Assembly: GCA_965205155.1 (NCBI GenBank)
Contig: OZ242033.1
Location: 1,460,590-1,524,589 of the forward strand
DNA length: 64,000 bases
Reading direction: 5' to 3'
From: Candidatus Aldehydirespirator sp.
GTDB taxonomy: Bacteria > Actinomycetota > Acidimicrobiia > Acidimicrobiales > Aldehydirespiratoraceae
Below, one piece after another: positions 1 through 64,000 of the stretch. Within the stretch, counting starts at the first letter, position 1. The number at the start of each line of letters is the position of its first letter. A model generated the notes under the pieces. It searched no databases, was not told the origin of the DNA, and was given only the letters and a program-made list of their open reading frames with translations. A program made the translations under genes and the position numbers.

Positions 1-288
1 GAGTCCGCCGATCCTTGGCACGTACTCCTTCGCCGGGGCGTCCAGGTCCAGATCGCCCTGTTCCACCAGCTGCAGGCAGGCGGTGCCGCAGAGGGCCTTG
101 GTGGTCGAGAAGATGGCGCACACTGTGTCGGTGGTGAAGGCATCGCCCCCGAGAACGCGCTCGCCCCGAGCGCCCGCATAGATGACGCCGTCGCGGTCGG
201 TTGCGACCGCGGCCACGCCGGGCACGCGCGGCGATCCCGATACAACCCCGTCCAGGACCGCATCCGCGGCAGTCGTTAGCTCACTCAT
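1..288 (-). CDS. serine hydrolase / beta-lactamase-family protein, N-terminal part (gene runs off the left edge)
   Basis: Not in the ORF track because it is open at the window edge. The reverse complement from ATG (plus 288-286) reads [78 protein letters not shown]. The S-x-x-K nucleophile motif (STTK) sits at the usual N-terminal distance. Confidence 0.7.
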
Positions 289-440
289 CACATCTCTCCT
301 CTCTGAGATAGTCAGACGTGATGTCGCGACTCTCTCACCGCGCATGGCTGCCCGTCCACTCGCCCGGCGCAGCCCGCTCCCCGGCGGGGTCGAGCCGGCC
401 CCTCCCGTAGGATCCCTCTGGTTGCGCCAGGGAGGACACG

Positions 441-1451
441 GTGATCATCGACTGCCACGGCCACTACACGACCACGCCGCCCGCGGTGGGGGAGTGGCGC
501 GAGGCTCAGAGGGCGGCGGTGGCCGCTGATCCCGATCATGTGGGCGCCAAGGGCGAGATCGCGGTGACCGACGACGAGATCCGTGAGAGCCTGGAGGGCG
601 CGCAGTTGGCCTTCCAGCGCGAGCGGGGCACCGACCTGACGATCTTCTCGCCCCGGGCCAGCTGGATGGGCCATCACATCGGCAACGAGCACACCTCCAG
701 GTTCTGGACCCAGCACCAGAACGAGCTGATCCGGCGGGTGTGCGACCTGTACCCGTCCAACTTCGCTCCGGTGGCCCAGCTGCCCCAGTCGCCGGGAGCG
801 CCCATCGATGCCTCGGTGCAGGAGCTGCGGCGCTGCACCGAGGAGATGGGCTTCATCGGGTGCAACGTCAACCCCGACCCGAGCGGCGGGCACTGGAACG
901 GACCACCCCTGTGGGACCGCTACTGGTGGCCGCTGTGGGAGGCGATGTGCGAACTCGACGTGCCCGCCATGATCCATGTGAGCGCAACCTGCAACGAGAA
1001 CTTCCACACCACCGGCTCGCACTACCTGGGCGCCGACACGACCGCCTTCATGCAGGCGTTGACGTCGGGGTTCCTGGCCGACTTCGACGGGTTGCGCCTG
1101 GTGATACCCCATGGCGGGGGAGCGGTTCCCTACCACTGGGGGCGGTTCAGGGGCATGGCCCAGGACTCCGGCTGGGACTTCGACGGGCTACTGGAGCACA
1201 TCTGGTTCGACACCTGCGTCTACCACCAACGGGGCATCGACCTGCTCGTCGACGTGGTGCCGGCCGACAACATCCTGTTCGCGTCGGAGATGGTGGGCGC
1301 GGTGCGGGGCATCGATCCTGCCACGGGCCACCACTACGACGACACCCGCCGCTATATCGACAGCGCCGGCCTCGACGACGCCGCTCGGGCCAAGATCTTC
1401 GAGGACAACGCCAGGCGCGTCTATCCCCGTCTGGAGGTCGGCGTCAGCTGA
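441..1451 (+). CDS. ligJ: amidohydrolase-2 family hydratase, LigJ-like (4-oxalomesaconate hydratase candidate)
   Basis: GTG start preceded by GGGAGG. N-terminus is MIIDCHGHY (metal-binding HxH). The internal block [11 protein letters not shown]...[26 protein letters not shown] matches my recollection of LigJ-type amidohydrolases. It sits next to LigI-like and PrpF-type genes. Confidence 0.6.
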
Positions 1452-2325
1452 AGTCGTAGAGACGCTGGGGGTTGTCGACCAGGATCCGGTTGCGGTCGGC
1501 TTCATCGGGGGCGAACGCGGCCAGCAGGTCCACGAGGTCACCGTCGTCGGGCATGTGGCGCACGTTGGGATGGGGCCAGTCGGTGCCCCACAACACCCGG
1601 TCGCCGGCGGTCTCGATCAGAGCCCCGGCCAGCGGTGCCACGTCGTCATAGGGCGGGCGCCCTCCGGCGGTGAGCCGCTCCGCTCCGGAGATCTTCACCC
1701 AGGCCCTCTCGTCACCCATGAGTTCCAGCAGCGCCGCGAACGAGGGCTGCTCGAGGCCCCGGGCCGCAGGCACGCGTGCCATGTGGTCGATGATGAACGG
1801 GCACGGCAGGCCGAGCAGCAGCCCGGCGAAGTCGGGCAGGTCGGTGGCGTCGAGGTGCACGACCATGTGCCAGCCCCGGGGCGCCACCCTTCGGGCAGTG
1901 CGCTCGAAGGCCCCGAGGTCGCCGCCCCCGAGGTGCCTGACGAAGTTGAATCGGGCGCCGCGCACGCCGGCCTCGTGAAGCCGCTCGATCTCTGAGTCGG
2001 GGCATGTCTCGTCGATCATGGCCACGCCGGCGTAGCTGCCTCCAGATCGCAGCAGGGCGTCCACCATGGCCGAGTTGTCGGTGCCGTGGCAGCTGGCCTG
2101 GACCAGCACCGCCCGGGTCAGGCCCATCCGCTCGTGCAGCGTCCGGAGTTGCTCTACCCCGGCATCGGGGGGCGTGTAGGCGCGGCCGGCCGCGAAGGGG
2201 AAGCGGCTGGCCGGTCCGAAGACGTGGCAGTGGGCGTCGCAGGCATTGGGGGGCACGGTGAATGCGACCGGAGGGTGCGGATCGGGATGGGGCGGCGGGA
2301 TGCTCGGCTGGCTGCTTGGCGGCAT
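1444..2325 (-). CDS. ligI: 2-pyrone-4,6-dicarboxylate hydrolase-like amidohydrolase (LigI-like)
   Basis: ACDAHCHVFGP...YTPPDA...RAVLVQASCHGTDNSAMVDAL...GVRGARFNF is the LigI-type pattern. I trimmed the start to the internal ATG (M32 of the 324-aa ORF) so the gene begins 10 nt after the upstream stop. The longer ORF is a GC-driven extension. Confidence 0.65.
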   Translation of the reverse strand: MPPSSQPSIPPPHPDPHPPVAFTVPPNACDAHCHVFGPASRFPFAAGRAYTPPDAGVEQLRTLHERMGLTRAVLVQASCHGTDNSAMVDALLRSGGSYAGVAMIDETCPDSEIERLHEAGVRGARFNFVRHLGGGDLGAFERTARRVAPRGWHMVVHLDATDLPDFAGLLLGLPCPFIIDHMARVPAARGLEQPSFAALLELMGDERAWVKISGAERLTAGGRPPYDDVAPLAGALIETAGDRVLWGTDWPHPNVRHMPDDGDLVDLLAAFAPDEADRNRILVDNPQRLYDFS

Positions 2326-2335
2326 GGCTACCGGC

Positions 2336-3472
2336 TCAGGAGGGCCGGGGAAACACGACGCCGTCGAACAGTTTGCGGGCGGTGCGGATGATTCCCGCGC
2401 TCTCCACCGCGGGCGCAACTCCGGACCGGAGGGTCAGCGTCACCGCGGCTTCGAAGGTGCCGGTCGGATGCTCCAGCGTGACCACGCGGTCGATCCGGAA
2501 GGGCTCGGCGGTTCCAGGGTCTCCGCCGGCGGCAGGCAGCATCTCGTGGCCGACGGACCCGGGCAGCACCGCGGCGGTGGCGACCGATACCGCCCCGAGC
2601 ACACCGATCGCCTCATGGCAGCGGTGGGGGATGAAGGTCCGGGTGCAGAGGTCTCCGGCCGCGGTTCGGGGTGGCGCCACCAGGGTCATCTTGGGCACGG
2701 TGGAGGCGGCCACGTCCCCCAGGCCCATGAGGGGCCCCGCCGCAAGCCGCACCCGCTCGATGCGGCCTCGCAGGGCCGCGTCGGCCTCAAGGGTCGAGCA
2801 CTCCTCGTAGCCGGTGACGGCCACGTCGCTCGCTCTCATCACCACCGTCGGCATCCCGTTGTCGACGAGCGTGCAGTCCACGCCCGCGACGGAGTCGACC
2901 AGCCTGCCGGTCGGGAGCAACGAGCCGCAGGAGCCTCCTGCCACATCCTCGAAGCCGAGCCGCACGGCGGCTGCCGTGCCGGGCACGCCGTCGATGGAGG
3001 CCGGGCCCGAGTAGTCGGGCATGCCGTCGCGCAGTGGGAAGGTAGCGGTGGCCAACGATCCGGTGTTCACCATGTGGATTCGAACCCGCGCCTCGGTCCC
3101 GGCAACCGACACAAGGCCCCTCTCCACCGCGAACGGCCCCACGCCGGCCAGCATGTTGCCGCAGTTCTGGGCGTCGCTGACGAGGGGCTCGTCCACCGAG
3201 GGCTGAAGGAACAGGTAGTCCACGTCGGCGCCCGCCCCGGCCGCGGGACCGACCACGGCCACCTTCGTGGTGAGCACGTGGGCTCCGCCGATGCCGTCGA
3301 TCTGGCGGGGGTCCGGCGAGCCGACGATGCGCAGGATGAGATCGTCGCGCTGGGATGGATCGTCGGGCAGGTCCCGGCTGCGGAAGTAGGCACCCTTCGA
3401 CGTTCCGCCCCGCATCAGCATGCACGGCACGCTCTCAGTCACGTCGCCAGTGTGCCCGCGCCGTCGCCCCAT
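2336..3472 (-). CDS. PrpF-family isomerase, 4-oxalomesaconate tautomerase-like (GalD/LigU type)
   Basis: The N-terminal VPCMLMRGGTSKGAYF signature is typical of PrpF/GalD proteins. Length is about 370 aa and it appears operonic with the LigI-like gene. The start is uncertain: ATG 3472 or GTG 3442. Confidence 0.7.
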   Translation of the reverse strand: MGRRRGHTGDVTESVPCMLMRGGTSKGAYFRSRDLPDDPSQRDDLILRIVGSPDPRQIDGIGGAHVLTTKVAVVGPAAGAGADVDYLFLQPSVDEPLVSDAQNCGNMLAGVGPFAVERGLVSVAGTEARVRIHMVNTGSLATATFPLRDGMPDYSGPASIDGVPGTAAAVRLGFEDVAGGSCGSLLPTGRLVDSVAGVDCTLVDNGMPTVVMRASDVAVTGYEECSTLEADAALRGRIERVRLAAGPLMGLGDVAASTVPKMTLVAPPRTAAGDLCTRTFIPHRCHEAIGVLGAVSVATAAVLPGSVGHEMLPAAGGDPGTAEPFRIDRVVTLEHPTGTFEAAVTLTLRSGVAPAVESAGIIRTARKLFDGVVFPRPS

Positions 3473-3492
3473 GGCTCCGCGTGGGTAGGTTC

Positions 3493-4734
3493 GTGAGCGT
3501 GATCGGCCGTGCTCCGCTCGACGGTCTGCGAGTCGTCGAAGGCTCAGCGTTCGTGGCCGCGCCCTCGGGGGGAATGGCCCTGGCCCAGCTCGGTGCCGAG
3601 GTGGTGCGCTTCGACCGGATCGGCGGTGGGATCGACTACGGCCGCTGGCCTCTCACCGCCGAGGGTCGTTCCCTGTACTGGGCGGGCTTGAACAAGGGCA
3701 AGAAGTCTCTGGCCGTCGACCTGGCCAACCCACGCGCCCAGGAACTGCTCACCGAACTCATCGGCGCCGCAGGAACGTTCCTCACCAACTTCCCGGCGCG
3801 GGGCTGGATGGCGCCGGAACGGCTGGCCTCCCGCCGGGCCGACCTGGTGATGGTGGCGATAACGGGCAACCGCGACGGCACCACCGCGGTGGACTACACC
3901 GTGAACGCCGCGCTGGGGTTCCCCATGGTGACCGGTCCCGCGGGCAGCACGGGCCCCATCAACAGCGTGCTGCCGGCCTGGGATCTGCTGTGCGGGCAGA
4001 CGGCGGCGGTCGGGATCCTGGCCGCGGAGCGACGCCGCCTATTGACGGGAGAGGGCTCGCTGATGACCCTGGCGTTGAGCGATGTAGCGCTGGCCGCCAC
4101 GGCTGCGCTGGGCTATGTGGCCGAGGTCCAAGTCAACGGAACAGAGCGACCACGCTGCGGCAATGACCTCTACGGGGCCTTCGGCGCCGAGCTGTCCACG
4201 TCCGACGGCCGGCGGGTGTACGCGGTGGCCATCAGCCGCCGCCAGTGGGACTCGCTGCTCGAGGCCACCGGGAGCGCCGCAGCCGTAGCCCGGATCGCCG
4301 CGGCTCGGAGCCTGGACTTCGGCAACGAGGGCGACCGTTTCGAGGCCCGTGCGGAGATCAAGGCGGCGATGCAGGCCTGGACCGGAACCAAGCCCTTCAC
4401 CGAGGTGGCCGAGCGCTTCGACGGATGCGGAGTGTGCTGGGGCCCGTACCAGACCTTCACCGAGCTGGTTGAGACAGATCCGCGCTGCTCGCCGGCCGCA
4501 GGGCTGTTCGGTGAGGTGGACCAGCCCGGAATCGGTCCCTACCTGACGCCGGTGTCCCCATTGACCCTCGGGGAGGCGGCAGAATCGGGGACGAATGCAC
4601 GGGCTGGCGGCGCGGTGGCCCCGGTGCTGGGCGAGCACACCGATGAAGTGCTAGCCGAATGGCTCGGACTCTCGAGCGCCGAAATTGGGGGGCTGCACGA
4701 CGGAGGGATCGTTTCGGGCGTCGACGGAAACTAG
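3493..4734 (+). CDS. CoA transferase family III (CaiB/BaiF type)
   Basis: PLDGLRVVEGSAFVAAPSGGMALAQLGAEVVRFD is the typical N-terminal family III CoA-transferase motif. The first 45 codons of the ORF overlap the divergent gene and are discarded. Candidate GTG starts are at 3481, 3493 and 3499. Confidence 0.75.
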   Translation: MSVIGRAPLDGLRVVEGSAFVAAPSGGMALAQLGAEVVRFDRIGGGIDYGRWPLTAEGRSLYWAGLNKGKKSLAVDLANPRAQELLTELIGAAGTFLTNFPARGWMAPERLASRRADLVMVAITGNRDGTTAVDYTVNAALGFPMVTGPAGSTGPINSVLPAWDLLCGQTAAVGILAAERRRLLTGEGSLMTLALSDVALAATAALGYVAEVQVNGTERPRCGNDLYGAFGAELSTSDGRRVYAVAISRRQWDSLLEATGSAAAVARIAAARSLDFGNEGDRFEARAEIKAAMQAWTGTKPFTEVAERFDGCGVCWGPYQTFTELVETDPRCSPAAGLFGEVDQPGIGPYLTPVSPLTLGEAAESGTNARAGGAVAPVLGEHTDEVLAEWLGLSSAEIGGLHDGGIVSGVDGN

Positions 4735-4781
4735 GCCCAAATCAAGCAGTTCACTAAATGTCTTACATTCGCCTTGCGCGG

Positions 4782-4808
4782 ATTGTATACGACTGCTAAA
4801 TTGTATAC
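4782..4808. promoter_or_regulatory. two copies of ATTGTATAC (each containing palindromic GTATAC) directly upstream of the whiB-like start
   Basis: ATTGTATAC occurs at 4782-4790 and again at 4800-4808, inside an AT-rich gap (4735-4810) in an otherwise GC-rich region. This is a candidate operator or promoter element only. Confidence 0.25.
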
Positions 4809-4810
4809 CG

Positions 4811-5149
4811 ATGCTCGAAGCGTATGAGACTGTCACCGCGCCGCTGGGGTCCACGACGTGGATGGAGCACGGGCGCTGCGCCGGCGAGAGCAGCTTGTTC
4901 TTCGCACCTTTCGCGGAGCGGCCCGAGGCCAGGGTGCGCCGCGAGGCCCGGGCCCGGTCGATCTGCGAACAGTGCGTGGTGCTGCTTGCCTGCCGTGACT
5001 ACGCCCGCCGGAACCGCGAGCTGGGCTTCTGGGGCGGAGAGAGCGAGTCGGAGCGGGCCGAGGCAGGATTCGCGCCCACCACACCGATCGTCGGCCGCAA
5101 GCGAGTGGCCGAGGAACGGGCACGCGACGCCATGCGTCGCGTCCTGTAG
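4811..5149 (+). CDS. WhiB-family (Wbl) iron-sulfur transcription factor
   Basis: W-x4-RC...ARSICEQCVVLLACRDYA...GFWGGES shows the four Cys ligands in C-x(n)-C-x2-C-x5-C spacing plus the G[VF]WGG turn. The start is taken at the ATG that precedes the conserved Trp. Confidence 0.85.
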   Translation: MLEAYETVTAPLGSTTWMEHGRCAGESSLFFAPFAERPEARVRREARARSICEQCVVLLACRDYARRNRELGFWGGESESERAEAGFAPTTPIVGRKRVAEERARDAMRRVL

Positions 5150-5292
5150 GCGAAGCCGCCACAACGCCGTTCTGCGACTCGGCGGTGGCCGAGGCTGTGC
5201 ACCTGCCGGTCGTCAGGCTTTACGCATCCGATAGCGCTTGCTACTTTCCGCTGTGGCGTGCCCTGCGCCGCGGCTCCACGAAGGCAATCGCC

Positions 5293-7560
5293 ATGGGTGA
5301 CATTCCTCCAAGCGTGCACGCCCTTGCTCGCCTCCTCGGGTGGGGCGGTGGGAGGCTCGCCGCGGCGGTGGCCGCTCTGGCGCTGCTCGCGGCCGCATTG
5401 GCGCCCGCCGCGGCTGCCCAAACCGGATCCCCTGGGATCTCGATCCCCGACCCGAACCTGCGGAGCGCGGTCGAGACGGCGCTCGGCAAGCAGTCCGGAG
5501 CGGCAATCACCGAAGCCGACATGGCCCGGCTGGCGACGCTGGACGCCAGCTACTCGAGTGTTCGCCGGGTTGACGGCCTGCAGCATGCGGTCAACCTGCG
5601 GGCCCTGTACTTGCAAGGGAATGGCATCTCGGACGCGTCCAGCCTCGCCAATCTGGCCCGCATGCAGGTGCTGGTCCTGAACGGGAACGACATATCGGAG
5701 ATCGACCTGACCCGGATGGCGAACCTCAGGTTCCTCGATCTCGGCAACAACGACTTGGAGAGTCTGGATCTCGCCGGCCAGCGGACCAGAGTCGGGGAGA
5801 ACGCTCGCAACAGCAGGCTCTACGCGCTGTGGCTCCACAACAATCGCCTGACGTCGTTGGATCTGTCCGGCCTGACCGCGTTGCGAGACAGGCCGGACGG
5901 CGCTTCGCACCCGAGCTATGTGAGCCTGCGGCTGGACGGCAACCGGTTGACCAGCGTGACCGGGCTCGGTGACCTTCCGGGTGGCGTGTTCAGCCTCAAG
6001 CTGGAACGCAACCAGCTGACCGCGGTCGACCTCCGGGGCGCAGAGCACCTCCACTACGTGTACCTGAACAACAACCCGATCTCGAGCACCGGCGATCTTG
6101 CCGGTTTCTCGGCGATGACCGGTCTCAGGCGGCTTCACCTCTACGAGACGGAGATCTCGTCGATCGACCTGTCCCGGTTCTCGACGCTGGAGCGGGTCTT
6201 CCTCAACGACAACAGGCTCACCGCCATCGATGTCACCGGATTGGACAGCGTCCAGCGGCTCTGGCTGAGGGGGAACCGGATCACGAGCGTCACCGACCTG
6301 CAGGACATAGGCGACACCCTCATTTCCCTCAACCTGAGAAGCAACCGCCTCTCGTCGATCGACCTGTCAGGACTGTCGGGCCTCCGCCAGCTGTACCTCA
6401 GCGACAACGCGCTGACCGCCGTGGATCTGGCGCCGGTGACCCAGCTGGACGTTCTCTGGCTCCACAACGGGGTCTCGGCTGGTGGCAGCCCTCCGGATCC
6501 GGCCTACCAGAACCAGATCACAAGCCTCGGAACCCTGCCCCGATGGCTCACCGACCTCAGGCTGGCAGGCAACCCGCTGGCCGAACCGATCTCGCTGGCG
6601 TCGCGAGCCGGCCTGCGGAAGCTCTACGTGAGCGGGGACCAGATCTCGGGCCTGTCCGCGCTGGCCGGCCTGACCAGCCTCACCGAGTTGGGGCTGACGG
6701 ACATGGGTCTCACCGGGTCGGACCTGTCCTCGCTGCCGAGGCTGCCCGCGCTGACCAGGCTGGATCTGGGCGACAACTCGATAACGGACCTGTCGGCGCT
6801 GGCGCACCTCGTGGGGCTGACCGAGTTGCGGCTCGACAACAACTTCGTCAGTGACGTCTCTCCCTTGTCGAACATGAACTCCCTCGAGGATCTGTATGTG
6901 GCCGGCAACGTCATCGGCGACTATGCACCGCTGCGACACCTGATCCTGGCCGGGCTGACGATCCACGGCGGCGACCGGCAGCGGGGAGACTCGCCGGACA
7001 ACTTCTTCTGGGACATCGACGCGTCGGGCTCCCTGCACGGCTGGAACCTGAGCCTGCTGGCGGCGGACGGGATCCTGGACAACACCGAGTGCGGTCTGGA
7101 CCTCATCTGCCCCGGTCTGGCCCTCGAGCGCTGGGTCGTGGCCATCTGGCTCGTGCGAGTCATCGACGGCGAGGACCCCGAGCCACTGGGCTTCAACCGG
7201 TTCGAAGACGTTCATCCCGGCCTTCAGTGGGCGGCGCACGTAGAGCGTCTCGCGGAGCTCGGGATCGTGGCGGGCTGCTCCAGCAATCCCGCCCGCTTCT
7301 GCCCCCAGGGCACGGTTACCCGGGGCCAGATGGCGGTTCTGCTCGCCCGTGCCTACGAGTTGCAGCCCGACGCGCCCGCGACGTTCGAAGATATCGATAG
7401 GGACGGCCCCTATACGGCCAGCATCGACGCCATTGCCGCGGCCGGGATCATCGCGGGCTGCGGCACCGAACCCGATCGGTTCTGCCCTGACGACCTGGTC
7501 ACCAGAGGCCAAGCGGCGACCTTCATCATCCGGGCCCGCGAGTACGCCTCCGGTAGCTGA
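5293..7560 (+). CDS. secreted leucine-rich-repeat (internalin-like) protein with C-terminal SLH-like repeats
   Basis: A signal-peptide-like N-terminus (LAAAVAALALLAAALAPAAAAQ) is followed by a long array of about 22-24-aa LxxLxLxxNxL repeats. Three C-terminal modules follow the pattern F-D...I..L...GI.AGC....FCP...VTRGQ.A. Confidence 0.75.
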   Translation: MGDIPPSVHALARLLGWGGGRLAAAVAALALLAAALAPAAAAQTGSPGISIPDPNLRSAVETALGKQSGAAITEADMARLATLDASYSSVRRVDGLQHAVNLRALYLQGNGISDASSLANLARMQVLVLNGNDISEIDLTRMANLRFLDLGNNDLESLDLAGQRTRVGENARNSRLYALWLHNNRLTSLDLSGLTALRDRPDGASHPSYVSLRLDGNRLTSVTGLGDLPGGVFSLKLERNQLTAVDLRGAEHLHYVYLNNNPISSTGDLAGFSAMTGLRRLHLYETEISSIDLSRFSTLERVFLNDNRLTAIDVTGLDSVQRLWLRGNRITSVTDLQDIGDTLISLNLRSNRLSSIDLSGLSGLRQLYLSDNALTAVDLAPVTQLDVLWLHNGVSAGGSPPDPAYQNQITSLGTLPRWLTDLRLAGNPLAEPISLASRAGLRKLYVSGDQISGLSALAGLTSLTELGLTDMGLTGSDLSSLPRLPALTRLDLGDNSITDLSALAHLVGLTELRLDNNFVSDVSPLSNMNSLEDLYVAGNVIGDYAPLRHLILAGLTIHGGDRQRGDSPDNFFWDIDASGSLHGWNLSLLAADGILDNTECGLDLICPGLALERWVVAIWLVRVIDGEDPEPLGFNRFEDVHPGLQWAAHVERLAELGIVAGCSSNPARFCPQGTVTRGQMAVLLARAYELQPDAPATFEDIDRDGPYTASIDAIAAAGIIAGCGTEPDRFCPDDLVTRGQAATFIIRAREYASGS

Positions 7561-7575
7561 CCGCGGCCGGGCCAG

Positions 7576-8709
7576 CTAGCCGGGGTTCCGTCCTCCTGAG
7601 GGCGCCGGCCCGATGGTTATCACAAGGCTGCCGACATGGCGCTTGCCGGCGAAGGCCTGCTGGGCGGCGTGGATCTCCTCCAACGGGTAGGTGCCGCCCA
7701 CCACCGGCCTGACCTCCCCCCGCTCGATGTAGCCGACGAGATCGGCGAACACTTGGGGGGCATAGACGGTCGCGCCGTGCAGCTGGAGGTCCTTCAGGTA
7801 CAGAGTGCGCAGGTCGAGATCCACGACCGGCCCGGCGATGGCGCCGGAGGTGACATAGCGCCCACCCCGGCACAGCGCCTCCAGCCAACTCGGGAAGCTG
7901 CCGCCGCCGACGACGTCGGCCACGACGTCGAAGCTTCCTCCGTTGGCTGCGGTGGCCGCCGCAACGACGTCTCCGGACTCTCGGGCTACAACCGCGTCGG
8001 CGCCCAGAGCCCTCACGCTGTTCCGTTTGGACGCGCCGGCGACGGCCACCACCCGGGCGCCGCGGCGCTTGGCCAGTTGCACCAGTGCGCTGCCCACGCC
8101 GCCGGAAGCGCCCGGGACCGCGATCGTCTCACCCGATTGCAGGTCCGCTCGCTGGAGCATGTGCTCCGCGGTCGACCACGAGCAGGCGAAGCTGGCCAAC
8201 TCGATGTCCGAGAGTCCGACCGACACCGGATACACGTTCTCTTGGGGAACCGTGCAGTACTCGGCGTACCCGCCGTCGCGTTCGCTGCCCAGATAGCCGG
8301 CGAGGTCGCGATCGGCAGGGCGGTCCCGATCGCGCAGCCATGGGTCGATCAACACTCGGCGGCCCGCCAAGCCCGTGTCCGCACCCTCACCGACTGCCAC
8401 TACAACGCCCGCGATGTCGGCGCCTTGGATCCGGGGGAAGGACAGGCCGCCGCGACCCCAGGCCGAGTCCTCGGGGTCAGCCTCGGCGAACCCTTGCGAA
8501 GATGTGGCCGAGGTGACTGAGCGGCTGTACCAGCCGACACGGGTGTTGATGTCGGTGTTGTTCATGCCGCAGGCCGCCACCCGCACCAGCACGTCGCGGG
8601 GGCCGGGACTGGGCACGGGCACGTCGTCGCGCACCTCCAGCATCTCGGGCCCGCCCGTGCCCAGCAGCAACGCGGCCCGCATCACCGCAGGCGGATCAGA
8701 ACCGGTCAC
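7576..8709 (-). CDS. medium-chain dehydrogenase/reductase (zinc-type alcohol dehydrogenase / quinone oxidoreductase family)
   Basis: VLVRVAACGMNNTD (GroES-like fold) and a Rossmann motif, IAVPGASGGVGSALVQLAK. The start may be the internal ATG at 8682. Confidence 0.75.
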   Translation of the reverse strand: MTGSDPPAVMRAALLLGTGGPEMLEVRDDVPVPSPGPRDVLVRVAACGMNNTDINTRVGWYSRSVTSATSSQGFAEADPEDSAWGRGGLSFPRIQGADIAGVVVAVGEGADTGLAGRRVLIDPWLRDRDRPADRDLAGYLGSERDGGYAEYCTVPQENVYPVSVGLSDIELASFACSWSTAEHMLQRADLQSGETIAVPGASGGVGSALVQLAKRRGARVVAVAGASKRNSVRALGADAVVARESGDVVAAATAANGGSFDVVADVVGGGSFPSWLEALCRGGRYVTSGAIAGPVVDLDLRTLYLKDLQLHGATVYAPQVFADLVGYIERGEVRPVVGGTYPLEEIHAAQQAFAGKRHVGSLVITIGPAPSGGRNPG

Positions 8710-8727
8710 GGCGGTCGACGGCTCCGA

Positions 8728-9495
8728 TCATGGTGCGAGCCGGTGCGCGTGCATGGCCTGGTAGTGGGGCAGGCAGGCGGCGTAAGCGTCTCTGAGGAGT
8801 TGGTTGTGGTCTATGGCCACATAGTCGCGTTTCTGGCGCGACAGCGTCGTGGACCCGGCGAGATTGGCATGCCAGGTGCCGGTCTCGTACCAGGTGAGAT
8901 CGGATGCCTCGGTGATGCCCCACTGGAGCGCCTCCGGCTTGAAGTCGATCCCCACCGCATCGCACCATGCCGCGGTTACGCGGCGGGGGTCGTCCAGCAT
9001 GTCGTCAGCGTCGATGACGGGAGGCGGGGTCCCGGTCCGTTGCGTCAGCAGGTCGAACAGCGCCCGCTGCTCGGCGAAACCGGTCTCGTCCAGGGTGAAG
9101 TCCGACCACTGGCCGTACATCGAGGTCAGCGCCTTGGCTGGGTCGCGGATCAAGAAGGAGTGGTTGAAGGCGTCGAGGAACGGCACTGGCGGGTCGTCGG
9201 GACTGCCGGCCGGGGCCACCCAGTCGTGCATGTGGGTGACGTAGTGGGGGAAGTCCTTCATGAACACCGGTCCCCGCCTAGCGGCCGCCACCAGCTCCTC
9301 CCAGACCGACTCGTAGCTGAGCTCCGGCCGGTGCTGGATGTGGCTGTCGGGCGGGCGGGTGTCGTTGCCGATCGAGTACCAGACCTCGCCGAAGGGCTCG
9401 TGCGCGATCTCGTGATCGCCGCGCTGGCTCATCATCCGCTCGAAGGCGGTCGAGGTCGAGCGGGGCACTGCCCACAGCACCAGGATCGGGATCAT
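8728..9495 (-). CDS. sulfotransferase-like family protein (tentative)
   Basis: N-terminal ILVLWAVPRSTSTAFERMM resembles the PAPS-binding loop of soluble sulfotransferase-like proteins. Codon bias supports coding. The family call is from memory only. Confidence 0.45.
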   Translation of the reverse strand: MIPILVLWAVPRSTSTAFERMMSQRGDHEIAHEPFGEVWYSIGNDTRPPDSHIQHRPELSYESVWEELVAAARRGPVFMKDFPHYVTHMHDWVAPAGSPDDPPVPFLDAFNHSFLIRDPAKALTSMYGQWSDFTLDETGFAEQRALFDLLTQRTGTPPPVIDADDMLDDPRRVTAAWCDAVGIDFKPEALQWGITEASDLTWYETGTWHANLAGSTTLSRQKRDYVAIDHNQLLRDAYAACLPHYQAMHAHRLAP

Positions 9496-9518
9496 GGGGT
9501 TCGCTCCCTCTGTCTAGG

Positions 9519-9614
9519 TTCTCCGCTCCTGTTCGCTCCGCTCACGGGCCGCTCGGGCCACGGCCTCGCTCGGCTTCTGCCGGATGTGATCATGGCAACA
9601 GGCTCGGCCTCTAG
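9519..9614 (-). repeat. copy C (reverse orientation, 3'-truncated) of the 125-nt intergenic repeat family 2
   Basis: The reverse complement reads CTAGAGGCCGAGC...GCGAGGCCGTGGCCCGAGCGGCCCGTGAGCGGAGCGAACAGGAGCGGAGAA. This has 3 differences from the 63-nt core shared by copies at 56024 and 63794. It starts on the TAG stop of the upstream gene. Confidence 0.9.
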
Positions 9615-12076
9615 GCCCGCAGCCGGGTGTTCGTCGGATCGTGGACGGCCTCGTCCAGCACGCGGGCCGGCCGCAGGTCACCGACGACCCGGACCTCCAG
9701 CGCAGTGCCGGGCTCGGCGTGCTGGGGGGCCAGATAGGCGAAAGCCAGACTCTGGCCGGTGTGGAAACCGTAGGCGCCGGAGGTCACCAGGCCCACGGCC
9801 TCCCCGCCGGCGCAGACGCCGTCGGCTGCGTGCACATCGGCGTCGCCGGCTTCCACGGCCAGATAGGCGAGCCGCCACCGGTAGGGCTCGTCGCCCGAGG
9901 CCGCCCCGGCCCGGCGGGCCAGCAGCGCGTCGCGGCCCACGAAGTCGCCCTTGTCGGTCTTCACGAACCGGTGCAGCCCGGCCTCGTCCGGGTTGACGTC
10001 GTGGGTGAGCTCGCGGCTGGTGAAATAGCGCTTCTCCATGCGCAGCGAGTCCAGCGCATGGTTGCCCGCGTCGGCCACCCCCAACGGCTCGCCCGCGGCC
10101 CGAAGCGCGTCGTAGGCGGTGCCGAGATCCTCCACCGGCATATGGAGCTCCCAACCGAGCTCGCCGGTGAACCCCACCCTCAGAGCCCGCACGTTCGGCA
10201 CGCCGGCCACCGTGATGATCTGCGCCCGCAACCATCCGAAGGCCTCGTTGCCCAGATCGGCGTCGGTGAGGCCGGCAAGCAGTTGTCGGGCCTCGGGCCC
10301 GGTGACGTTGAGCACCCCCAACTCCATGGACCGGGTCACCAGCTCGGCGTCGGCGCCGCTGGGCCAGTGCGTCTCGAAGAACTCCCGATCCTTGCCCTCG
10401 CCGGCGGCGGCCGACACCAGGTAGAGATGGTCGGAAGCCAGACGGGTGACGGTCAGTTCGCTCTCGATGCGAGCCTGCGGCGTCAGCAGGTATGTCAGGC
10501 CGATGCGTCCCACCGCGGGAACGGTGTTGGTGGTGAGGCGGTCGAGCACCGCGGCCGCGTCGGGGCCTATCAGGTCGAACTTGGCGAAGGCGGTGGCGTC
10601 GAGGATCCCGACCCGCTCCCGAACGGCCCGGCACTCCTCGGCCACAGCGTCGAACCAGCCGGTGTGGCGGAACGAGACCATGTCGTGGGTGGGCAGCCCG
10701 GCCGCGGCCGGGAACCACTTGGGGCGCTCCCAGCCGTAGACCTGGGTGAACACCGCGCCCTTGGCGTGCAGGCGCCCATAGAGGGGGGTGGTGCGGTAGG
10801 GACGCCCGGCCGGCCGCTCGAGGCCGGGCAACGGTGTCTGGTGGCGGTACTGGTGGTCCTCGGCCCCCTTCACCCGGCCGTAGGACATGATGTCGGCGCG
10901 GTCGATGTAGCCGAACCGGCGGGCGTCGTAGGCCCGCACGCTCACGCCGGTGGTGCCGTGCACCATCCAGCGGGCCAGCTCCCGGCCCAGGCCCGGACCG
11001 TCGGCGATGCCGACCTGCACGCCCACCATCTGCCAGAAGTTGGGCACGCCCGACGGCCCCAGCAGCGGCTCGCCGTCGGGCGGGTACGAGATGGCGCCGC
11101 AGATGACCTGCTTGATGCCCAGCGGCTCCAGCACCGGCATGCGCTCGAAGGCCCGGGCCAGCCACAGGCCGACCCGGTCGAAATCAGCGTCGAACAAGGG
11201 GTTCTCCAGCGACCATTCCGGTCCATCGCCGTCGTGCCAGACGGCCTCGGCGCCGGCCTGCTCGTAGATCCCGATCAGGCCCGACTGCTGCTCCTGGCGC
11301 AGGTACCCCGACACGTAGTCGTCGCGCACCACCGGCAGCTCGCGGTCGAGGTCGGCGAACTCGGGCACCGGCTCGGTCAGAAGGTAGGTGTGCAACACGT
11401 TGGCGATGGGCACGTCAAGCCCGACCATGCGGGCCACCCGGTGCGCGTAGCAGCCGGCCGCGTTCACGACGTGCTCGGCATGCACGGTGCCCCGCTCGGT
11501 GTCCACGTCGAAGCTGCCGTCGCGGCGCCGCCTGATGCTCAGCACCCGGTTGCGCCGGCTGACGGCCGCACCCAGGTTGCGAGCGGCCCGCACCATGGCG
11601 TTGGCCGCGCCGGCGGGGTCGACGTGACCGTCGTCGGGCGTGTGGACCGCGCCGAGCATCCGGTCGGTCACGTAGAACGGATGGAGCTGAGCGATCCTCG
11701 ACGGCGAGACCCACTCCAGGGCGTTGCCCACGTAGGTGGCCGGGCCGAGCTGGGCCCGCAGCCAGTCGACCTCCTCGGCGTTGTAGGCCACCCGCAGGCT
11801 GCCGCTGCGATGCCACGAGGTGGCCACGCCGCTCTCGTCCTCCAGCGAGGCGTACAGCTCGCAGGCGTAGCGGCGGAACTCGGCCAGTGCGTAGCTCGAC
11901 ACCGAGTGGGTGACCTGGCCCGCCGCATGCCAGGTCGAGCCCGAGGTGAGCTCGGCCTTCTCGACGAGGAGGGTGTCGGCCCACCCCTCGTGGGCGAGGT
12001 GGTACAGCGCGCTGGCCCCGCAGATCCCGCCGCCGATGATCACGACCCGGACCGAGTCCGGCAGTCCTGCAGTCAC
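9611..12076 (-). CDS. FAD-dependent oxidoreductase fused to a GcvT-type aminomethyltransferase domain (dimethylglycine/sarcosine dehydrogenase-like)
   Basis: GTG start. N-terminal dinucleotide fold is VVIIGGGICGASALYHLA...GSTWHAAG. The 821-aa length and C-terminal half (FTGELGWELHMP, GAYGFHTGQSLAFAY) are typical of GcvT folate-binding domains. Confidence 0.85.
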   Translation of the reverse strand: MTAGLPDSVRVVIIGGGICGASALYHLAHEGWADTLLVEKAELTSGSTWHAAGQVTHSVSSYALAEFRRYACELYASLEDESGVATSWHRSGSLRVAYNAEEVDWLRAQLGPATYVGNALEWVSPSRIAQLHPFYVTDRMLGAVHTPDDGHVDPAGAANAMVRAARNLGAAVSRRNRVLSIRRRRDGSFDVDTERGTVHAEHVVNAAGCYAHRVARMVGLDVPIANVLHTYLLTEPVPEFADLDRELPVVRDDYVSGYLRQEQQSGLIGIYEQAGAEAVWHDGDGPEWSLENPLFDADFDRVGLWLARAFERMPVLEPLGIKQVICGAISYPPDGEPLLGPSGVPNFWQMVGVQVGIADGPGLGRELARWMVHGTTGVSVRAYDARRFGYIDRADIMSYGRVKGAEDHQYRHQTPLPGLERPAGRPYRTTPLYGRLHAKGAVFTQVYGWERPKWFPAAAGLPTHDMVSFRHTGWFDAVAEECRAVRERVGILDATAFAKFDLIGPDAAAVLDRLTTNTVPAVGRIGLTYLLTPQARIESELTVTRLASDHLYLVSAAAGEGKDREFFETHWPSGADAELVTRSMELGVLNVTGPEARQLLAGLTDADLGNEAFGWLRAQIITVAGVPNVRALRVGFTGELGWELHMPVEDLGTAYDALRAAGEPLGVADAGNHALDSLRMEKRYFTSRELTHDVNPDEAGLHRFVKTDKGDFVGRDALLARRAGAASGDEPYRWRLAYLAVEAGDADVHAADGVCAGGEAVGLVTSGAYGFHTGQSLAFAYLAPQHAEPGTALEVRVVGDLRPARVLDEAVHDPTNTRLRA

Positions 12077-12166
12077 CGGTGCGAAACTTATCCCCCCGGA
12101 TCGGGCAAACTACGTGATCAAGCGCCGGCCAACCGACGGCGTCAGGACAGGACACAGGAGGCGGAT

Positions 12167-13279
12167 GTGCACTTCTCGCACCCTGCTCTGGCTGCTCCGG
12201 AGTTCTACGTGCCCGGCCTGCCCGCCGACTATGTGGCCGAGCGCTACGGGATCGGCGCCGACGACATCGCCAAGCTCGGCTCCGCGGAGAATCCCCTGGG
12301 CGCCTCGCCGCTGGCCGTGCAGGCGATCCGGGAGCGGTTGGACGACCTGCACCTGTACCCGTCCTGGACGGCCGAGCCGCTGCGAGAGAAGATCTCGCTC
12401 GTCTACGGCGTCGAACCCGAGCGGGTGATGTGCGGAGCGGGCGAGACCGAGATCATCTCATGGCTCATCCGGGCGTTCTGCGAGCCGGGCGGGCGCATCC
12501 AGATGCCCGGTCCGTGCTTCCCGATCTACCACCTGTTCGCCGAGGCCGAGGACCGGGTGCCGGTCCTGGTGCACGACGCCACCGACCGAGCCACGATGGC
12601 GGTGGACGTCGACGCCTACATCGACGCCATCAGCGACGACACCCGGATCGTGTTCGTCACCAACCCGCACAGCCCTTCGGGCACATGGATGACCGAGCGC
12701 GACGTGCGGCGCGTCGTCGAGGCGGCACCCACCGCGCTGGTGGTCCTCGACGAGGCCTACGTGCACTACTCCCACACTCCCGGGTACATCCACCTGGTCG
12801 ACGACTACGACAACTTGGTGGTGCTGCGCACGTTCTCCAAGGCGTTCGGCCTCGCGGGCCTGCGGGTCGGTTTCGGTGTCGGACCGAAGCCGGCGGTCGA
12901 CGCGTGCCTGGCGGTCAAGCCGACGTGGAATATGGGCGTGCTCCAGACGGCCGGCGCGGCCGCCGCGCTCGACGACAAGGACCATCTCGACGCCACCGTG
13001 GCGATGATCTCGAAGGGTCGGGACCATGCGCAGGGCCGCTTCGCCGAACTCGACCGCTTCCGGATGGTTCCGGGCAGCCGGTCCAACTTCTTCCTGGTGG
13101 AGATCCTGGATCCAGGCACCGATTCCACCAAGGTGTTCGAAGGGCTGCTGGAGCGAGGCGTGATCGTCAAGGACGGCTCGGTGTCGTTCCGGGGCCTCAA
13201 CCGGCGCTTCCTGCGCTGCGACGCCAACCGGCCCGATCGCATGGACCGACTCGTGGACGCACTGGCGGACCTGCCGTGA
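12167..13279 (+). CDS. class-II PLP aminotransferase (histidinol-phosphate aminotransferase family)
   Basis: GTG start 7 nt after AGGAG. Motifs are SAENPLG, VTNPHSPSG, LDEAYVHYS and RTFSKAFGLAGLRVGF (PLP lysine). The 1212-aa ORF in the track is an antisense-extended artefact; only its last 370 codons are this gene. Confidence 0.8.
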   Translation: MHFSHPALAAPEFYVPGLPADYVAERYGIGADDIAKLGSAENPLGASPLAVQAIRERLDDLHLYPSWTAEPLREKISLVYGVEPERVMCGAGETEIISWLIRAFCEPGGRIQMPGPCFPIYHLFAEAEDRVPVLVHDATDRATMAVDVDAYIDAISDDTRIVFVTNPHSPSGTWMTERDVRRVVEAAPTALVVLDEAYVHYSHTPGYIHLVDDYDNLVVLRTFSKAFGLAGLRVGFGVGPKPAVDACLAVKPTWNMGVLQTAGAAAALDDKDHLDATVAMISKGRDHAQGRFAELDRFRMVPGSRSNFFLVEILDPGTDSTKVFEGLLERGVIVKDGSVSFRGLNRRFLRCDANRPDRMDRLVDALADLP

Positions 13280-13300
13280 CCAGCGAAGGGGGCTAGGGCT

Positions 13301-14497
13301 GTGGCTGACGACAGCGTTACATCCGACGCGCCGCGGCGGCGTGGGCTGGCGGCCCGCTATTACACCGACGGCGAGGTCTTCGCCGCGGAGATGGACCGGG
13401 TGTTCGCCCGGAACTGGGTGATGGTGGGCCACGTGTCGGAAGTCGCCGAGCCGGGGATGGTCATCGCGGCGCGCGTCGGCGATGAGAGTGTGCTGGTGGT
13501 TAACGACGCCGGACAGCTCCGGGCCATGTTCAACGTGTGCCAGCACCGCGGCCACGAACTGGTCACGTCCAAGACGGCCCGCCTCGACCGGATCACCTGC
13601 CCCTACCACGCTTGGACGTACGGGCTCGACGGGCACCTGCTGCACGCCCGCGGCGAGGACGTGGGCGACGTGTGCGTCCCCGGTGTGCGGCTCGAGACCC
13701 TGGGCGGGTTCATGTTCGTGAACCTGTCGGCGGACGCCGCTGCGCTGGCCGCGGTCGCCCCTGGAGTGCAGGACGAACTCCTCGCCCGGGTGCCGGACGC
13801 GCCCCGACGGGTGCTGTCGGCCCGGCTCACCCACGAGATGCGGGCCAACTGGAAGGTGGTGGTGGAGAACTACAACGAGTGCTACCACTGCCCCAACGTC
13901 CACAAGTGGTTCACGTCAGGGGTGGTGGCTCCCGGCAGCTACTGGATCGCGTCGGACGGCTCGGTGACGCGCCACGGCGCCGACCGCCCCAGCCGACCGC
14001 CCGCCTGGACCGGCGCCGACGCCGCCGGCGACGGCACCGACAATGGGGACGGAGCCGGCGATGGCATGGTCCAGACTGTCGGGGCCGGACACGAGGCCGC
14101 CGCCGGACGCCGGACCGGCAACGTCGAGGCTGCCGGGGACGGCTACAGGGCGTTCTTCGTGTGGCCGGTGTCGGCCATCCAGTGCTATCCCGGCGAAGTG
14201 GTCAACACCTTCCGCTGGGTGCCGTTGGCGGTGGACCGCACCCTGCTGATCCGTGAGTGGTGGTTCGACACCGCCGATCTGACCGAGGCCCAGTCGCGGC
14301 TCGTCTCCGACGACTGGGAGAACACTGTCGCCGAGGACTTCGGGATCGTCGAGTCCGTGCAGCGTGGCGTCGCCAGCCGCGGCTACCGCCCGGGACCGTT
14401 GATCGAGGACCCGAGCGGCGTGTGCGGGGTGCACAGCGAGAACTCGGTGCGCCACCTCCAGGAACTTCTATTGGCGTCACTCGACGACATGGCGTGA
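13301..14497 (+). CDS. Rieske [2Fe-2S] oxygenase alpha subunit (GbcA/Stc2-like N-demethylating monooxygenase candidate)
   Basis: Rieske motif CQHRGHELV...CPYHAWTYGLDG and mononuclear-iron motif NWKVVVENYNECYHCPNVH. It contains a G/D/A-rich low-complexity insert of about 55 aa (nt 13976-14143). Confidence 0.8.
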   Translation: MADDSVTSDAPRRRGLAARYYTDGEVFAAEMDRVFARNWVMVGHVSEVAEPGMVIAARVGDESVLVVNDAGQLRAMFNVCQHRGHELVTSKTARLDRITCPYHAWTYGLDGHLLHARGEDVGDVCVPGVRLETLGGFMFVNLSADAAALAAVAPGVQDELLARVPDAPRRVLSARLTHEMRANWKVVVENYNECYHCPNVHKWFTSGVVAPGSYWIASDGSVTRHGADRPSRPPAWTGADAAGDGTDNGDGAGDGMVQTVGAGHEAAAGRRTGNVEAAGDGYRAFFVWPVSAIQCYPGEVVNTFRWVPLAVDRTLLIREWWFDTADLTEAQSRLVSDDWENTVAEDFGIVESVQRGVASRGYRPGPLIEDPSGVCGVHSENSVRHLQELLLASLDDMA

Positions 14498-14567
14498 CGA
14501 AGTCCGGGCCTGGCCCCGCCCTCACCGCTCGCGTTGAGGCCGGTGCCTCCGTCGTGTGGAGAGTGCC

Positions 14568-15962
14568 ATGACATCCGGGCCGAGTTCCGCCCTCGACGGC
14601 CCGGAGTCCCATGAGGGGTCCTTGTCGCAGGAGCTCGCCGAGTTCTTGAGCGGCTTGCACAGCCGGATCGGCCCGGCCCACATCGCAGCGGCCCGCAACT
14701 GCGTGATCGACACTCTTGGTGCCATCGCCTACGGGGTCGATCAGCAATGGTCGCAGGCCGCGGCCCGCTACGCCCTCGCCACCGGAGGTGAGGGGCCCTC
14801 GACCGTCGTGGGGTGGGACCGCAGCGCCACGCCGGCCATGGCCGCCTTCGCCAACGGCGCCGCGGCCCACGCCTTCGAACTCGACGACGTCCACGAGGAG
14901 GCTGTCAACCATCCCGGTGCGGTGGTGGTGCCGGCCGCCCTCGCGGTGACCGAGGAGACCGGCGCCTCCGGTCTGGCATTCCTGGAGGCGGTGGTGGTCG
15001 GGTATGAGGCCATGGGAAGGGCCGGTTTGGCGGTCGGGCCTCTCTCGCACATGCTGGCCGGCTTCCATCCCACCTCGATGTCGGGAGTGTTCGGAGCAGC
15101 CGCGGCGGCCGCCCACCTCCACGGCTTCGACGCGGCCCGCCTGAACGACGCCTTCGGCATCGCGGCCTCGCTGGCGTCGGGGACGATGGAGTTCGCAGCC
15201 TCGGGCGGGATGGCCAAGCGGATCCACGCGGGACGGGCCGCCGAGGGCGGCATCATGGCCGCCTCGCTGGCCGCGGACGGGTTCGAGGGGGCCCGTGACG
15301 GTCTGGCCGGAACCTACGGGTTCTGCCGGGTGTTCACCGACGATCCCCGCCCCGAACTGCTTGTCCGAGAACTCGGCCGGCGCTGGATGATCGACGAGAT
15401 CACGATCAAGCCCTACGCGGCCTGCAGCGACGTCCATGCCATGATCCAGGCCACCGCGGAGTTGGTTGCCTCCCACGGCATCACTGCCGAGCAGATCGAC
15501 CGTATCGCGGTGCACGGTCCGACCAAGGCTGCCGAACTCAACGACATGGACGGCACCACCTCGGTGATGGCCGCCCAGTACTCCGCCCGGTTCAACATCG
15601 CGGCCGCAGTGCTGGCCGACCCGGCCGACCCCGGCACCTATCATCCCGACCGCATCTCCGACCCAGCGCTGGCAGCCTTGCAGGCCAAGGTGGCCACGAC
15701 GGTGCCCGATCCGGCCTTCGACGCCACCTACGCCTGGAAGCAGGGGGCTCGGGTAGAGATCACCACCACCGACGGCCGGGTGCTGGAACGGACCGTCCAC
15801 GGACAGCGGGGATCGATGCACGACCCGCTCAGCGACGAAGAGATCGAGCGCAAGTTCCACACGCTGGCCGGCAGTCGCCTCGACCCAGGCATCCCCGACA
15901 TCGTTCGCTCGTTGCCGGACCGTCCGCTCAAGGACCTGACTCGTCACCTTCGACTGGGATGA
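14568..15962 (+). CDS. MmgE/PrpD family protein (2-methylcitrate dehydratase-like)
   Basis: About 465 aa. The N-terminal pattern (IAAARNCVIDTLGAIAYG) and central FHPTSMSGVFGAAAAAAHL are typical of the PrpD fold. Confidence 0.75.
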   Translation: MTSGPSSALDGPESHEGSLSQELAEFLSGLHSRIGPAHIAAARNCVIDTLGAIAYGVDQQWSQAAARYALATGGEGPSTVVGWDRSATPAMAAFANGAAAHAFELDDVHEEAVNHPGAVVVPAALAVTEETGASGLAFLEAVVVGYEAMGRAGLAVGPLSHMLAGFHPTSMSGVFGAAAAAAHLHGFDAARLNDAFGIAASLASGTMEFAASGGMAKRIHAGRAAEGGIMAASLAADGFEGARDGLAGTYGFCRVFTDDPRPELLVRELGRRWMIDEITIKPYAACSDVHAMIQATAELVASHGITAEQIDRIAVHGPTKAAELNDMDGTTSVMAAQYSARFNIAAAVLADPADPGTYHPDRISDPALAALQAKVATTVPDPAFDATYAWKQGARVEITTTDGRVLERTVHGQRGSMHDPLSDEEIERKFHTLAGSRLDPGIPDIVRSLPDRPLKDLTRHLRLG

Positions 15963-15977
15963 ACGGTGCGCAACCCA

Positions 15978-16028
15978 GGAATTGGCAGCGTTTTGCTCGC
16001 TATGCGTGCGTATTGCTGCAAGTTCGCG
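15978..16028 (+). repeat. repeat family 1 (hairpin-forming 50-nt intergenic element), copy 1
   Basis: GGAATTGGCAGCGTTTTGCTCGCTATGCGTGCGTATTGCTGCAAGTTCGCG. The ends GAATTGGCAGC / GCTGCAAGTTC form an imperfect inverted repeat. Confidence 0.9.
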
Positions 16029-16048
16029 GCGGACCGGCGGGTGCCAGG

Positions 16049-16099
16049 GGAATTGGCAGCGTTTTGCTCGCTATGCGTGCGTATTGCTGCCAGTTCGCG
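16049..16099 (+). repeat. repeat family 1, copy 2 (71 nt downstream of copy 1, one mismatch)
   Basis: Identical to copy 1 except one base (GCTGCCAGTTC). Confidence 0.9.
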
Positions 16100-16152
16100 T
16101 CGCCTCGGGGTCCGTGGTTGTACGGGCCGTCCCCGGCGGGCAGGCTGACGCG

Positions 16153-16941
16153 GTGACCGCGCTTGACTTGAGTGGGGACTTTGCGGGCAGGGTTGGCGCT
16201 GCGCTGGTGGTGGGGGGCAGCGGCGGTCTCGGCTCGGTGATCGCGGTGGAGCTGGCCGCCCGCGGCAGCGACATGGCCCTCACGTACCGCAGCAACGCCG
16301 ACGCGGCCGCCGCCACCGCGGCCGAGATCGAGCGACTTGGACGCCGGAGCTGGCTCGCGGCCGTCGACCTCACGGATGACGAGGGGGTGGCCGCGGCAGT
16401 TACGGAGTTGGCCGGGGTGGCGGGCGGCCTGCACACCATGGTGTACGCGGCCGGCCCTCATGTCCCGCAGGTTCACCTGAGCCGGGTGCAGCCGTCGGCG
16501 ATGCGAGACCAACTCGACGCCGACGCGGCCGGGTTCTTCGCCGCGGCCTCAGCCGCGCTGCCTCACCTGCGCCAGTCCAGGGGCAGCATCGTGGCCGTCA
16601 CCACGGCCGGTCTCGGACGGTTCCCGGTGCGCGACGGCTTGAGCACCGTTCCCAAGGCCGCCGTCGAGGCCGCGGTTCGAGGTCTGGCCGCGGAGGAGGG
16701 GCGCTTCGGCGTGCGAGCCAACAGCGTGGGGCCCGGGATGCTGAGCGACGGCATGGCCCGGCGCCTGATGGCCTCGGGCGACCTGGACGACAGGGCGCTC
16801 AATGCGGCCCGGGCCAACATTCCCATGCGCAGCTTCGGCACGGCGGCCGACATCGCCGAGGCGGTGTGCTTCCTGGCCTCGGACCGGGCTCGCTACATCA
16901 CCGGCCAGCACCTGGCCGTCGACGGCGGCTACACGGCCTGA
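16153..16941 (+). CDS. short-chain dehydrogenase/reductase family oxidoreductase
   Basis: VVGGSGGLGSVIAVELAARG dinucleotide motif and a C-terminal ITGQHLAVDGG motif. The GTG start was chosen downstream of the repeat elements that inflate the ORF. Confidence 0.75.
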   Translation: MTALDLSGDFAGRVGAALVVGGSGGLGSVIAVELAARGSDMALTYRSNADAAAATAAEIERLGRRSWLAAVDLTDDEGVAAAVTELAGVAGGLHTMVYAAGPHVPQVHLSRVQPSAMRDQLDADAAGFFAAASAALPHLRQSRGSIVAVTTAGLGRFPVRDGLSTVPKAAVEAAVRGLAAEEGRFGVRANSVGPGMLSDGMARRLMASGDLDDRALNAARANIPMRSFGTAADIAEAVCFLASDRARYITGQHLAVDGGYTA

Positions 16942-16990
16942 GCGCCGGCTCGGGGCCCTCCACCGCGCCGGCTCGGGTAGCGTCGGAGCG

Positions 16991-18544
16991 ATGTACCCCG
17001 GAGCACACGCCGCCGCGAATCCCGGCAAGCCGGCCGTCATCATGGCCGGGTCGGGGGAGACGATCACGTACGCCCAACTCGACGCCGAGGCCAACCAGGT
17101 GTCGCGCCTGTTCCGGGAGGCCGGACTGGCCCCCGGCGACCATGTGGCCTGGTGCCTGGAGAACCACCGCAACTTCCTGCCCCTGATGTGGGGGGCGCAC
17201 TACGCGGGACTGATCTACACGCCCATCAGCAGCCGTCTCACCACCGACGAGATCGCCTACATCGTCGACAACAGCGGCGCCCGGGTCTTCATCACTTCGC
17301 AGTACAAGGCCGTGCAGGCCGCCGAGTTGGCCGACCGGATGGACGGGGTCGAGCTGAGGCTCATGATGGACGATGTCGTCGACGGGTACGGCAGCTACGA
17401 GCAGGCTCTGGCCGCGGCGTCGCCGGAGCCCCTTGATGGCCGGGTGGCCGGCACCGACATGCTCTACAGCTCGGGCACCACCGGGCGCCCCAAGGGCGTG
17501 CTCAGCGCCTACGAGGCGGTTCCCATCGAGGAGGCCGAGTCGAGGGCGGCCATGATGTGCGTGCTGCTGCTCGCCATGTCCGACGAGTCGGTCTACCTGT
17601 CGCCGGCGCCCCTGTACCACGGCGCGCCGCTGCGCTTCACCATGGCCAACCATGTGATCGGCTCCACCGCGGTGATCATGGAGCGCTTCGACGCGGAGCA
17701 GTTCCTGGCCGCGATCGAGCGCTACTCGGTGACCCACACCCAGGTGGTGCCGACCATGTTCGTGCGGATGCTGAAGCTGCCCGACGAGAAGCGGCTGCGC
17801 TACGACCTGTCGTCGCTGGTTTCCGTGCTGCACGCGGCCGCGCCCTGCCCGGTGGAGGCCAAGCACCGGATGATCGAGTGGCTGGGGCCGATCATCAGCG
17901 AGTACTACGCGGGCACCGAGGGCAACGGGGCCACCTTCTGCGACAGCGAGCAGTGGCTGGCCCGCGAGGGCACGGTGGGGGTGCCGATCAACGGCGAGGT
18001 CCACATCGTGGACGAAGCCACCGGCCAGGAGGTTCCCGCCGGCGAGGAGGGTGCCGTCTACTTCGGTGAGGGCAACACCTTCGAGTACCACCTCGACGAC
18101 GAGAAGACCCGCAACTCCCGGCTGCCCAACGGCTGGTCCACCATCGGCGACGTGGGACGGGTCGACGACGACGGCTTCCTGTACCTCACCGACCGCAAGG
18201 CGTACATGATCATCTCCGGCGGGGTGAACGTGTACCCCCAGGAGGCCGAGAACCTGTTGACCATGCACCCCGCCGTGCTGGACGCAGCCGTCATCGGCGT
18301 GCCCGACGACGACCTGGGCGAGGTGCCCAAGGCGGTGGTCCAGCCCATGGACATGCCCGCCGGCGACGAGGCTGAGGCCGAGTTGGAGCGCGAGCTGATC
18401 GACTACTGCCGGGCCAGCCTGGCCTCGGTCAAGTGCCCTCGCACGGTCGACTTCCGCTCCGAGCTGCCCCGCGACGAGACGGGCAAGCTCTACAAGCGCC
18501 TGCTGCGCGACGAGTACTGGCAGGGCCAGAACCGCCGCATCTAG
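16991..18544 (+). CDS. AMP-dependent acyl-CoA synthetase/ligase
   Basis: AMP-binding signature YSSGTTGRPKGV, plus YYAGTEG, GDVGRVDDDGFLYLTDR and the C-terminal GKLYKRLLRD. Confidence 0.85.
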   Translation: MYPGAHAAANPGKPAVIMAGSGETITYAQLDAEANQVSRLFREAGLAPGDHVAWCLENHRNFLPLMWGAHYAGLIYTPISSRLTTDEIAYIVDNSGARVFITSQYKAVQAAELADRMDGVELRLMMDDVVDGYGSYEQALAAASPEPLDGRVAGTDMLYSSGTTGRPKGVLSAYEAVPIEEAESRAAMMCVLLLAMSDESVYLSPAPLYHGAPLRFTMANHVIGSTAVIMERFDAEQFLAAIERYSVTHTQVVPTMFVRMLKLPDEKRLRYDLSSLVSVLHAAAPCPVEAKHRMIEWLGPIISEYYAGTEGNGATFCDSEQWLAREGTVGVPINGEVHIVDEATGQEVPAGEEGAVYFGEGNTFEYHLDDEKTRNSRLPNGWSTIGDVGRVDDDGFLYLTDRKAYMIISGGVNVYPQEAENLLTMHPAVLDAAVIGVPDDDLGEVPKAVVQPMDMPAGDEAEAELERELIDYCRASLASVKCPRTVDFRSELPRDETGKLYKRLLRDEYWQGQNRRI

Positions 18545-18577
18545 CGGCCCACCGGCCCGTGATCCGGTGCGCTCGCT

Positions 18578-19459
18578 CTAGGTGATCTTGAGGACCCGGG
18601 CCGCGTTCTCTCTCAGGAACTTGGGCCACACCGCGTCTCGGAAGCCGACGTTGGGCATCTCGGTCATGATGCGCTGCAGTGACAGGCCCATGGGGAAGTA
18701 GCCGGCGTACATGACCTTGTCGGTGCCCCGGGTGTTGGCGTAATCGATGACGGCCTTCGGGTAGTGCTTGGGCGCGAACGCCGAGGTCGAGTAGTGCAGG
18801 CCGGGCCATTTCAGCATCAGCTTCACGGCCAGGGCCTCCCAGGGCTCGCAGCCGTGGCGGGTGACCAGGGTCAGCTCGGGGAAGTCGTACATCACCCGGT
18901 CGAGGCGCTCCACGTGCTGGCAGTCCATGGGCAGCCGGGGGCCGGGCACGCCTGCGCACACGAAGATGGGGATGTCGAGCTCGCAGCAGACGGCGTACAC
19001 CGGGTACCACTTGGCGTCGTCGATGGGGATCTGCGGGAAGCACCCGGCCGGGAAGGTGCCCACCGCCCGGATGTCGTAGGCCTCCTTGCAGTGGCGGATC
19101 TTGCGCACCGCGCCCATCACGTCGTTGGCGTCGGCCTGGCAGGTGGCCACGAACCGGTCGGGGTGGTCGGCCAGAGCCTTGCGGTTCACCTCGCCCTCGC
19201 AGCCGATCAGGCCCCACTCGACGCCGTGGACGTCCATCTCACTCAGGGTGAGCGCGATGGGATCGTCCGCGCCGTACTTCTCCTTGGGCACGCCCTTGAA
19301 CATGTACTCCACCGGGAAGTCGAACTCGGCCGACTCGGAGTCCTTGAGCTGCTTGCGGATGAACTCGTAGTGCTCGAAGTCCTTGGCGGGGAAGCCGATC
19401 ATCGTGTCGACGATCCCCACATCGGTCGGCATTGGCATGGTGTCGGCTCCGTTCGTCAT
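18578..19459 (-). CDS. amidohydrolase-2 family protein
   Basis: Real start is MTNGADTMPMPTDVGIVDTMIGFP at 19459. TIM-barrel hydrolase-like blocks include VGTFPAG, IPIFVCAGVPGP and VTRHGCEPW. The 775-aa track ORF is an upstream read-through artefact. Confidence 0.65.
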   Translation of the reverse strand: MTNGADTMPMPTDVGIVDTMIGFPAKDFEHYEFIRKQLKDSESAEFDFPVEYMFKGVPKEKYGADDPIALTLSEMDVHGVEWGLIGCEGEVNRKALADHPDRFVATCQADANDVMGAVRKIRHCKEAYDIRAVGTFPAGCFPQIPIDDAKWYPVYAVCCELDIPIFVCAGVPGPRLPMDCQHVERLDRVMYDFPELTLVTRHGCEPWEALAVKLMLKWPGLHYSTSAFAPKHYPKAVIDYANTRGTDKVMYAGYFPMGLSLQRIMTEMPNVGFRDAVWPKFLRENAARVLKIT

Positions 19460-19491
19460 GGGCCTGGCTCGTTCGCCGGCCCGCTCGGCCT

Positions 19492-20718
19492 CTAGTTGCG
19501 GGGCACGTCGCGCCAGGGAATCTCCTTGTCCACCCTGGGCTCGCCGGGCAGGCCCAGGACCTGCTCGCCGAGGATGTTGCGCATGATCTCGCTCGTGCCG
19601 CCCTCGATGGAGTTGGCCCGGGACCGCAGGAAGCCGTGGTGGGTGTCGCCGAACTTGCCGTCGAGCGAGATCGCCGTGGGCCGGCGGAACCCGTAGTCGT
19701 AGTCCACCATCGCCGCGGGGCCCTCGAGGTCGAGGACCTTCGATGTGAGCTCCTTGTTGAACTCGGCCAGCATCAGCTTGCTCACCGACCCCTCCGGTCC
19801 GGGGTTGCCGGCCCGGGCGTTCTGGAAGGCCCGGACGTTGGTGAGCCGCAGAGCCTCGCCCCGCACCCACAGCTGCATCACCTCGTCGCGGTGGGCCTTG
19901 GTGCGCACCGACGGGTCCATGTTGCGGTAGGCCTCCAGCAGGTTGCCCAGCGGTCCCTCGCGACCAGTGGTGGCGCCGCCCACCGCGCCGCCGATGGCGG
20001 TGCGCTCGTTCATCAGCGTGGTGAGCGAGACGCGCCACCCCTCGCCGACCGCACCGATCCGGGCCGTGTCGGGCACCCGCACGTCGGTCATGTACACCTC
20101 GTTGAACTCGGCTTCGCCGGTGATCTGGCGCAGGGGCCGCACCTCCACGCCCGGTGCTCGCATGTCGAGCGCGAAGTAGGTCAGCCCCTTGTGCTTGGGC
20201 AGTTCCGGGTTGGAGCGGGCCACCAGCATTCCCAGGTCGGCGACATGGGCCAGCGTGTTCCACACCTTCTGGCCGTTCACCACCCACTCGTCGCCGTCGC
20301 GCTCGGCCCGGGTGCCCAGCCCCGCGAAGTCCGAGCCGGAGCCGGGCTCGCTGAACAGCTGGCACCAGCGCTCCTCCCCGGTGAACAGGGGCCTCAGGTA
20401 GCGGCGCTTCTGCTCGTCGGTGCCGTGGGTGAGGATGGTCGGGCCGATCAGCATCATGAAGAACGTGGAGGGGTCGGCGGGCTGGGCGCCCGCGGCCCGC
20501 AGCCGCCGATCGACCGCTCGCTGGAGCCGGCGGGACAGGCCGAGCCCGCCGAAGCCCGGCGGGTGGTGCACCCAGGCCAGGCCGGCGTCGTACTGGTGGC
20601 CCCGGAACTCGATGTGGCTCTCGGTGGCGGGGTCGTGATCGGCCAGCAAGGCATCGACGGCCTCGTCGGCGACGCGGGTCTGCTCGTCGGTGTCGGCCGG
20701 TGCTTGGATGGCTGTCAT
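19492..20718 (-). CDS. acyl-CoA dehydrogenase
   Basis: CQLFSEPGSGSDFAGLGTRAERDGDEWVVNGQKVWNT and the C-terminal IEGGTSEIMRNILGE motif. The true start is MTAIQAP at 20718. Confidence 0.85.
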   Translation of the reverse strand: MTAIQAPADTDEQTRVADEAVDALLADHDPATESHIEFRGHQYDAGLAWVHHPPGFGGLGLSRRLQRAVDRRLRAAGAQPADPSTFFMMLIGPTILTHGTDEQKRRYLRPLFTGEERWCQLFSEPGSGSDFAGLGTRAERDGDEWVVNGQKVWNTLAHVADLGMLVARSNPELPKHKGLTYFALDMRAPGVEVRPLRQITGEAEFNEVYMTDVRVPDTARIGAVGEGWRVSLTTLMNERTAIGGAVGGATTGREGPLGNLLEAYRNMDPSVRTKAHRDEVMQLWVRGEALRLTNVRAFQNARAGNPGPEGSVSKLMLAEFNKELTSKVLDLEGPAAMVDYDYGFRRPTAISLDGKFGDTHHGFLRSRANSIEGGTSEIMRNILGEQVLGLPGEPRVDKEIPWRDVPRN

Positions 20719-20775
20719 GGTGCGATTCTCCGGTGGACGTTGCGGTTGCAGGCGGGTCGGCGTCATGCTTGGACC

Positions 20776-21573
20776 ATGCATTCTTACTCCCGCCAATCCC
20801 TGATCGACACCACTGAGGCCTGTTTCGCCGAGATTTCGGCGCTGTGTGCCGACCTCTCCGACGAGGAGTGGACCGTGCAGTCGCTGTGCCCCGACTGGAC
20901 GGCACGCCAGGCCATCGGCCATGCCGTCGGGGTAGAGGATGTGATCTCCGGATGGGAGATCAGCACCGACGACATGCCGCCGTTCGAGAAGATGGTGGCC
21001 CTCACCGGAGCGTCCGCAGGAATGTCGTCGGCCGAGTTCGGCGCCAGGGTGGCCGAGATCTTCGACGCTCGCCGGTCGGACCTGGCCGCGCTGAGCGACG
21101 AGGACATCGGGAGCCAGTCGTGGACGCCGGTGGGGGTGCAGAGCTACGGGGGCTTCCTGGCCATCCGCATCTTCGACATGTGGGTCCACGTGCGCGACTG
21201 CACCATCCCGCTGGGGCGGGCCACCGACGACAGCGGTCCCGCGGCCGAGATCGCCTTCGATCAGGTGGAGCGCTCGATCGGCTACATCATGGGCAAACGG
21301 GTCGGCCTGCCCGACGGCATGAGCCTCAGGGCCGACATCACCGGTCCGGTGCAGCGCCAGATCGCGGTGGCGGTGGACGGCCGGGCCAAGGCCGTGGATC
21401 CCGGGTCGCTGGATTCGCCCGACGTGGTGCTCACCGCCGACTCGCTGACCTTCATCATGCTGGCCTGCGGGCGCATCGACCCCCAGTCCAAGATCGACGA
21501 CGGCTCGATCTCCTGGAGCGGCGACGCCCACTGGGGCGAGCACGCGGCCCGCAGCCTCCGCTTCACAATGTGA
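20776..21573 (+). CDS. DinB-like / mycothiol-dependent maleylpyruvate-isomerase N-terminal-domain family protein
   Basis: LSDEEWTVQSLCPDWTARQAIGHAVG resembles the actinobacterial TIGR03083-type N-terminus. This is from memory only. Confidence 0.5.
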   Translation: MHSYSRQSLIDTTEACFAEISALCADLSDEEWTVQSLCPDWTARQAIGHAVGVEDVISGWEISTDDMPPFEKMVALTGASAGMSSAEFGARVAEIFDARRSDLAALSDEDIGSQSWTPVGVQSYGGFLAIRIFDMWVHVRDCTIPLGRATDDSGPAAEIAFDQVERSIGYIMGKRVGLPDGMSLRADITGPVQRQIAVAVDGRAKAVDPGSLDSPDVVLTADSLTFIMLACGRIDPQSKIDDGSISWSGDAHWGEHAARSLRFTM

Positions 21574-21651
21574 TGACCCCAAGGACGTTCTGTGTGCGCC
21601 TATTGGCCGTATGGGCGGTCATGCGCACACAGAGTGCATGGCATTGGTGAG

Positions 21652-23487
21652 ATGACATCTGGGGGTTGGAAAGCGGCCGGCAGTGATGACTGGCTGGCCG
21701 AGGTCGAGCGGACCCTGCGGGGCCGGGACCTCGCCGATCTGATCAGCACCACCCGCGACGGCCTCGAAATACAGGCGCTGTACACCCAGAGCCCTGACCG
21801 GCCCGCGGCGGTGGGGGCGGCCGCGCCCGAGGATCGGCGCGCGCGGGGCTGGGACATCCGCCAGCGTCACAGGGTCACGGCGACTGACAGCGACTTCAGG
21901 GCAACCCAGCACGAGATCGAGCAGGATTTGGCGGGCGGCGTCGCCTCCGTGGAGCTTGATGTCCCCGCAGGCGTTGATGTAGATGCACTCGACGCTGTGC
22001 TTCAGGGTGTCGACCTGGCGTCGACGCCGGTGGCGCTGGCGCCTCACGCCGATGTGGCGGTGGCCGAGGCCCTCGTTGCTGTGGCGGAGCGGCGGGGCGG
22101 GATGCTCGCGTCCGGAAGCAGTCTCGGCCTCGATCCGGTTGGGGAGTGGGCCCGTGCGGGCCGTATAGCCGACCTGGCCCACGCGGCCGGCTGGGCCGCG
22201 CAGGCGGCGGAGTCCGGCTCGGCTTCGCCCGGCGTCCGGGTGTTCGCCGTTGACGCGGTTCGCTACGCCGACGCGGGCGCGACCGAGGTGCAGACCCTGG
22301 GCTGGGCGACGGCTACCGGGGTCGCCTACCTGCGTGCGCTGGCAGGGGCGGGGATCCCGGTGGATGCGGCGGCCGGGCTGATCGGATTCTGCCTGCCGGC
22401 CAACGCCGACCAGTTCGTGACCATCGCCGCGCTGCGAGCAGCCCGGGTGATGTGGGCGCGGGTGGTGACGGCCAGCGGCGGCTCGCAGGAGGCAGCCCGC
22501 CAATACCAGCACGCGGTCACCGCAATCCACACGTACAGCCGGCGCGATCCGTGGGTCAACCTGCTGCGGGGCTCCGTGGCCGCGCTGGCCGCGGGCGTGG
22601 CCGGCGCCGACGCCGTGACCGTGCTGCCCTTCGATCTTGTGTCGGGAACGGTCGACTCCGACGGCACTCTGGGGCGCCGGCTGGCCCGCAACACCCAGCT
22701 GCTGCTGCTGGAGGAGTCTCATCTGGCTCGATCGTCGGACCCGGCAGGCGGGTCGTTCTACGTGGAGTCGCTCACGGAGGAACTGGCCTCGGGGGGATGG
22801 AGGGTGCTGCAAGAAGTCGAGGCGTCCGGCGGGATCGAGGCCGCCATCGACAGCGGAGTGTTGGCTGCCGCCATCGACGAGAGCTGGTGGTCCCGGCTGG
22901 GAGCGCTGCGGACCCGGAGCGAGCCACTGACCGGTGTCAGCGAGTTCCCGCTACTGGACGAGCCCGCTCCGAGGATTCTTGCCGACCCCAACGCGACCCC
23001 GCCTGGAGCGGGCCTGCCGATCAGGCGCTTGGCCGAGCCCTTCGAGGACCTGCGCGACGCCGCCGACCGCCATCGAGCCGCCAATGGCGACCGGCCCGCG
23101 GTGTGGGTGGCGTCCCTGGGGTCGACCGCGGAACACTCGGCCCGCACCGCCTGGGCACAGAACCTGCTGGCCGCGGGCGGCATCGAGGCCCGGGGCGCCG
23201 CCGGTGTGGACTCGCCCATCGCGGCGGCGGCAGACTTCGCGGCGTCGGGCCTGACTGTGGCGGTCATCACCGGCAGCGACGACATGTACCGCCTGCGGGG
23301 CGCGGCCACTGCTAGTGCCCTGGCCGAAGCCGGAGCGGCCTTCCTGGCCCTGGTCTGCGACTCCGGCACGCCCGCCGAGCTGCTCTCAGAGCTGGAGTCA
23401 TCCGGCATCGACGAGGCCTGGCACGACGGCATCGACGCCGCAGCCGCGCTGGAACGCCTCCACGCAGTCCTCGGCGTCACTTGGTGA
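21652..23487 (+). CDS. mutA: methylmalonyl-CoA mutase small-subunit-like protein (MutA type, lacks the B12 His-loop)
   Basis: The N-terminus W..AGSDDWLAEVERTLRGRDLADLISTTRDGLEIQALYT is MCM-like. The C-terminal Rossmann-like VAVITGSDDMY segment lacks the DxHxxG cobalamin ligand motif. No large subunit gene is adjacent. Confidence 0.6.
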   Translation: MTSGGWKAAGSDDWLAEVERTLRGRDLADLISTTRDGLEIQALYTQSPDRPAAVGAAAPEDRRARGWDIRQRHRVTATDSDFRATQHEIEQDLAGGVASVELDVPAGVDVDALDAVLQGVDLASTPVALAPHADVAVAEALVAVAERRGGMLASGSSLGLDPVGEWARAGRIADLAHAAGWAAQAAESGSASPGVRVFAVDAVRYADAGATEVQTLGWATATGVAYLRALAGAGIPVDAAAGLIGFCLPANADQFVTIAALRAARVMWARVVTASGGSQEAARQYQHAVTAIHTYSRRDPWVNLLRGSVAALAAGVAGADAVTVLPFDLVSGTVDSDGTLGRRLARNTQLLLLEESHLARSSDPAGGSFYVESLTEELASGGWRVLQEVEASGGIEAAIDSGVLAAAIDESWWSRLGALRTRSEPLTGVSEFPLLDEPAPRILADPNATPPGAGLPIRRLAEPFEDLRDAADRHRAANGDRPAVWVASLGSTAEHSARTAWAQNLLAAGGIEARGAAGVDSPIAAAADFAASGLTVAVITGSDDMYRLRGAATASALAEAGAAFLALVCDSGTPAELLSELESSGIDEAWHDGIDAAAALERLHAVLGVTW

Positions 23488-23681
23488 TCAGGCCTGCCGC
23501 CGACTGCGGCCTGTTTCCCAGAATCGGGACGCGGATCCGGCGCTGTTCGATCCTCGGAGCGAGATAGGTCCTCCGCTGTTTCGATTGGTTTGCCCCATTC
23601 GCATCAGGTGGTCCCTTCAATCGTCCGTCACTATGGTTGCCCGCTAAGTGACAGCGACCTCCCAGCCAGTCGAGGTGAGCC

Positions 23682-25439
23682 ATGAACTCTCAGCGGGATG
23701 ACCCAGTTCGGATCAGCGACGTTACGGAGCGCCTCACCTCCACGGGTCGTGTGTCGGGCTATCAGATCGAGGTTTGGCACGACGGCCTCAATGAGCATCG
23801 TGTCTTGAGCGATCGTGACCTAGGCGTACTGCAGAACAAGCTCGATGCCCACCTCTCACGTTGGGACGAGAAGTACGAGAAGCGCCTTGAGCGAGAAGCA
23901 CGCGAGGCGCAGCGACAATCGGGTCTCGAGACGGCTGAGGTGGTGACGGAGGAAGCTCAAGCGGCATTGCAAGCCTGCCGGGACATTCTGCAACACACGC
24001 TTGGCGTGGACGACCGGTTGGACTGGGAGGCGCTTAAGAGCCGGGCACCGATGACTCGTGAGCCGAAGGGGACGGACGGTATCGAATACGATGAGCGAAC
24101 CGGCAGGCCTGTCGCCTACGACCCGGCTCCTCCACCCCGAGGTACGGTTCCCGTCTATTCGCCGCCGAAGCTGGGTCTATTGGATCGTCTCTCGTCTGCT
24201 AGGCGGAGCCGCAAGGAGGAGGAAGCTCGAGCTTTGCATGACCAGGCGCTCCAGCGGTGGCAGGACAAGCTGGACGAGGTTGCTCGCCTAGACGCGGCGC
24301 TCCAAGAGACCCTTGCTTTGGAGCAGCAAGAGTGGGAAGCAGAAGAGGGTGAGTACAAGAAGCGCCAAGAGGCATCCAATACTGCGGTCGACGCCCTGAG
24401 GCTCAGCTACGAGCAATGGGAGGGCGAGGACGGTCGAGCAATAGAGGAGCATGCTGAGATCGTCTTGAACGCATCTGAGTATCCAGACTGGATCGCTATC
24501 GACTTTGAGCTCGGGTACAACCGAGAGACAAGGACGATGGTCGTCGAGTACCAACTGCCCCTGGAGGAGTCAATGCCGTCCGTCAAGGGGGTTACCTACG
24601 TACAGAGCCGAGGGGAGTTGAAGCGCAGCTACATCTCAGCGCGCGAGAAAGCGGCTCTGTACGAGAGTGTGCTTCACCAAGTCGCCCTAAGGACGATTCA
24701 TGAGTTGTACGAAGCAGACGAAGCGGGCGCCTTCGATGCGGTCGTGTTCAACGGTTGGGTTGATAGCGTCGACCCCGCAACGGGGAATCGCAGCGAGAGT
24801 TGCATCATGTCAGTGCAGGCCCGCCGTGAGGAGTTCCTCGAATTGAACCTGGCACAGGTTGAACCGCGAGCGTGCTACCGAACGCTGAAGGGTGTCTCGG
24901 CTGCCAAGCTCGCGACTCTCACTCCGGTACAGCCGATTCTTCGACTGGATACGGGCGACAGACGATTCGTCGAGGCACGGGACATCGCCAAGGATCTCTC
25001 GGCCGAGATGAACTTGGCGACCATGGACTGGGAGAGCTTTGAGCACCTAGTACGAGAGATTTTCGAGCAGGAGTTCGTTTCGGAGGGCGGTGAGGTCAAG
25101 GTCACGCAGGCAAGCCGAGACGGCGGCGTGGACGCAATCGCCTTTGACCCGGACCCGATCCGCGGCGGCAAGTACGTGATCCAAGCGAAGCGCTACACGC
25201 GAACTGTCGGCGTTACTGCCGTTCGTGACCTGTACGGCACGGTCCTGCATGAGGGAGCTGACCGTGGAATCCTGGTCACGACCGCGGACTACGGGGCCGA
25301 CTCCGTTAGCTTCGCGAGCGACAAGCCCCTGACGCTGATCAACGGAGCCCAGCTCTTGTCACTACTTGAGAAGCACGGGCACCGGGCGCGGATTGACATA
25401 GCGGAAGCTAGGGCTCTCCAGGCCGATCAAGGCCCGTAA
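23682..25439 (+). CDS. Mrr-type (PD-(D/E)xK) restriction-endonuclease-domain protein with long coiled-coil N-terminal region
   Basis: The C-terminal 130 aa, WESFEHLVREIFEQ...SRDGGVDAIAF...KYVIQAKRY...VRDLYG...GILVTTADY, match the Mrr_cat pattern. The N-terminal 430 aa are E/R/Q-rich coiled coil of unknown family. ATG follows GAGGTGAG. Confidence 0.75.
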   Translation: MNSQRDDPVRISDVTERLTSTGRVSGYQIEVWHDGLNEHRVLSDRDLGVLQNKLDAHLSRWDEKYEKRLEREAREAQRQSGLETAEVVTEEAQAALQACRDILQHTLGVDDRLDWEALKSRAPMTREPKGTDGIEYDERTGRPVAYDPAPPPRGTVPVYSPPKLGLLDRLSSARRSRKEEEARALHDQALQRWQDKLDEVARLDAALQETLALEQQEWEAEEGEYKKRQEASNTAVDALRLSYEQWEGEDGRAIEEHAEIVLNASEYPDWIAIDFELGYNRETRTMVVEYQLPLEESMPSVKGVTYVQSRGELKRSYISAREKAALYESVLHQVALRTIHELYEADEAGAFDAVVFNGWVDSVDPATGNRSESCIMSVQARREEFLELNLAQVEPRACYRTLKGVSAAKLATLTPVQPILRLDTGDRRFVEARDIAKDLSAEMNLATMDWESFEHLVREIFEQEFVSEGGEVKVTQASRDGGVDAIAFDPDPIRGGKYVIQAKRYTRTVGVTAVRDLYGTVLHEGADRGILVTTADYGADSVSFASDKPLTLINGAQLLSLLEKHGHRARIDIAEARALQADQGP

Positions 25440-25529
25440 GGCACTGCGCTGATCCGGTGACGGACCATCAACCCGAGGTTTGCCCTTCACTCCAAGCGTG
25501 ATTGAACGAGATGGACCCACCTTGCAGCG

Positions 25530-26339
25530 TCAGAGCACTGCTAGCAGGTCTGACACTAGAGCGGCGAACGATGCGGCGACGGTGTCGGGGTCGGCGGTTG
25601 GCCCGGCGGCCCGCACGGCCATGGCGACTCCCGTTGCCTGCTGGTTGCCGAAGAGCGGATTGAGGTGCTCAATGGCTTCGGCTGTGACATCGGCGCTCAA
25701 CTCATGGGTTCCGAGATGATCCAGGCGGCTGGCTAGGTGGGTGGTGTCGGTGGCCTGGAACAGGCGAAGCACATCGAGAGCGTCCTTGTCGCTGATGCGG
25801 TCGTTGGCATCGGCGCGTTCGGCGATCTTGTGAACCTTGGCGACCGTGAGCGCGCCCGGACCGGCCACATGCATCGTGACGCTACGGCTGTCGGATGGGT
25901 CGAGAGACCGGACCTTCATCGCTTCTCGGTCAACTAACGCGGCTTCAAGCCCCTTGGCCCGACGGGCTACGCGCTTGCCGTGCGGGCCGAGACGAGCGCC
26001 GCGAGATCCGGGCCCGGCCAGCGCGTCGGGCACCATGAGATCGACATAGACGTCGTCGGGACTGACCCAACTGCCGGGGTGCTCGCGGAGTGTGAAGCCG
26101 CTTCGGATCAACAGGCCACCTAGCCGAGGCGAGTCGGCGAGATCGGTCGGGGAGATGGCGAGGTCGGCGTCGGTTGTGTAGGGCGCCGCAGCGTCGAACA
26201 GATCGGCCTCGCCGGTGTGGACGTAGACGGCCTGAGCGCCGACGAGAACGACTGAGTCGAGATGTGCGGCAATGGCGTCGGCTGCATCCAGGAGGGCGCT
26301 GCGTGCGCGGACGTACTCAGAGTTCGGATCGCCAGGCAT
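25530..26339 (-). CDS. nucleotidyltransferase-fold protein, AbiEii-like toxin candidate
   Basis: The start MPGDPNSEY (ATG at 26339) overlaps the upstream gene by 23 nt. VLVGAQAVYVHTGE...TTDADLAI resembles the NTase G-x-x...D-x-D core. The pairing with an AbiEi-like gene supports the call. Confidence 0.5.
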   Translation of the reverse strand: MPGDPNSEYVRARSALLDAADAIAAHLDSVVLVGAQAVYVHTGEADLFDAAAPYTTDADLAISPTDLADSPRLGGLLIRSGFTLREHPGSWVSPDDVYVDLMVPDALAGPGSRGARLGPHGKRVARRAKGLEAALVDREAMKVRSLDPSDSRSVTMHVAGPGALTVAKVHKIAERADANDRISDKDALDVLRLFQATDTTHLASRLDHLGTHELSADVTAEAIEHLNPLFGNQQATGVAMAVRAAGPTADPDTVAASFAALVSDLLAVL

Positions 26340-27399
26340 CTTCGTTGTCCTGCATCCAGCGAAGCAGATCCTCGCCTTGTGGGGGCTCCCTCCCCGGTCC
26401 TGTGAGCAGGTCGACAGCAAGTTGGCTGGGGGCGACGCATCGCAGACCATCGCGCGTGATGCATCGGTCGAAAACGACAGGATCGAACGGCTCAAGCAAC
26501 ACGACATTCGCGCCCGCGTCGGTGTCACGGAGCCCGAGCGCGCTGGCGGCACCATACGCATCGTCCACGTAGAGTGCCGCGACTCTGGCTGGCGCGATCG
26601 GATCGAAGCGTTGCGCCGCGAACGCTCCCGTCGCGGCGTAGCGGAGTTCAGACTGCGTGAGCGCTCTCTCCAGCGCCGGAATGCCGCGAGGCTCCAGGTA
26701 GGTCGTCGCGGTATTCGAGTTCGTCTGGTCATAGTCCTGGGACCACCTTCGGATGGCGGCCTGCCAATCCACCTTCGGCACCGGACCCCGCGGTTCACGG
26801 ACGACGACATCGTCTCGTTCCATCAACTCCAGCACACGCGAAATCGTGGCCGCCGACGTTCCGGTGGCTGCGGCCAGTTCCCGAACGCCGAACGGCGGCG
26901 CTCTGTCTATGATCGCTCTGACGGCACGCGCCGCTCCTCGGCCTCGAAGCGACTGCAGTTCGTCGTTCTGGGGCCACGGATCCCGGTCGGCTCCCGACGT
27001 AGAGATGAACAATCCCGGCTCTGATACTTCGATCCGGACGTTGCCTGTGGTGTCGACGTGCCCGGCTCCGAGTTCCGTCAGCAACTCGCGCGACCGAGGA
27101 GACAGATAGGACGTGGCTACTACCGGCGTGGCGGCTGGCCTCGCGCGGTTAGCCCGCAACGAGATGCGTGAGACAACGCGCCCCACGTCGCGGGGCTCGA
27201 TCCTGCGCTTGATCTCGACCGCGAGGCGGGCGTCATTACCGCTCGGGGAGGCGATGTCAACTAACAGGCCAATTGGGCCCCGTTGACCGGCAACGATGTG
27301 CTTAGGCTGTAGCGCCCAGCCCGAAGGCAGTCGCTCGGCCAGCAACTGCGCGACCCGGCGAGCGATGAGGCGCTCACTAGGCAAACGATCATTCGGCAT
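26317..27399 (-). CDS. AbiEi-like wHTH antitoxin/regulator with an N-terminal PD-(D/E)xK-like extension
   Basis: Central wHTH is VRELAAATGTSAATISRVLELMERDDVV. The C-terminal LAVDLLTGPGREPPQGEDLLRWM is like AbiEi C-termini. The N-terminal LLVDIAS...LAVEIKRR resembles a D...ExK nuclease core. Confidence 0.5.
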   Translation of the reverse strand: MPNDRLPSERLIARRVAQLLAERLPSGWALQPKHIVAGQRGPIGLLVDIASPSGNDARLAVEIKRRIEPRDVGRVVSRISLRANRARPAATPVVATSYLSPRSRELLTELGAGHVDTTGNVRIEVSEPGLFISTSGADRDPWPQNDELQSLRGRGAARAVRAIIDRAPPFGVRELAAATGTSAATISRVLELMERDDVVVREPRGPVPKVDWQAAIRRWSQDYDQTNSNTATTYLEPRGIPALERALTQSELRYAATGAFAAQRFDPIAPARVAALYVDDAYGAASALGLRDTDAGANVVLLEPFDPVVFDRCITRDGLRCVAPSQLAVDLLTGPGREPPQGEDLLRWMQDNEDAWRSEL

Positions 27400-27611
27400 T
27401 GACAACCCTTGGACTCGGCGATCATTGATGACTCAGATACCCTACTGTTTCGGCATTAGTGAAACAACCTCTATTCTGAGACATCTGGCCAGCGTGCCCC
27501 TATTGCGATGGGCATGCGGTCCCGGCGGGGGCCCGCGAGTTCGGTGGCAACGGTGAGTCGTCGTCTCCAGGTCGTCTACCGATTCGCATACCATAATGGT
27601 AGACTCTGGCT

Positions 27612-27866
27612 ATGGTCACCCAGCAGGTCGCTGTCCGGCTGCCCGAGCCGCTTCTTGCGAGTCTCGACGAGCTTGTCGCGAGTGGCGCGTATGAGAGCCG
27701 AGCGGCGGTCGTCCGAGCCGGGATAGAGGCCATCGCAAGGCTTGAGCGGGAACGCCGGATCGACCGGGCCATCGTCGACGGCTACACACGCCTGCCGCCG
27801 ACCGAGGCCGAAAACCGAGCCGCTATTGTCTCGTTGAGCGAAGCGATCCACGACGAGCCGTGGTGA
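27612..27866 (+). CDS. ribbon-helix-helix (CopG/MazE-like) antitoxin
   Basis: 84 aa. The N-terminal QVAVRLPEPLLASLDELV is a typical RHH beta-strand/helix. Its stop overlaps the MazF-like start (GTGGTGA). A palindrome ACCAT-A-ATGGT at 27590-27600 lies just upstream. Confidence 0.75.
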   Translation: MVTQQVAVRLPEPLLASLDELVASGAYESRAAVVRAGIEAIARLERERRIDRAIVDGYTRLPPTEAENRAAIVSLSEAIHDEPW

Positions 27867-28180
27867 CCGTTCCCGACCGCGGCCAGGTGTGGTGGGGAGA
27901 GATCGAGCACCTAGGTCGCCGTCCCTTTCTTGTCATGAGCCGGTCGGCCGCCATTCCCGTGCTCAACGGTGTCCTGGCCGCTCCCGTCACGCGCACCGTC
28001 AGGGGCATATCCACCGAATTGCCGCTCAGTCCCGACGACGGCATGCCCGCGGACTGCGCCGCCAGCTTCGACAACCTCAGGGTCGTGCCGAAGGCAAACC
28101 TCGTCGACCAAATCTGCACGCTCCAATCGGCCCGTCTCGCCGAGGCGTGCGCCGCTCTGCTAGCAGCAGTGGACTGCTAG
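27860..28180 (+). CDS. mazF: MazF/PemK-family endoribonuclease toxin
   Basis: 106 aa. RGQVWWGEIE...GRRPFLVMS...VLAAPVTRT...NLRVVPKANL follows the MazF/PemK pattern and the gene is translationally coupled to the RHH gene. Confidence 0.75.
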   Translation: MVTVPDRGQVWWGEIEHLGRRPFLVMSRSAAIPVLNGVLAAPVTRTVRGISTELPLSPDDGMPADCAASFDNLRVVPKANLVDQICTLQSARLAEACAALLAAVDC

Positions 28181-28712
28181 TTCGTCGAAGGCTCCGGCCA
28201 GCTCGTTCTGTGCAGCGCCTAGGTGCTCATTGAAGGCAAAGAACTGCTGCTGTCAACTGTTAGTGCTGGCCGGCTAGCGAGTCCTCTCAACTCGCTCCCG
28301 CTACCGTTACCTGCTACGTTGAGCGATCTCTCTAGGCAAGGGCAAGTCATGAACATCAGCAGGCGGACCTAGATCAGGCCGAGTGATGAGATCACGCTCT
28401 ATACCTCCACGGGCTTGTGTCCGGATGCTGGATTCGGGCCTGTCGCCACACCAATGAGCAATTGGGTTCTGACGGATCGTGAGTTCGGCGCTTCATATAG
28501 TCTTCAAGCTAGGAATACGTTATCATCCTGTGGGGGCGGTGTTGTTGCAAGACTGGGCTGGAGTGAGAGCACGAACGACGAAGGTACGTACTGTGTCTTG
28601 TTGATCCGACGTGCAGATGATCGCAGGGGTGGCCGTGAGACTCATGGGAACGCGACTGAGTAGCGAGTATTAGCGTTACACGTCGAGTGGTAGTGCAAGA
28701 GGAGGTGGCGTA

Positions 28713-30149
28713 GTGCCTGATAAAGAACTCATGAGATGGTTGATACAGAATGGTGTAGATTCCTGGAATTCGGAGCGTGAGAAGCGTTTTGATCTGCCCC
28801 CTGGAATCCATAGTCTACGCTCCGCTTTTGCCCTCCCAGACTTGTCACATGAGAACTTTTGGTGGGCACAACAGGAGTATGGTCAACCCACTGACACATG
28901 GCCGATCTCGCTAGCTGGCATCGATTTCGTCGAGGTCGATCTTTCTAACGCCATGCTGCGTCTTGTTGATCTCACTCGTGCCCATCTTGAGGCTGCTGAC
29001 TTGACTGATGCTAACCTAAATTAGACTACGCTTATCGACGCTCAGCTTCAAGATGCTGACCTATGTAATGCCCTACTTAGAGAAGCGGACCTTACTCGTG
29101 CGGATCTCACTGGTGCAATACTTGCTGGAGCAGACCTTCACAATGCTATCCTGGAAGACACTAACCTAGCCGATGCTGACCTGATTGGAGCCGAACTCTC
29201 GGGAACAAATCTCTGGAAGGCAGTTCTATTCTCACCGAAGCCGAATTCGCCAGAGCAATATGTCGGTCCAATGAAGACGGTTGGTTCCATTGGTGGTCTG
29301 CTAACCAAGATCGGTCAACTAAGAAGCCATCATAGTAGGAGTGATGATGACGTGGTCTTCTTCTTTAGAGGTGAACCCAAGTGCGACTGGGAATTGAAGC
29401 CGTCTGTGAAGCGGGACAACTTTGCCAGTAGCGAGAGTGACATGCTACTAGACCTCATCTCGCGACGGCCCGAAGAGTTCAGCAGACTACCCTCGTCGCT
29501 GGCTCAGTGCGTGTTGGCGCAGCATCATGGTCTTCGGACCCGCTTCTTAGATGTAACGAAGAACCCCATGGTTGCCTTGTTTCATGCTTGTGAGCAGAAC
29601 TCGGATTACGATACCGATGATGGGCGCTTACATATCTTTGCTGTCCCGCGACCCCTAATCAAATCTTTTGAGAGCGACACAGTTAGTGTGATCGCGAACT
29701 TTGCCAAGCTATCTGAGTCAGATCAACATCTTCTATTAGGTAAGAGCACGGGCAATGCAGGATACTCCTATCGAAGACGTCGTGAGTATCGGAAGGCTAT
29801 GAGCCGAATCTATCAACTTGTTCAGAAAGAAAAGCCATATTTTCAGAATCGTATCGATATTCGAGATCTTTTTCGCGTCCTAGTTGTTGAGCCACAACAG
29901 TTTTCGGAGCGTCTTAAGGTGCAATCGAGCGCCTTCTTACTATCTGGATTTCACGAACGATTCGAGAGGAATGAGATTGAAAAGAAGGTCTCGAATGTTC
30001 ACGTTTATGCGCACTATGCTCTATCGATCCTCCATAGCAGAAAGTCAAGAATTCTAGAAGACTTGGAGCTCTTTAATGTTGGACGCGAAACACTATTCCC
30101 AAGTCTAGACGAGTCCGCAAGGGCGATCACACAAGTCTATGGTCAGTAG
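28713..30149 (+). pseudogene. pentapeptide-repeat + FRG-domain gene interrupted by one in-frame TAG (29022-29024)
   Basis: ORF 28713..29024 and ORF 29271..30149 are in the same frame. The 246 nt between them have no further stop and continue the A(D/N)LxX pentapeptide repeats (ADLTDANLN-TAG-TTLIDAQLQDADLCNALLREADLTRADLTGAILAGADL...). The C-terminal part has VVFFFRGEPKCDWELKPSVKR, an FRG-domain signature. G+C is about 45% on a hand-counted line. Confidence 0.7.
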
Positions 30150-30511
30150 TGACGACAAGTCTTGATTCGGACGAGAGATGGCATGAATGGGTCCGCGCGA
30201 CAGACCTGTGAACGGCCCATAACATGGAGTTCGCTGTTGTGTGGAAGCGTAAGTGACATCCGAGAACCGACGGACGGGAGATTGACGGTGCTACTTGATG
30301 CTGTGGGCTGTCGTAATACGAACAGCGACATCGTGGACGACGGGCTTCTCTAGTAGCCCCCGCACCGGGTATTGAAGCTGGTTCTCTACGGCGGGTAGAG
30401 AAAAAGATGGCCATCGCCAGGTTGGCATCCTGGCAATCGACCTAATGTCGGCCGCCCTCCCCGAGACGCATCCTCAGGAGGTGCCAAGCGTGAGGAACAC
30501 TGCCTGACAGA

Positions 30512-31327
30512 TCAGTCTTCGAAGACTGGGGGGCGTTTCTCGGAGCGGGCTAGGACGGCCTCTTCGAAGTTTTGGGTGGTCATGCGGACCAGCAGTTGGG
30601 CGTTCATCTCCGCGCGCATGTGGGCCGCGTAGTTCGACGCCTCGAGGCCGGCCCACAGCATCCGCTTGGTGAGTTCGGTGCCGGGCCGGCTGAAGGCGGC
30701 GATGCGAGTGCCGATCTCGTAGCAGCGCTGCAGCAACTCGGAGGGTTCCACCGTCTCGCTGACCAGGCCTATGCGGGCCGCCTCGTCGGCGTCGACGTCC
30801 CGGCCGGTCAGCATGATGTCGAAGGCCCTCGACGAGCCGATCGCCCTCGGCAGCGTGAAGCTCAGGCCCAACTCGGACGCAGTGAGGCCGTTGTTGATGC
30901 CGGCGGCCCGGAAGTAGGCGTCGGTGGACGCGACACGTATGTCGCAGGCCAGGGCCAGGCACAGCCCCCCGCCGATGGCCGCGCCGTTGATGGCCGCGAT
31001 CACCGGCTGGTGCAGGTCTCCGATCAGCTCGATCACCTCGTGGAGCCGGTCGGCGGCCCGGTGGGCGATGGTTGAACGGGTGAGGCCCTCGACGTAGGGA
31101 ACCCGGCCCGCGCTCACCATGTCGGCTCCGGAGCAGAAGCCGTGGCCGGCGCCGGTGACCACCACGGCCCTCACGTCGTTGTCATTGTTGACGCCGCGAA
31201 GGGCGTCGGCGAGCGGCACCATCACGTCGAAGGCCATTGCGTTCATGCGCTCGGGGCGGTTGAGGGTGACCAGCGCTATCTCCGGCCGGGGATGATCGAC
31301 CAGTACGAAGTCATCGGATGAGGGCAT
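30512..31327 (-). CDS. enoyl-CoA hydratase/isomerase (crotonase) family
   Basis: VVVTGAGHGFCSGADM oxyanion-hole motif and AAINGAAIGGGLCLALACD. Confidence 0.85.
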   Translation of the reverse strand: MPSSDDFVLVDHPRPEIALVTLNRPERMNAMAFDVMVPLADALRGVNNDNDVRAVVVTGAGHGFCSGADMVSAGRVPYVEGLTRSTIAHRAADRLHEVIELIGDLHQPVIAAINGAAIGGGLCLALACDIRVASTDAYFRAAGINNGLTASELGLSFTLPRAIGSSRAFDIMLTGRDVDADEAARIGLVSETVEPSELLQRCYEIGTRIAAFSRPGTELTKRMLWAGLEASNYAAHMRAEMNAQLLVRMTTQNFEEAVLARSEKRPPVFED

Positions 31328-31379
31328 GGGGCGAAGGTATCAGCCCCCGACCCGGTGGCCGGTGCCCCGTCGCGACCGC

Positions 31380-31418
31380 GGGCTCAGTCACCGGGCTCAG
31401 TCACCGGGCTCAGTCACC
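31380..31418. repeat. 13-bp tandem repeat x3 (GGGCTCAGTCACC) spanning the stop codon of the SDR gene
   Basis: Three perfect units at 31380-31392, 31393-31405 and 31406-31418. On the minus strand the unit reads GGTGACTGAGCCC. The first unit supplies the final Gly-Asp-stop of the gene. Confidence 0.95.
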
Positions 31419-32189
31419 GAGGTCGGGCTTCCACGCGGCGCCGTTGATATGGCCGCCACCGTCGACGAACAGGGTGTTGCCGGTCATGTACCGGCTGGCG
31501 TCCGAGGCCAGGAACACCACCACCGGGGCAATGTCCTCGTCGGGGTCACCGATCCGGCCCATCGGGTTGGAGGCGTCGGCCGCGGCCAGCAGATCGGGAT
31601 GAGCGTCCATCACCCGGTTGAAGCTCGCCGACTTGGCCGCCGGGCACACGATGTTGGCGGTGATGCCCCATCCGGCCCATTCCCGGGCCGCGGTGCGGGT
31701 GGCCGCCCGCAGCGCCTCCTTGGCCGAGTTGTACTCGACCGTGCCCATGTGGGCGTTGACCCCGTTGAGGGAGCACATGTTGATGACCCGACCCCAGCCG
31801 TTGGCTTTCATGATGGGCAGCGCGGCGGCCATGGCCCAGAACGGGCCGTAGAACCCCACCGCCAGGGCACGGCTCATCCCGGCGGCGGACTTGTGCTCCA
31901 CCCGGCTCACCTCGCCACCACCCCAGGCGTTGTTGACCAGGATGTCCACCGAGCCCCAGCGCTGGGCCGCTCTAGCGACCATGGCCTCGACCGCGGCCCG
32001 CTCGCCCACGTCGGTTGAAATGAACTCGCCGGCGTCGCCGAACTCCGCAGCGGCGTCCTCGCCGAGATCCTCGTCGATCTCGGCCACGAGCACATTGGCT
32101 CCCTCGGCTACGAACGCCCGGGCCACCGACCGCCCGATGCCCTCGCCCGCGCCGGTGACTATCGCAGTCCTGCCGTCCAGCTGCCCCAT
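31410..32189 (-). CDS. short-chain dehydrogenase/reductase
   Basis: TAIVTGAGEGIGRS, NNAW, and YNSAKEA (YxxxK). ATG at 32189 follows GGGAGG. Confidence 0.85.
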   Translation of the reverse strand: MGQLDGRTAIVTGAGEGIGRSVARAFVAEGANVLVAEIDEDLGEDAAAEFGDAGEFISTDVGERAAVEAMVARAAQRWGSVDILVNNAWGGGEVSRVEHKSAAGMSRALAVGFYGPFWAMAAALPIMKANGWGRVINMCSLNGVNAHMGTVEYNSAKEALRAATRTAAREWAGWGITANIVCPAAKSASFNRVMDAHPDLLAAADASNPMGRIGDPDEDIAPVVVFLASDASRYMTGNTLFVDGGGHINGAAWKPDLGD

Positions 32190-32296
32190 GGCCTGCCTCC
32201 CGCTTTGAGCCGTTGCTTCATTCTTCCCCAGCGGCTGCACCGGCGCGGGAGTGATAGACAACCGGCACGACATCCCCCCAGCCGAAGAGGAGTCCG

Positions 32297-32968
32297 GTGG
32301 AGGACCTGCAACAGAGAGCCCAGCGCATCGCGGCCAAGCGCAGCTCCATGTGGGTGTACCGCTCCGTGCGTCGCACCATCATGACGGTGCTGTACCCCTA
32401 CTTCCGGGTGCAGCGCCGCGGCCGGGAGCACCTCGACATCGAAGGACCGGTGATCGTGGCCCCGGTGCACCGGTCCAACCTCGACACACCGCTGCTGTCC
32501 GGCATGAGCCGCCGTCGCCTGCGGGCGCTGTCCAAGGAGTCGCTGTTCTCCAACCGGTACTTCGGAGCCTTCCTGGCGGCGCTGGGAGCGTTCCCCGTGC
32601 GGCGGGGCGTAGCCGACCTGGAGGCGATGCGGGAGGCGGTCAAGATGCTGGAGGCGGGCGAGCAGATGGTGGTGTTCCCCGAGGGTACCCGCCAGACGGG
32701 GACCCAGGTGGGGGAGGTGTTCGACGGCATGAGCTACCTCGCGTCGCGAACCGGCGCGGCCATCGTGCCGGTAGGGATCTCAGGAACCGAGGCCGCGATG
32801 AGCACCGGCACCCGGCTGCCCCGGCCGGTCAGGGTGGCCATGGTGGCCGGACCGCCCATCCGCCCGCCGGAGGGTCGCATGACCCGCCCCCAGATGAGCC
32901 GCTTCTCCGAGATGGTGCGCGAGCGCCTCCAGGAGGTCTTCGACGAAGCCTGGGCGCTAGTCGACTGA
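32297..32968 (+). CDS. plsC: 1-acyl-sn-glycerol-3-phosphate acyltransferase family
   Basis: HxxxxD motif (APVHRSNLD), FPEGTR motif and PVGISG. GTG start after GAAGAGGAG. Confidence 0.8.
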   Translation: MEDLQQRAQRIAAKRSSMWVYRSVRRTIMTVLYPYFRVQRRGREHLDIEGPVIVAPVHRSNLDTPLLSGMSRRRLRALSKESLFSNRYFGAFLAALGAFPVRRGVADLEAMREAVKMLEAGEQMVVFPEGTRQTGTQVGEVFDGMSYLASRTGAAIVPVGISGTEAAMSTGTRLPRPVRVAMVAGPPIRPPEGRMTRPQMSRFSEMVRERLQEVFDEAWALVD

Positions 32969-33004
32969 ACGGGCCCACACAGGCGGCCGGTAGCCTCGGT
33001 ATAC

Positions 33005-34201
<1,197 letters not shown>

Positions 34202-34212
34202 CGCATCTGTCG

Positions 34213-34261
34213 GGAATTGGCAGCGTTGTGCACGGCATGCGTGCATTCTGCTGCCAATTCC
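34213..34261 (+). repeat. repeat family 1, copy 3 (perfect 12-bp stem hairpin) between icd and the ABC exporter
   Basis: GGAATTGGCAGC-25 nt-GCTGCCAATTCC. The loop sequence is about 80% identical to copies at 15978 and 16049. Confidence 0.9.
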
Positions 34262-34278
34262 GCCGTTAGGGGGACGGG

Positions 34279-36033
34279 GTGAGCGCTTCCCGCGACAGCA
34301 TGGCCCGCCGGGGCTACCGGCTGATAATGCGGTCGGTGCGGGCCCATCCCGTGCCTCACCTGCTGGCCCTGCTCGGCGCGCTCGGGTTCGTCGCCACCAC
34401 CGTAGGGACCGCCTGGCTGCTGGGCTGGATCACCGACAACGTGATCATCGCGCCGGATTCCGAGCGGACCGGCCCGGCCGTCGCCGCCGTGATCGTGATC
34501 GGGATCTCGGTGGCCAGCGGGATCTCGGTGCTGATGCGCCGGTGGTTCCTGGCCATGGCCGAGTTGCGAACCCAGCGTGACTGGCGGCGAGCCCTCCTTC
34601 ACCGCTACATCGACCTGCCCATGGACTTCCACCGCGAGCGCGACCCGGGCGAACTCCTCGCCCACGCCGACTCCGACGTCAACACGGCAACCATGGTGCT
34701 CAAGCCCCTGGCGTTCGCGGTCAGCGTGGTGGTCCTCGTGGTGGTCACGATGGCCGCCCTGTTCGCCGCCCATCCGCTGCTGGCACTGATCGCGGCGGTC
34801 GTGTTCCCGGCGCTGGCGGTGATCAGCCGGATCTACACGCGCGTGGTCGAGGCGCCCTCGGCCGAAGTCCAGCGGCGGGTCGGCGAGGTGTCGGAGGTCG
34901 CCCACGAGAGCTTCGACGGAGCGGTGGTGGTGAAGACTCTCGGCCGGGAGCCCATCGAAGTGGAGCGGATGAGGGTCGCGTCGGAGCGGCTCCGCGACGA
35001 GCGCATCCGGGTGGGTCGGATGCGGGCCAGCTTCGAGCCCTCCATAGACGCCCTGCCCACGGCGGGCGCCATCGTCCTGCTGCTGGTTGGAGCCTGGCTG
35101 GTGGGGCGAGGCTCGGCTACGCCCGGCGACCTGGTGCTGGCCGCGACTCTGTTCTCGCTGCTCGCCCTGCCGCTGTTCATCGTCGGGTTCTTCCTGGAGG
35201 AGATGCCCCGTTCAGTGGTGTCGCTGGAGCGAGTGGACCGGGTGCTGGACCGGCCTCTCAAGCCTTCAGCCGAGCCCGAGGGCAACGGCCCGGTACTGCC
35301 CCCGGGTCCGCTCGGTCTACAGATTGACAGCCTCGCGGTCCGCTACGGATCGCGTCTCGTCCTCGACGGGTTGTCGCTTGCCGTCAGCCCGGGCGAGACC
35401 GTGGCGCTAGTGGGCGCAACCGGCTCGGGCAAGTCCACGCTGCTCGAGACCGTGGCCGGGCTCAACGCTGTGGCCGGCGGCTCGATACACCTCTCGGGCG
35501 CGGCTCCACAAGACGTTCCGTCCAATGAGTTCCACAGTGCAGTAGCGCTGGTGTTCCAGGAGGCGTTCCTGTTCGCCGATTCGGTGGCCGAGAACGTCGG
35601 ACTGCAGTGGGGAGGCTCAACGGCCGACGTGACCGCCGCGCTGGACTCAGCGGCTGCGGGCGCCTTCGTGGACGCACTGCCCTACGGCGGCGCCACCGTG
35701 GTGGGGGAACGGGGTGTGACCCTCTCCGGTGGCCAGCGGCAGCGGGTGGCGCTGGCCCGCGCCCTCGTCCGCTCGCCCCGTCTGCTCATGCTCGACGACG
35801 CCACCAGCGCGGTCGACCCCGTCGTGGAGGGTGAGATCCTTGCCAACCTCCGCCGCGACCTCGACACCACGATGCTTGTGGTAGCGCACAGGATCTCCAC
35901 GATCGAACTCGCCGACCGGGTTGCGTACCTGGCCGGTGGCAGGATCGTCGCCACCGGTACCCACGATGAGTTGCTGGGCATCGACGACTACCGGTCGCTG
36001 GTATCGGCCTACGAGCAGGCTGAAGTCCCGTGA
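34279..36033 (+). CDS. ABC exporter, fused permease/ATPase (half-transporter 1)
   Basis: An N-terminal six-helix-like hydrophobic region is followed by Walker A GATGSGKST, signature LSGGQRQR and Walker B LLMLDDATS. Confidence 0.85.
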   Translation: MSASRDSMARRGYRLIMRSVRAHPVPHLLALLGALGFVATTVGTAWLLGWITDNVIIAPDSERTGPAVAAVIVIGISVASGISVLMRRWFLAMAELRTQRDWRRALLHRYIDLPMDFHRERDPGELLAHADSDVNTATMVLKPLAFAVSVVVLVVVTMAALFAAHPLLALIAAVVFPALAVISRIYTRVVEAPSAEVQRRVGEVSEVAHESFDGAVVVKTLGREPIEVERMRVASERLRDERIRVGRMRASFEPSIDALPTAGAIVLLLVGAWLVGRGSATPGDLVLAATLFSLLALPLFIVGFFLEEMPRSVVSLERVDRVLDRPLKPSAEPEGNGPVLPPGPLGLQIDSLAVRYGSRLVLDGLSLAVSPGETVALVGATGSGKSTLLETVAGLNAVAGGSIHLSGAAPQDVPSNEFHSAVALVFQEAFLFADSVAENVGLQWGGSTADVTAALDSAAAGAFVDALPYGGATVVGERGVTLSGGQRQRVALARALVRSPRLLMLDDATSAVDPVVEGEILANLRRDLDTTMLVVAHRISTIELADRVAYLAGGRIVATGTHDELLGIDDYRSLVSAYEQAEVP

Positions 36034-37838
36034 GCGACGCACAGGAAACCGAGGTCCAAGCACTCCGAGTGTTGCGTCGCGGCTTCGCCATGAGCCCGGA
36101 ATTGCGTCGAGGGCTTCCGGTGATAGCCGCGGTGGGGCTGTTCGCCGCCGTCGGCAGGCTGATCGTGCCGGTCATGGTGCAACTCGTGCTCGACCACGGC
36201 GTGATCGGCCCGGACGGCTACCGGCCCGGTGTCGTGTGGGCCCTGTCGTTGGCCGCGCTGGGAGCAGTGTTGGTGGTAGCCGCGGCCAGCCGCTTCGCCC
36301 TGATCCGGCTGGTGCGCATGGCCGAGTCGGTACTGCTCGGTCTGAGGGTCAGGGCGTTCGAGCACATCCACCGGCTGAGCCTGGCCACCCACACCGAGTC
36401 GCGCCGGGGGGTGCTGGTGGCCCGGGTGACGAGCGACATCGAGGCCATGGCCATCTTCATGCAGTGGGGCGCCATGTCCTGGACCATCAACCCGGTACTG
36501 ATCATGGCGACGCTGGCAGTGATGCTGTTCTACAGCTGGCAGCTGACGCTGCTGGTGCTTGTTCTGCACCTGCTGCTCCTGCCGTTCATGCGCTGGGTGC
36601 AGCGCCGCCAGATCGCGGCCCACGCCCGGGTGCGCGACCGGGTGGCCGACACCATGGGCCACACCAGCGAGACGGTGTCGGCCGCGGCGGTGATACGGGC
36701 ATACGGGTACCGCCGCGCCGTCCGGACCCGCCTCGACCGTGCCGTGGACCGCCAGTACGAGGCCCAGATGTCCGCCTTCAAGTGGTGGGCGTTTCTGATG
36801 CCGACAGTCGACCTGGTGTCGTCGGTGGCTCTGGCTGCGGCCCTCGTCGCTGGCGTGACGTGGAGCGAGGAGCTGGGCATCGGCCCGGGCGGGCTGGTGG
36901 CGTTCGTGTTCCTTGTGCGGCTCCTGATGAGGCCGATCTCGGAAATCGGCGAGGTGTTCGACACCACCCAGGCGGCGCTGGCGGCGTGGTGGAAGGTGAT
37001 GGGAGTGCTGGACACACCGGTCGAGGTGGTCGAGCCGGAGCCCGCTGAGGCAGAGGAGCTGCCTGCGGGTCCACTGCCCGTGGAAGTCCGGGGCGTGAGC
37101 TTCTCGTACCGTGCCGGCGAGCCCGTGCTGCGGGGGATCGACGTGCGCATGCCGCCCGACGCCAATGTGGCCGTGGTGGGGGAGACCGGTTCCGGGAAGA
37201 CCACCTTCGTGCGGCTGCTGGCCCGCCTTGCCGACCCCTCGTCCGGCGACGTGCTGATCGGCGGCGTGGACCTTCGCGCCGTAGCGCCCGAGGCTCGCCG
37301 TCGGAGCATCAGGATGGTTCCCCAGGACGGCTTCCTGTTCGCGGCCACAATCGAGGACAACATCCGCTACGGCCGGCCCGATGCCACCGCAGCCGACGCG
37401 GCCGCGGCCATAGACGAGCTTGGGCTGCGGGGCTGGGTCGAAGGGCTCCCGGCCGGAATGCAGACTCCGGTGGGCCAGCGAGGCGGGCGGCTGTCGGTAG
37501 GCGAGCGCCAACTGGTGGCGCTGGCCCGGGCCCAGGTCGCCGATCCGGGCCTGCTGATCCTGGACGAGGCCACCTCCGCAGTGGATCCCGAGACCGAGGA
37601 GGCTCTGGCCGCGGCGATGGCCCATCTGGCGGTGGGCCGCACGACGGTGTCGGTAGCCCATCGCCTGAGCACCGCCGAGCGCGCCGACATGGTGCTGGTG
37701 TTCGACGACGGCCGTGTCGTGGAGCAGGGCACCCACCGCGATCTGGTCGCTGCGGGCGGCGTGTACGCCCTGCTGCACCGGTCCTGGGTGGGCAACACCC
37801 GCCAGACCGCGTTGAGGGCCGGCGCTCAGCCCTGCTGA
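36030..37838 (+). CDS. ABC exporter, fused permease/ATPase (half-transporter 2)
   Basis: 4-nt overlap (GTGA) with the upstream gene. Walker A GETGSGKTT, signature LSVGERQL and Walker B LLILDEATS. The two are likely heterodimeric partners. Confidence 0.85.
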   Translation: MSDAQETEVQALRVLRRGFAMSPELRRGLPVIAAVGLFAAVGRLIVPVMVQLVLDHGVIGPDGYRPGVVWALSLAALGAVLVVAAASRFALIRLVRMAESVLLGLRVRAFEHIHRLSLATHTESRRGVLVARVTSDIEAMAIFMQWGAMSWTINPVLIMATLAVMLFYSWQLTLLVLVLHLLLLPFMRWVQRRQIAAHARVRDRVADTMGHTSETVSAAAVIRAYGYRRAVRTRLDRAVDRQYEAQMSAFKWWAFLMPTVDLVSSVALAAALVAGVTWSEELGIGPGGLVAFVFLVRLLMRPISEIGEVFDTTQAALAAWWKVMGVLDTPVEVVEPEPAEAEELPAGPLPVEVRGVSFSYRAGEPVLRGIDVRMPPDANVAVVGETGSGKTTFVRLLARLADPSSGDVLIGGVDLRAVAPEARRRSIRMVPQDGFLFAATIEDNIRYGRPDATAADAAAAIDELGLRGWVEGLPAGMQTPVGQRGGRLSVGERQLVALARAQVADPGLLILDEATSAVDPETEEALAAAMAHLAVGRTTVSVAHRLSTAERADMVLVFDDGRVVEQGTHRDLVAAGGVYALLHRSWVGNTRQTALRAGAQPC

Positions 37839-37859
37839 GGGCGTCCCGCACCGGCTACC

Positions 37860-38855
37860 GTGCCCGCCATGCGTGATCCAGTGAGAGTGGCTGTCACCGG
37901 CGCGGCCGGGCAGATCGGTTACAGCCTGTTGTTCCGCATCGCCTCGGGCTCGATGCTCGGACCCGACCAGCCGGTGATCCTCCAGATGCTGGAGATCCCG
38001 CCGGCCATGGACGCCCTGCGGGGCGTGGCCATGGAGCTCGACGATTGCGCCTTCGGGCTGCTGGCCGGCATGGTGCTCAGCGACGATCCCGACGGGGCCT
38101 TCGACGGAGCGCAGATCGCTTTGCTGGTGGGCTCGCGGCCCCGCACCAAGGGCATGGAGCGCAAGGACCTGCTGGAGGCCAACGGCGCGATCTTCACCGT
38201 GCAGGGCCGGGCTCTGGCCGCCCGCGCCGCTGATGATCTGCGGGTGCTGGTGGTGGGCAACCCCGCCAACACAAATTGCCTGATCGCCATGAACAACGCC
38301 GCAGGGGTGCCACGCGAGCGGTTCACGGCCATGACCCGCCTCGACCACAACCGGGCCAAGGCGCAGTTCGCGGCCCGCGTGGGCGCCACCGTGGGCGATG
38401 TCCGCAAGATGACGATCTGGGGAAACCACTCCGCCACCCAGTACCCCGACCTGTTCCACTGCGAGGTGGGGGGCCGCAACGCAGCCGGACTCGTCGACGA
38501 CCAGGAATGGCTCGAGGGAACGTTCATACCAACCGTGCAGCAGCGGGGCGCGGCCATCATCGAGGCTCGTGGCGCCTCGTCGGCCGCCTCCGCAGCCAAC
38601 GCAGCCGTCGACCACGTGCGCGACTGGATGCTGGGCACGCCGCCGGACGACTGGGTGTCGATGGCAGTCCCCTCCGACGGCAGCTACGGCGTGCCCGAAG
38701 GGCTGATCTCGTCGTTCCCGGCCACCTGCGCGGGCGGCGCCTACCAGATTGTCGTGGGACTGGAGATCGACGAGTTCTCGCGGTCCCGCATCGACACCTC
38801 CGTGGCTGAGCTGGCCGCCGAGCGCGACACGGTGGCCTCACTCGGCCTCATCTAA
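37860..38855 (+). CDS. mdh: malate dehydrogenase
   Basis: [45 protein letters not shown]. The start is either GTG 37860 or ATG 37869. Confidence 0.9.
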
Positions 38856-38880
38856 GAGACCGAGCGGGAGGCGGCGCCCC

Positions 38881-39744
38881 GTGCCGGAGCTGCCGGAGAT
38901 CGCAGCCCACGCCGAGCGATTGTCGGCTGCGTTCGCGGGGATCCCGCTGGCCCGGTTCGAGCCGCTGCACCCGGCCGTGCTCAAGACCTTCGACCCCAGG
39001 CCGGCCGCGGCCGCGGGCAGGGCGCTCCTGAGGGTGGGCCACCGGGGCAAGTACCTGCTGCTGCACTTCGGAGAGGACGGCAGCGAGCACGATGGTTCGA
39101 GCCTGGTGTTCGCGGTCCATCTCATGCAGGCCGGACGGCTGCGCCGCGACACCAAGAAGGTCCGCAAGCCCCGCGGCGGCATGGCCCGCTGGACCTTCGC
39201 CGACGACTCGGCGCTGCTGCTCACCGAGGCCGGTACCGAACGCCGGGCAGGAGTGTGGCTGATCGCCGGTGACCCGGCCTCCGTCGAGCCACTGGCACGT
39301 CTCGGCCCCGACGCCGACTCGATCAGCCGCGACGAGCTCGCTCGACGCCTGGCTGCAGCCAGCGAGCGCGTGCACGGCTTCCTGCGCGACCAGTCGCATC
39401 TGGCCGGGGTAGGCCGTCTGCTGGCCAACGAGATACTGCACTCGGCCAAGGTCTCGCCCTTCGCCAACACAGCGCGCCTCGACGTCGACGCCGTGGACCG
39501 CCTTCACGCTGCCATCAACACATCCATCACGCGGGGCTTGGCTGCAGAGCGTGCCCTAGAAGACATGGGCCGTTCCGAGGACCGCCCGAATGACGTGCAC
39601 CACCGGGTGGGCCAGCCGTGCCCGGCATGCGAGGACACGGTGCGCTCGGTGGAGTACCGCCGCTACCGGGTGGCCTACTGCCCGACCTGCCAGACGGGCG
39701 GCAAGGTGCTGGCCGACAACACCACCAGCCGCTTCCTGAAGTAA
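38881..39744 (+). CDS. Fpg/Nei-family DNA glycosylase/AP lyase
   Basis: GTG start giving (M)PELPEI, the catalytic N-terminal Pro-Glu. H2TH region is LLANEILHSAKVSP. The C-terminal zinc finger is CPACEDT...YCPTCQ. Confidence 0.8.
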   Translation: MPELPEIAAHAERLSAAFAGIPLARFEPLHPAVLKTFDPRPAAAAGRALLRVGHRGKYLLLHFGEDGSEHDGSSLVFAVHLMQAGRLRRDTKKVRKPRGGMARWTFADDSALLLTEAGTERRAGVWLIAGDPASVEPLARLGPDADSISRDELARRLAAASERVHGFLRDQSHLAGVGRLLANEILHSAKVSPFANTARLDVDAVDRLHAAINTSITRGLAAERALEDMGRSEDRPNDVHHRVGQPCPACEDTVRSVEYRRYRVAYCPTCQTGGKVLADNTTSRFLK

Positions 39745-39767
39745 GAGGCCGAGCGGATAGGGGCTCG

Positions 39768-40169
39768 TCAGGCCGCCCCGGCCAGGACGGCACCAATAGC
39801 CTCCATGGCCGGGCGGGCCGCGAGCAGCAGCCGAGGATCGCCGCTGAACCGCAGCCGCCCCTCGGCGAAGGCGCGTTGGGCGGATCCGCCCCCGATCGCG
39901 ATCGCTCGAGCCGTGTCGCGATCCGAAGCCAGCGTCACGACCGGTTGACCGTGCGCCTCGCCCGCGCGCCCGACCGCGGCCGACACCCGACCCGAGGCGA
40001 TACGCACATGCCAGCAGAAGACGGAGGCGTCATCGCCGGAAGCGTGGTACTCCAGCACCAAACCGACCGTGCCGTCGACACGGCACTCCGACAGGGCGGC
40101 GTCGAGCCAGTCCACCCACTCGTCAGAAGGGAACACGGGCATGTCGGCGGGAGTCCGCTCGGCGGTCAT
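39768..40169 (-). CDS. SCP2 sterol-binding-domain protein
   Basis: 133 aa. The C-terminal AFAEGRLRFSGDPRLLL resembles the SCP2 family signature. Small-domain call from memory. Confidence 0.5.
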   Translation of the reverse strand: MTAERTPADMPVFPSDEWVDWLDAALSECRVDGTVGLVLEYHASGDDASVFCWHVRIASGRVSAAVGRAGEAHGQPVVTLASDRDTARAIAIGGGSAQRAFAEGRLRFSGDPRLLLAARPAMEAIGAVLAGAA

Positions 40170-40206
40170 CGACGACGCACACTACCGGCGCTCGTAACCT
40201 GACTTC

Positions 40207-41703
40207 ATGTCCCGTCCGAGCACCGGTGATCTGATAGCCGGAGTTTCGGTCGCGCTTGTCGCCATCCCGCAGTCGCTGGCCTATGCCGAGCTAGCCGGAC
40301 TCCCGCCCCACTTCGGCCTCTACGCGACAGCGCTGCCGCTGTTGCTGGCCGCGTTCTTCGTGTCGTCGCGGTACGTGCAGACCGGACCGGTGGCGCTCAC
40401 CGCTCTGCTCACCTTCGGGGCACTGTCCGGGGTGGCTGAGCCCGGCGAAGCCGACTACATCCGGAGCGCGGCGATGCTTGCCCTGCTCGTGGGCCTCATA
40501 CGGCTGTTGCTCGGGATGGTTCGCATGGGCAGGGTGGCCTACCTGCTGTCGGAGCCGGTCGTCACCGGTTTCACCGCAGGTGCGGCGGTGGTGATCATGG
40601 CCTCGCAGCTCCCCAAGATCTTCGACGTCGACCCCGACGGGGAGGTCCTGGTGGCGGCGCTGCGGGCCCTGAATCAGCCCGACGAATGGCGCTGGTCGGC
40701 CATCGCCTTCGCGGCGGCGACAGTGGTACTGATGCTCGGTGGCCGTCACATCCACCGGCTTTTCCCCGGTGTGCTGGTGGCAGTCATCGCGGGTGTGATA
40801 GTGGCCGGCGCTAGCGGCTACGAGGGCACGAGAGTCGGTGACCTCGACGGCGGCTTCATACCCCTGACCCTCGACTTCGCGTGGTCGGCGGCACCCAGCC
40901 TGCTGCTGCCCGCGGTTGTGATCGCCCTGGTGGGCTTCGCGGAGACGGCCGCCATCGCCCGCACATACGCGGCGGCCGATCGCCTTGCGTGGAACGCCAA
41001 CCGCGAGATGGTGAGCCAGGGCGTCGCCAACCTCGCCTCCGCGGTGGCGGGCGCCTTCCCTGTGGACGGCTCGTTCTCGCGCACCTCGCTCAACCGGCTG
41101 GCCGGCGCCACCAGCGCCTGGTCGGGAGCGATCACCGGAGCGTTCGTGCTGATCGTGTTGCCGCTCGCCTTCCTGCTGGAGGATCTCCCCACCGCGGTGC
41201 TCGGTGTCATCGTGATCGTCGTCGTGCTGAGTCTGGTCGATGTCAAGGAGATGGTCCGCCTGCCGCGGGGCTCGTTCCCCCAGTCCCTGGTGGGGGCAGG
41301 AACCACTGTCTCCACCATCGCCTTCGCACCGCGGGTTGAGCGTGGTGTCCTGGTGGGGATTGGCTTGGCGATCGCCGTGCACCTCTATCGCGAACTGCAG
41401 GTCGCCGCGCCCGGGGAGCGTGATGGCGACACGCTCATCGTCCGGCCCAAGGGGGTGATCTGGTTCGCTACGGTGCCTCAGTTGGAGCGGGTCGTGCGTG
41501 AGGAGTTGGCCGGCCATTCGGACATCGCCTCGGTCGTTGTGGACCTGACCGGGGTGGGCAGGCTCGACTACTCCGGTGCCGTGACGCTGCGTCGCATTGT
41601 GGAGAGGATCTCGGCCGGCGGTGTGAAGGTCTCTGTGGCCGGCATTCCTCCCAGCGCGTCCGGGGCGGCGCGCGCCGAACTGGAGAACTACGAATCTCCC
41701 TGA
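40207..41703 (+). CDS. SulP-family anion transporter with C-terminal STAS domain
   Basis: IAGVSVALVAIPQSLAYAELAGLPPHFGLY is the SulP signature. There are multiple TM segments, and the C-terminal about 110 aa are STAS-like (VVDLTGVGRLDYSGAVTL). Confidence 0.85.
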   Translation: MSRPSTGDLIAGVSVALVAIPQSLAYAELAGLPPHFGLYATALPLLLAAFFVSSRYVQTGPVALTALLTFGALSGVAEPGEADYIRSAAMLALLVGLIRLLLGMVRMGRVAYLLSEPVVTGFTAGAAVVIMASQLPKIFDVDPDGEVLVAALRALNQPDEWRWSAIAFAAATVVLMLGGRHIHRLFPGVLVAVIAGVIVAGASGYEGTRVGDLDGGFIPLTLDFAWSAAPSLLLPAVVIALVGFAETAAIARTYAAADRLAWNANREMVSQGVANLASAVAGAFPVDGSFSRTSLNRLAGATSAWSGAITGAFVLIVLPLAFLLEDLPTAVLGVIVIVVVLSLVDVKEMVRLPRGSFPQSLVGAGTTVSTIAFAPRVERGVLVGIGLAIAVHLYRELQVAAPGERDGDTLIVRPKGVIWFATVPQLERVVREELAGHSDIASVVVDLTGVGRLDYSGAVTLRRIVERISAGGVKVSVAGIPPSASGAARAELENYESP

Positions 41704-41718
41704 CGCCAGAATCCCCTA

Positions 41719-42744
41719 GTGTTGAGTGCGATGACCGAGGCGGCCGCCTCCCCGTCGCACGAGGAGCTGGTGGCGACCATGACCGGGGGCATGGCCCGCT
41801 CCGGCCTGCCCGCCTTCGAGGGTTCGGAGCGCCTGCGCCCCGACGGTCGGCCCCGCCCGGAGTTCCGTGACCAACTGCGACGGATCCCCGACACCCTCAA
41901 CGCGTTGACGGTGGTGGCGACGCTCGCCGCGGCGGTGGCACTGGTCGCGGCTGTCATCGCACTCGACCACTGGCCGGCCACAGCCGTCGCGGTGCCGGTC
42001 ATGGGAATCGTGATGCTGCGGATGTTCATCCTGCACCATGAGGCGGCCCACCGCCTGCTGTTCTCCAACCGCCTCGCCAACGACATTGTGGGCGTCAACA
42101 TCCTGGGGTGGCTGCCCTTCGGCACCGGCACTCACCACTACCGGCGGGGCCATGTGAACCACCACCGCGACGAGTTCGGCCCCAAGGAGCCCGACTTCCT
42201 GCTGTACTCCTTCTACCCGGTGCCGCGGGACTCGATGCGTCGCAAACTCTTGCGGGACCTCTTCGGCGTGTCGGGCTACCGGATCGTCAAGCCCCGCTTC
42301 ACAGGACTCGTGCGGCCCCCGTTCCTGGTGTTGAGCCTGCGGTTCTTCGCCGGGCAGGCGCTGGTGTTCGGCGCCTTCTGGGTTGCCGGTCACCCGTGGC
42401 TCTACCTGGTGCTGTGGGTGTTGCCCTACTTCACCTACTACCAGGTGGTCAACCGTCTGCGGGCCATAGCCGAGCACGGCGGGATGACGCGCACGCCCGA
42501 CCGCCGCAACACCACCCACCACGTTCGCCAGAGCGCCGCGGCCCGCCTGTTGCTGGTGCCCTACAACGTGGGCTACCACCTGGCCCACCATGTGGACTCA
42601 GGTATCCCGGCCCGCAACCTCCCCAGGCTGCAGAAGGCCCTGGAGGAGGACGGCTACCTGCCTGCCGAAGCGATCTGGCCCAGCTACCGGTCGCTGTGGC
42701 AGGCCCTGGTGCGGTCGGAGCCCGAGCCAGCCGGGGCGGCCTGA
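41719..42744 (+). CDS. membrane fatty-acid desaturase family
   Basis: Three His boxes: HHEAAH, HVNHHR and LAHHVD. Hydrophobic helices lie between them. Confidence 0.8.
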   Translation: MLSAMTEAAASPSHEELVATMTGGMARSGLPAFEGSERLRPDGRPRPEFRDQLRRIPDTLNALTVVATLAAAVALVAAVIALDHWPATAVAVPVMGIVMLRMFILHHEAAHRLLFSNRLANDIVGVNILGWLPFGTGTHHYRRGHVNHHRDEFGPKEPDFLLYSFYPVPRDSMRRKLLRDLFGVSGYRIVKPRFTGLVRPPFLVLSLRFFAGQALVFGAFWVAGHPWLYLVLWVLPYFTYYQVVNRLRAIAEHGGMTRTPDRRNTTHHVRQSAAARLLLVPYNVGYHLAHHVDSGIPARNLPRLQKALEEDGYLPAEAIWPSYRSLWQALVRSEPEPAGAA

Positions 42745-42765
42745 TCTCCGGCTCGGCTCGGCCTC

Positions 42766-43161
42766 TCAGAACGAGAAGCCGTCCAGAACCTGCTTGAGGG
42801 CCTCGGTGTCCTCGGAGCCGAGCACGACCCTCGAGTTGGTGGCCACGTAGACGATGTCGAGGTTGATGCCGGCGCTCGAGACCATCCGGGCCAGCTCGGC
42901 CAGCTCACCCGGCCGGTCCTTGGCCTGGACCACCACCACCTCGCGCTCGCGGGTGACGGTCGGTCCTTGCGTGTTGGCCAGCGCCCGGTACACCGGCTCG
43001 CTGTGGGGCACGAGGATGTGAAGCTCGGCCGATTGGCCGTTGCCCATGCAGGTTGCCGCCGCGATGTTCACGCCCGCGTCGCTGATCGCGGTGGCCACTT
43101 TGGCCAGCGCTCCCGGTTTGTTCTCCAATTCGATCACCAGGTCGCTGGCCAGAGTTGACAT
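42766..43161 (-). CDS. tandem ACT-domain protein
   Basis: 131 aa from ATG 43161 (after GAGGAGGG). Two ACT-like units: LVIELENKPGALAKVATAISDAGVNI and VVVVQAKDRPGELAELARMVSSAGINL. The 294-aa track ORF is an artefactual 5' extension across the next gene. Confidence 0.7.
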   Translation of the reverse strand: MSTLASDLVIELENKPGALAKVATAISDAGVNIAAATCMGNGQSAELHILVPHSEPVYRALANTQGPTVTREREVVVVQAKDRPGELAELARMVSSAGINLDIVYVATNSRVVLGSEDTEALKQVLDGFSF

Positions 43162-43261
43162 GAGAGCGGATCCCTCCTCGGGTTGTGGAGCCCGGTGCGC
43201 TCGCCCGGGCGGGTAGGGAACGGACTGTAGAGCACAACCGTGCCGCTGTGAAGCCCGGTCA

Positions 43262-43777
43262 TCAGGACCCGGTGAGAAGGCGAAGCGTGGGCTCGACAGC
43301 AGCGTCGGCCCGGACCATGACCGCGGCCTCATCGATTCCGCCCAGCGGGTGGTCGACGGCCACGATCCGCAGATCGGGCACCCCGAGGGTCTGGGCCACT
43401 CCGGTGGCCAGTGTCCGGAAGCTGGTCGTCGCCAACAGGACGGTGGGCGTGCCGGCCGACTCGAGGTTGACGGAGTCGTGGACACTCCACGACGTGCAAC
43501 TTCCTCAATCGGCTGAGCCGGTGAGTACCACCTCTGCCTCCGCCAGGCGGGCCAGCAGGTCGTCAGGTGCGGGCAGGGCGGCGTTCTTGCGTTCCACGAC
43601 CTCCACCCTCGCGCCGGTGCGAGCCGCGAGCTGTTCCGCCACACGGCCAAGCAACAGGCCGGCGTTCGGCTTGGAGTTGTCGAGAATCCCGATGCGCTTG
43701 CCGGCCATCACCGGCTCGGACGGCGCGAGGCCAGCGGCCGACGGTCCGACCGCTCCCTCAGGTGCGTAGATCTTCAT
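43262..43777 (-). CDS. UGSC-motif selenoprotein candidate (171 aa with Sec at codon 91; in-frame TGA at plus 43505-43507)
   Basis: Track ORF 43505..43777 ends ...VVLTGSAD-TGA. The same frame continues for 80 sense codons (GSCTSWSVHDSVNLESAGTPTVLLATTSF...HPLGGIDEAAV...LLTGS) to TGA at 43262-43264, with strong GC3 bias. The motif is D-U-G-S-C. A SECIS-like hairpin lies 11 nt downstream of the TGA. ATG 43777 follows GGAG. Confidence 0.7.
43475..43493 (-). promoter_or_regulatory. SECIS-like stem-loop downstream of the in-frame UGA
   Basis: mRNA: UGA-GGAAGUUGCAC-GUCGUGGA-GUG-UCCACGAC. This is an 8-bp perfect stem, a G/U-containing apical loop about 20 nt after the UGA, and 11-nt spacing. Confidence 0.55.
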
Positions 43778-43816
43778 CGGCGGACTCCATTCTCGCTCAC
43801 AGGGGCAGACATGGGC

Positions 43817-44929
43817 TCAAGCCTCCACGGCCACGGTGGCGCTTCGGGTCATGCCCCAGCTCGGGATGACCGAGCTGTGCTTGCCCGGTCCTCCGACGAC
43901 GACGATCCTGATGTTGCCGGGATGCTCCGTGATGGGCAGGGGCTCGTCGTCGCCCACAGCCTCCTGCCAGGGCGCCCACGCCCGTAGCGCGAAGGCGGCC
44001 CGCAGGTCGCCGGCGCGCAGGCGGGCCCGCTCGTGCAGGTAGGACGCCACATGGCTGCGGGTCCAGCCCGCGGCCGCGCAGGCCGAGGCGTGCTCGGGGC
44101 ACATCATCACGAAGAACTCGGCTCCGCTGACGGGCGCGTTGTTGGATCCCAGCGAGGCCATGGCCGAGGCCGCCTTGTCGAGGATGGCCGCCGGCTCGCT
44201 CGACTCCATGTCGTGGAAGTTGTGGGGCGCCTCGCCGCAGTGCACCGTGACCGCGGAGGGCGCGTCCACACCGACACTGGCTGCGTAGCCTCCCCAGGGC
44301 GACTCGGCCAGGTTCTCGGCCACGCAGTAGGTGTACTTAGCCGGCCCGCCCTGGGTGGAGGCATCGCCCGAACCGGGGACCGCGCCAGCGACGTGAAGCA
44401 GCAGCAGGCGCAGCGCCCGGCCGGTGGCTGCGTTGGCCAGATTCCCGGGGCCGAAGGCGCCGAGCCCGGCGTTGTAGCCGGCGGTTCGGGCGATCTCGCC
44501 GTGCACGATGAGCAGTGGCGCCACTGGATGAGTGGTGGCGTTGACGCCTCGCAGGTTGACCTCCGGCCGGGCGAGAGCCCTCACCCCGGCAACGAGAACG
44601 GGCAGATGCTCGGGGCGGCAGCCGGCCAGCACCGCGTTGACCGCGATCACGCGCCGGGTGGCCACCCCGGACCGGGGCGGCAGGGTGGCTACGGGCTCGT
44701 CGGGGTCGCCGAGACTGCCGGCCAGCATGGCGTCGACCCGCTCGGGCGTGGGGGCCATCAGCGGCAGCCCGTCACCCCAGCCGCGCTCCGCGTAGCAGTC
44801 CCGGACCGCCTCGGGGTCGTCGGATGCCACGTCGAGCATCTCCAGCGGGTCTGCCACGAGCCCCAGTCTGCTGGCTGCTGGACGTTCCTGCTCCAGGTGG
44901 GCGTGTGAGCCGGTCAATGGGGAGCGCAT
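43817..44929 (-). CDS. conserved-looking hypothetical protein (370 aa), directly upstream of the UGSC gene
   Basis: Strong GC3 coding bias and no motif I can assign (ERGWGDGLPLMAPTPERV near the N-terminus). A 39-nt gap separates it from the UGSC gene start. The start is uncertain: ATG 44929 or downstream. Confidence 0.6.
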   Translation of the reverse strand: MRSPLTGSHAHLEQERPAASRLGLVADPLEMLDVASDDPEAVRDCYAERGWGDGLPLMAPTPERVDAMLAGSLGDPDEPVATLPPRSGVATRRVIAVNAVLAGCRPEHLPVLVAGVRALARPEVNLRGVNATTHPVAPLLIVHGEIARTAGYNAGLGAFGPGNLANAATGRALRLLLLHVAGAVPGSGDASTQGGPAKYTYCVAENLAESPWGGYAASVGVDAPSAVTVHCGEAPHNFHDMESSEPAAILDKAASAMASLGSNNAPVSGAEFFVMMCPEHASACAAAGWTRSHVASYLHERARLRAGDLRAAFALRAWAPWQEAVGDDEPLPITEHPGNIRIVVVGGPGKHSSVIPSWGMTRSATVAVEA

Positions 44930-45042
44930 CGCTTCCCGGCAAGACGGGTACGAGCTGGTATTTCACTACATGAAAGATAACGATAGAGATACACATGGTG
45001 CATCGGCGCGAAGGGTGATCGACGTTGCACTAGCCTGCGGAT

Positions 45043-46578
45043 ATGAGCACCGAGCGTCGACGCCGGCGGCCGCGACAGGCCGCGGTCACCGAGCCGGGCG
45101 GTCCTGTCCAGCCGCCGTGGCGGCTGCATGAGCGACGGTTCGATCCGACACCGATCGTCAGTGACGACGAGTTGGAGGCAATCCACGCCGCGTCGCTGAC
45201 CGTGCTTCGCGACACCGGAATGGAGTTCCTGCATCCGACGGCTCGGCGGATGTGGGCCGAGGCCGGGGCCAAGGTCGACGGGGATCGGGTGCGCTTCGAC
45301 CCGGAGATGGTCACCGAACTGGTGGCCACCGCGCCCGGCGAGTTCGTGCTGCACGCCCCCGACCCGTCCCGCCATCTGCCGATGGGTGGGCGCAGCGTGG
45401 CCTTTGGTTCGGTGGCCAGCCCTCCGAACGCGGCCGACCGGGCCGGCGGCCGGCGCACCGGCAACCGGGAGGACTTCCGGAGGCTGGTGATGCTCAGCGA
45501 GGTGCTCAACGCGGTCGGTTTCCAGGGTGGCTATCCGGTCGAGCCGGTGGACGTGCACGCATCGGTACGCCATCTGGTGGCTACCCGCGATCTGCTGACG
45601 CTGACCGGCAAGGCTCTTCACTGTTACTCACTCGGGGCTCGGCGCAACCTTGACTGCCTGGAGATGGTGCGCATCGTGCGCGGCGTCAGCGATGAGGAGC
45701 TGGAGGCGCAGCCGTCGATCTTCACCGTGGTGAACTGCAACTCGCCGCTGCGTCTCGACACGCCCATGCTTGAGGGGATCCTCCAGTACTCGGCTCGCAA
45801 CCAGGTGGTGGCGGTCACCCCGTTCACGCTGGCCGGGGCGATGGCGCCGGTCACGGTGGCCGGCGCGGTGGTGCAGCAGAACGCCGAGGCCCTGGCCGGC
45901 ATCGCCTTCTGCCAACTGGTGAGGCCGGGTTCGCCGGTGATCTATGGAGGATTCACCTCCAACGTCGACATGCAGTCGGGCGCCCCCGCCTTCGGCACCC
46001 CCGAGTACATGCAGGCGGTTCTGCTCGGGGGCCAGCTCGCTCGCCGGTACGGCGTCCCCTACCGGTCCTCCAACGTCTGCGCGGCCAACGCGGTGGACGC
46101 CCAGGCCGCCTACGAGAGCGTGTTCTCGCTGTGGGCGGTGGTGACGGGCGGCGCCCACATGGTGATGCACGGGGCGGGGTGGATGGAGGGCGGGCTGCAG
46201 GCCTGCTACGAGAAGATGGTCATCGACGCCGACATGATCGGCATGGTGGGGGAGTTCCTGCGGCCGCTGGCCACCGACGCCGACTCTCTGGCGGTGGAGG
46301 CCATCGCCGAGGTCGGCCCGGGCGGGCACTTCTTCGGCACCGCCCACACCCTGGCCCGCTACCGGGACGCGTTCTTCAAGCCGATGGTGTCGGACTGGCG
46401 CAACTACGAGACCTGGGTCGAGGCCGGCTCGCCCACCGCCCTGGACCATGCCGAGCGCCTGGTGGGCGAGCTCCTGGCTGCCTACGAGCCCCCACGGCTG
46501 GCCGATGACGTCCGGGCCGAACTCGACGACTTCACCGACCGGCGCATAGCCGAGGGCGGTGTCGAAACCGACTTCTAG
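45043..46578 (+). CDS. MttB-superfamily methyltransferase (trimethylamine methyltransferase family, non-pyrrolysine type)
   Basis: 511 aa. Arg-rich N-terminus followed by SDDELEAIHAASLTVLRDTGMEF. TIM-barrel blocks include VNCNSPL, FTLAGAMAPVT and GAPAFGTPEY. There is no in-frame TAG. Confidence 0.75.
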   Translation: MSTERRRRRPRQAAVTEPGGPVQPPWRLHERRFDPTPIVSDDELEAIHAASLTVLRDTGMEFLHPTARRMWAEAGAKVDGDRVRFDPEMVTELVATAPGEFVLHAPDPSRHLPMGGRSVAFGSVASPPNAADRAGGRRTGNREDFRRLVMLSEVLNAVGFQGGYPVEPVDVHASVRHLVATRDLLTLTGKALHCYSLGARRNLDCLEMVRIVRGVSDEELEAQPSIFTVVNCNSPLRLDTPMLEGILQYSARNQVVAVTPFTLAGAMAPVTVAGAVVQQNAEALAGIAFCQLVRPGSPVIYGGFTSNVDMQSGAPAFGTPEYMQAVLLGGQLARRYGVPYRSSNVCAANAVDAQAAYESVFSLWAVVTGGAHMVMHGAGWMEGGLQACYEKMVIDADMIGMVGEFLRPLATDADSLAVEAIAEVGPGGHFFGTAHTLARYRDAFFKPMVSDWRNYETWVEAGSPTALDHAERLVGELLAAYEPPRLADDVRAELDDFTDRRIAEGGVETDF

Positions 46579-46637
46579 AAGAGCCGGAGGGACCTTGAGC
46601 GTTGCGGTCGGGGAGCGGCGGTGGTGTACTTCGCGCC

Positions 46638-47918
46638 ATGGGGCATCCCTCCGGCGGCGGCTTGATCGACTTCACGTCCGAGGAATTCTGGTGTGCGACC
46701 CGCCGACCGCTGGATCAGGCGACCGGCCTCCCGCCCGTCGCCTACACCGGTGACGACTTCTTCGAGGTGGAGCAGCGCCGGCTGTTCGCCCGGGCCTGGG
46801 TGGCGGTGGCCTCCGCGGCCGAGGTGGCCGAGCCCGGGCGCCTGCTGGTGCGCTCTGTGGGCGGCACGTCGGTGCTCATCACTCGGGATCGCGACGGCGT
46901 TCTGAGGGGCTTCGTCAACTCGTGCCGCCACCGGGGAACGGAGCTCGCCGCCGAGGACTGCACCGTGTCGCGAATGATCCGGTGCCCCTACCACCGCTGG
47001 GGGTACTCCCTCGACGGCTCGCTGGTGGCGTCCCCCCTGTTCGACGAGGTGCCGCGCCCGGACTTCGACCCGGCCGAGCTGTCGCTGCTGCCGGTGCGAG
47101 TGGAGGCCTGGGGCTTGGATGTGTTCGTCTGCCTGGACGAGACCACACCGCCGCTGGCCGAGTGGCTGGGCGACCTGCCCGAGCGCATGGCCGGCTACGG
47201 CTTCGACGGCTGGGTCGTCCACGAGAAGAGCACATTCGACGTGGCCGCCAACTGGAAGCTGATCACCGAGAACTTCCAGGAGTACTACCACCTGGCCTGG
47301 GTCCACCCTGAGCTGGCCAAGGTGTCCCGGGTTCGGGACCACTACCGCTACCAGGGGCCGGGCCTGTACTGCGGCCAGACCACCACGCCGGTGTCGAGCG
47401 ACGAGCGCGACGACTGGTTGGTGCTGCCGAACGCGCCCGGGCTGGATTCGTCGGACAGCGTCAGCGGGCGGTTCGTGGCTGTGTTCCCCAACCTGACGCT
47501 GGCGGTGCTGCCCGGCCACGCCTTCGTGATCCGTCTCGAACCGCTGTCGTCGGGCACCACGCGAGAGCACTGCACTCTGCTGCTGCCGTCGTCCACGCCG
47601 GCCGAGAAGTACGGCGACGCCGCGGCCGAGACGCTCAAGTTCTGGATCGAGGTGAACAACGAGGACATCGACATCTGCGAGCGGTCCTACCGGGGGCTGG
47701 CGCGGGGCGCGGCCCCGCCCGGTCCGCTGTCACCGCGCTTCGAGGAGCCCCTGCACCGCTTCCAGAACATGGTGGCCGACTGCCTCACCGCCGATTCGCT
47801 CGCCGACGGGTTGAGAATCCCGCCCGGGGACGGTCCCGACGACGGTGCGCGCTACGGCTGCAAGCCGAACCCCGCTCTGCCCGCCATCGACGCTCGCCGG
47901 TGGTCGCTCTCTGACTGA
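46638..47918 (+). CDS. Rieske [2Fe-2S] oxygenase alpha subunit
   Basis: CRHRGTELA...CPYHRWGYSLDG Rieske motif and NWKLITENFQEYYHLAWVHPEL iron motif. Confidence 0.8.
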   Translation: MGHPSGGGLIDFTSEEFWCATRRPLDQATGLPPVAYTGDDFFEVEQRRLFARAWVAVASAAEVAEPGRLLVRSVGGTSVLITRDRDGVLRGFVNSCRHRGTELAAEDCTVSRMIRCPYHRWGYSLDGSLVASPLFDEVPRPDFDPAELSLLPVRVEAWGLDVFVCLDETTPPLAEWLGDLPERMAGYGFDGWVVHEKSTFDVAANWKLITENFQEYYHLAWVHPELAKVSRVRDHYRYQGPGLYCGQTTTPVSSDERDDWLVLPNAPGLDSSDSVSGRFVAVFPNLTLAVLPGHAFVIRLEPLSSGTTREHCTLLLPSSTPAEKYGDAAAETLKFWIEVNNEDIDICERSYRGLARGAAPPGPLSPRFEEPLHRFQNMVADCLTADSLADGLRIPPGDGPDDGARYGCKPNPALPAIDARRWSLSD

Positions 47919-47949
47919 TCGGCCCGATCCGACCGGTAGGAAGCCCCGA

Positions 47950-50502
47950 ATGAAGACCGGCGCGCAGGTTGTGGTGATCGGCGGGGGAGTGGTGGGCGCC
48001 AGCGTGCTCTACCACCTGACCGAGGCGGGCTGGACGGATGTGGTGCTGGTGGAGCGGACCGAGCTCACCGCCGGGTCCACATGGCACAGCGCGGGCGGCA
48101 TGCACACCGTCAACGGCGACCCCAACGTCGCCCGCCTCCAGCGCTACACGCTGCAGCTGTACGCCGAGATCGAGCGGGTGTCGGGCCAGGACTGCGGCAT
48201 TCACATGCCCGGCGGCCTGATGCTGGCCGACACGCCCGAACGGCTCGACTGGCTCAGGATGACCCACGCCCGGGGTCGTTACCTGGGCATGGAGACCGAG
48301 ATGGTGTCGGTGGCCGAGGCCGCTGAGATGGTGCCGTTGATCGATCCCAAGCACTTCGTGGGGGCGCTCATCGACGCCCACGAGGGCCATGTCGACCCGG
48401 CCGGGGTGACCCACGCCTACGCCAAGGCGGCACGGATGGCGGGAGCCGAGGTGTACCGCAACTGCTGGGCCCGCGCCATCGAGCGCGGTGCGGGCGGGGG
48501 CTGGCGGGTCCTGGTGTACGACACCGCCACCGGCGAGGACCTGGCCGCCATCGACTGCGAGCACGTGGTGAACTGTGGTGGCCTGTGGGCCCGCGAGGTG
48601 GGCCGCATGGTGGGGCTCGAGCTGCCGGTGCTGGCCATGGAGCACATGTACGTGGTCACCGAGCCGCTGGAGGAGGTGCGCGACTACACCAGGCGCACGG
48701 GCTTGGAGTTGAGGCTCGTGATCGACTTCGGTGGCGAGATCTATATGCGCCAGGAGGGCGATGGCATGCTCCTCGGCACCTATGAGCAGGCCTGCCTGCC
48801 GTGGGCGCCCCGCCAGACGCCATGGGACTTCTCGATGAGGCTGCTGCCGCCCGACCTGGACCGCATCGCGGGCTCGCTGGAGGTGGCCTTCGCCCACTTC
48901 CCGGCGTTCGCCAACGCGGGGATCCAGCGGGTGGTGAACGGGCCGTTCACGTTCGCGCCCGACGGGAACCCGCTGATCGGCCCGGTCAGGGGGCTGCCGG
49001 GATACTGGACGGCGTGCGGGGTGATGGCCGGGCTGTCGCAGGGCGGCGGCGTCGGGCTGTCGGTGGCCAACTGGATCACCGGCGGTGATCCCGGCTTCGA
49101 CGTGTGGGCCATGGACGTGGCCCGTTTCGGCGACTACGCCACGGTCGCCTACACCGATGCCAAGGTGCGGGAGAACTACTCGCGCCGGTTCCGGATCACG
49201 TTCCCGAACGAGTTCCTGCCCGAGGGTCGGGGCGTGCAGACCTCACCCATCTATGACCGGTTGGCGGCGGCCAACGCGGTGTGGGGCGACGCCTTCGGTC
49301 TGGAGTCGGCGCTGTGGTTCCAACAGGACGGGCTGGAACCGGTCGAGGAGGTCACCTTCGGACGCTCCAACGCATGGGACCGCGTACGGGCCGAGACCCT
49401 GGCCGTCCGGGCCGCCGTCGGCATGATGGAGACCACCGGGTTCGCCAAGTTCCTGTTCGAGGGGCCGGGGGGCAGGGCGTGGCTGGACCGGCTGCTGGCC
49501 GGGCGGGTGCCGATCCCGGGCCGCATGGCGCTGACGCCGATGACCAACCCGGCGGGGAACCTCGTCGGCGACCTGACGGTGGCGTGCCTGCCGGCCGCGC
49601 CGGGTCGGGCTGAGGGTCCGGCGGGCACGGTGGTCGGCGGCGCTACCGGCAACGTACGGGATGGCGAGCGGTTTGTGGTGCTCGGCTCCGGCATCGCGGA
49701 GCGCTACTACGAGCGTTGGTTCGACGCACACCTGCCCGACGACGGCTCGGTCGCCTACCAGACGCTCGGAGCCGAGATGTGCGGCCTAGCCATCGCCGGG
49801 CCGGCGGCGCGGGCGCTCCTGGCCGAGGTCACCGACACCGACGTGTCGGCTCACGGGATGCGGTTCATGGCCTTCGGTGAGATGGAGGTGGGCCAGGCCC
49901 CGGTGTGGTGCGGGCGGATCAGCTTCACCGGCGACTTGGGCTACGAGCTGTGGATGCCGGCCCGCTACCAGCGCTACGTGTTCGGCCTGCTGCGGGAGGC
50001 CGGCGAGGCGCACGGCTTGGAGCTGTTCGGGCTGCACGCGTTGAACTCGCTGCGCCTGGAGAAGGGGTTCGGCTCGTGGCTGCGGGAGTACCGGCCCGAC
50101 TACGACCCGTTCGAAGCAGGGCTGGGCCGTTTCGTGCGTATGGAGAAGGACTTCATCGGGCGGGACGCGCTGGTTGCCAAGTACGGCGAGAACGGCCCGC
50201 CCGGCGGCGTCGCCGGGACTGGCCTGCGCCTGTGCACCTGGACCGTGGACGTGGGCACCGGCCCGGACGCCTGCGACGTGATCGGCGACGAGCCGGTGTG
50301 GCACGACGGCGAGGTGGTGGGCTGGGTCACCTCCGGCGGCTACGCCCACCACAGCGAGGCATCGGTGGCCATGGGCTACATCCCCGCCGAGTTGGCCGAA
50401 TCCCCCGGCCGCTTCGAGATAGAGATAGTCGGCACCCGCCGTGCCGCTACACCCGTCACCGGCTGCCTATGGGACCCCGAAGGCACCCGCATGAGAGGCT
50501 GA
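47950..50502 (+). CDS. FAD oxidoreductase + GcvT-domain fusion (dimethylglycine/sarcosine dehydrogenase-like), second paralog
   Basis: ATG 47950 gives MKTGAQVVVIGGGVVGASVLYHL...GSTWHSAGG. The C-terminal half has ISFTGDLGYELWMP and GGYAHHSEASVAMGY. Confidence 0.85.
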   Translation: MKTGAQVVVIGGGVVGASVLYHLTEAGWTDVVLVERTELTAGSTWHSAGGMHTVNGDPNVARLQRYTLQLYAEIERVSGQDCGIHMPGGLMLADTPERLDWLRMTHARGRYLGMETEMVSVAEAAEMVPLIDPKHFVGALIDAHEGHVDPAGVTHAYAKAARMAGAEVYRNCWARAIERGAGGGWRVLVYDTATGEDLAAIDCEHVVNCGGLWAREVGRMVGLELPVLAMEHMYVVTEPLEEVRDYTRRTGLELRLVIDFGGEIYMRQEGDGMLLGTYEQACLPWAPRQTPWDFSMRLLPPDLDRIAGSLEVAFAHFPAFANAGIQRVVNGPFTFAPDGNPLIGPVRGLPGYWTACGVMAGLSQGGGVGLSVANWITGGDPGFDVWAMDVARFGDYATVAYTDAKVRENYSRRFRITFPNEFLPEGRGVQTSPIYDRLAAANAVWGDAFGLESALWFQQDGLEPVEEVTFGRSNAWDRVRAETLAVRAAVGMMETTGFAKFLFEGPGGRAWLDRLLAGRVPIPGRMALTPMTNPAGNLVGDLTVACLPAAPGRAEGPAGTVVGGATGNVRDGERFVVLGSGIAERYYERWFDAHLPDDGSVAYQTLGAEMCGLAIAGPAARALLAEVTDTDVSAHGMRFMAFGEMEVGQAPVWCGRISFTGDLGYELWMPARYQRYVFGLLREAGEAHGLELFGLHALNSLRLEKGFGSWLREYRPDYDPFEAGLGRFVRMEKDFIGRDALVAKYGENGPPGGVAGTGLRLCTWTVDVGTGPDACDVIGDEPVWHDGEVVGWVTSGGYAHHSEASVAMGYIPAELAESPGRFEIEIVGTRRAATPVTGCLWDPEGTRMRG

Positions 50503-50561
50503 ACCAGCCATTTTCATGTAATTGAGTTATTCTCTGAGATTGCACGAGCTACAGTCATGTC

Positions 50562-50810
50562 GTGGACGTCAACTCGGTCTCACAGTTGGTGACGGTGGCT
50601 CTGGCCGTGCTCGCCATCATCTGTCACCAGCAGCGCTCCACCGACAAGTTGCGCGACCGCCTGGACGCATCCGACCGCGAGCACCGGGCAGCCATCGACA
50701 AGCTCCGCGACGGTTTGGGCGAGGTGAAGGAGCGGCTGGTCCGGATTGAGGGCTTCCTGGGAATCGGCACTCCAACACCACCCCATCCCCACCCCCCGGC
50801 GGGGGAGTAG
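50562..50810 (+). CDS. small membrane/coiled-coil protein, paralog 1
   Basis: 82 aa: N-terminal TM helix (VSQLVTVALAVLAIICH), DKLRDRL repeats, and RIEGFLGIG. It is a tandem paralog of the next gene and has an AT-rich upstream region. Confidence 0.5.
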   Translation: MDVNSVSQLVTVALAVLAIICHQQRSTDKLRDRLDASDREHRAAIDKLRDGLGEVKERLVRIEGFLGIGTPTPPHPHPPAGE

Positions 50811-50819
50811 GCGGAGAAG

Positions 50820-51050
50820 ATGGACATCGGCGCGGTCTCGCAGATTGTGACAGTCGTGCTGGCCGCGCTTGCCATCATCTGGCACCAGCAGCGAGTCACT
50901 GACAAGCTGCGCGACCGCCTAGTCAGCGTGGAGCAGCGACTTGCGCGGATCGAAGGCTTCCTGGGCATCGGCATGCCCGCCGCCGCAGCCGCAAAGGCAA
51001 CCGGAGCGGACCTCGCCTATAAGCCGCAAGAGGACCCGGAGGCCGACTGA
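50820..51050 (+). CDS. small membrane/coiled-coil protein, paralog 2
   Basis: 76 aa: MDIGAVSQIVTVVLAALAIIWHQQRVTDKLRDRL...RIEGFLGIG. ATG follows GGAG. It is collinear with paralog 1 apart from a 19-aa indel. Confidence 0.5.
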   Translation: MDIGAVSQIVTVVLAALAIIWHQQRVTDKLRDRLVSVEQRLARIEGFLGIGMPAAAAAKATGADLAYKPQEDPEAD

Positions 51051-51249
51051 GTGTCGTGAGGCCCGCGCCATGGCGACCGCGAGGGTATGTCGTAGCCGCG
51101 GGGTACGGTCTGACACGTGAGCGAAGCGGGCGGCGGGGAGCTGTTCATCGTCGACAACAGCGTTTCGGGCTGGACGGGTCTGGAGTAAGCGCGGCCGTCC
51201 ATTCGTGCAAGATTGGGAGGTCTGCCAACCCTGTTGTTGGGCCCCAGGC

Positions 51250-51534
51250 TCAGTTGTGGCTTGCGACCTCGTCGATCAGGGCTTCGACATCGTCGAGCCA
51301 GCCGCTGAGTTCCGACTCGATTGGTGGAAGGTCGTACGCGTGGTGGGGGCAGGCGTTTGAGAGGCCGTGCCATGCGTACCGGACCCGCCTGACCAACTCT
51401 TTGTTGCTGTACTCGGACAGGCAGATCATCTGTGCACACCGTGGGGCGGCTTCGACACCGGGAGCTGCCCTCATGGGCGTCGGCCCCCAACGGGCTATTG
51501 GCGGTTCCGCCATGTCAACCAGGGTTGAACCCAC
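51250..51534 (-). CDS. small hypothetical protein (start uncertain)
   Basis: The C-terminal 59 codons (MICLSEYSNKELVRRVRYAWHGLSNACPHHAYDLPPIESELSGWLDDVEALIDEVASHN) have about 85% GC3 by hand count. No family recognised. Confidence 0.35.
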   Translation of the reverse strand: MGSTLVDMAEPPIARWGPTPMRAAPGVEAAPRCAQMICLSEYSNKELVRRVRYAWHGLSNACPHHAYDLPPIESELSGWLDDVEALIDEVASHN

Positions 51535-51730
51535 GACGCCGAGGCTGCAACCGCGGTGGCGTGACCTTGGGCACAGCGGCTACGGTCACCGACTGCCATC
51601 AACGCCGGATGCCTCCAAGCATCCCTAGCAACCGAAGCCGCGTCTCGGGATCGTGGCTTCATGGTCCCCTTCGGGTTTCGGTTGCGGCGTTGATGGCAAA
51701 GACACCGATCCCGAACCGGAGGGGACCACC

Positions 51731-52237
51731 ATGCCCCGACCTCTCAAGGTCACTCTCATCGTCCTCGGCTGTCTCGTCGGCCTATTCGTAGTGCTCGGCG
51801 TCGTCGGCGCTCTCGTAGCCCCCGACGAACCCGCTACGCCTGCACGCGTCGAGTCCGCGGCCGTCGCGCCGGCCACCACCGCACAACGAGCCACGACCAC
51901 GACGGCCCGGCCCGCACGACCCGTCACGCTGACCGGCCGCGGCCAGGACATCACCCGAGCCGTCCCCCTCTCCGACGGCCGCTGGCGGGTCACCGTCGAA
52001 GTCTCCGGCAACACCGACGACGCTTTCGGCACGGCGCTCGACAGCAACGTCATAGTCACCGCCTTCGGGGATGACGACTACGCCGAACTCCTAGTCAACG
52101 ACATCGCCGCCTCGGGGACGTGGACGGGATCGCTCGCCGTCGGAAACGACATCTTCGAGGTTCCTCCGGGAAGCGTCTGGTTTGAGGTCGAGGTCGTCCG
52201 GTCGGCGACCTGGACGATCAGAGTCGAGCCGCTCTAG
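51731..52237 (+). CDS. membrane-anchored secreted protein of unknown function
   Basis: ATG after GGAGGGG. An N-terminal TM anchor (VTLIVLGCLVGLFVVLGVVGALV) is followed by an Ala/Thr/Pro linker and then a beta-rich 100-aa domain. Confidence 0.55.
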   Translation: MPRPLKVTLIVLGCLVGLFVVLGVVGALVAPDEPATPARVESAAVAPATTAQRATTTTARPARPVTLTGRGQDITRAVPLSDGRWRVTVEVSGNTDDAFGTALDSNVIVTAFGDDDYAELLVNDIAASGTWTGSLAVGNDIFEVPPGSVWFEVEVVRSATWTIRVEPL

Positions 52238-52360
52238 CTCCAGGGGCGGCTACACGTCAGTAGTCGCCTAACAGGGATATATGCAATTGACGATCTCCTG
52301 CAGTCTGACCCAGGGTGAGACTTGCGGGTGGACGCCCGGCATCTGAAGGGAGGCCAATCG

Positions 52361-52633
52361 ATGGGCACAACCACAGCTGCGAGGGCCTTCGCTCCAGGCG
52401 AGTATCTGCGTGACGAACTTCAGGAGAGAGGTTGGGCCGCCGTTGAATTCGCCAGGGTCGTCGATTGGCCCCTCCAAACCTTGACTGAGATCCTTGTCGG
52501 AGAAAGGGAGATCACCGTCGAGGCGGCTCAAGTTCTTGCCGAGGCACTCGGCACGACGGCCGAGGTATGGCTCAATCTACAGAAGGCCTACCGCCGGGAC
52601 CAGTTGCGCGCCATCAGCGGGTCGGGCACTTGA
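52361..52633 (+). CDS. higA: HigA-like XRE-family HTH protein
   Basis: 90 aa. PGEYLRDELQERGWAAVEFARVVDWPLQTLTEILVGEREITVEAAQVLAEALGTTAEVWLNLQ is the classic HigA/VapI antitoxin pattern. ATG follows GGGAGG. No HigB-like gene is adjacent. Confidence 0.75.
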   Translation: MGTTTAARAFAPGEYLRDELQERGWAAVEFARVVDWPLQTLTEILVGEREITVEAAQVLAEALGTTAEVWLNLQKAYRRDQLRAISGSGT

Positions 52634-53634
52634 GGCGGGCCCACTCGCTGGCGACGATCCTGCTCGTGGGCCGGCTCTGCGCCGAAGGGGTGCGACCGCT
52701 CAGGGCATCGGAGTTCTGGAGCCTGCTCGACTGCATCGGCGCTGGTGGACGGCAGCGGGCGGGCCCAAGACGGCTGCTCGGGCAGAGCGCGGATCAACTC
52801 GTGCGAGATCATGGCCTCCCCGAGGATCTTGGCGAGCGCATTGCAGAACTGATGGACCGTGCCACGGCCGTGGCCTTCGAGCTTGACCGGTTGGAGCAGT
52901 CTGGCATCAAGACCCTAACCGTCTTCGACGAGCACTACCCGCGGCTATGGCGCGACCGTCTCGGTGCCAAGGCCCCGCCACTAGTACATGCCGCTGGCGC
53001 GCTCGAACTGCTCGACACGCCCGGATTGGGGGTGGTCGGCAGCCGAGACGTGTCCCGGGAAGGGGGTGAGGTGGCCAAGGAAGTTGGCCGGTTCGCGGCC
53101 CGGCGGGGACGACCGATTACTTCTGGGGGAGCTCGGGGCGTGGATCAGCTCGCCATGGACGCGGCCCTTGAGGCTGGCGGGTCCGTCGTCGGAGTCTTGG
53201 CTGAGTCACTGGCACGGAAGTTGAAGAGTCCCGATGTGCGCCGCGCTGTGCACGAAGGTGCCACGGTCGTGTGCACCCCCTACAGCCCGGATGCTCCCTT
53301 CAGCGCCGGCAATGCCATGGGTCGCAACAAGCTCATCTACGCACAGGTCGCGCTCACAGTTGTCGTAGCCAGCGACGACGGGACCGGCGGCACCTGGTCT
53401 GGTGCCACCGAGGCTCTCAAACACGGTTACGGCTCGGTCGCGGTATGGCGGGGCGACGGCGAGGGTCCCGGAAACAGATCCCTCCAACACAGGGGTGCCC
53501 AGCCTGTATCCAGCGTCGAAGACATCGAGCCGCTCCTCAATGGCGGTGCACAAGCACCGCCATTGCAATCGCAATCGGCCCCAGTGCGGCCTCCCGAACA
53601 GCAATCCTTGTTCGCGGCAACATCGCCTGATTAG
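52630..53634 (+). CDS. DprA/Smf-like (SLOG-fold) DNA-processing-family protein
   Basis: VVGSRDVSREGGEVAKEVGRFAARRGRPITSGGARGVDQLAMDAALEAGGSVVGVLAESL...FSAGNAMGRNKLIYA...GGTWSGATEALK follows the DprA Rossmann-domain pattern. A candidate TTG start overlaps the higA-like stop (TTGA). The start could also be the upstream ATG at 52567. Confidence 0.65.
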   Translation: MRRAHSLATILLVGRLCAEGVRPLRASEFWSLLDCIGAGGRQRAGPRRLLGQSADQLVRDHGLPEDLGERIAELMDRATAVAFELDRLEQSGIKTLTVFDEHYPRLWRDRLGAKAPPLVHAAGALELLDTPGLGVVGSRDVSREGGEVAKEVGRFAARRGRPITSGGARGVDQLAMDAALEAGGSVVGVLAESLARKLKSPDVRRAVHEGATVVCTPYSPDAPFSAGNAMGRNKLIYAQVALTVVVASDDGTGGTWSGATEALKHGYGSVAVWRGDGEGPGNRSLQHRGAQPVSSVEDIEPLLNGGAQAPPLQSQSAPVRPPEQQSLFAATSPD

Positions 53635-53690
53635 TCCGAGGCCTTCGGTGCGCAGGTTGACCGGCGCCGGGGCTGGACATCCAGGACGCG

Positions 53691-54242
53691 TCAGTGGTCG
53701 AAGTAGTCGGGACCCCTTGCGCGTCGATGAACTGGTCGGAGTGAGCGGCCGGCGTCTTCGATGGCGTTCGCGATGTTGCAGGCTTCGGTCTTCGAGATGT
53801 CGCCGTTGGATACGGCCGTTCGGAGAATCTGGACCGAGTCGATCACCCTGCCGGGGCCGAGCGATTGGCGTCGCCGAGCGAAGTCGTAGGCCTTGTTGTC
53901 GTCGGTGGCGAACTGTCCTCCCAGCTTCTCGGCAAAGTAGATGCCCTCAGCCTCTCCGCCGTCGCCCTCGGGTGGATACTTACCGTCGTTGAGCCCCACC
54001 TGAAGGTGGAGCACATCCTTGAATTCGCTGGCACTTGGGGCGACAGGGGTTCCGAGCCAGGTCTCATCGAGGATGTCGGAGCAGTGGGCCTCACCCCTAT
54101 GCATGGCGGACTCGATCTCAGCGTGAATTTGCTCTGTCCATCGGGGTTCCGGCCGGTGGCCATGGCAGGCGGCAAGTATGTCCAAGCGCTTGACGGCCGC
54201 GAAGTGGCGAAGCGTGACGGCGTCATGGATCACGGGGCCCAT
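53691..54242 (-). CDS. PIN-like nuclease domain protein (toxin candidate)
   Basis: An N-terminal Asp (VIHDAVTL) plus GEAEGIYFAEKLGGQFATDDNKA match the acidic PIN-fold pattern. It lies 22 nt downstream of the XRE-ImmA gene. Confidence 0.5.
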   Translation of the reverse strand: MGPVIHDAVTLRHFAAVKRLDILAACHGHRPEPRWTEQIHAEIESAMHRGEAHCSDILDETWLGTPVAPSASEFKDVLHLQVGLNDGKYPPEGDGGEAEGIYFAEKLGGQFATDDNKAYDFARRRQSLGPGRVIDSVQILRTAVSNGDISKTEACNIANAIEDAGRSLRPVHRRARGPDYFDH

Positions 54243-54264
54243 GAGCCGATGGTACGAGCCGGTT

Positions 54265-55464
54265 TCAGGCTGCTACGGGATCCTCGTCGAAGCTCTGGAT
54301 CGCCACCTCTGGCGGATCTTCGGGAGCCGAGAAGTCGCCATCGATGGCCTCGGCGGCGTCGGGCCCGATGGAGTTGAGCGCCTCGATCATTTTGTCGACG
54401 TCAACGTCAAGAAGCCTCGCAAGAGGTCCCGCGCCGACGATCCCGTCCAGCGCGCCGTGGAGGCATCTCGAGGCCAGCAGGGTAGGTGGTCTCCTCTCGG
54501 GCCTCGCCCCCCGCGCTGCCAGCAGGTTGCGGGCGATCTCCTCGTCGTCCAAGTGCTCGATCAGGCTGGCCCACCTGATCCTCCGCAATCGGTCTCGTCC
54601 TTCGGCGTTGATTATTCCCAGGTTGTGGAGGCGGTAGATGAGGGTCTCGTAGCTCACGCCGAAGCCCACGAGCATCCGCGCCAAACTCTTTCCTCCACGG
54701 CCGTACTCGTTGATGGTGTCCCTGATCTCCGACTCAGGCATCAAGAACGCGGCGGCAAACGCATTCGCCAGCCGCTCCTCATCGGATCGGGCCCGCAGGT
54801 CCCTGTCGATGTTGATCGTTGTCCCATCGCTGTTGAGGACGTGCCCCAACTCGTGAGCCATAGTGAACAGAGCCCTGGATCTGAGTTGGTCGGTGTTGAC
54901 GAGGATGAAGGAGAACTCCGAATCAGCTATTGACAGGCCTAACGGTGCATCTTCGCCCAGGCTCTCCGCCATCACGTCCACACACAGGTTGTCCTCAATC
55001 GCCGCGGCCAGATCCGTGAGACGATCCTCGCCGCTGGCTGCTGGAGTCAGACGCTGTTGCGTCCAATCGGCTAGGGCGTTGGCATGCTCCAACCACCCGG
55101 ACTCCTGTCGGGGTGGCTCACCGGCGCGAGAGGGAGTGGGATGACCGCCCTCGTCAAGCACTTGGTGCAACTCTGCGAGTGCGGTAAGTCGCATCAGCGA
55201 GTCCCGGTTGGCGGTCTCGTCGCCGTTAGTACGGTGCGCGACCGGAAGCCGCCCCAGGAGCGAGTCAGGCTCAAGAATCGCGAGTTGCGACACACCCAAG
55301 AAGTTCGCGATCGCAGCGAGTTCGGCGGCCTTCACGTTTCGCCGGTCGTGTTCGAGGTTGGACACGGCGCTGGCGTCTACCCCCAACGCGTCCGCGAGAT
55401 CCGCGGCCTTGAGTCCCGCGGCCTCCCTCAGCCGCCGGATCTGGCGGCCGATGGACATGTCCAC
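54265..55464 (-). CDS. XRE-family HTH fused to ImmA/IrrE (COG2856-type) zinc metallopeptidase domain
   Basis: N-terminal IGRQIRRLREAAGLKAADLADALGVDASAVSNLEHDRR (HTH_XRE). HExxH motif in FTMAHELGHVL. There is an extra 120-aa C-terminal region. Confidence 0.75.
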   Translation of the reverse strand: MDMSIGRQIRRLREAAGLKAADLADALGVDASAVSNLEHDRRNVKAAELAAIANFLGVSQLAILEPDSLLGRLPVAHRTNGDETANRDSLMRLTALAELHQVLDEGGHPTPSRAGEPPRQESGWLEHANALADWTQQRLTPAASGEDRLTDLAAAIEDNLCVDVMAESLGEDAPLGLSIADSEFSFILVNTDQLRSRALFTMAHELGHVLNSDGTTINIDRDLRARSDEERLANAFAAAFLMPESEIRDTINEYGRGGKSLARMLVGFGVSYETLIYRLHNLGIINAEGRDRLRRIRWASLIEHLDDEEIARNLLAARGARPERRPPTLLASRCLHGALDGIVGAGPLARLLDVDVDKMIEALNSIGPDAAEAIDGDFSAPEDPPEVAIQSFDEDPVAA

Positions 55465-55571
55465 AAGTGGACAGTATCAGCGATTCTTGCGGAAATCGCA
55501 AGTCTTTCTGGGGAGAGAACGGGGTACGCAGTGGGACAAGTCGCGAGTCCCTGTGGATAAGTCTGCGTCGC

Positions 55572-56009
55572 TTACTCCCGGTGTTGGGACTCGATGTTGG
55601 GGTCGAGGGTGTGGTAGTCGGAGGCGTCGTCTACGAAGATGGCCCACTCGGTGTGCAGTCCCGTGGGCGGGTCAAGGGTGCCGGCGCAGATGGCGATGTG
55701 GTCGACCTGGCGGGGCAGACCCTCCGCCACCTGCCAGAACAGTGAACTCCCGCACTCCCGGCAGAAGCCGTAAGCCACGTTGGGATCGTCGGCGGGGTGG
55801 TGCCAAGCCAGGCTTGCGTCGGACAGGAGCCTGAGGTCGGAACGCCTGCATCCCGAACCTGCCATGAAGTGGCCCGTCCAGCGGCGGCAGCGCCAGCAAT
55901 GGCAGTTCCAGACCTGACGGATCGGGCCGTGCACCTCGTAGCTGACAGCGCCGCACAGGCAGTGGCCCGAGGGCGGCGAGTCGGGCTCCGGGCGGGGGTT
56001 CTCATTCAC
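55572..56009 (-). CDS. GFA/CENP-V family (glutathione-dependent formaldehyde-activating-like) zinc protein
   Basis: GHCLCGAVSYEV...CHCWRCRRWTG...GFCRECGSSLFW shows the characteristic Cys clusters. Confidence 0.75.
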   Translation of the reverse strand: MNENPRPEPDSPPSGHCLCGAVSYEVHGPIRQVWNCHCWRCRRWTGHFMAGSGCRRSDLRLLSDASLAWHHPADDPNVAYGFCRECGSSLFWQVAEGLPRQVDHIAICAGTLDPPTGLHTEWAIFVDDASDYHTLDPNIESQHRE

Positions 56010-56023
56010 GCCAGCGCCTCCCC

Positions 56024-56147
56024 TAGAGGCCGAGCGAATGGGCCGCGACCAGGCTACTTGCGCGAGCGAGGCCGTGGCCCGAGCGGCCCGTGAGCGCAGC
56101 GAACAAGAGCGGGAATGACACCGCCGCGACGCTACGGGCTCTCACCC
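56024..56147 (+). repeat. repeat family 2 (125-nt intergenic element), copy A, upstream of betA
   Basis: TAGAGGCCGAGCGAATGG...; the 63-nt core (56066-56128) is identical to 63834-63896. Confidence 0.9.
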
Positions 56148-56246
56148 CTTCGCGCTCGCTCTCAGCCTCCTCCGGCAGCGGTAGGGTCGCGATTGTTGCA
56201 TGGCCCGGGACCCGTACGCTTCCCGGTCCGAGTTCGGAGGGTGACC

Positions 56247-57941
56247 ATGGCACAGCGCGACCGCCGCTACGACTTCGTGATCGTGGGCGGCGGCTCGGCC
56301 GGGTGCGCGCTGGCCAACCGGCTCAGTGCCGATCCTGGCACCTCGGTGCTGGTGCTGGAGGCGGGCCGGCGGGACTGGCGCTTCGACGTGTACATACACA
56401 TGCCCGCGGCCCTGTCGTTCCCCATCGGCAACCGCTTCTACGACTGGCAGTACACCTCCGAGCCCGAGCCCCACATGGGCGGGCGCCGCGTCTACCACGC
56501 CCGGGGCAAGGTGCTGGGCGGATCGTCCAGCATCAACGGCATGATCTTCCAGCGGGGCAACCCCCTCGACTACGAGCGCTGGGCCGCCGATCCCGGCATG
56601 GACAACTGGGACTACGCCCACTGCCTGCCCTACTTCAAGCGCATGGAGCGCTGCCTGGCCGGCGACGACCACAGCGGTCCGCCCTCCAGCCGCGGCAGGG
56701 GCGCGTACCGCGGCGACCGGGGCCCGCTGGTACTGGAGCGGGGACCGGCCACCAACCCCCTGTTCGAGGCCTTCCTGGAAGCCACCGAGCAGGCCGGCCA
56801 CCCCCGGACCGCCGATGTCAACGGCTACCGCCAGGAGGGCTTCGCCGCCTTCGACCGCAACGTCCACCGGGGCCGGCGCCTCAGCGCGTCCCAGGCCTAC
56901 CTGCACCCGGTGCTCAGCCGGCCCAACCTCCACCTCATCACCCGGGCCCTCACCACCACGATCCTCTTCGAGGGCGACCGGGCCACCGGCGTCACCTACA
57001 CCAAGGGCGGCCGCAGCCGAACCGTGAACGCCGGTGAAGTGATCTGCTGCGGCGGGGCCATCAACTCGCCGCAGCTCCTGCAGCTCTCCGGCGTGGGCCC
57101 GGCCGGTCTCCTGCACCGCCACGGCATCGACGTGGTGGCCGACGTTCCCGCGGTGGGCGCCAACATGCAGGACCACCTGGAGGTGTACGTCCAGTACGCC
57201 TGCAAGCAGCCGGTGTCGATGCAGCCGCACCTGGCCAAGTGGCGCCGCCCCTGGATCGGCCTGCAGTGGCTGGCCCGGCGCGGGCCGGCCGCCACCAACC
57301 ACTTCGAAGCGGGCGGCTTCATCCGCAGCAACGACGACGTCGCCTACCCCAACCTCATGTTCCACTTCCTGCCCATCGCCATCCGCTACGACGGCTCGGT
57401 GCCCGAGGGCGGCCACGGCTACCAGGTGCACGTCGGGCCGATGTACAGCAACTCGCGGGGGACCGTGGCCATCGTCTCGACCGACCCCCGGACCAAGCCC
57501 GCGCTGCGCTTCAACTACCTGTCCACCGACGAGGACCGCCGCGAGTGGGCGGAGGCCGTCCGCCACGCCCGCCACATCCTCAACCAGCCGGCCATGGACC
57601 CGTTCAACGGTGGGGAGGTGTCACCCGGCCCTGCAGTCAGCACCGACGAAGAGATCCTCGACTGGGTGCGGCGCGACGCCGAGACCGCCCTGCACCCGTC
57701 CTGCACCGCCCGCATGGGCCTCGGCGACGACTCGGCGCTGCACCCGGACTCGCTCGAGGTCCACGGCACCACCGGCCTGCGGGTCGTGGACGCCTCGTCG
57801 ATGCCGTATGTGACCAACGGCAACATCTACGCGCCGGTGATGATGCTGGCCGAGAAGGCCGCCGACCTGATCCTGGGCAATACCCCGCCGGCTCCCGAAC
57901 CCGTGGACTTCTACCGGGCCAGCCCCACCGGTGTGACCTAA
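56247..57941 (+). CDS. betA: choline dehydrogenase (GMC oxidoreductase)
   Basis: [39 protein letters not shown]-terminal HPSCTARMG and DASSMP. ATG follows GGAGGG. Confidence 0.8.
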
Positions 57942-58047
57942 ATCACACCCGCTCTGACCTCCAATTAGTTGCAATCCGGCGCGTGCGGCGAAACAATCTG
58001 GAGAGAGCCGACGATGTGGCGTACACAGGGCAAAGGAGGAAGCGAGA

Positions 58048-58197
58048 ATGAGTTCCATTCCCTTCAGCAACACCAGAGTTAGCGCCAGCACAGTGTGGCG
58101 AGACGCCATAGGGCCCGGCTATGCCGTAGGCGTGGCCGAGGGCCTGGTGCGAGTGACCGGTGACGCCGCCGGCCGCCCCTACCGGGTCCGCCGCTGA
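58048..58197 (+). CDS. candidate small ORF (49 aa) with strong Shine-Dalgarno, unknown function
   Basis: AAAGGAGGAAGCGAGA-ATG. It reads MSSIPFSNTRVSASTVWRDAIGPGYAVGVAEGLVRVTGDAAGRPYRVRR. It is below the ORF-track size cut-off and I recognise no homology. Confidence 0.25.
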   Translation: MSSIPFSNTRVSASTVWRDAIGPGYAVGVAEGLVRVTGDAAGRPYRVRR

Positions 58198-58253
58198 CGG
58201 ACTTCGAGTCGGCACGACAATCCCTTCCAGAGGGGCCATAGCCCCTCACAATC

Positions 58254-58306
58254 TCGAGGCCCCGCCGGTATCGGTGACCCCCCAGCCGATACGGCGAGGG
58301 CCTCGA
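58254..58306 (+). promoter_or_regulatory. long imperfect hairpin (about 20 bp, two bulges, 11-nt C-rich loop) 50 nt upstream of metY
   Basis: TCGAGGCCCCGCCGGTATCGG-TGACCCCCCAG-CCGATACGGCGAGGGCCTCGA. It is preceded by a second hairpin, GAGGGGC-CATA-GCCCCTC, at 58230-58247. Confidence 0.4.
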
Positions 58307-58356
58307 CGCGTCCAGCCTGTGGCCTCAATTCCGGCTCGGCCTCTAGGCTCGCCGGT

Positions 58357-59649
58357 GTGGTAGAGCCCGACTTCCTTCGCTTCGACACCCTCAGCCTCCA
58401 CGCCGGCCAGCACAGCGACCCCACCACCGGGGCCAGGGCCGTGCCCATCTACTTCACGACCTCGTACTCCTTCGAGGACACCGACCACGCGGCCGGGCTG
58501 TTCAACCTCGAGATCCCGGGCCACATCTACTCCCGGATCTCCAATCCCACCGTGGCCGTGCTCGAGGAGCGGGTCGCGGCGCTGGAGGGCGGGGTGGGCG
58601 CGGTTGCCACCGCCAGCGGGCAGGCCGCCTTCTTCCTGGCCGTGGCCACCCTCATGGACACGGGCGGACACATCGTGGCCAGCCGCAACATCTACGGCGG
58701 CACCCACAACATGCTCAACCTCACCCTGCCGCGCTTCGGCATCACCACCACGTTCGTTGACCCCCGCCGACCCGACGAGTTCGGGGCCGCCATAAGGGCT
58801 GACACCCGCCTCGTCTTCGCCGAGACGCTCGGCAATCCCGGCATCGAGGTCCTCGACATCGCCGCGGTGGCCGGTGTCGCCCACGAGCACCGCCTGCCGC
58901 TGATGGTGGACGCCACCTTCTCCACCCCGTACCTCATCCGGCCCTTCGAGCACGGCGCCGACATCGTGATGCACTCGGTCACCAAGTTCCTGGGCGGCCA
59001 CGGGGTGGCTCTCGGAGGCATGCTCGTCGACGGCGGCCACTTCGACTGGGACGCCTCGGGGCTATTCCCCACCATCACCGAGCCCTACGCCGGCTACCAC
59101 GGCATCAGCTTCAGCGACGAGTTCGGTCCCAGTGCCTTCATCAGCCGGGCCCGGGCCGAGGGGCTGCGCGACTTCGGAGCCTGCATGAGCCCGGCCAACG
59201 CCTTCCAGATCCTCCAGGGCGTCGAGACGCTGCCGCTCAGGATGCAGCGCCATGTGGCCAACACCGAGGCCGTGGCCGAGGCGCTGGCCGCCAACGACGC
59301 GGTGACCTGGGTCAAGTACCCGTCCCTGGCCAGCCACCCTGACCACGACCTGGCCCGCAGGCTCTACCCGAGGGGAACCGGGGCCATCCTGAGCTTCGGC
59401 GTCGCCGGGGGCCGCGACGCCGGGGCCAAGTTCATCGCGGCGGTCCGGCTGGCCTCCCATCTGGCCAATGTGGGCGACGCCAAGACGCTGGTGATCCACC
59501 CGGCCAGCACCACCCACCAGCAGATGTCCGCCGCCGACCTGGCCGCGGCCGGGGTGGGGGAGGACCTGGTGCGGATCTCGGTCGGGCTGGAGGACCCCCG
59601 CGACATCATCGAGGATCTGGAGCGGGCCCTAAAGGCCTCGCAACGCTGA
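58357..59649 (+). CDS. metY: O-acetylhomoserine sulfhydrylase / aminocarboxypropyltransferase
   Basis: FDTLSLHAGQ, PIYFTTSY, IYSRISNPT, and HSVTKFLGGHG (PLP lysine). 430 aa. Confidence 0.85.
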   Translation: MVEPDFLRFDTLSLHAGQHSDPTTGARAVPIYFTTSYSFEDTDHAAGLFNLEIPGHIYSRISNPTVAVLEERVAALEGGVGAVATASGQAAFFLAVATLMDTGGHIVASRNIYGGTHNMLNLTLPRFGITTTFVDPRRPDEFGAAIRADTRLVFAETLGNPGIEVLDIAAVAGVAHEHRLPLMVDATFSTPYLIRPFEHGADIVMHSVTKFLGGHGVALGGMLVDGGHFDWDASGLFPTITEPYAGYHGISFSDEFGPSAFISRARAEGLRDFGACMSPANAFQILQGVETLPLRMQRHVANTEAVAEALAANDAVTWVKYPSLASHPDHDLARRLYPRGTGAILSFGVAGGRDAGAKFIAAVRLASHLANVGDAKTLVIHPASTTHQQMSAADLAAAGVGEDLVRISVGLEDPRDIIEDLERALKASQR

Positions 59650-59662
59650 GAGCCGAACCGAC

Positions 59663-60460
59663 GTGGAAGCGCTGATCGACGGGCGGGTGGTGCGCTGCGC
59701 CACCGGGGGCCGCCGCATCGACGGCGACGAGCCCGCAGTGGTGCTGGTGCACGGAGCGGGCGGCGACCGCACGGTGTGGCAGCTCCAGACCCGCTGGATC
59801 GCGCACCACGGCTACCGGGCCGCGGCGGTGGACCTGCCCGGACACGGCGGCAGCCAGGGTCCCGCGCTGGCCGGCATCACCGAGATGGGGGAGTGGCTGG
59901 CGAAGGCCACCGAGGCCCTGGGCCTGGCGCCCGCCCACCTGGTGGGGCACTCGATGGGCACGTTCGTGGTGCTGGAGGCGGCCGCCCAGCGGCCCGACGC
60001 GGTCCGATCGCTGGTGCTGCTGGGAACCGCGGGGGCGATGCCGGTGCATCCCGCGCTGCAGTCGGCCGCCGATGCCGACGACCCGGTGGCCGGGCGGCTC
60101 ATCACCTCGTGGGGAATAGGCAGTCGAGCGCACACCGGCGGGCACGCCTCGCCGGGCATGTGGCTGATCGGGGGGAACACCTCGCTGCTGGACCGGGCCC
60201 CTCCCGGAGTGCTGGCCGGCGACCTGGCCGCCTGCAACGCCTACGACGGGGCCGAAGCGGCCGCGGCCCGGGTTCAGTGCCCGGTGACGCTGATCCTGGG
60301 CCGTGAGGACAAGATGACCCCCAACAAGCGGGCTGCCGGGATGATCGACGCCTTCGGGGATGCTCGCACCGTGCACCTGGACCGGGTCGGCCACTTCCTA
60401 CAGATCGAGAGCCCGATCCCGGTCCGCGAAGCCATCGCGTCCGCTCTGGCCCGCGCCTGA
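59663..60460 (+). CDS. alpha/beta-fold hydrolase
   Basis: VVLVHGAGGD, nucleophile elbow GHSMG, and a C-terminal GH in VGHFLQIE. Confidence 0.75.
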   Translation: MEALIDGRVVRCATGGRRIDGDEPAVVLVHGAGGDRTVWQLQTRWIAHHGYRAAAVDLPGHGGSQGPALAGITEMGEWLAKATEALGLAPAHLVGHSMGTFVVLEAAAQRPDAVRSLVLLGTAGAMPVHPALQSAADADDPVAGRLITSWGIGSRAHTGGHASPGMWLIGGNTSLLDRAPPGVLAGDLAACNAYDGAEAAAARVQCPVTLILGREDKMTPNKRAAGMIDAFGDARTVHLDRVGHFLQIESPIPVREAIASALARA

Positions 60461-60598
60461 TCCGCCGCCGCACGTCCAGCAGTCGCAGCAGACCGCCTGG
60501 CCCGAGAGCGAGCAGGGCTGGCTCCTTCTTGACGTAGTTGTGCCGATGTGAGACGTACAACTGCGTCAAGAAGCGGCGTGGTTCATGTCGGCGGCGCG

Positions 60599-61987
60599 AT
60601 GAGAGCTGCGGCTCGGCCTCTGGATGTGACGGAAGTCACGCTTGAGTCGTCCTCGCGCCCGCGGTCGCTGACTTACGATCCGAGCGTGGCCTCCGGCGCC
60701 GTGGTGAGACCTGAGCCCGGCGATGACGGGCTGACGGGCGGACCCTGGATAGAGCCGCGCGGCGACAGCTTCGGCGCGGTCAGGTCGCTGCTCGTCGGCG
60801 TGGCCCTGGTCATGAGCTGCAACGGCCTGCTGCGCGTCGCCCTGGGCGTTCGGGCCGAGCTGGAGGACTTCGGGCTGGCCGTGACCGGCGTGGTGATGGC
60901 CGGCTACTTCCTGGGCTTCCTGTTCGGAACCAGGGCGGCCGAGCACTTCATCGCCTCCGTCGGCCACATCCGGGTGTTCGCCGCCCTGTCCTCGGTGGGC
61001 TCGGCCGCCGCCATCCTGCACGTGGTCTGGGTCCATCCGGCGTCGTGGACGCTGCTGAGGCTCGCCTACGGGCTGTGCCTGGCCGGCATCCTGGTGACCG
61101 TCGAGTCGTGGCTCAACGACATGGCCACCAACGCCACCCGGGGCCGGATGCTGTCGCGCTACATGATCGTGACCATGGGCGGGATGGCGGTGGGCCAGTT
61201 GATGCTCAACCTCGCCGATCCGGGCGGCTTCAAGCTGTTCGTGGTGTCCTCGGCGCTGATCTCGTTCGCGCTGGTGCCGGTGGCACTGTCGGCGTCCACC
61301 GCGCCGCCGCTCGTTGTGCCCGAGCCGATCTCGGTGCGCGAGCTCGTCAAGATCGTGCCGCTGGGGCTGCTGACCGCGTTCTGGGTGGGCGTCTCACAGG
61401 GCTGCCTGATGGGGCTGGGCGCCTTCTACGCCGCCTCCGAGGGCCTGTCCAACACCCGGATCTCGCTGTTCGTGGTCTCGTCGATGGTGGGGTCGGTGGC
61501 GTTCCAGTGGCTCGTCGGCAGCGCCTCCGATCGAGTGCCCCGCCGCTATGTGATCCTTGTCGTGGCCATAGTCGCGGCCACCTCGGCGGGGCTGCACCTG
61601 CTGGTGTCGGTGGGATCGGCTCTGTCGCTGCTGCTCATGCTCGTCCACGGCGGCTCGACCTTCCCGCTGTACTCGCTGGCCGTGGCCACCACCGCCGACA
61701 GCGTCTCGCCCGCGCAGCTGACCGGAGCCAGCGCATCGCTGGTGCGGGTCAGCGGGGTCGGGGCCGTGATCGGGCCGACGCTGGGCGGGTTCCTGATGGC
61801 GGCCATCGCGCCGTGGGCCTACTTCGGGATCCTGGTCGTGTGCCACGCCGTAATCGCCCTGTACGTCGTGTACCGCATGCTCACACGACCGGCCCCGCCC
61901 GTCGCCGAGCAGGGCACGTTCGATCCCTGGCCGCTTCGGGCCTCAGCCGTCGCCGCCAACCTCCTGCGCCGCCCGCGCCTCCGCTAA
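60599..61987 (+). CDS. MFS transporter (start uncertain)
   Basis: 12 hydrophobic segments by eye. MFS-like loop NDMATNATRGRMLSRY between TM2 and TM3. ORF opens at GTG 60548; ATG 60599 chosen. Confidence 0.7.
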   Translation: MRAAARPLDVTEVTLESSSRPRSLTYDPSVASGAVVRPEPGDDGLTGGPWIEPRGDSFGAVRSLLVGVALVMSCNGLLRVALGVRAELEDFGLAVTGVVMAGYFLGFLFGTRAAEHFIASVGHIRVFAALSSVGSAAAILHVVWVHPASWTLLRLAYGLCLAGILVTVESWLNDMATNATRGRMLSRYMIVTMGGMAVGQLMLNLADPGGFKLFVVSSALISFALVPVALSASTAPPLVVPEPISVRELVKIVPLGLLTAFWVGVSQGCLMGLGAFYAASEGLSNTRISLFVVSSMVGSVAFQWLVGSASDRVPRRYVILVVAIVAATSAGLHLLVSVGSALSLLLMLVHGGSTFPLYSLAVATTADSVSPAQLTGASASLVRVSGVGAVIGPTLGGFLMAAIAPWAYFGILVVCHAVIALYVVYRMLTRPAPPVAEQGTFDPWPLRASAVAANLLRRPRLR

Positions 61988-62021
61988 CGGCGCTAGAGGG
62001 GGGCGACTAGTCTGAGACCCC

Positions 62022-63788
62022 GTGAGAACGCATCCGGCGAAGCCATCGCGTCATCTCGGGCACTCGTGGAGTCTGCTGCTGGTGGCGGCGCTGGTCGCGG
62101 TGGCGGCCTGCGGCGGCTCGACGGAAGGCGATGGCGCGACCGATCCACCCGCCACGACCGCCGGCTCCGCCGACACGGCCCCGGAGCCGGCTGAGCCTGA
62201 GGTGGGCCGCCCCGGCGGCGAGATCGTGCTGGCGGTGGAGCAGTGGCCCGAGTGTCTCAACCCGCTCACCTCCTGCGCCAATGCCAGCTGGCTCGGCTGG
62301 TCGGTGCTCGTCCATCTCCAGACGGGCCTGATGGAGTACGACGAGGGCAACAACTTGAGGGCCTCCCCGGTGATCGTCGAGGCTCCCAGCCCGGACAACG
62401 GCGGCGTGGAGACCCACCCCGACGGCGGCTTCACCGTGACCTACCGGCTCAACCAGGATGCTCGCTGGAGCGACGGCACGCCCATCACCAGCACCGACGT
62501 GTGGTTCACGTGGCGGGCCGTGCTCGACACCGAAGGCTCGCTCAACGACATCGGCTACGACCTCATCACCGATGTGGGCCACAGCGATCCGCACACCGCG
62601 GTCATCATGTTCTCCGAGCCCTACGCACCCTGGCGCCAGCTCTTCGGCGCGCTCCTCCCGGCCCACGGCTTCGACGGCCAGACCGAGATATCCGGCTACT
62701 GGAACGACTCGATCCCGATCTCGGCCGGGCCGTGGCGCCAGGAGTCCTGGAGCCAGGAGCAGCACATCCTCGTTCCCAACGAGAACTACTGGGTCGCCGA
62801 CCGGATGCCGCTGGTCGACCGGGTGGTGATGGTCCCCAGGGAGGACACCGACACCGAGGTCGCGGCCCTGCAGACCGGCGAGGCCATGGCCGCCTTCCCC
62901 CAGCCCTTCCCAGGCGCCAAGCAGCGTCTCGGACCGCCGTTGGCGTTCGTGTCCGGCGAGGGCATCTTCATGGAGGGCCTCTGGATCAATCAGGCCGCGC
63001 CCGACCGGCGCTTCGAGATAACCACAGGGCTCCGTCAGGCTCTCGCCTATTCACTCGATCGGGAGCAGGTCGCCGAGGTCGCGCTGGGCCCCATCATCGA
63101 CGATCCGGTGGTGCTGCAGTGCGCAGGCTGGAACCCGGCCTTCGGGGAGTGGTGCGCTGACGATTTCGCCGGCTACCGCCAGGACATGGACGCCGTCGAG
63201 GAGCTGCTGACCGCCGACGGCTGGACACGCCCTGACCCCCAGGGCCTGTGGGTCAACTCCGAGGGCGTCGAGCTGGTGCTGCAGTGGAACACCGTTGCCG
63301 GGAACAAGCGCCGCGAGGACATCCAGGCTCTGGTTACCGAGATGACCAAGCCGTTCGGGATCGGCTGGGAGATCATCAACTACGACGCGGGCGAACTCTT
63401 CCAGAACCGCCTGCCGGTCATGAACTTCGGCCCGGTGGCGCTGTTCGCCAACAGCACCAACCCCGATCCGTCCGTCACGGCCCTCTACGACATTGACGGC
63501 ATCCCCACCGAGGCCAATTCCTACAGCGGCCAGAACTTCACCGCCTACGCCAGCCAGCAGGCCAGCGACCTGGCCTTCGCCATCGACGCCGAACTCGACG
63601 AGGCAGAGCGCTTGAAGCTGGTGCACGAGCTGGGGGCCCTGCTCGCCGACGACGTCCCCTGGATCCCGCTGTACATGCTGCCGAACCTGCTGGCCTGGGA
63701 TCCCGAGGTGCTGGAGGGACCGGGCAAGTACGTGTCGAGCGTGTATGGCGGCTTCTACGACATCTACGACTGGACCGTGACCGGGTGA
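62022..63788 (+). CDS. ABC transporter substrate-binding lipoprotein, family 5 (peptide/nickel/opine type)
   Basis: Lipobox LVAVAACGG. The size (588 aa) and blocks (WSDGTPITSTDVWFTW, NENYW) are typical of DppA/OppA-like SBPs. Confidence 0.75.
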   Translation: MRTHPAKPSRHLGHSWSLLLVAALVAVAACGGSTEGDGATDPPATTAGSADTAPEPAEPEVGRPGGEIVLAVEQWPECLNPLTSCANASWLGWSVLVHLQTGLMEYDEGNNLRASPVIVEAPSPDNGGVETHPDGGFTVTYRLNQDARWSDGTPITSTDVWFTWRAVLDTEGSLNDIGYDLITDVGHSDPHTAVIMFSEPYAPWRQLFGALLPAHGFDGQTEISGYWNDSIPISAGPWRQESWSQEQHILVPNENYWVADRMPLVDRVVMVPREDTDTEVAALQTGEAMAAFPQPFPGAKQRLGPPLAFVSGEGIFMEGLWINQAAPDRRFEITTGLRQALAYSLDREQVAEVALGPIIDDPVVLQCAGWNPAFGEWCADDFAGYRQDMDAVEELLTADGWTRPDPQGLWVNSEGVELVLQWNTVAGNKRREDIQALVTEMTKPFGIGWEIINYDAGELFQNRLPVMNFGPVALFANSTNPDPSVTALYDIDGIPTEANSYSGQNFTAYASQQASDLAFAIDAELDEAERLKLVHELGALLADDVPWIPLYMLPNLLAWDPEVLEGPGKYVSSVYGGFYDIYDWTVTG

Positions 63789-63793
63789 GCCGC

Positions 63794-63915
63794 AGAGGCC
63801 GAGCGAATAGGGGCACGACTCCGGCCCATACGGGCGAGGCCGTGGCCCGAGCGGCCCGTGAGCGCAGCGAACAAGAGCGGGAATGACACCGCCGCGGGGC
63901 GACCGGCTCTCTCCC
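63794..63915 (+). repeat. repeat family 2, copy B, between SBP gene and the next gene
   Basis: CAGAGGCCGAGCGAATAGGGGC...; the 63-nt core 63834-63896 is identical to copy A. Confidence 0.9.
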
Positions 63916-63970
63916 GTTTGCGGACGCCCTAGGGTGATCCGTCCAGCGGGGCCGGCGGGCACACTTCAGA

Positions 63971-63999
63971 GGTGATCCGCTACGCGGCCGGACGCCTCG
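63971..63999 (+). CDS. start of an ABC permease gene (fragment at window edge)
   Basis: GTG then IRYAAGRLA, resembling the conserved N-terminus of DppB/OppB-type permeases downstream of a family-5 SBP. Only about 10 codons are visible. Confidence 0.35.
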
Positions 64000-64000
64000 C

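Follow-up and report, generated by a model that had tools for sequence, protein, structure and literature searches.

The UGSC-containing protein is known from selenoproteome surveys of the Sargasso Sea and GOS, and since the mid-2000s this orphan family has figured among the most abundant selenoproteins in marine and freshwater metagenomes (PMC2398784, PMC13188914). Reviews up to 2026 count it among the selenoproteins with largely uncharacterised functions. The 2008 GOS paper guesses a Trx-like fold for UGSC, lists PrdB as UxxC in a table, and mentions a 'UGSC/Unknown_1' fusion in which Unknown_1 could be either X370, the partner protein described below, or a NifU-like tail. In the literature consulted we found no description, for UGSC, of the X370 partner, of a flavodoxin-like fold, of similarity to GrdB-type proteins, or of accessory SDR, NifU-like and TrxR proteins. 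UGSC is compared below with the substrate-specific protein B selenoproteins of Stickland-fermenting clostridia, namely GrdB, GrdF and GrdH of the glycine, sarcosine and betaine reductases and PrdB of D-proline reductase. A further described system bears on the genes beside the one studied here: aerobic MtgB-type methyltransferases pair with MtgC/MtgD and a dedicated set of cobalamin-reactivation genes, and some bacteria carry these partner genes at a separate genomic location (PMC12478193).

The 64,000-nucleotide stretch of Candidatus Aldehydirespirator DNA analysed here (the window) contains a UGSC gene between those for X370 and a tandem-ACT protein on the minus strand, with a methyltransferase, an oxygenase and a dehydrogenase gene diverging from them on the plus strand. 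The layout given in the initial annotation, with six genes, gaps of 39, 100 and 113 nt, an in-frame TGA and an AT-richer divergent spacer, was confirmed throughout. The explanation we favour, with moderate confidence, is that the locus holds two unrelated units, a putative heterodimeric X370-UGSC reductase module and an ordinary amine-demethylation operon.

The UGSC selenoprotein

The UGSC gene (43262-43777, minus strand) encodes a selenoprotein of 171 residues with selenocysteine (Sec) at residue 91, in the redox motif U91-G-S-C94. Profile comparison places it as a full-length member of the UGSC family that exceeds both curated cutoffs, scoring 155.9 bits against PF24696 (cutoff 25; profile positions 2-171 of 172) and 134.4 bits against NF041046 (cutoff 125). 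The reading of its in-frame TGA (43505-43507, minus strand; context ...GSAD-U-GSCTSW...) as Sec is well supported by comparison with homologues. Among 87 homologous loci the codon at this position is TGA in 32, TGC or TGT in 55, and TAA or TAG in none; across all sets, the stop that interrupts split UGSC genes is TGA in 89 of 89. Beginning 11 nt past the UGA is a bacterial SECIS-type hairpin, GUCGUGGA-GUG-UCCACGAC (43475-43493, minus strand). Its sequence, ACGTCGTGGAGTGTCCACGAC, has an 8-bp stem and a GUG loop and is identical in the window and in 30 of 30 Sec-form loci examined. The Cys forms use different synonymous codons (AGC, GTG) at the hairpin positions, and the stem is weakened or broken in most of those examined. 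Because the interruption is only ever TGA, and because the hairpin is frozen at synonymous sites solely in the Sec forms, we consider the Sec reading genuine.

By its resemblance to flavodoxin-like domains, UGSC has a flavodoxin fold, not the Trx-like one assumed earlier, and its Sec/Cys-x-x-Cys motif stands at the N-terminus of a helix. The family also shows a faint likeness to protein B. When 20 UGSC members were compared with the protein B models, 18 matched those for GrdB and GrdF (best E 1.8e-5), 16 matched 'various_sel_PB' and 12 matched GrdH. For the window protein, residues 44-147 align with positions 302-397 of the 431 in TIGR01917, a stretch of ~100 residues, and by the coordinates of this weak 19-bit match U91 falls near model position 349. 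The Sec of GrdB lies at about residue 350, in the matched stretch. These matches suggest a remote kinship between UGSC and the portion of protein B that bears the Sec. Membership of the GrdB, GrdF, GrdH or PrdB families was rejected, since the score of 19 bits falls far short of the cutoff of 602 and the protein has 171 aa where GrdB has ~430 aa, and PF07355 gave no match to the window protein.

The two systems share a UxxC-type motif, a larger and obligate second protein (here X370) and, where protein B systems work with a thioredoxin system, a link to thioredoxin reductase, which is found in one X370 lineage. They differ in that UGSC is far shorter than GrdB and falls below every family cutoff, and in that no similarity could be detected between X370 and GrdE or PrdA, which with GrdG and GrdI are the pyruvoyl partners of protein B. 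GrdA, GrdC, GrdD or a pyruvoyl-forming proprotein of the GrdE/PrdA type was annotated in none of the relatives' loci. The hosts differ as well, UGSC being found mainly in Acidimicrobiia and other Actinomycetota, which from their taxonomy and gene content we assume to be aerobic.

X370 and its pairing with UGSC

The X370 gene (43817-44929, minus strand) is an open reading frame of 370 aa when counted from the ATG at 44929, as the initial annotation had it. The real start is probably further downstream, either the GTG at 44857 (346 aa) or the ATG at 44839, because homologues have ~346-354 aa. Searches with 70 family members returned no Pfam or NCBIfam match even at E<=1, and at that threshold neither GrdE, PrdA nor the N-terminal part of GrdB was detectably similar. 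Structure prediction, which had been suggested for this protein, gave a highly confident AF2 model (pLDDT 95.2, pTM 0.93) and no PDB fold match at E<1e-3; the best matches were to Fe-S class I fumarate hydratases and do not rise above noise (TM <0.3, E ~1e-2). X370 is an alpha/beta protein of ~345 aa, confidently modelled and with no solved or curated relative. It contains two nearly invariant cysteines, C74 (139 of 147 sequences) and C172 (131 of 147), the first of them directly ahead of a helix N-terminus, together with a conserved polar set made up of D23, R141, D159, K168, E175 and H250.

We define the X370-UGSC module as an X370 gene directly adjoining a UGSC gene on the same strand, or fused to it. 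The window locus is such a module, its two genes lying 39 nt apart on one strand with GGAG ahead of the UGSC ATG. X370 is the immediate same-strand neighbour in all 87 UGSC-anchored loci. Anchoring on X370 instead, we found UGSC adjacent in 69 of 80 metagenome loci and within ~0.5 kb in 4 more; 6 are truncated contigs and 1 has no UGSC gene, so that UGSC stands beside X370 in 73 of the 74 informative loci (near-adjacent cases included, truncated contigs left out). Fusions of the two account for at least 48 of 150 X370 cluster representatives and occur in both domain orders. The model of a natural fusion (pTM 0.88) is confident in both domains and disordered only in the linker, which suggests that the domains have a defined mutual arrangement. 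Judged by these gene neighbourhoods, X370 and UGSC form a widespread module of two nearly inseparable proteins, which are often fused into one. The tight pairing to which the initial annotation drew attention is, on the same comparative grounds, real and functional, and the orphan UGSC protein becomes part of a defined, testable system with one specific and near-constant partner. In many fused members the UGSC-like domain lacks the CxxC motif and X370 C172 is missing, with C74 being kept where CxxC is lost; this loss implies that redox cycling by UGSC is not essential in every member.

Several other proteins recur with the pair. In one lineage X370 carries a fused thioredoxin-disulfide reductase of full length (334 bits against TIGR01292 over profile positions 2-300 of 300), and the operon there reads UGSC(Sec)-X370::TrxR-epimerase/3beta-HSD-SDR. 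Read by eye, about half of the 87 loci have an orthologous SDR next to the pair; clustering finds this SDR in 38 of 161. A NifU-like CxxC protein, which matches the NifU Pfam model weakly (7e-4), either has its gene nearby (43 of 161 loci) or forms a fused C-terminal extension of UGSC. SDR, NifU-like and TetR genes are absent beside the pair in the window.

The genes flanking the module in the window

The three plus-strand genes have the domain composition that had been claimed for them. The first (45043-46578) encodes a non-pyrrolysine MttB-superfamily methyltransferase that matches PF06253 at 629 bits over profile positions 2-500 of 500; its reading frame is uninterrupted for 511 aa, and no in-frame stop, TAG (Pyl) included, was found. 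A Pyl-dependent MttB proper (TIGR02369) was rejected, the score being 294 bits against a cutoff of 525 and in-frame TAG being lacking. The second (46602-47918) encodes a Rieske non-haem-iron oxygenase alpha subunit (PF00355 and PF00848). The third (47950-50502) encodes an FAD dehydrogenase with a folate-binding GcvT part, of the dimethylglycine/sarcosine dehydrogenase type, with the DAO, FAO_M, GCV_T and GCV_T_C domains in order. Its open reading frame runs from 47845 to 50502, and the likely start is the ATG at 47950, which gives 850 aa as in relatives.

The methyltransferase resembles the MtgB-type systems of aerobic bacteria in being full-length by PF06253 and without a Pyl codon, and a DMGDH-type gene lies beside its own, an arrangement known from betaine catabolic clusters (PMC12478193). 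It differs from them in being accompanied by a Rieske oxygenase, a separate O2-dependent route of demethylation. The Rieske protein shares with GbcA the Rieske [2Fe-2S] and catalytic alpha-subunit domains, but the operon has no gene for a reductase partner, and GbcA (NF058607), although the best named model, was rejected at 148.9 bits against a cutoff of 670. No corrinoid protein and no THF or CoM methyltransferase is annotated in the regions covered for two syntenic relatives. The absence of corrinoid and redox partners noted previously is no anomaly, because the partners of aerobic MtgB can be encoded elsewhere (PMC12478193). We regard the three genes as an ordinary candidate operon for the demethylation of quaternary or methylated amines; corrinoid partners of the MttB-family enzyme, if there are any, would be encoded elsewhere.

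The divergent spacer between the two strands (44930-45042) is 113 nt long with 53% GC in a window of ~70% GC; a start of X370 at 44857 would lengthen it to 185 nt. On its far side from the spacer, the minus-strand cluster ends with the tandem-ACT gene (42766-43161; 131 aa; PF01842 in two stretches), and the 100-nt gap between UGSC and ACT contains a promoter-like site at 43252-43224. By comparison of loci, the ACT protein is a neighbour in this lineage only and lies outside the conserved module.

The same comparison bears on the link to methylamine metabolism. The MttB, Rieske and DAO-GcvT genes stand beside the pair only in relatives whose X370 is at least 81% identical: MttB adjacency was seen in the two closest relatives sampled (87% and 81%), where other neighbours have changed. 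In five relatives at 72-77% X370 identity this adjacency is gone, and the pair lies in TetR | X370-UGSC-SDR(-NifU-like) operons embedded among acyl-CoA and terpenoid catabolic genes. Across 80 GTDB and 80 metagenome loci, no MttB, Rieske or ACT gene occurs within 6-10 kb, and there is one weak DAO-type match nearby. Neighbourhoods elsewhere suggest the catabolism of lipids, terpenoids or steroid-like compounds rather than methylamine metabolism. The initial annotation had tied the module to the MttB/Rieske/DMGDH pathway and had named the tabulation of neighbourhoods across genomes as a check; with MttB in 0 of 160 broader loci, the linkage is not conserved, the outcome that the initial annotation had given as refuting its proposal, and we set aside this tempting connection for UGSC as unsupported. 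That the two units are unrelated, and neighbours through recent synteny only, forms part of the best explanation of these distributions. Retention of the arrangement in two related genomes may nevertheless reflect a functional link specific to this lineage.

Possible functions of the X370-UGSC module

The best reading of X370-UGSC is a selenol/thiol reductase linked to the thioredoxin system. X370 and UGSC would form a heterodimeric reductase in which X370 binds and activates a small-molecule substrate and the U91/C94 pair of UGSC supplies two electrons, passing to a selenenylsulfide. A thioredoxin-type system, or else the NifU-like CxxC protein, would then return the pair to its reduced state, and the frequently co-encoded SDR may work on the same substrate. 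We tentatively suggest, as something possible rather than probable, that the module represents an unrecognised class of Sec-dependent reductase, fed by the thioredoxin system and carrying out a reductive bond cleavage like that of glycine or proline reductase, in aquatic and soil Actinomycetota and other, probably aerobic, bacteria. X370 would be its catalytic subunit, with a fold that has no solved relative, and C74 could be a reactive or processed residue. If true, an orphan selenoprotein family that is among the most abundant in aquatic metagenomes would gain a function.

Four conserved Cys/Sec residues are divided between the two proteins, and U91 and C94 might instead join X370 C74 and C172 as ligands of a metal or iron-sulfur centre in a metalloenzyme (a hydro-lyase or reductase), with the NifU-like protein as cluster donor. 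The recurrence of that CxxC partner, nearby or fused, and the identity of the top X370 fold matches as Fe-S fumarate hydratases would suit such a centre. We nonetheless think it rather unlikely, as those fold matches are at noise level, the NifU match is weak, C172 and the UGSC CxxC are gone from many fused members, and the thioredoxin reductase fusion favours dithiol/disulfide chemistry. That fusion would equally suit a generic antioxidant or thiol-disulfide oxidoreductase (a peroxidase, protein-disulfide reductase or detoxification enzyme) with no dedicated small-molecule substrate, and UxxC is common to many Trx-, Prx- and DsbA-like selenoproteins, among which the literature groups UGSC. 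The flavodoxin-like fold of UGSC argues against this assignment, as does an obligate 345-aa partner whose rich conserved polar site resembles that of a substrate-specific enzyme; moreover, the pair occurs in catabolic operons (SDR, acyl-CoA dehydrogenase, amidohydrolase, TetR) and not in stress regulons, and we hold a generic role to be distinctly unlikely.

We give very little credence to the reading originally put forward, in which the pair serves the adjacent MttB/Rieske/DMGDH pathway as a thiol/selenol redox or activation partner, for example as a corrinoid reactivator. A thiol/selenol redox role as such is plausible, and the reduction of a cofactor by UxxC chemistry is conceivable in principle; the units diverge from one another across only 113-185 nt, and their arrangement has outlasted other neighbours in the two closest relatives. 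The assignment to that pathway is contradicted by the lack of MttB in the 160 broader loci and in the five relatives at 72-77%, and aerobic MtgB has its own reactivation modules, which are not co-located in some bacteria (PMC12478193). For the reductase that we favour, the Cys forms of UGSC found in Embleya, Yinghuangia and Streptodolium provide cultivable sources for biochemistry.

The X370-UGSC pair in the window and in other genomes

X370, the gene for a 370-aa protein, and the adjoining selenoprotein gene UGSC form a conserved module to which the remaining window neighbours do not belong. When GTDB genomes are anchored on UGSC, an X370 homologue lies directly upstream on the same strand in 80/80. 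The converse sample, 80 metagenome loci anchored on X370 at 35-71% identity, has UGSC directly adjacent on the same strand in 69 loci (20 downstream as in the window, 49 upstream) and within ~0.5 kb in 4 more; the contig is too short in 6 and UGSC is absent in 1. The X370 family comprises 4,724 cluster representatives at E<=1e-3, and among the best 150 of these at least 48 are X370-UGSC domain fusions, made up of 16 full UGSC-X370 proteins, 29 gene calls starting just past the TGA of a UGSC-X370 fusion and 3 X370-UGSC proteins cut at the TGA. The association is thus directly observed, and the close pairing claimed in the initial annotation is borne out by both adjacency and fusion. In an AlphaFold model of a natural fusion (pTM 0.88) disorder is confined to the N-terminus and the inter-domain linker, which suggests that the two domains hold a defined arrangement. 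One candidate fusion, the 549-aa protein P0078, was rejected as a gene call over-extended at its N-terminus. Our conclusions on gene neighbourhoods are based on HMM and phmmer matches together with precomputed annotations, and apparent clusters of antisense ORFs in high-GC loci were left out.

The window has a GC content of ~70%, and homologues of its genes come chiefly from Acidimicrobiia. The X370 ORF (43817-44929, minus strand, 370 aa) is followed after a 39-nt gap by the UGSC-family gene (43262-43777, minus strand), whose in-frame TGA at 43505-43507 stands in the context GSAD-U-GSCTSW, and after a further 100-nt gap by a gene for a tandem-ACT protein of 131 aa (42766-43161, minus strand). 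A divergent spacer of 113 nt (53% GC) separates X370 from a plus-strand operon. Gene order, gaps, in-frame TGA and spacer all agree in every detail with the initial annotation. Since X370 homologues are 346-354 aa long, the true X370 start is probably the GTG at 44857 or the ATG at 44839.

We rejected the ACT protein as a member of the module, as it adjoins the pair in the closest relative only. The sole sigma-70-like promoter match within 42500-45200 (1 versus 0.2 expected) lies at 43224-43252 on the minus strand, and its position in the UGSC-ACT gap suggests that the ACT gene is possibly transcribed separately from UGSC. Convergent to the ACT gene are plus-strand genes for a fatty-acid desaturase family protein (41719-42744) and a SulP/STAS transporter (40207-41703), which are syntenic with the closest related locus (L081) and show no link to the X370-UGSC module.

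The selenocysteine codon and its hairpin

The codon at the U position of UGSC (U91, in the motif U91-G-S-C94) is TGA in 32/87 homologous loci and TGC or TGT in the remaining 55. Sec forms account for 55 of the 62 scorable X370-anchored metagenome loci, and Cys-form pairs occur in the cultivable genera Embleya, Yinghuangia and Streptodolium. Wherever a stop interrupts UGSC at this position it is TGA (89/89 interrupted genes, across all sets), and never TAA or TAG. The window shares an identical 21-mer, ACGTCGTGGAGTGTCCACGAC, with 30/30 Sec-form loci examined, and this sequence is predicted to form a hairpin with an 8-bp stem and a GUG loop that begins 11 nt 3' of the UGA. The peptide T-S-W-S-V-H-D is also encoded by the Cys-form genes, but with AGC and GTG at synonymous sites; in most Cys forms examined the stem is weakened or disrupted as a result. 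Because the synonymous sites are frozen solely in the Sec forms, we assign the hairpin as a bacterial SECIS element. Taken by itself, the SECIS stretch has an ordinary folding z-score (-1.29), a measure that is uninformative in so GC-rich a region, and the comparative codon argument is used in its place. This codon comparison indicates that the selenocysteine in the window UGSC is real. Scans of the window for RNA genes gave no tRNA, tRNA-Sec included, and no Rfam family.

Neighbouring operons and accessory genes

The plus-strand operon encodes a non-Pyl MttB-family protein (45043-46578; PF06253, 629 bits), a Rieske oxygenase (46602-47918) and a DAO+FAO_M+GCV_T+GCV_T_C protein (likely start 47950, end 50502). 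The MttB member lacks a Pyl codon and falls short of the cutoff for MttB proper, the Rieske score is far under the GbcA cutoff, and the third protein has a complete architecture of the dimethylglycine/sarcosine dehydrogenase type. An exact-match search with this MttB protein returned no database record. From the profiles the operon is plausibly a demethylation cluster of an ordinary kind, acting on methylated or quaternary amines. Nor is the missing corrinoid partner beside MttB, remarked on in the initial annotation, anomalous, because MtgB partner genes can be unlinked: the MtgC/MtgD and cobalamin-reactivation modules on which MtgB of aerobic bacteria relies are not co-located in Ruegeria and Phaeobacter (PMC12478193).

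The initial annotation had proposed X370 and UGSC as a redox or activation partner of these demethylation genes, and had named a lack of conserved linkage between UGSC and MttB/Rieske genes as refuting. Tabulation of UGSC neighbourhoods gave that outcome. MttB, Rieske and ACT genes occur within 10 kb in 0/80 UGSC-anchored GTDB genomes, with one weak DAO-type match. Adjacency to MttB is limited to the two closest relatives sampled. The locus L081 (87% X370 identity) has the same layout as the window, MttB-Rieske-DAO/GcvT divergent from X370-UGSC-ACT; L082 (81% identity) keeps MttB and DAO/GcvT as divergent neighbours, has no Rieske gene any more, and carries its ACT gene 3 kb away. There is no MttB in L173 (77%), L083/84 (75%), L086/87 (73%) or L085 (72%). 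The methylamine connection of X370-UGSC is therefore not supported.

In the relatives at 72-77% identity the pair instead heads an X370-UGSC(Sec)-SDR operon, with a NifU-like protein (~81-87 aa) next in 4/6 loci, junctions down to 1-4 nt or overlapping, and usually a TetR regulator upstream. Genes around these operons encode acyl-CoA dehydrogenase, enoyl-CoA hydratase, AtuA/carboxylase, FMO and amidohydrolase. Because MttB is absent and the accessory operon present at 72-77% identity, the window lineage is seen to have retained the core pair alone, beside a different operon.

The island of amine-catabolic genes next to the pair also varies in content. L082 (1-9740) carries two MttB paralogues, a GMC oxidoreductase, a glutathione-dependent formaldehyde-activating (GFA) protein and an MFS transporter, without a Rieske gene; the second MttB, the GMC oxidoreductase and GFA would fit choline/betaine-type catabolism. 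Variable islands bound the region. Directly downstream of the DAO/GcvT gene, window positions 50500-56000 have a lower GC content (0.64-0.67) and encode a DprA/SLOG-like protein (52567-53634, plus strand) and an HTH + Peptidase_M78 (ImmA/IrrE-like) protein (54265-55464, minus strand). We consider this stretch a variable island at the edge of the MttB operon because L081 differs in content at the equivalent site, where it has an SNF2/PLD helicase and PIN/PhdYeFM toxin-antitoxin genes. Further off, a low-GC stretch at 23600-30200 (0.52-0.62 versus ~0.70 for the window) with an Mrr-type restriction endonuclease fusion (23682-25439, plus strand), a weakly matching nucleotidyltransferase (25530-26810, minus strand) and an FRG-domain protein (29271-30149, plus strand) was probably gained by horizontal transfer as a defence or mobile island.

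Accessory genes recur around the pair elsewhere. An orthologous SDR is directly downstream or divergently upstream in roughly half of 87 loci, as read by eye, and clustering places it in 38/161 loci. A small CxxC protein of ~81-87 aa with weak NifU-domain similarity and the motif (A/T)ECAECVMP is near the pair in 43/161 loci (for example L086:12411-12656, L173:10418-10681, L171:7173-7427 and L170:3876-4136), although none is present in the window. The same NifU-like domain forms the C-terminal tail of UGSC proteins of ~270 aa (P0190, P0196, P0226, P0233). One lineage carries X370 as a fusion with an entire thioredoxin-disulfide reductase (TIGR01292, 334 bits, full profile coverage; protein P0250, L088:5226-7313 and L089:1053-3140), within the operon UGSC(Sec)-X370::TrxR-epimerase/3beta-HSD-SDR. 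These accessory components point to reductase chemistry. Other recurring neighbours are PF04909-type amidohydrolases, F420-dependent LLM oxidoreductases, TetR, acyl-CoA dehydrogenases, thiolase/ChsH2-like proteins and a P450.

Predicted structures and a putative reductase

X370 has no match among Pfam and NCBIfam models, either as a single protein or across 70 family members, even at E<=1. PDB sequence-profile searches gave nothing credible for either protein, and a PDB fold search with the X370 model (pLDDT 95.2, pTM 0.93) gave nothing at E<1e-3 or TM >0.3; class I fumarase and the Toblerone fold, both at TM <0.3, were rejected as noise. Conserved across 150 X370 representatives are D23, T102-T103, N136, R141 (148/148), D159, K168, E175, W182 and H250. 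C74, in an NAV(M/L)AGC motif right before a helix N-terminus, is kept in 139/147 representatives, and C172 in 131/147. This conservation pattern resembles that of a catalytic site that includes reactive cysteines.

UGSC members weakly match NCBIfam selenoprotein B models in 18/20 diverse cases: 18/20 match GrdB (glycine reductase; best E 1.8e-5), 18/20 GrdF (sarcosine reductase), 16/20 the general 'various_sel_PB' model and 12/20 GrdH (betaine reductase). The matches fall at model positions ~302-397, a stretch that we take to include the catalytic Sec (~residue 350). Because they cover only ~100 residues with scores far below cutoffs, we treat remote homology of UGSC to selenoprotein B as a lead, and not as membership. 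In the AlphaFold model of the natural fusion UGSC is a beta-alpha-beta fold whose U/CxxC motif starts the helix after the third strand, and its closest solved folds are flavodoxin-like domains. The predicted fold is flavodoxin-like, and not the thioredoxin fold guessed by the 2008 GOS paper.

The UGSC family is known and named and has been reported from the cultivable bacterium Hyphomonas neptunium (PMC1976440), and the 2008 GOS paper gave one sentence to a 'UGSC/Unknown_1' fusion, labelling the partner only as Unknown_1. In literature mentioning 'UGSC' we found no description of a near-obligate X370 partner, no account of X370 being without a solved or curated relative, and neither the flavodoxin-like fold and protein-B-like similarity nor the SDR, NifU-like and TrxR accessories.

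We infer that X370-UGSC is a Sec-dependent reductase system tied to the thioredoxin system. The two proteins would probably form a heterodimeric reductase, in which NAD(P)H electrons entering via a thioredoxin-type reductase or a CxxC carrier would reduce the UGSC selenenylsulfide U91-C94. The UGSC selenolate and X370 C74/C172 could then act on a substrate in the conserved X370 pocket, with the SDR preparing or finishing the same substrate. In glycine and proline reductases a selenoprotein B works with a larger partner and with the thioredoxin system; X370-UGSC is similar to them in logic but is not placed in their family by membership tests.

Rival readings are an Fe-S or metal centre common to X370 and UGSC, a generic antioxidant role, and the MttB partnership, which is matched by the layouts at 87% and 81% identity and opposed by the wider neighbourhoods. 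Against a universal redox role of UGSC stand the absence of accessory genes at the window locus and the loss of CxxC from many fused UGSC-like domains. Both cysteines are gone in P0253, P0258, P0259, P0281, P0322, P0340 and others, the X370 part of which usually retains C74; in these fusions the UGSC domain may serve a structural role only.

In some genomes (L010, L015, L040, L049, L078, L098, L132) a second UGSC/X370 pair, far more divergent in sequence, lies within a few kb of the first, mostly in reversed gene order with UGSC ahead of X370. These second pairs point to ancient paralogous subfamilies, which possibly differ in substrate.
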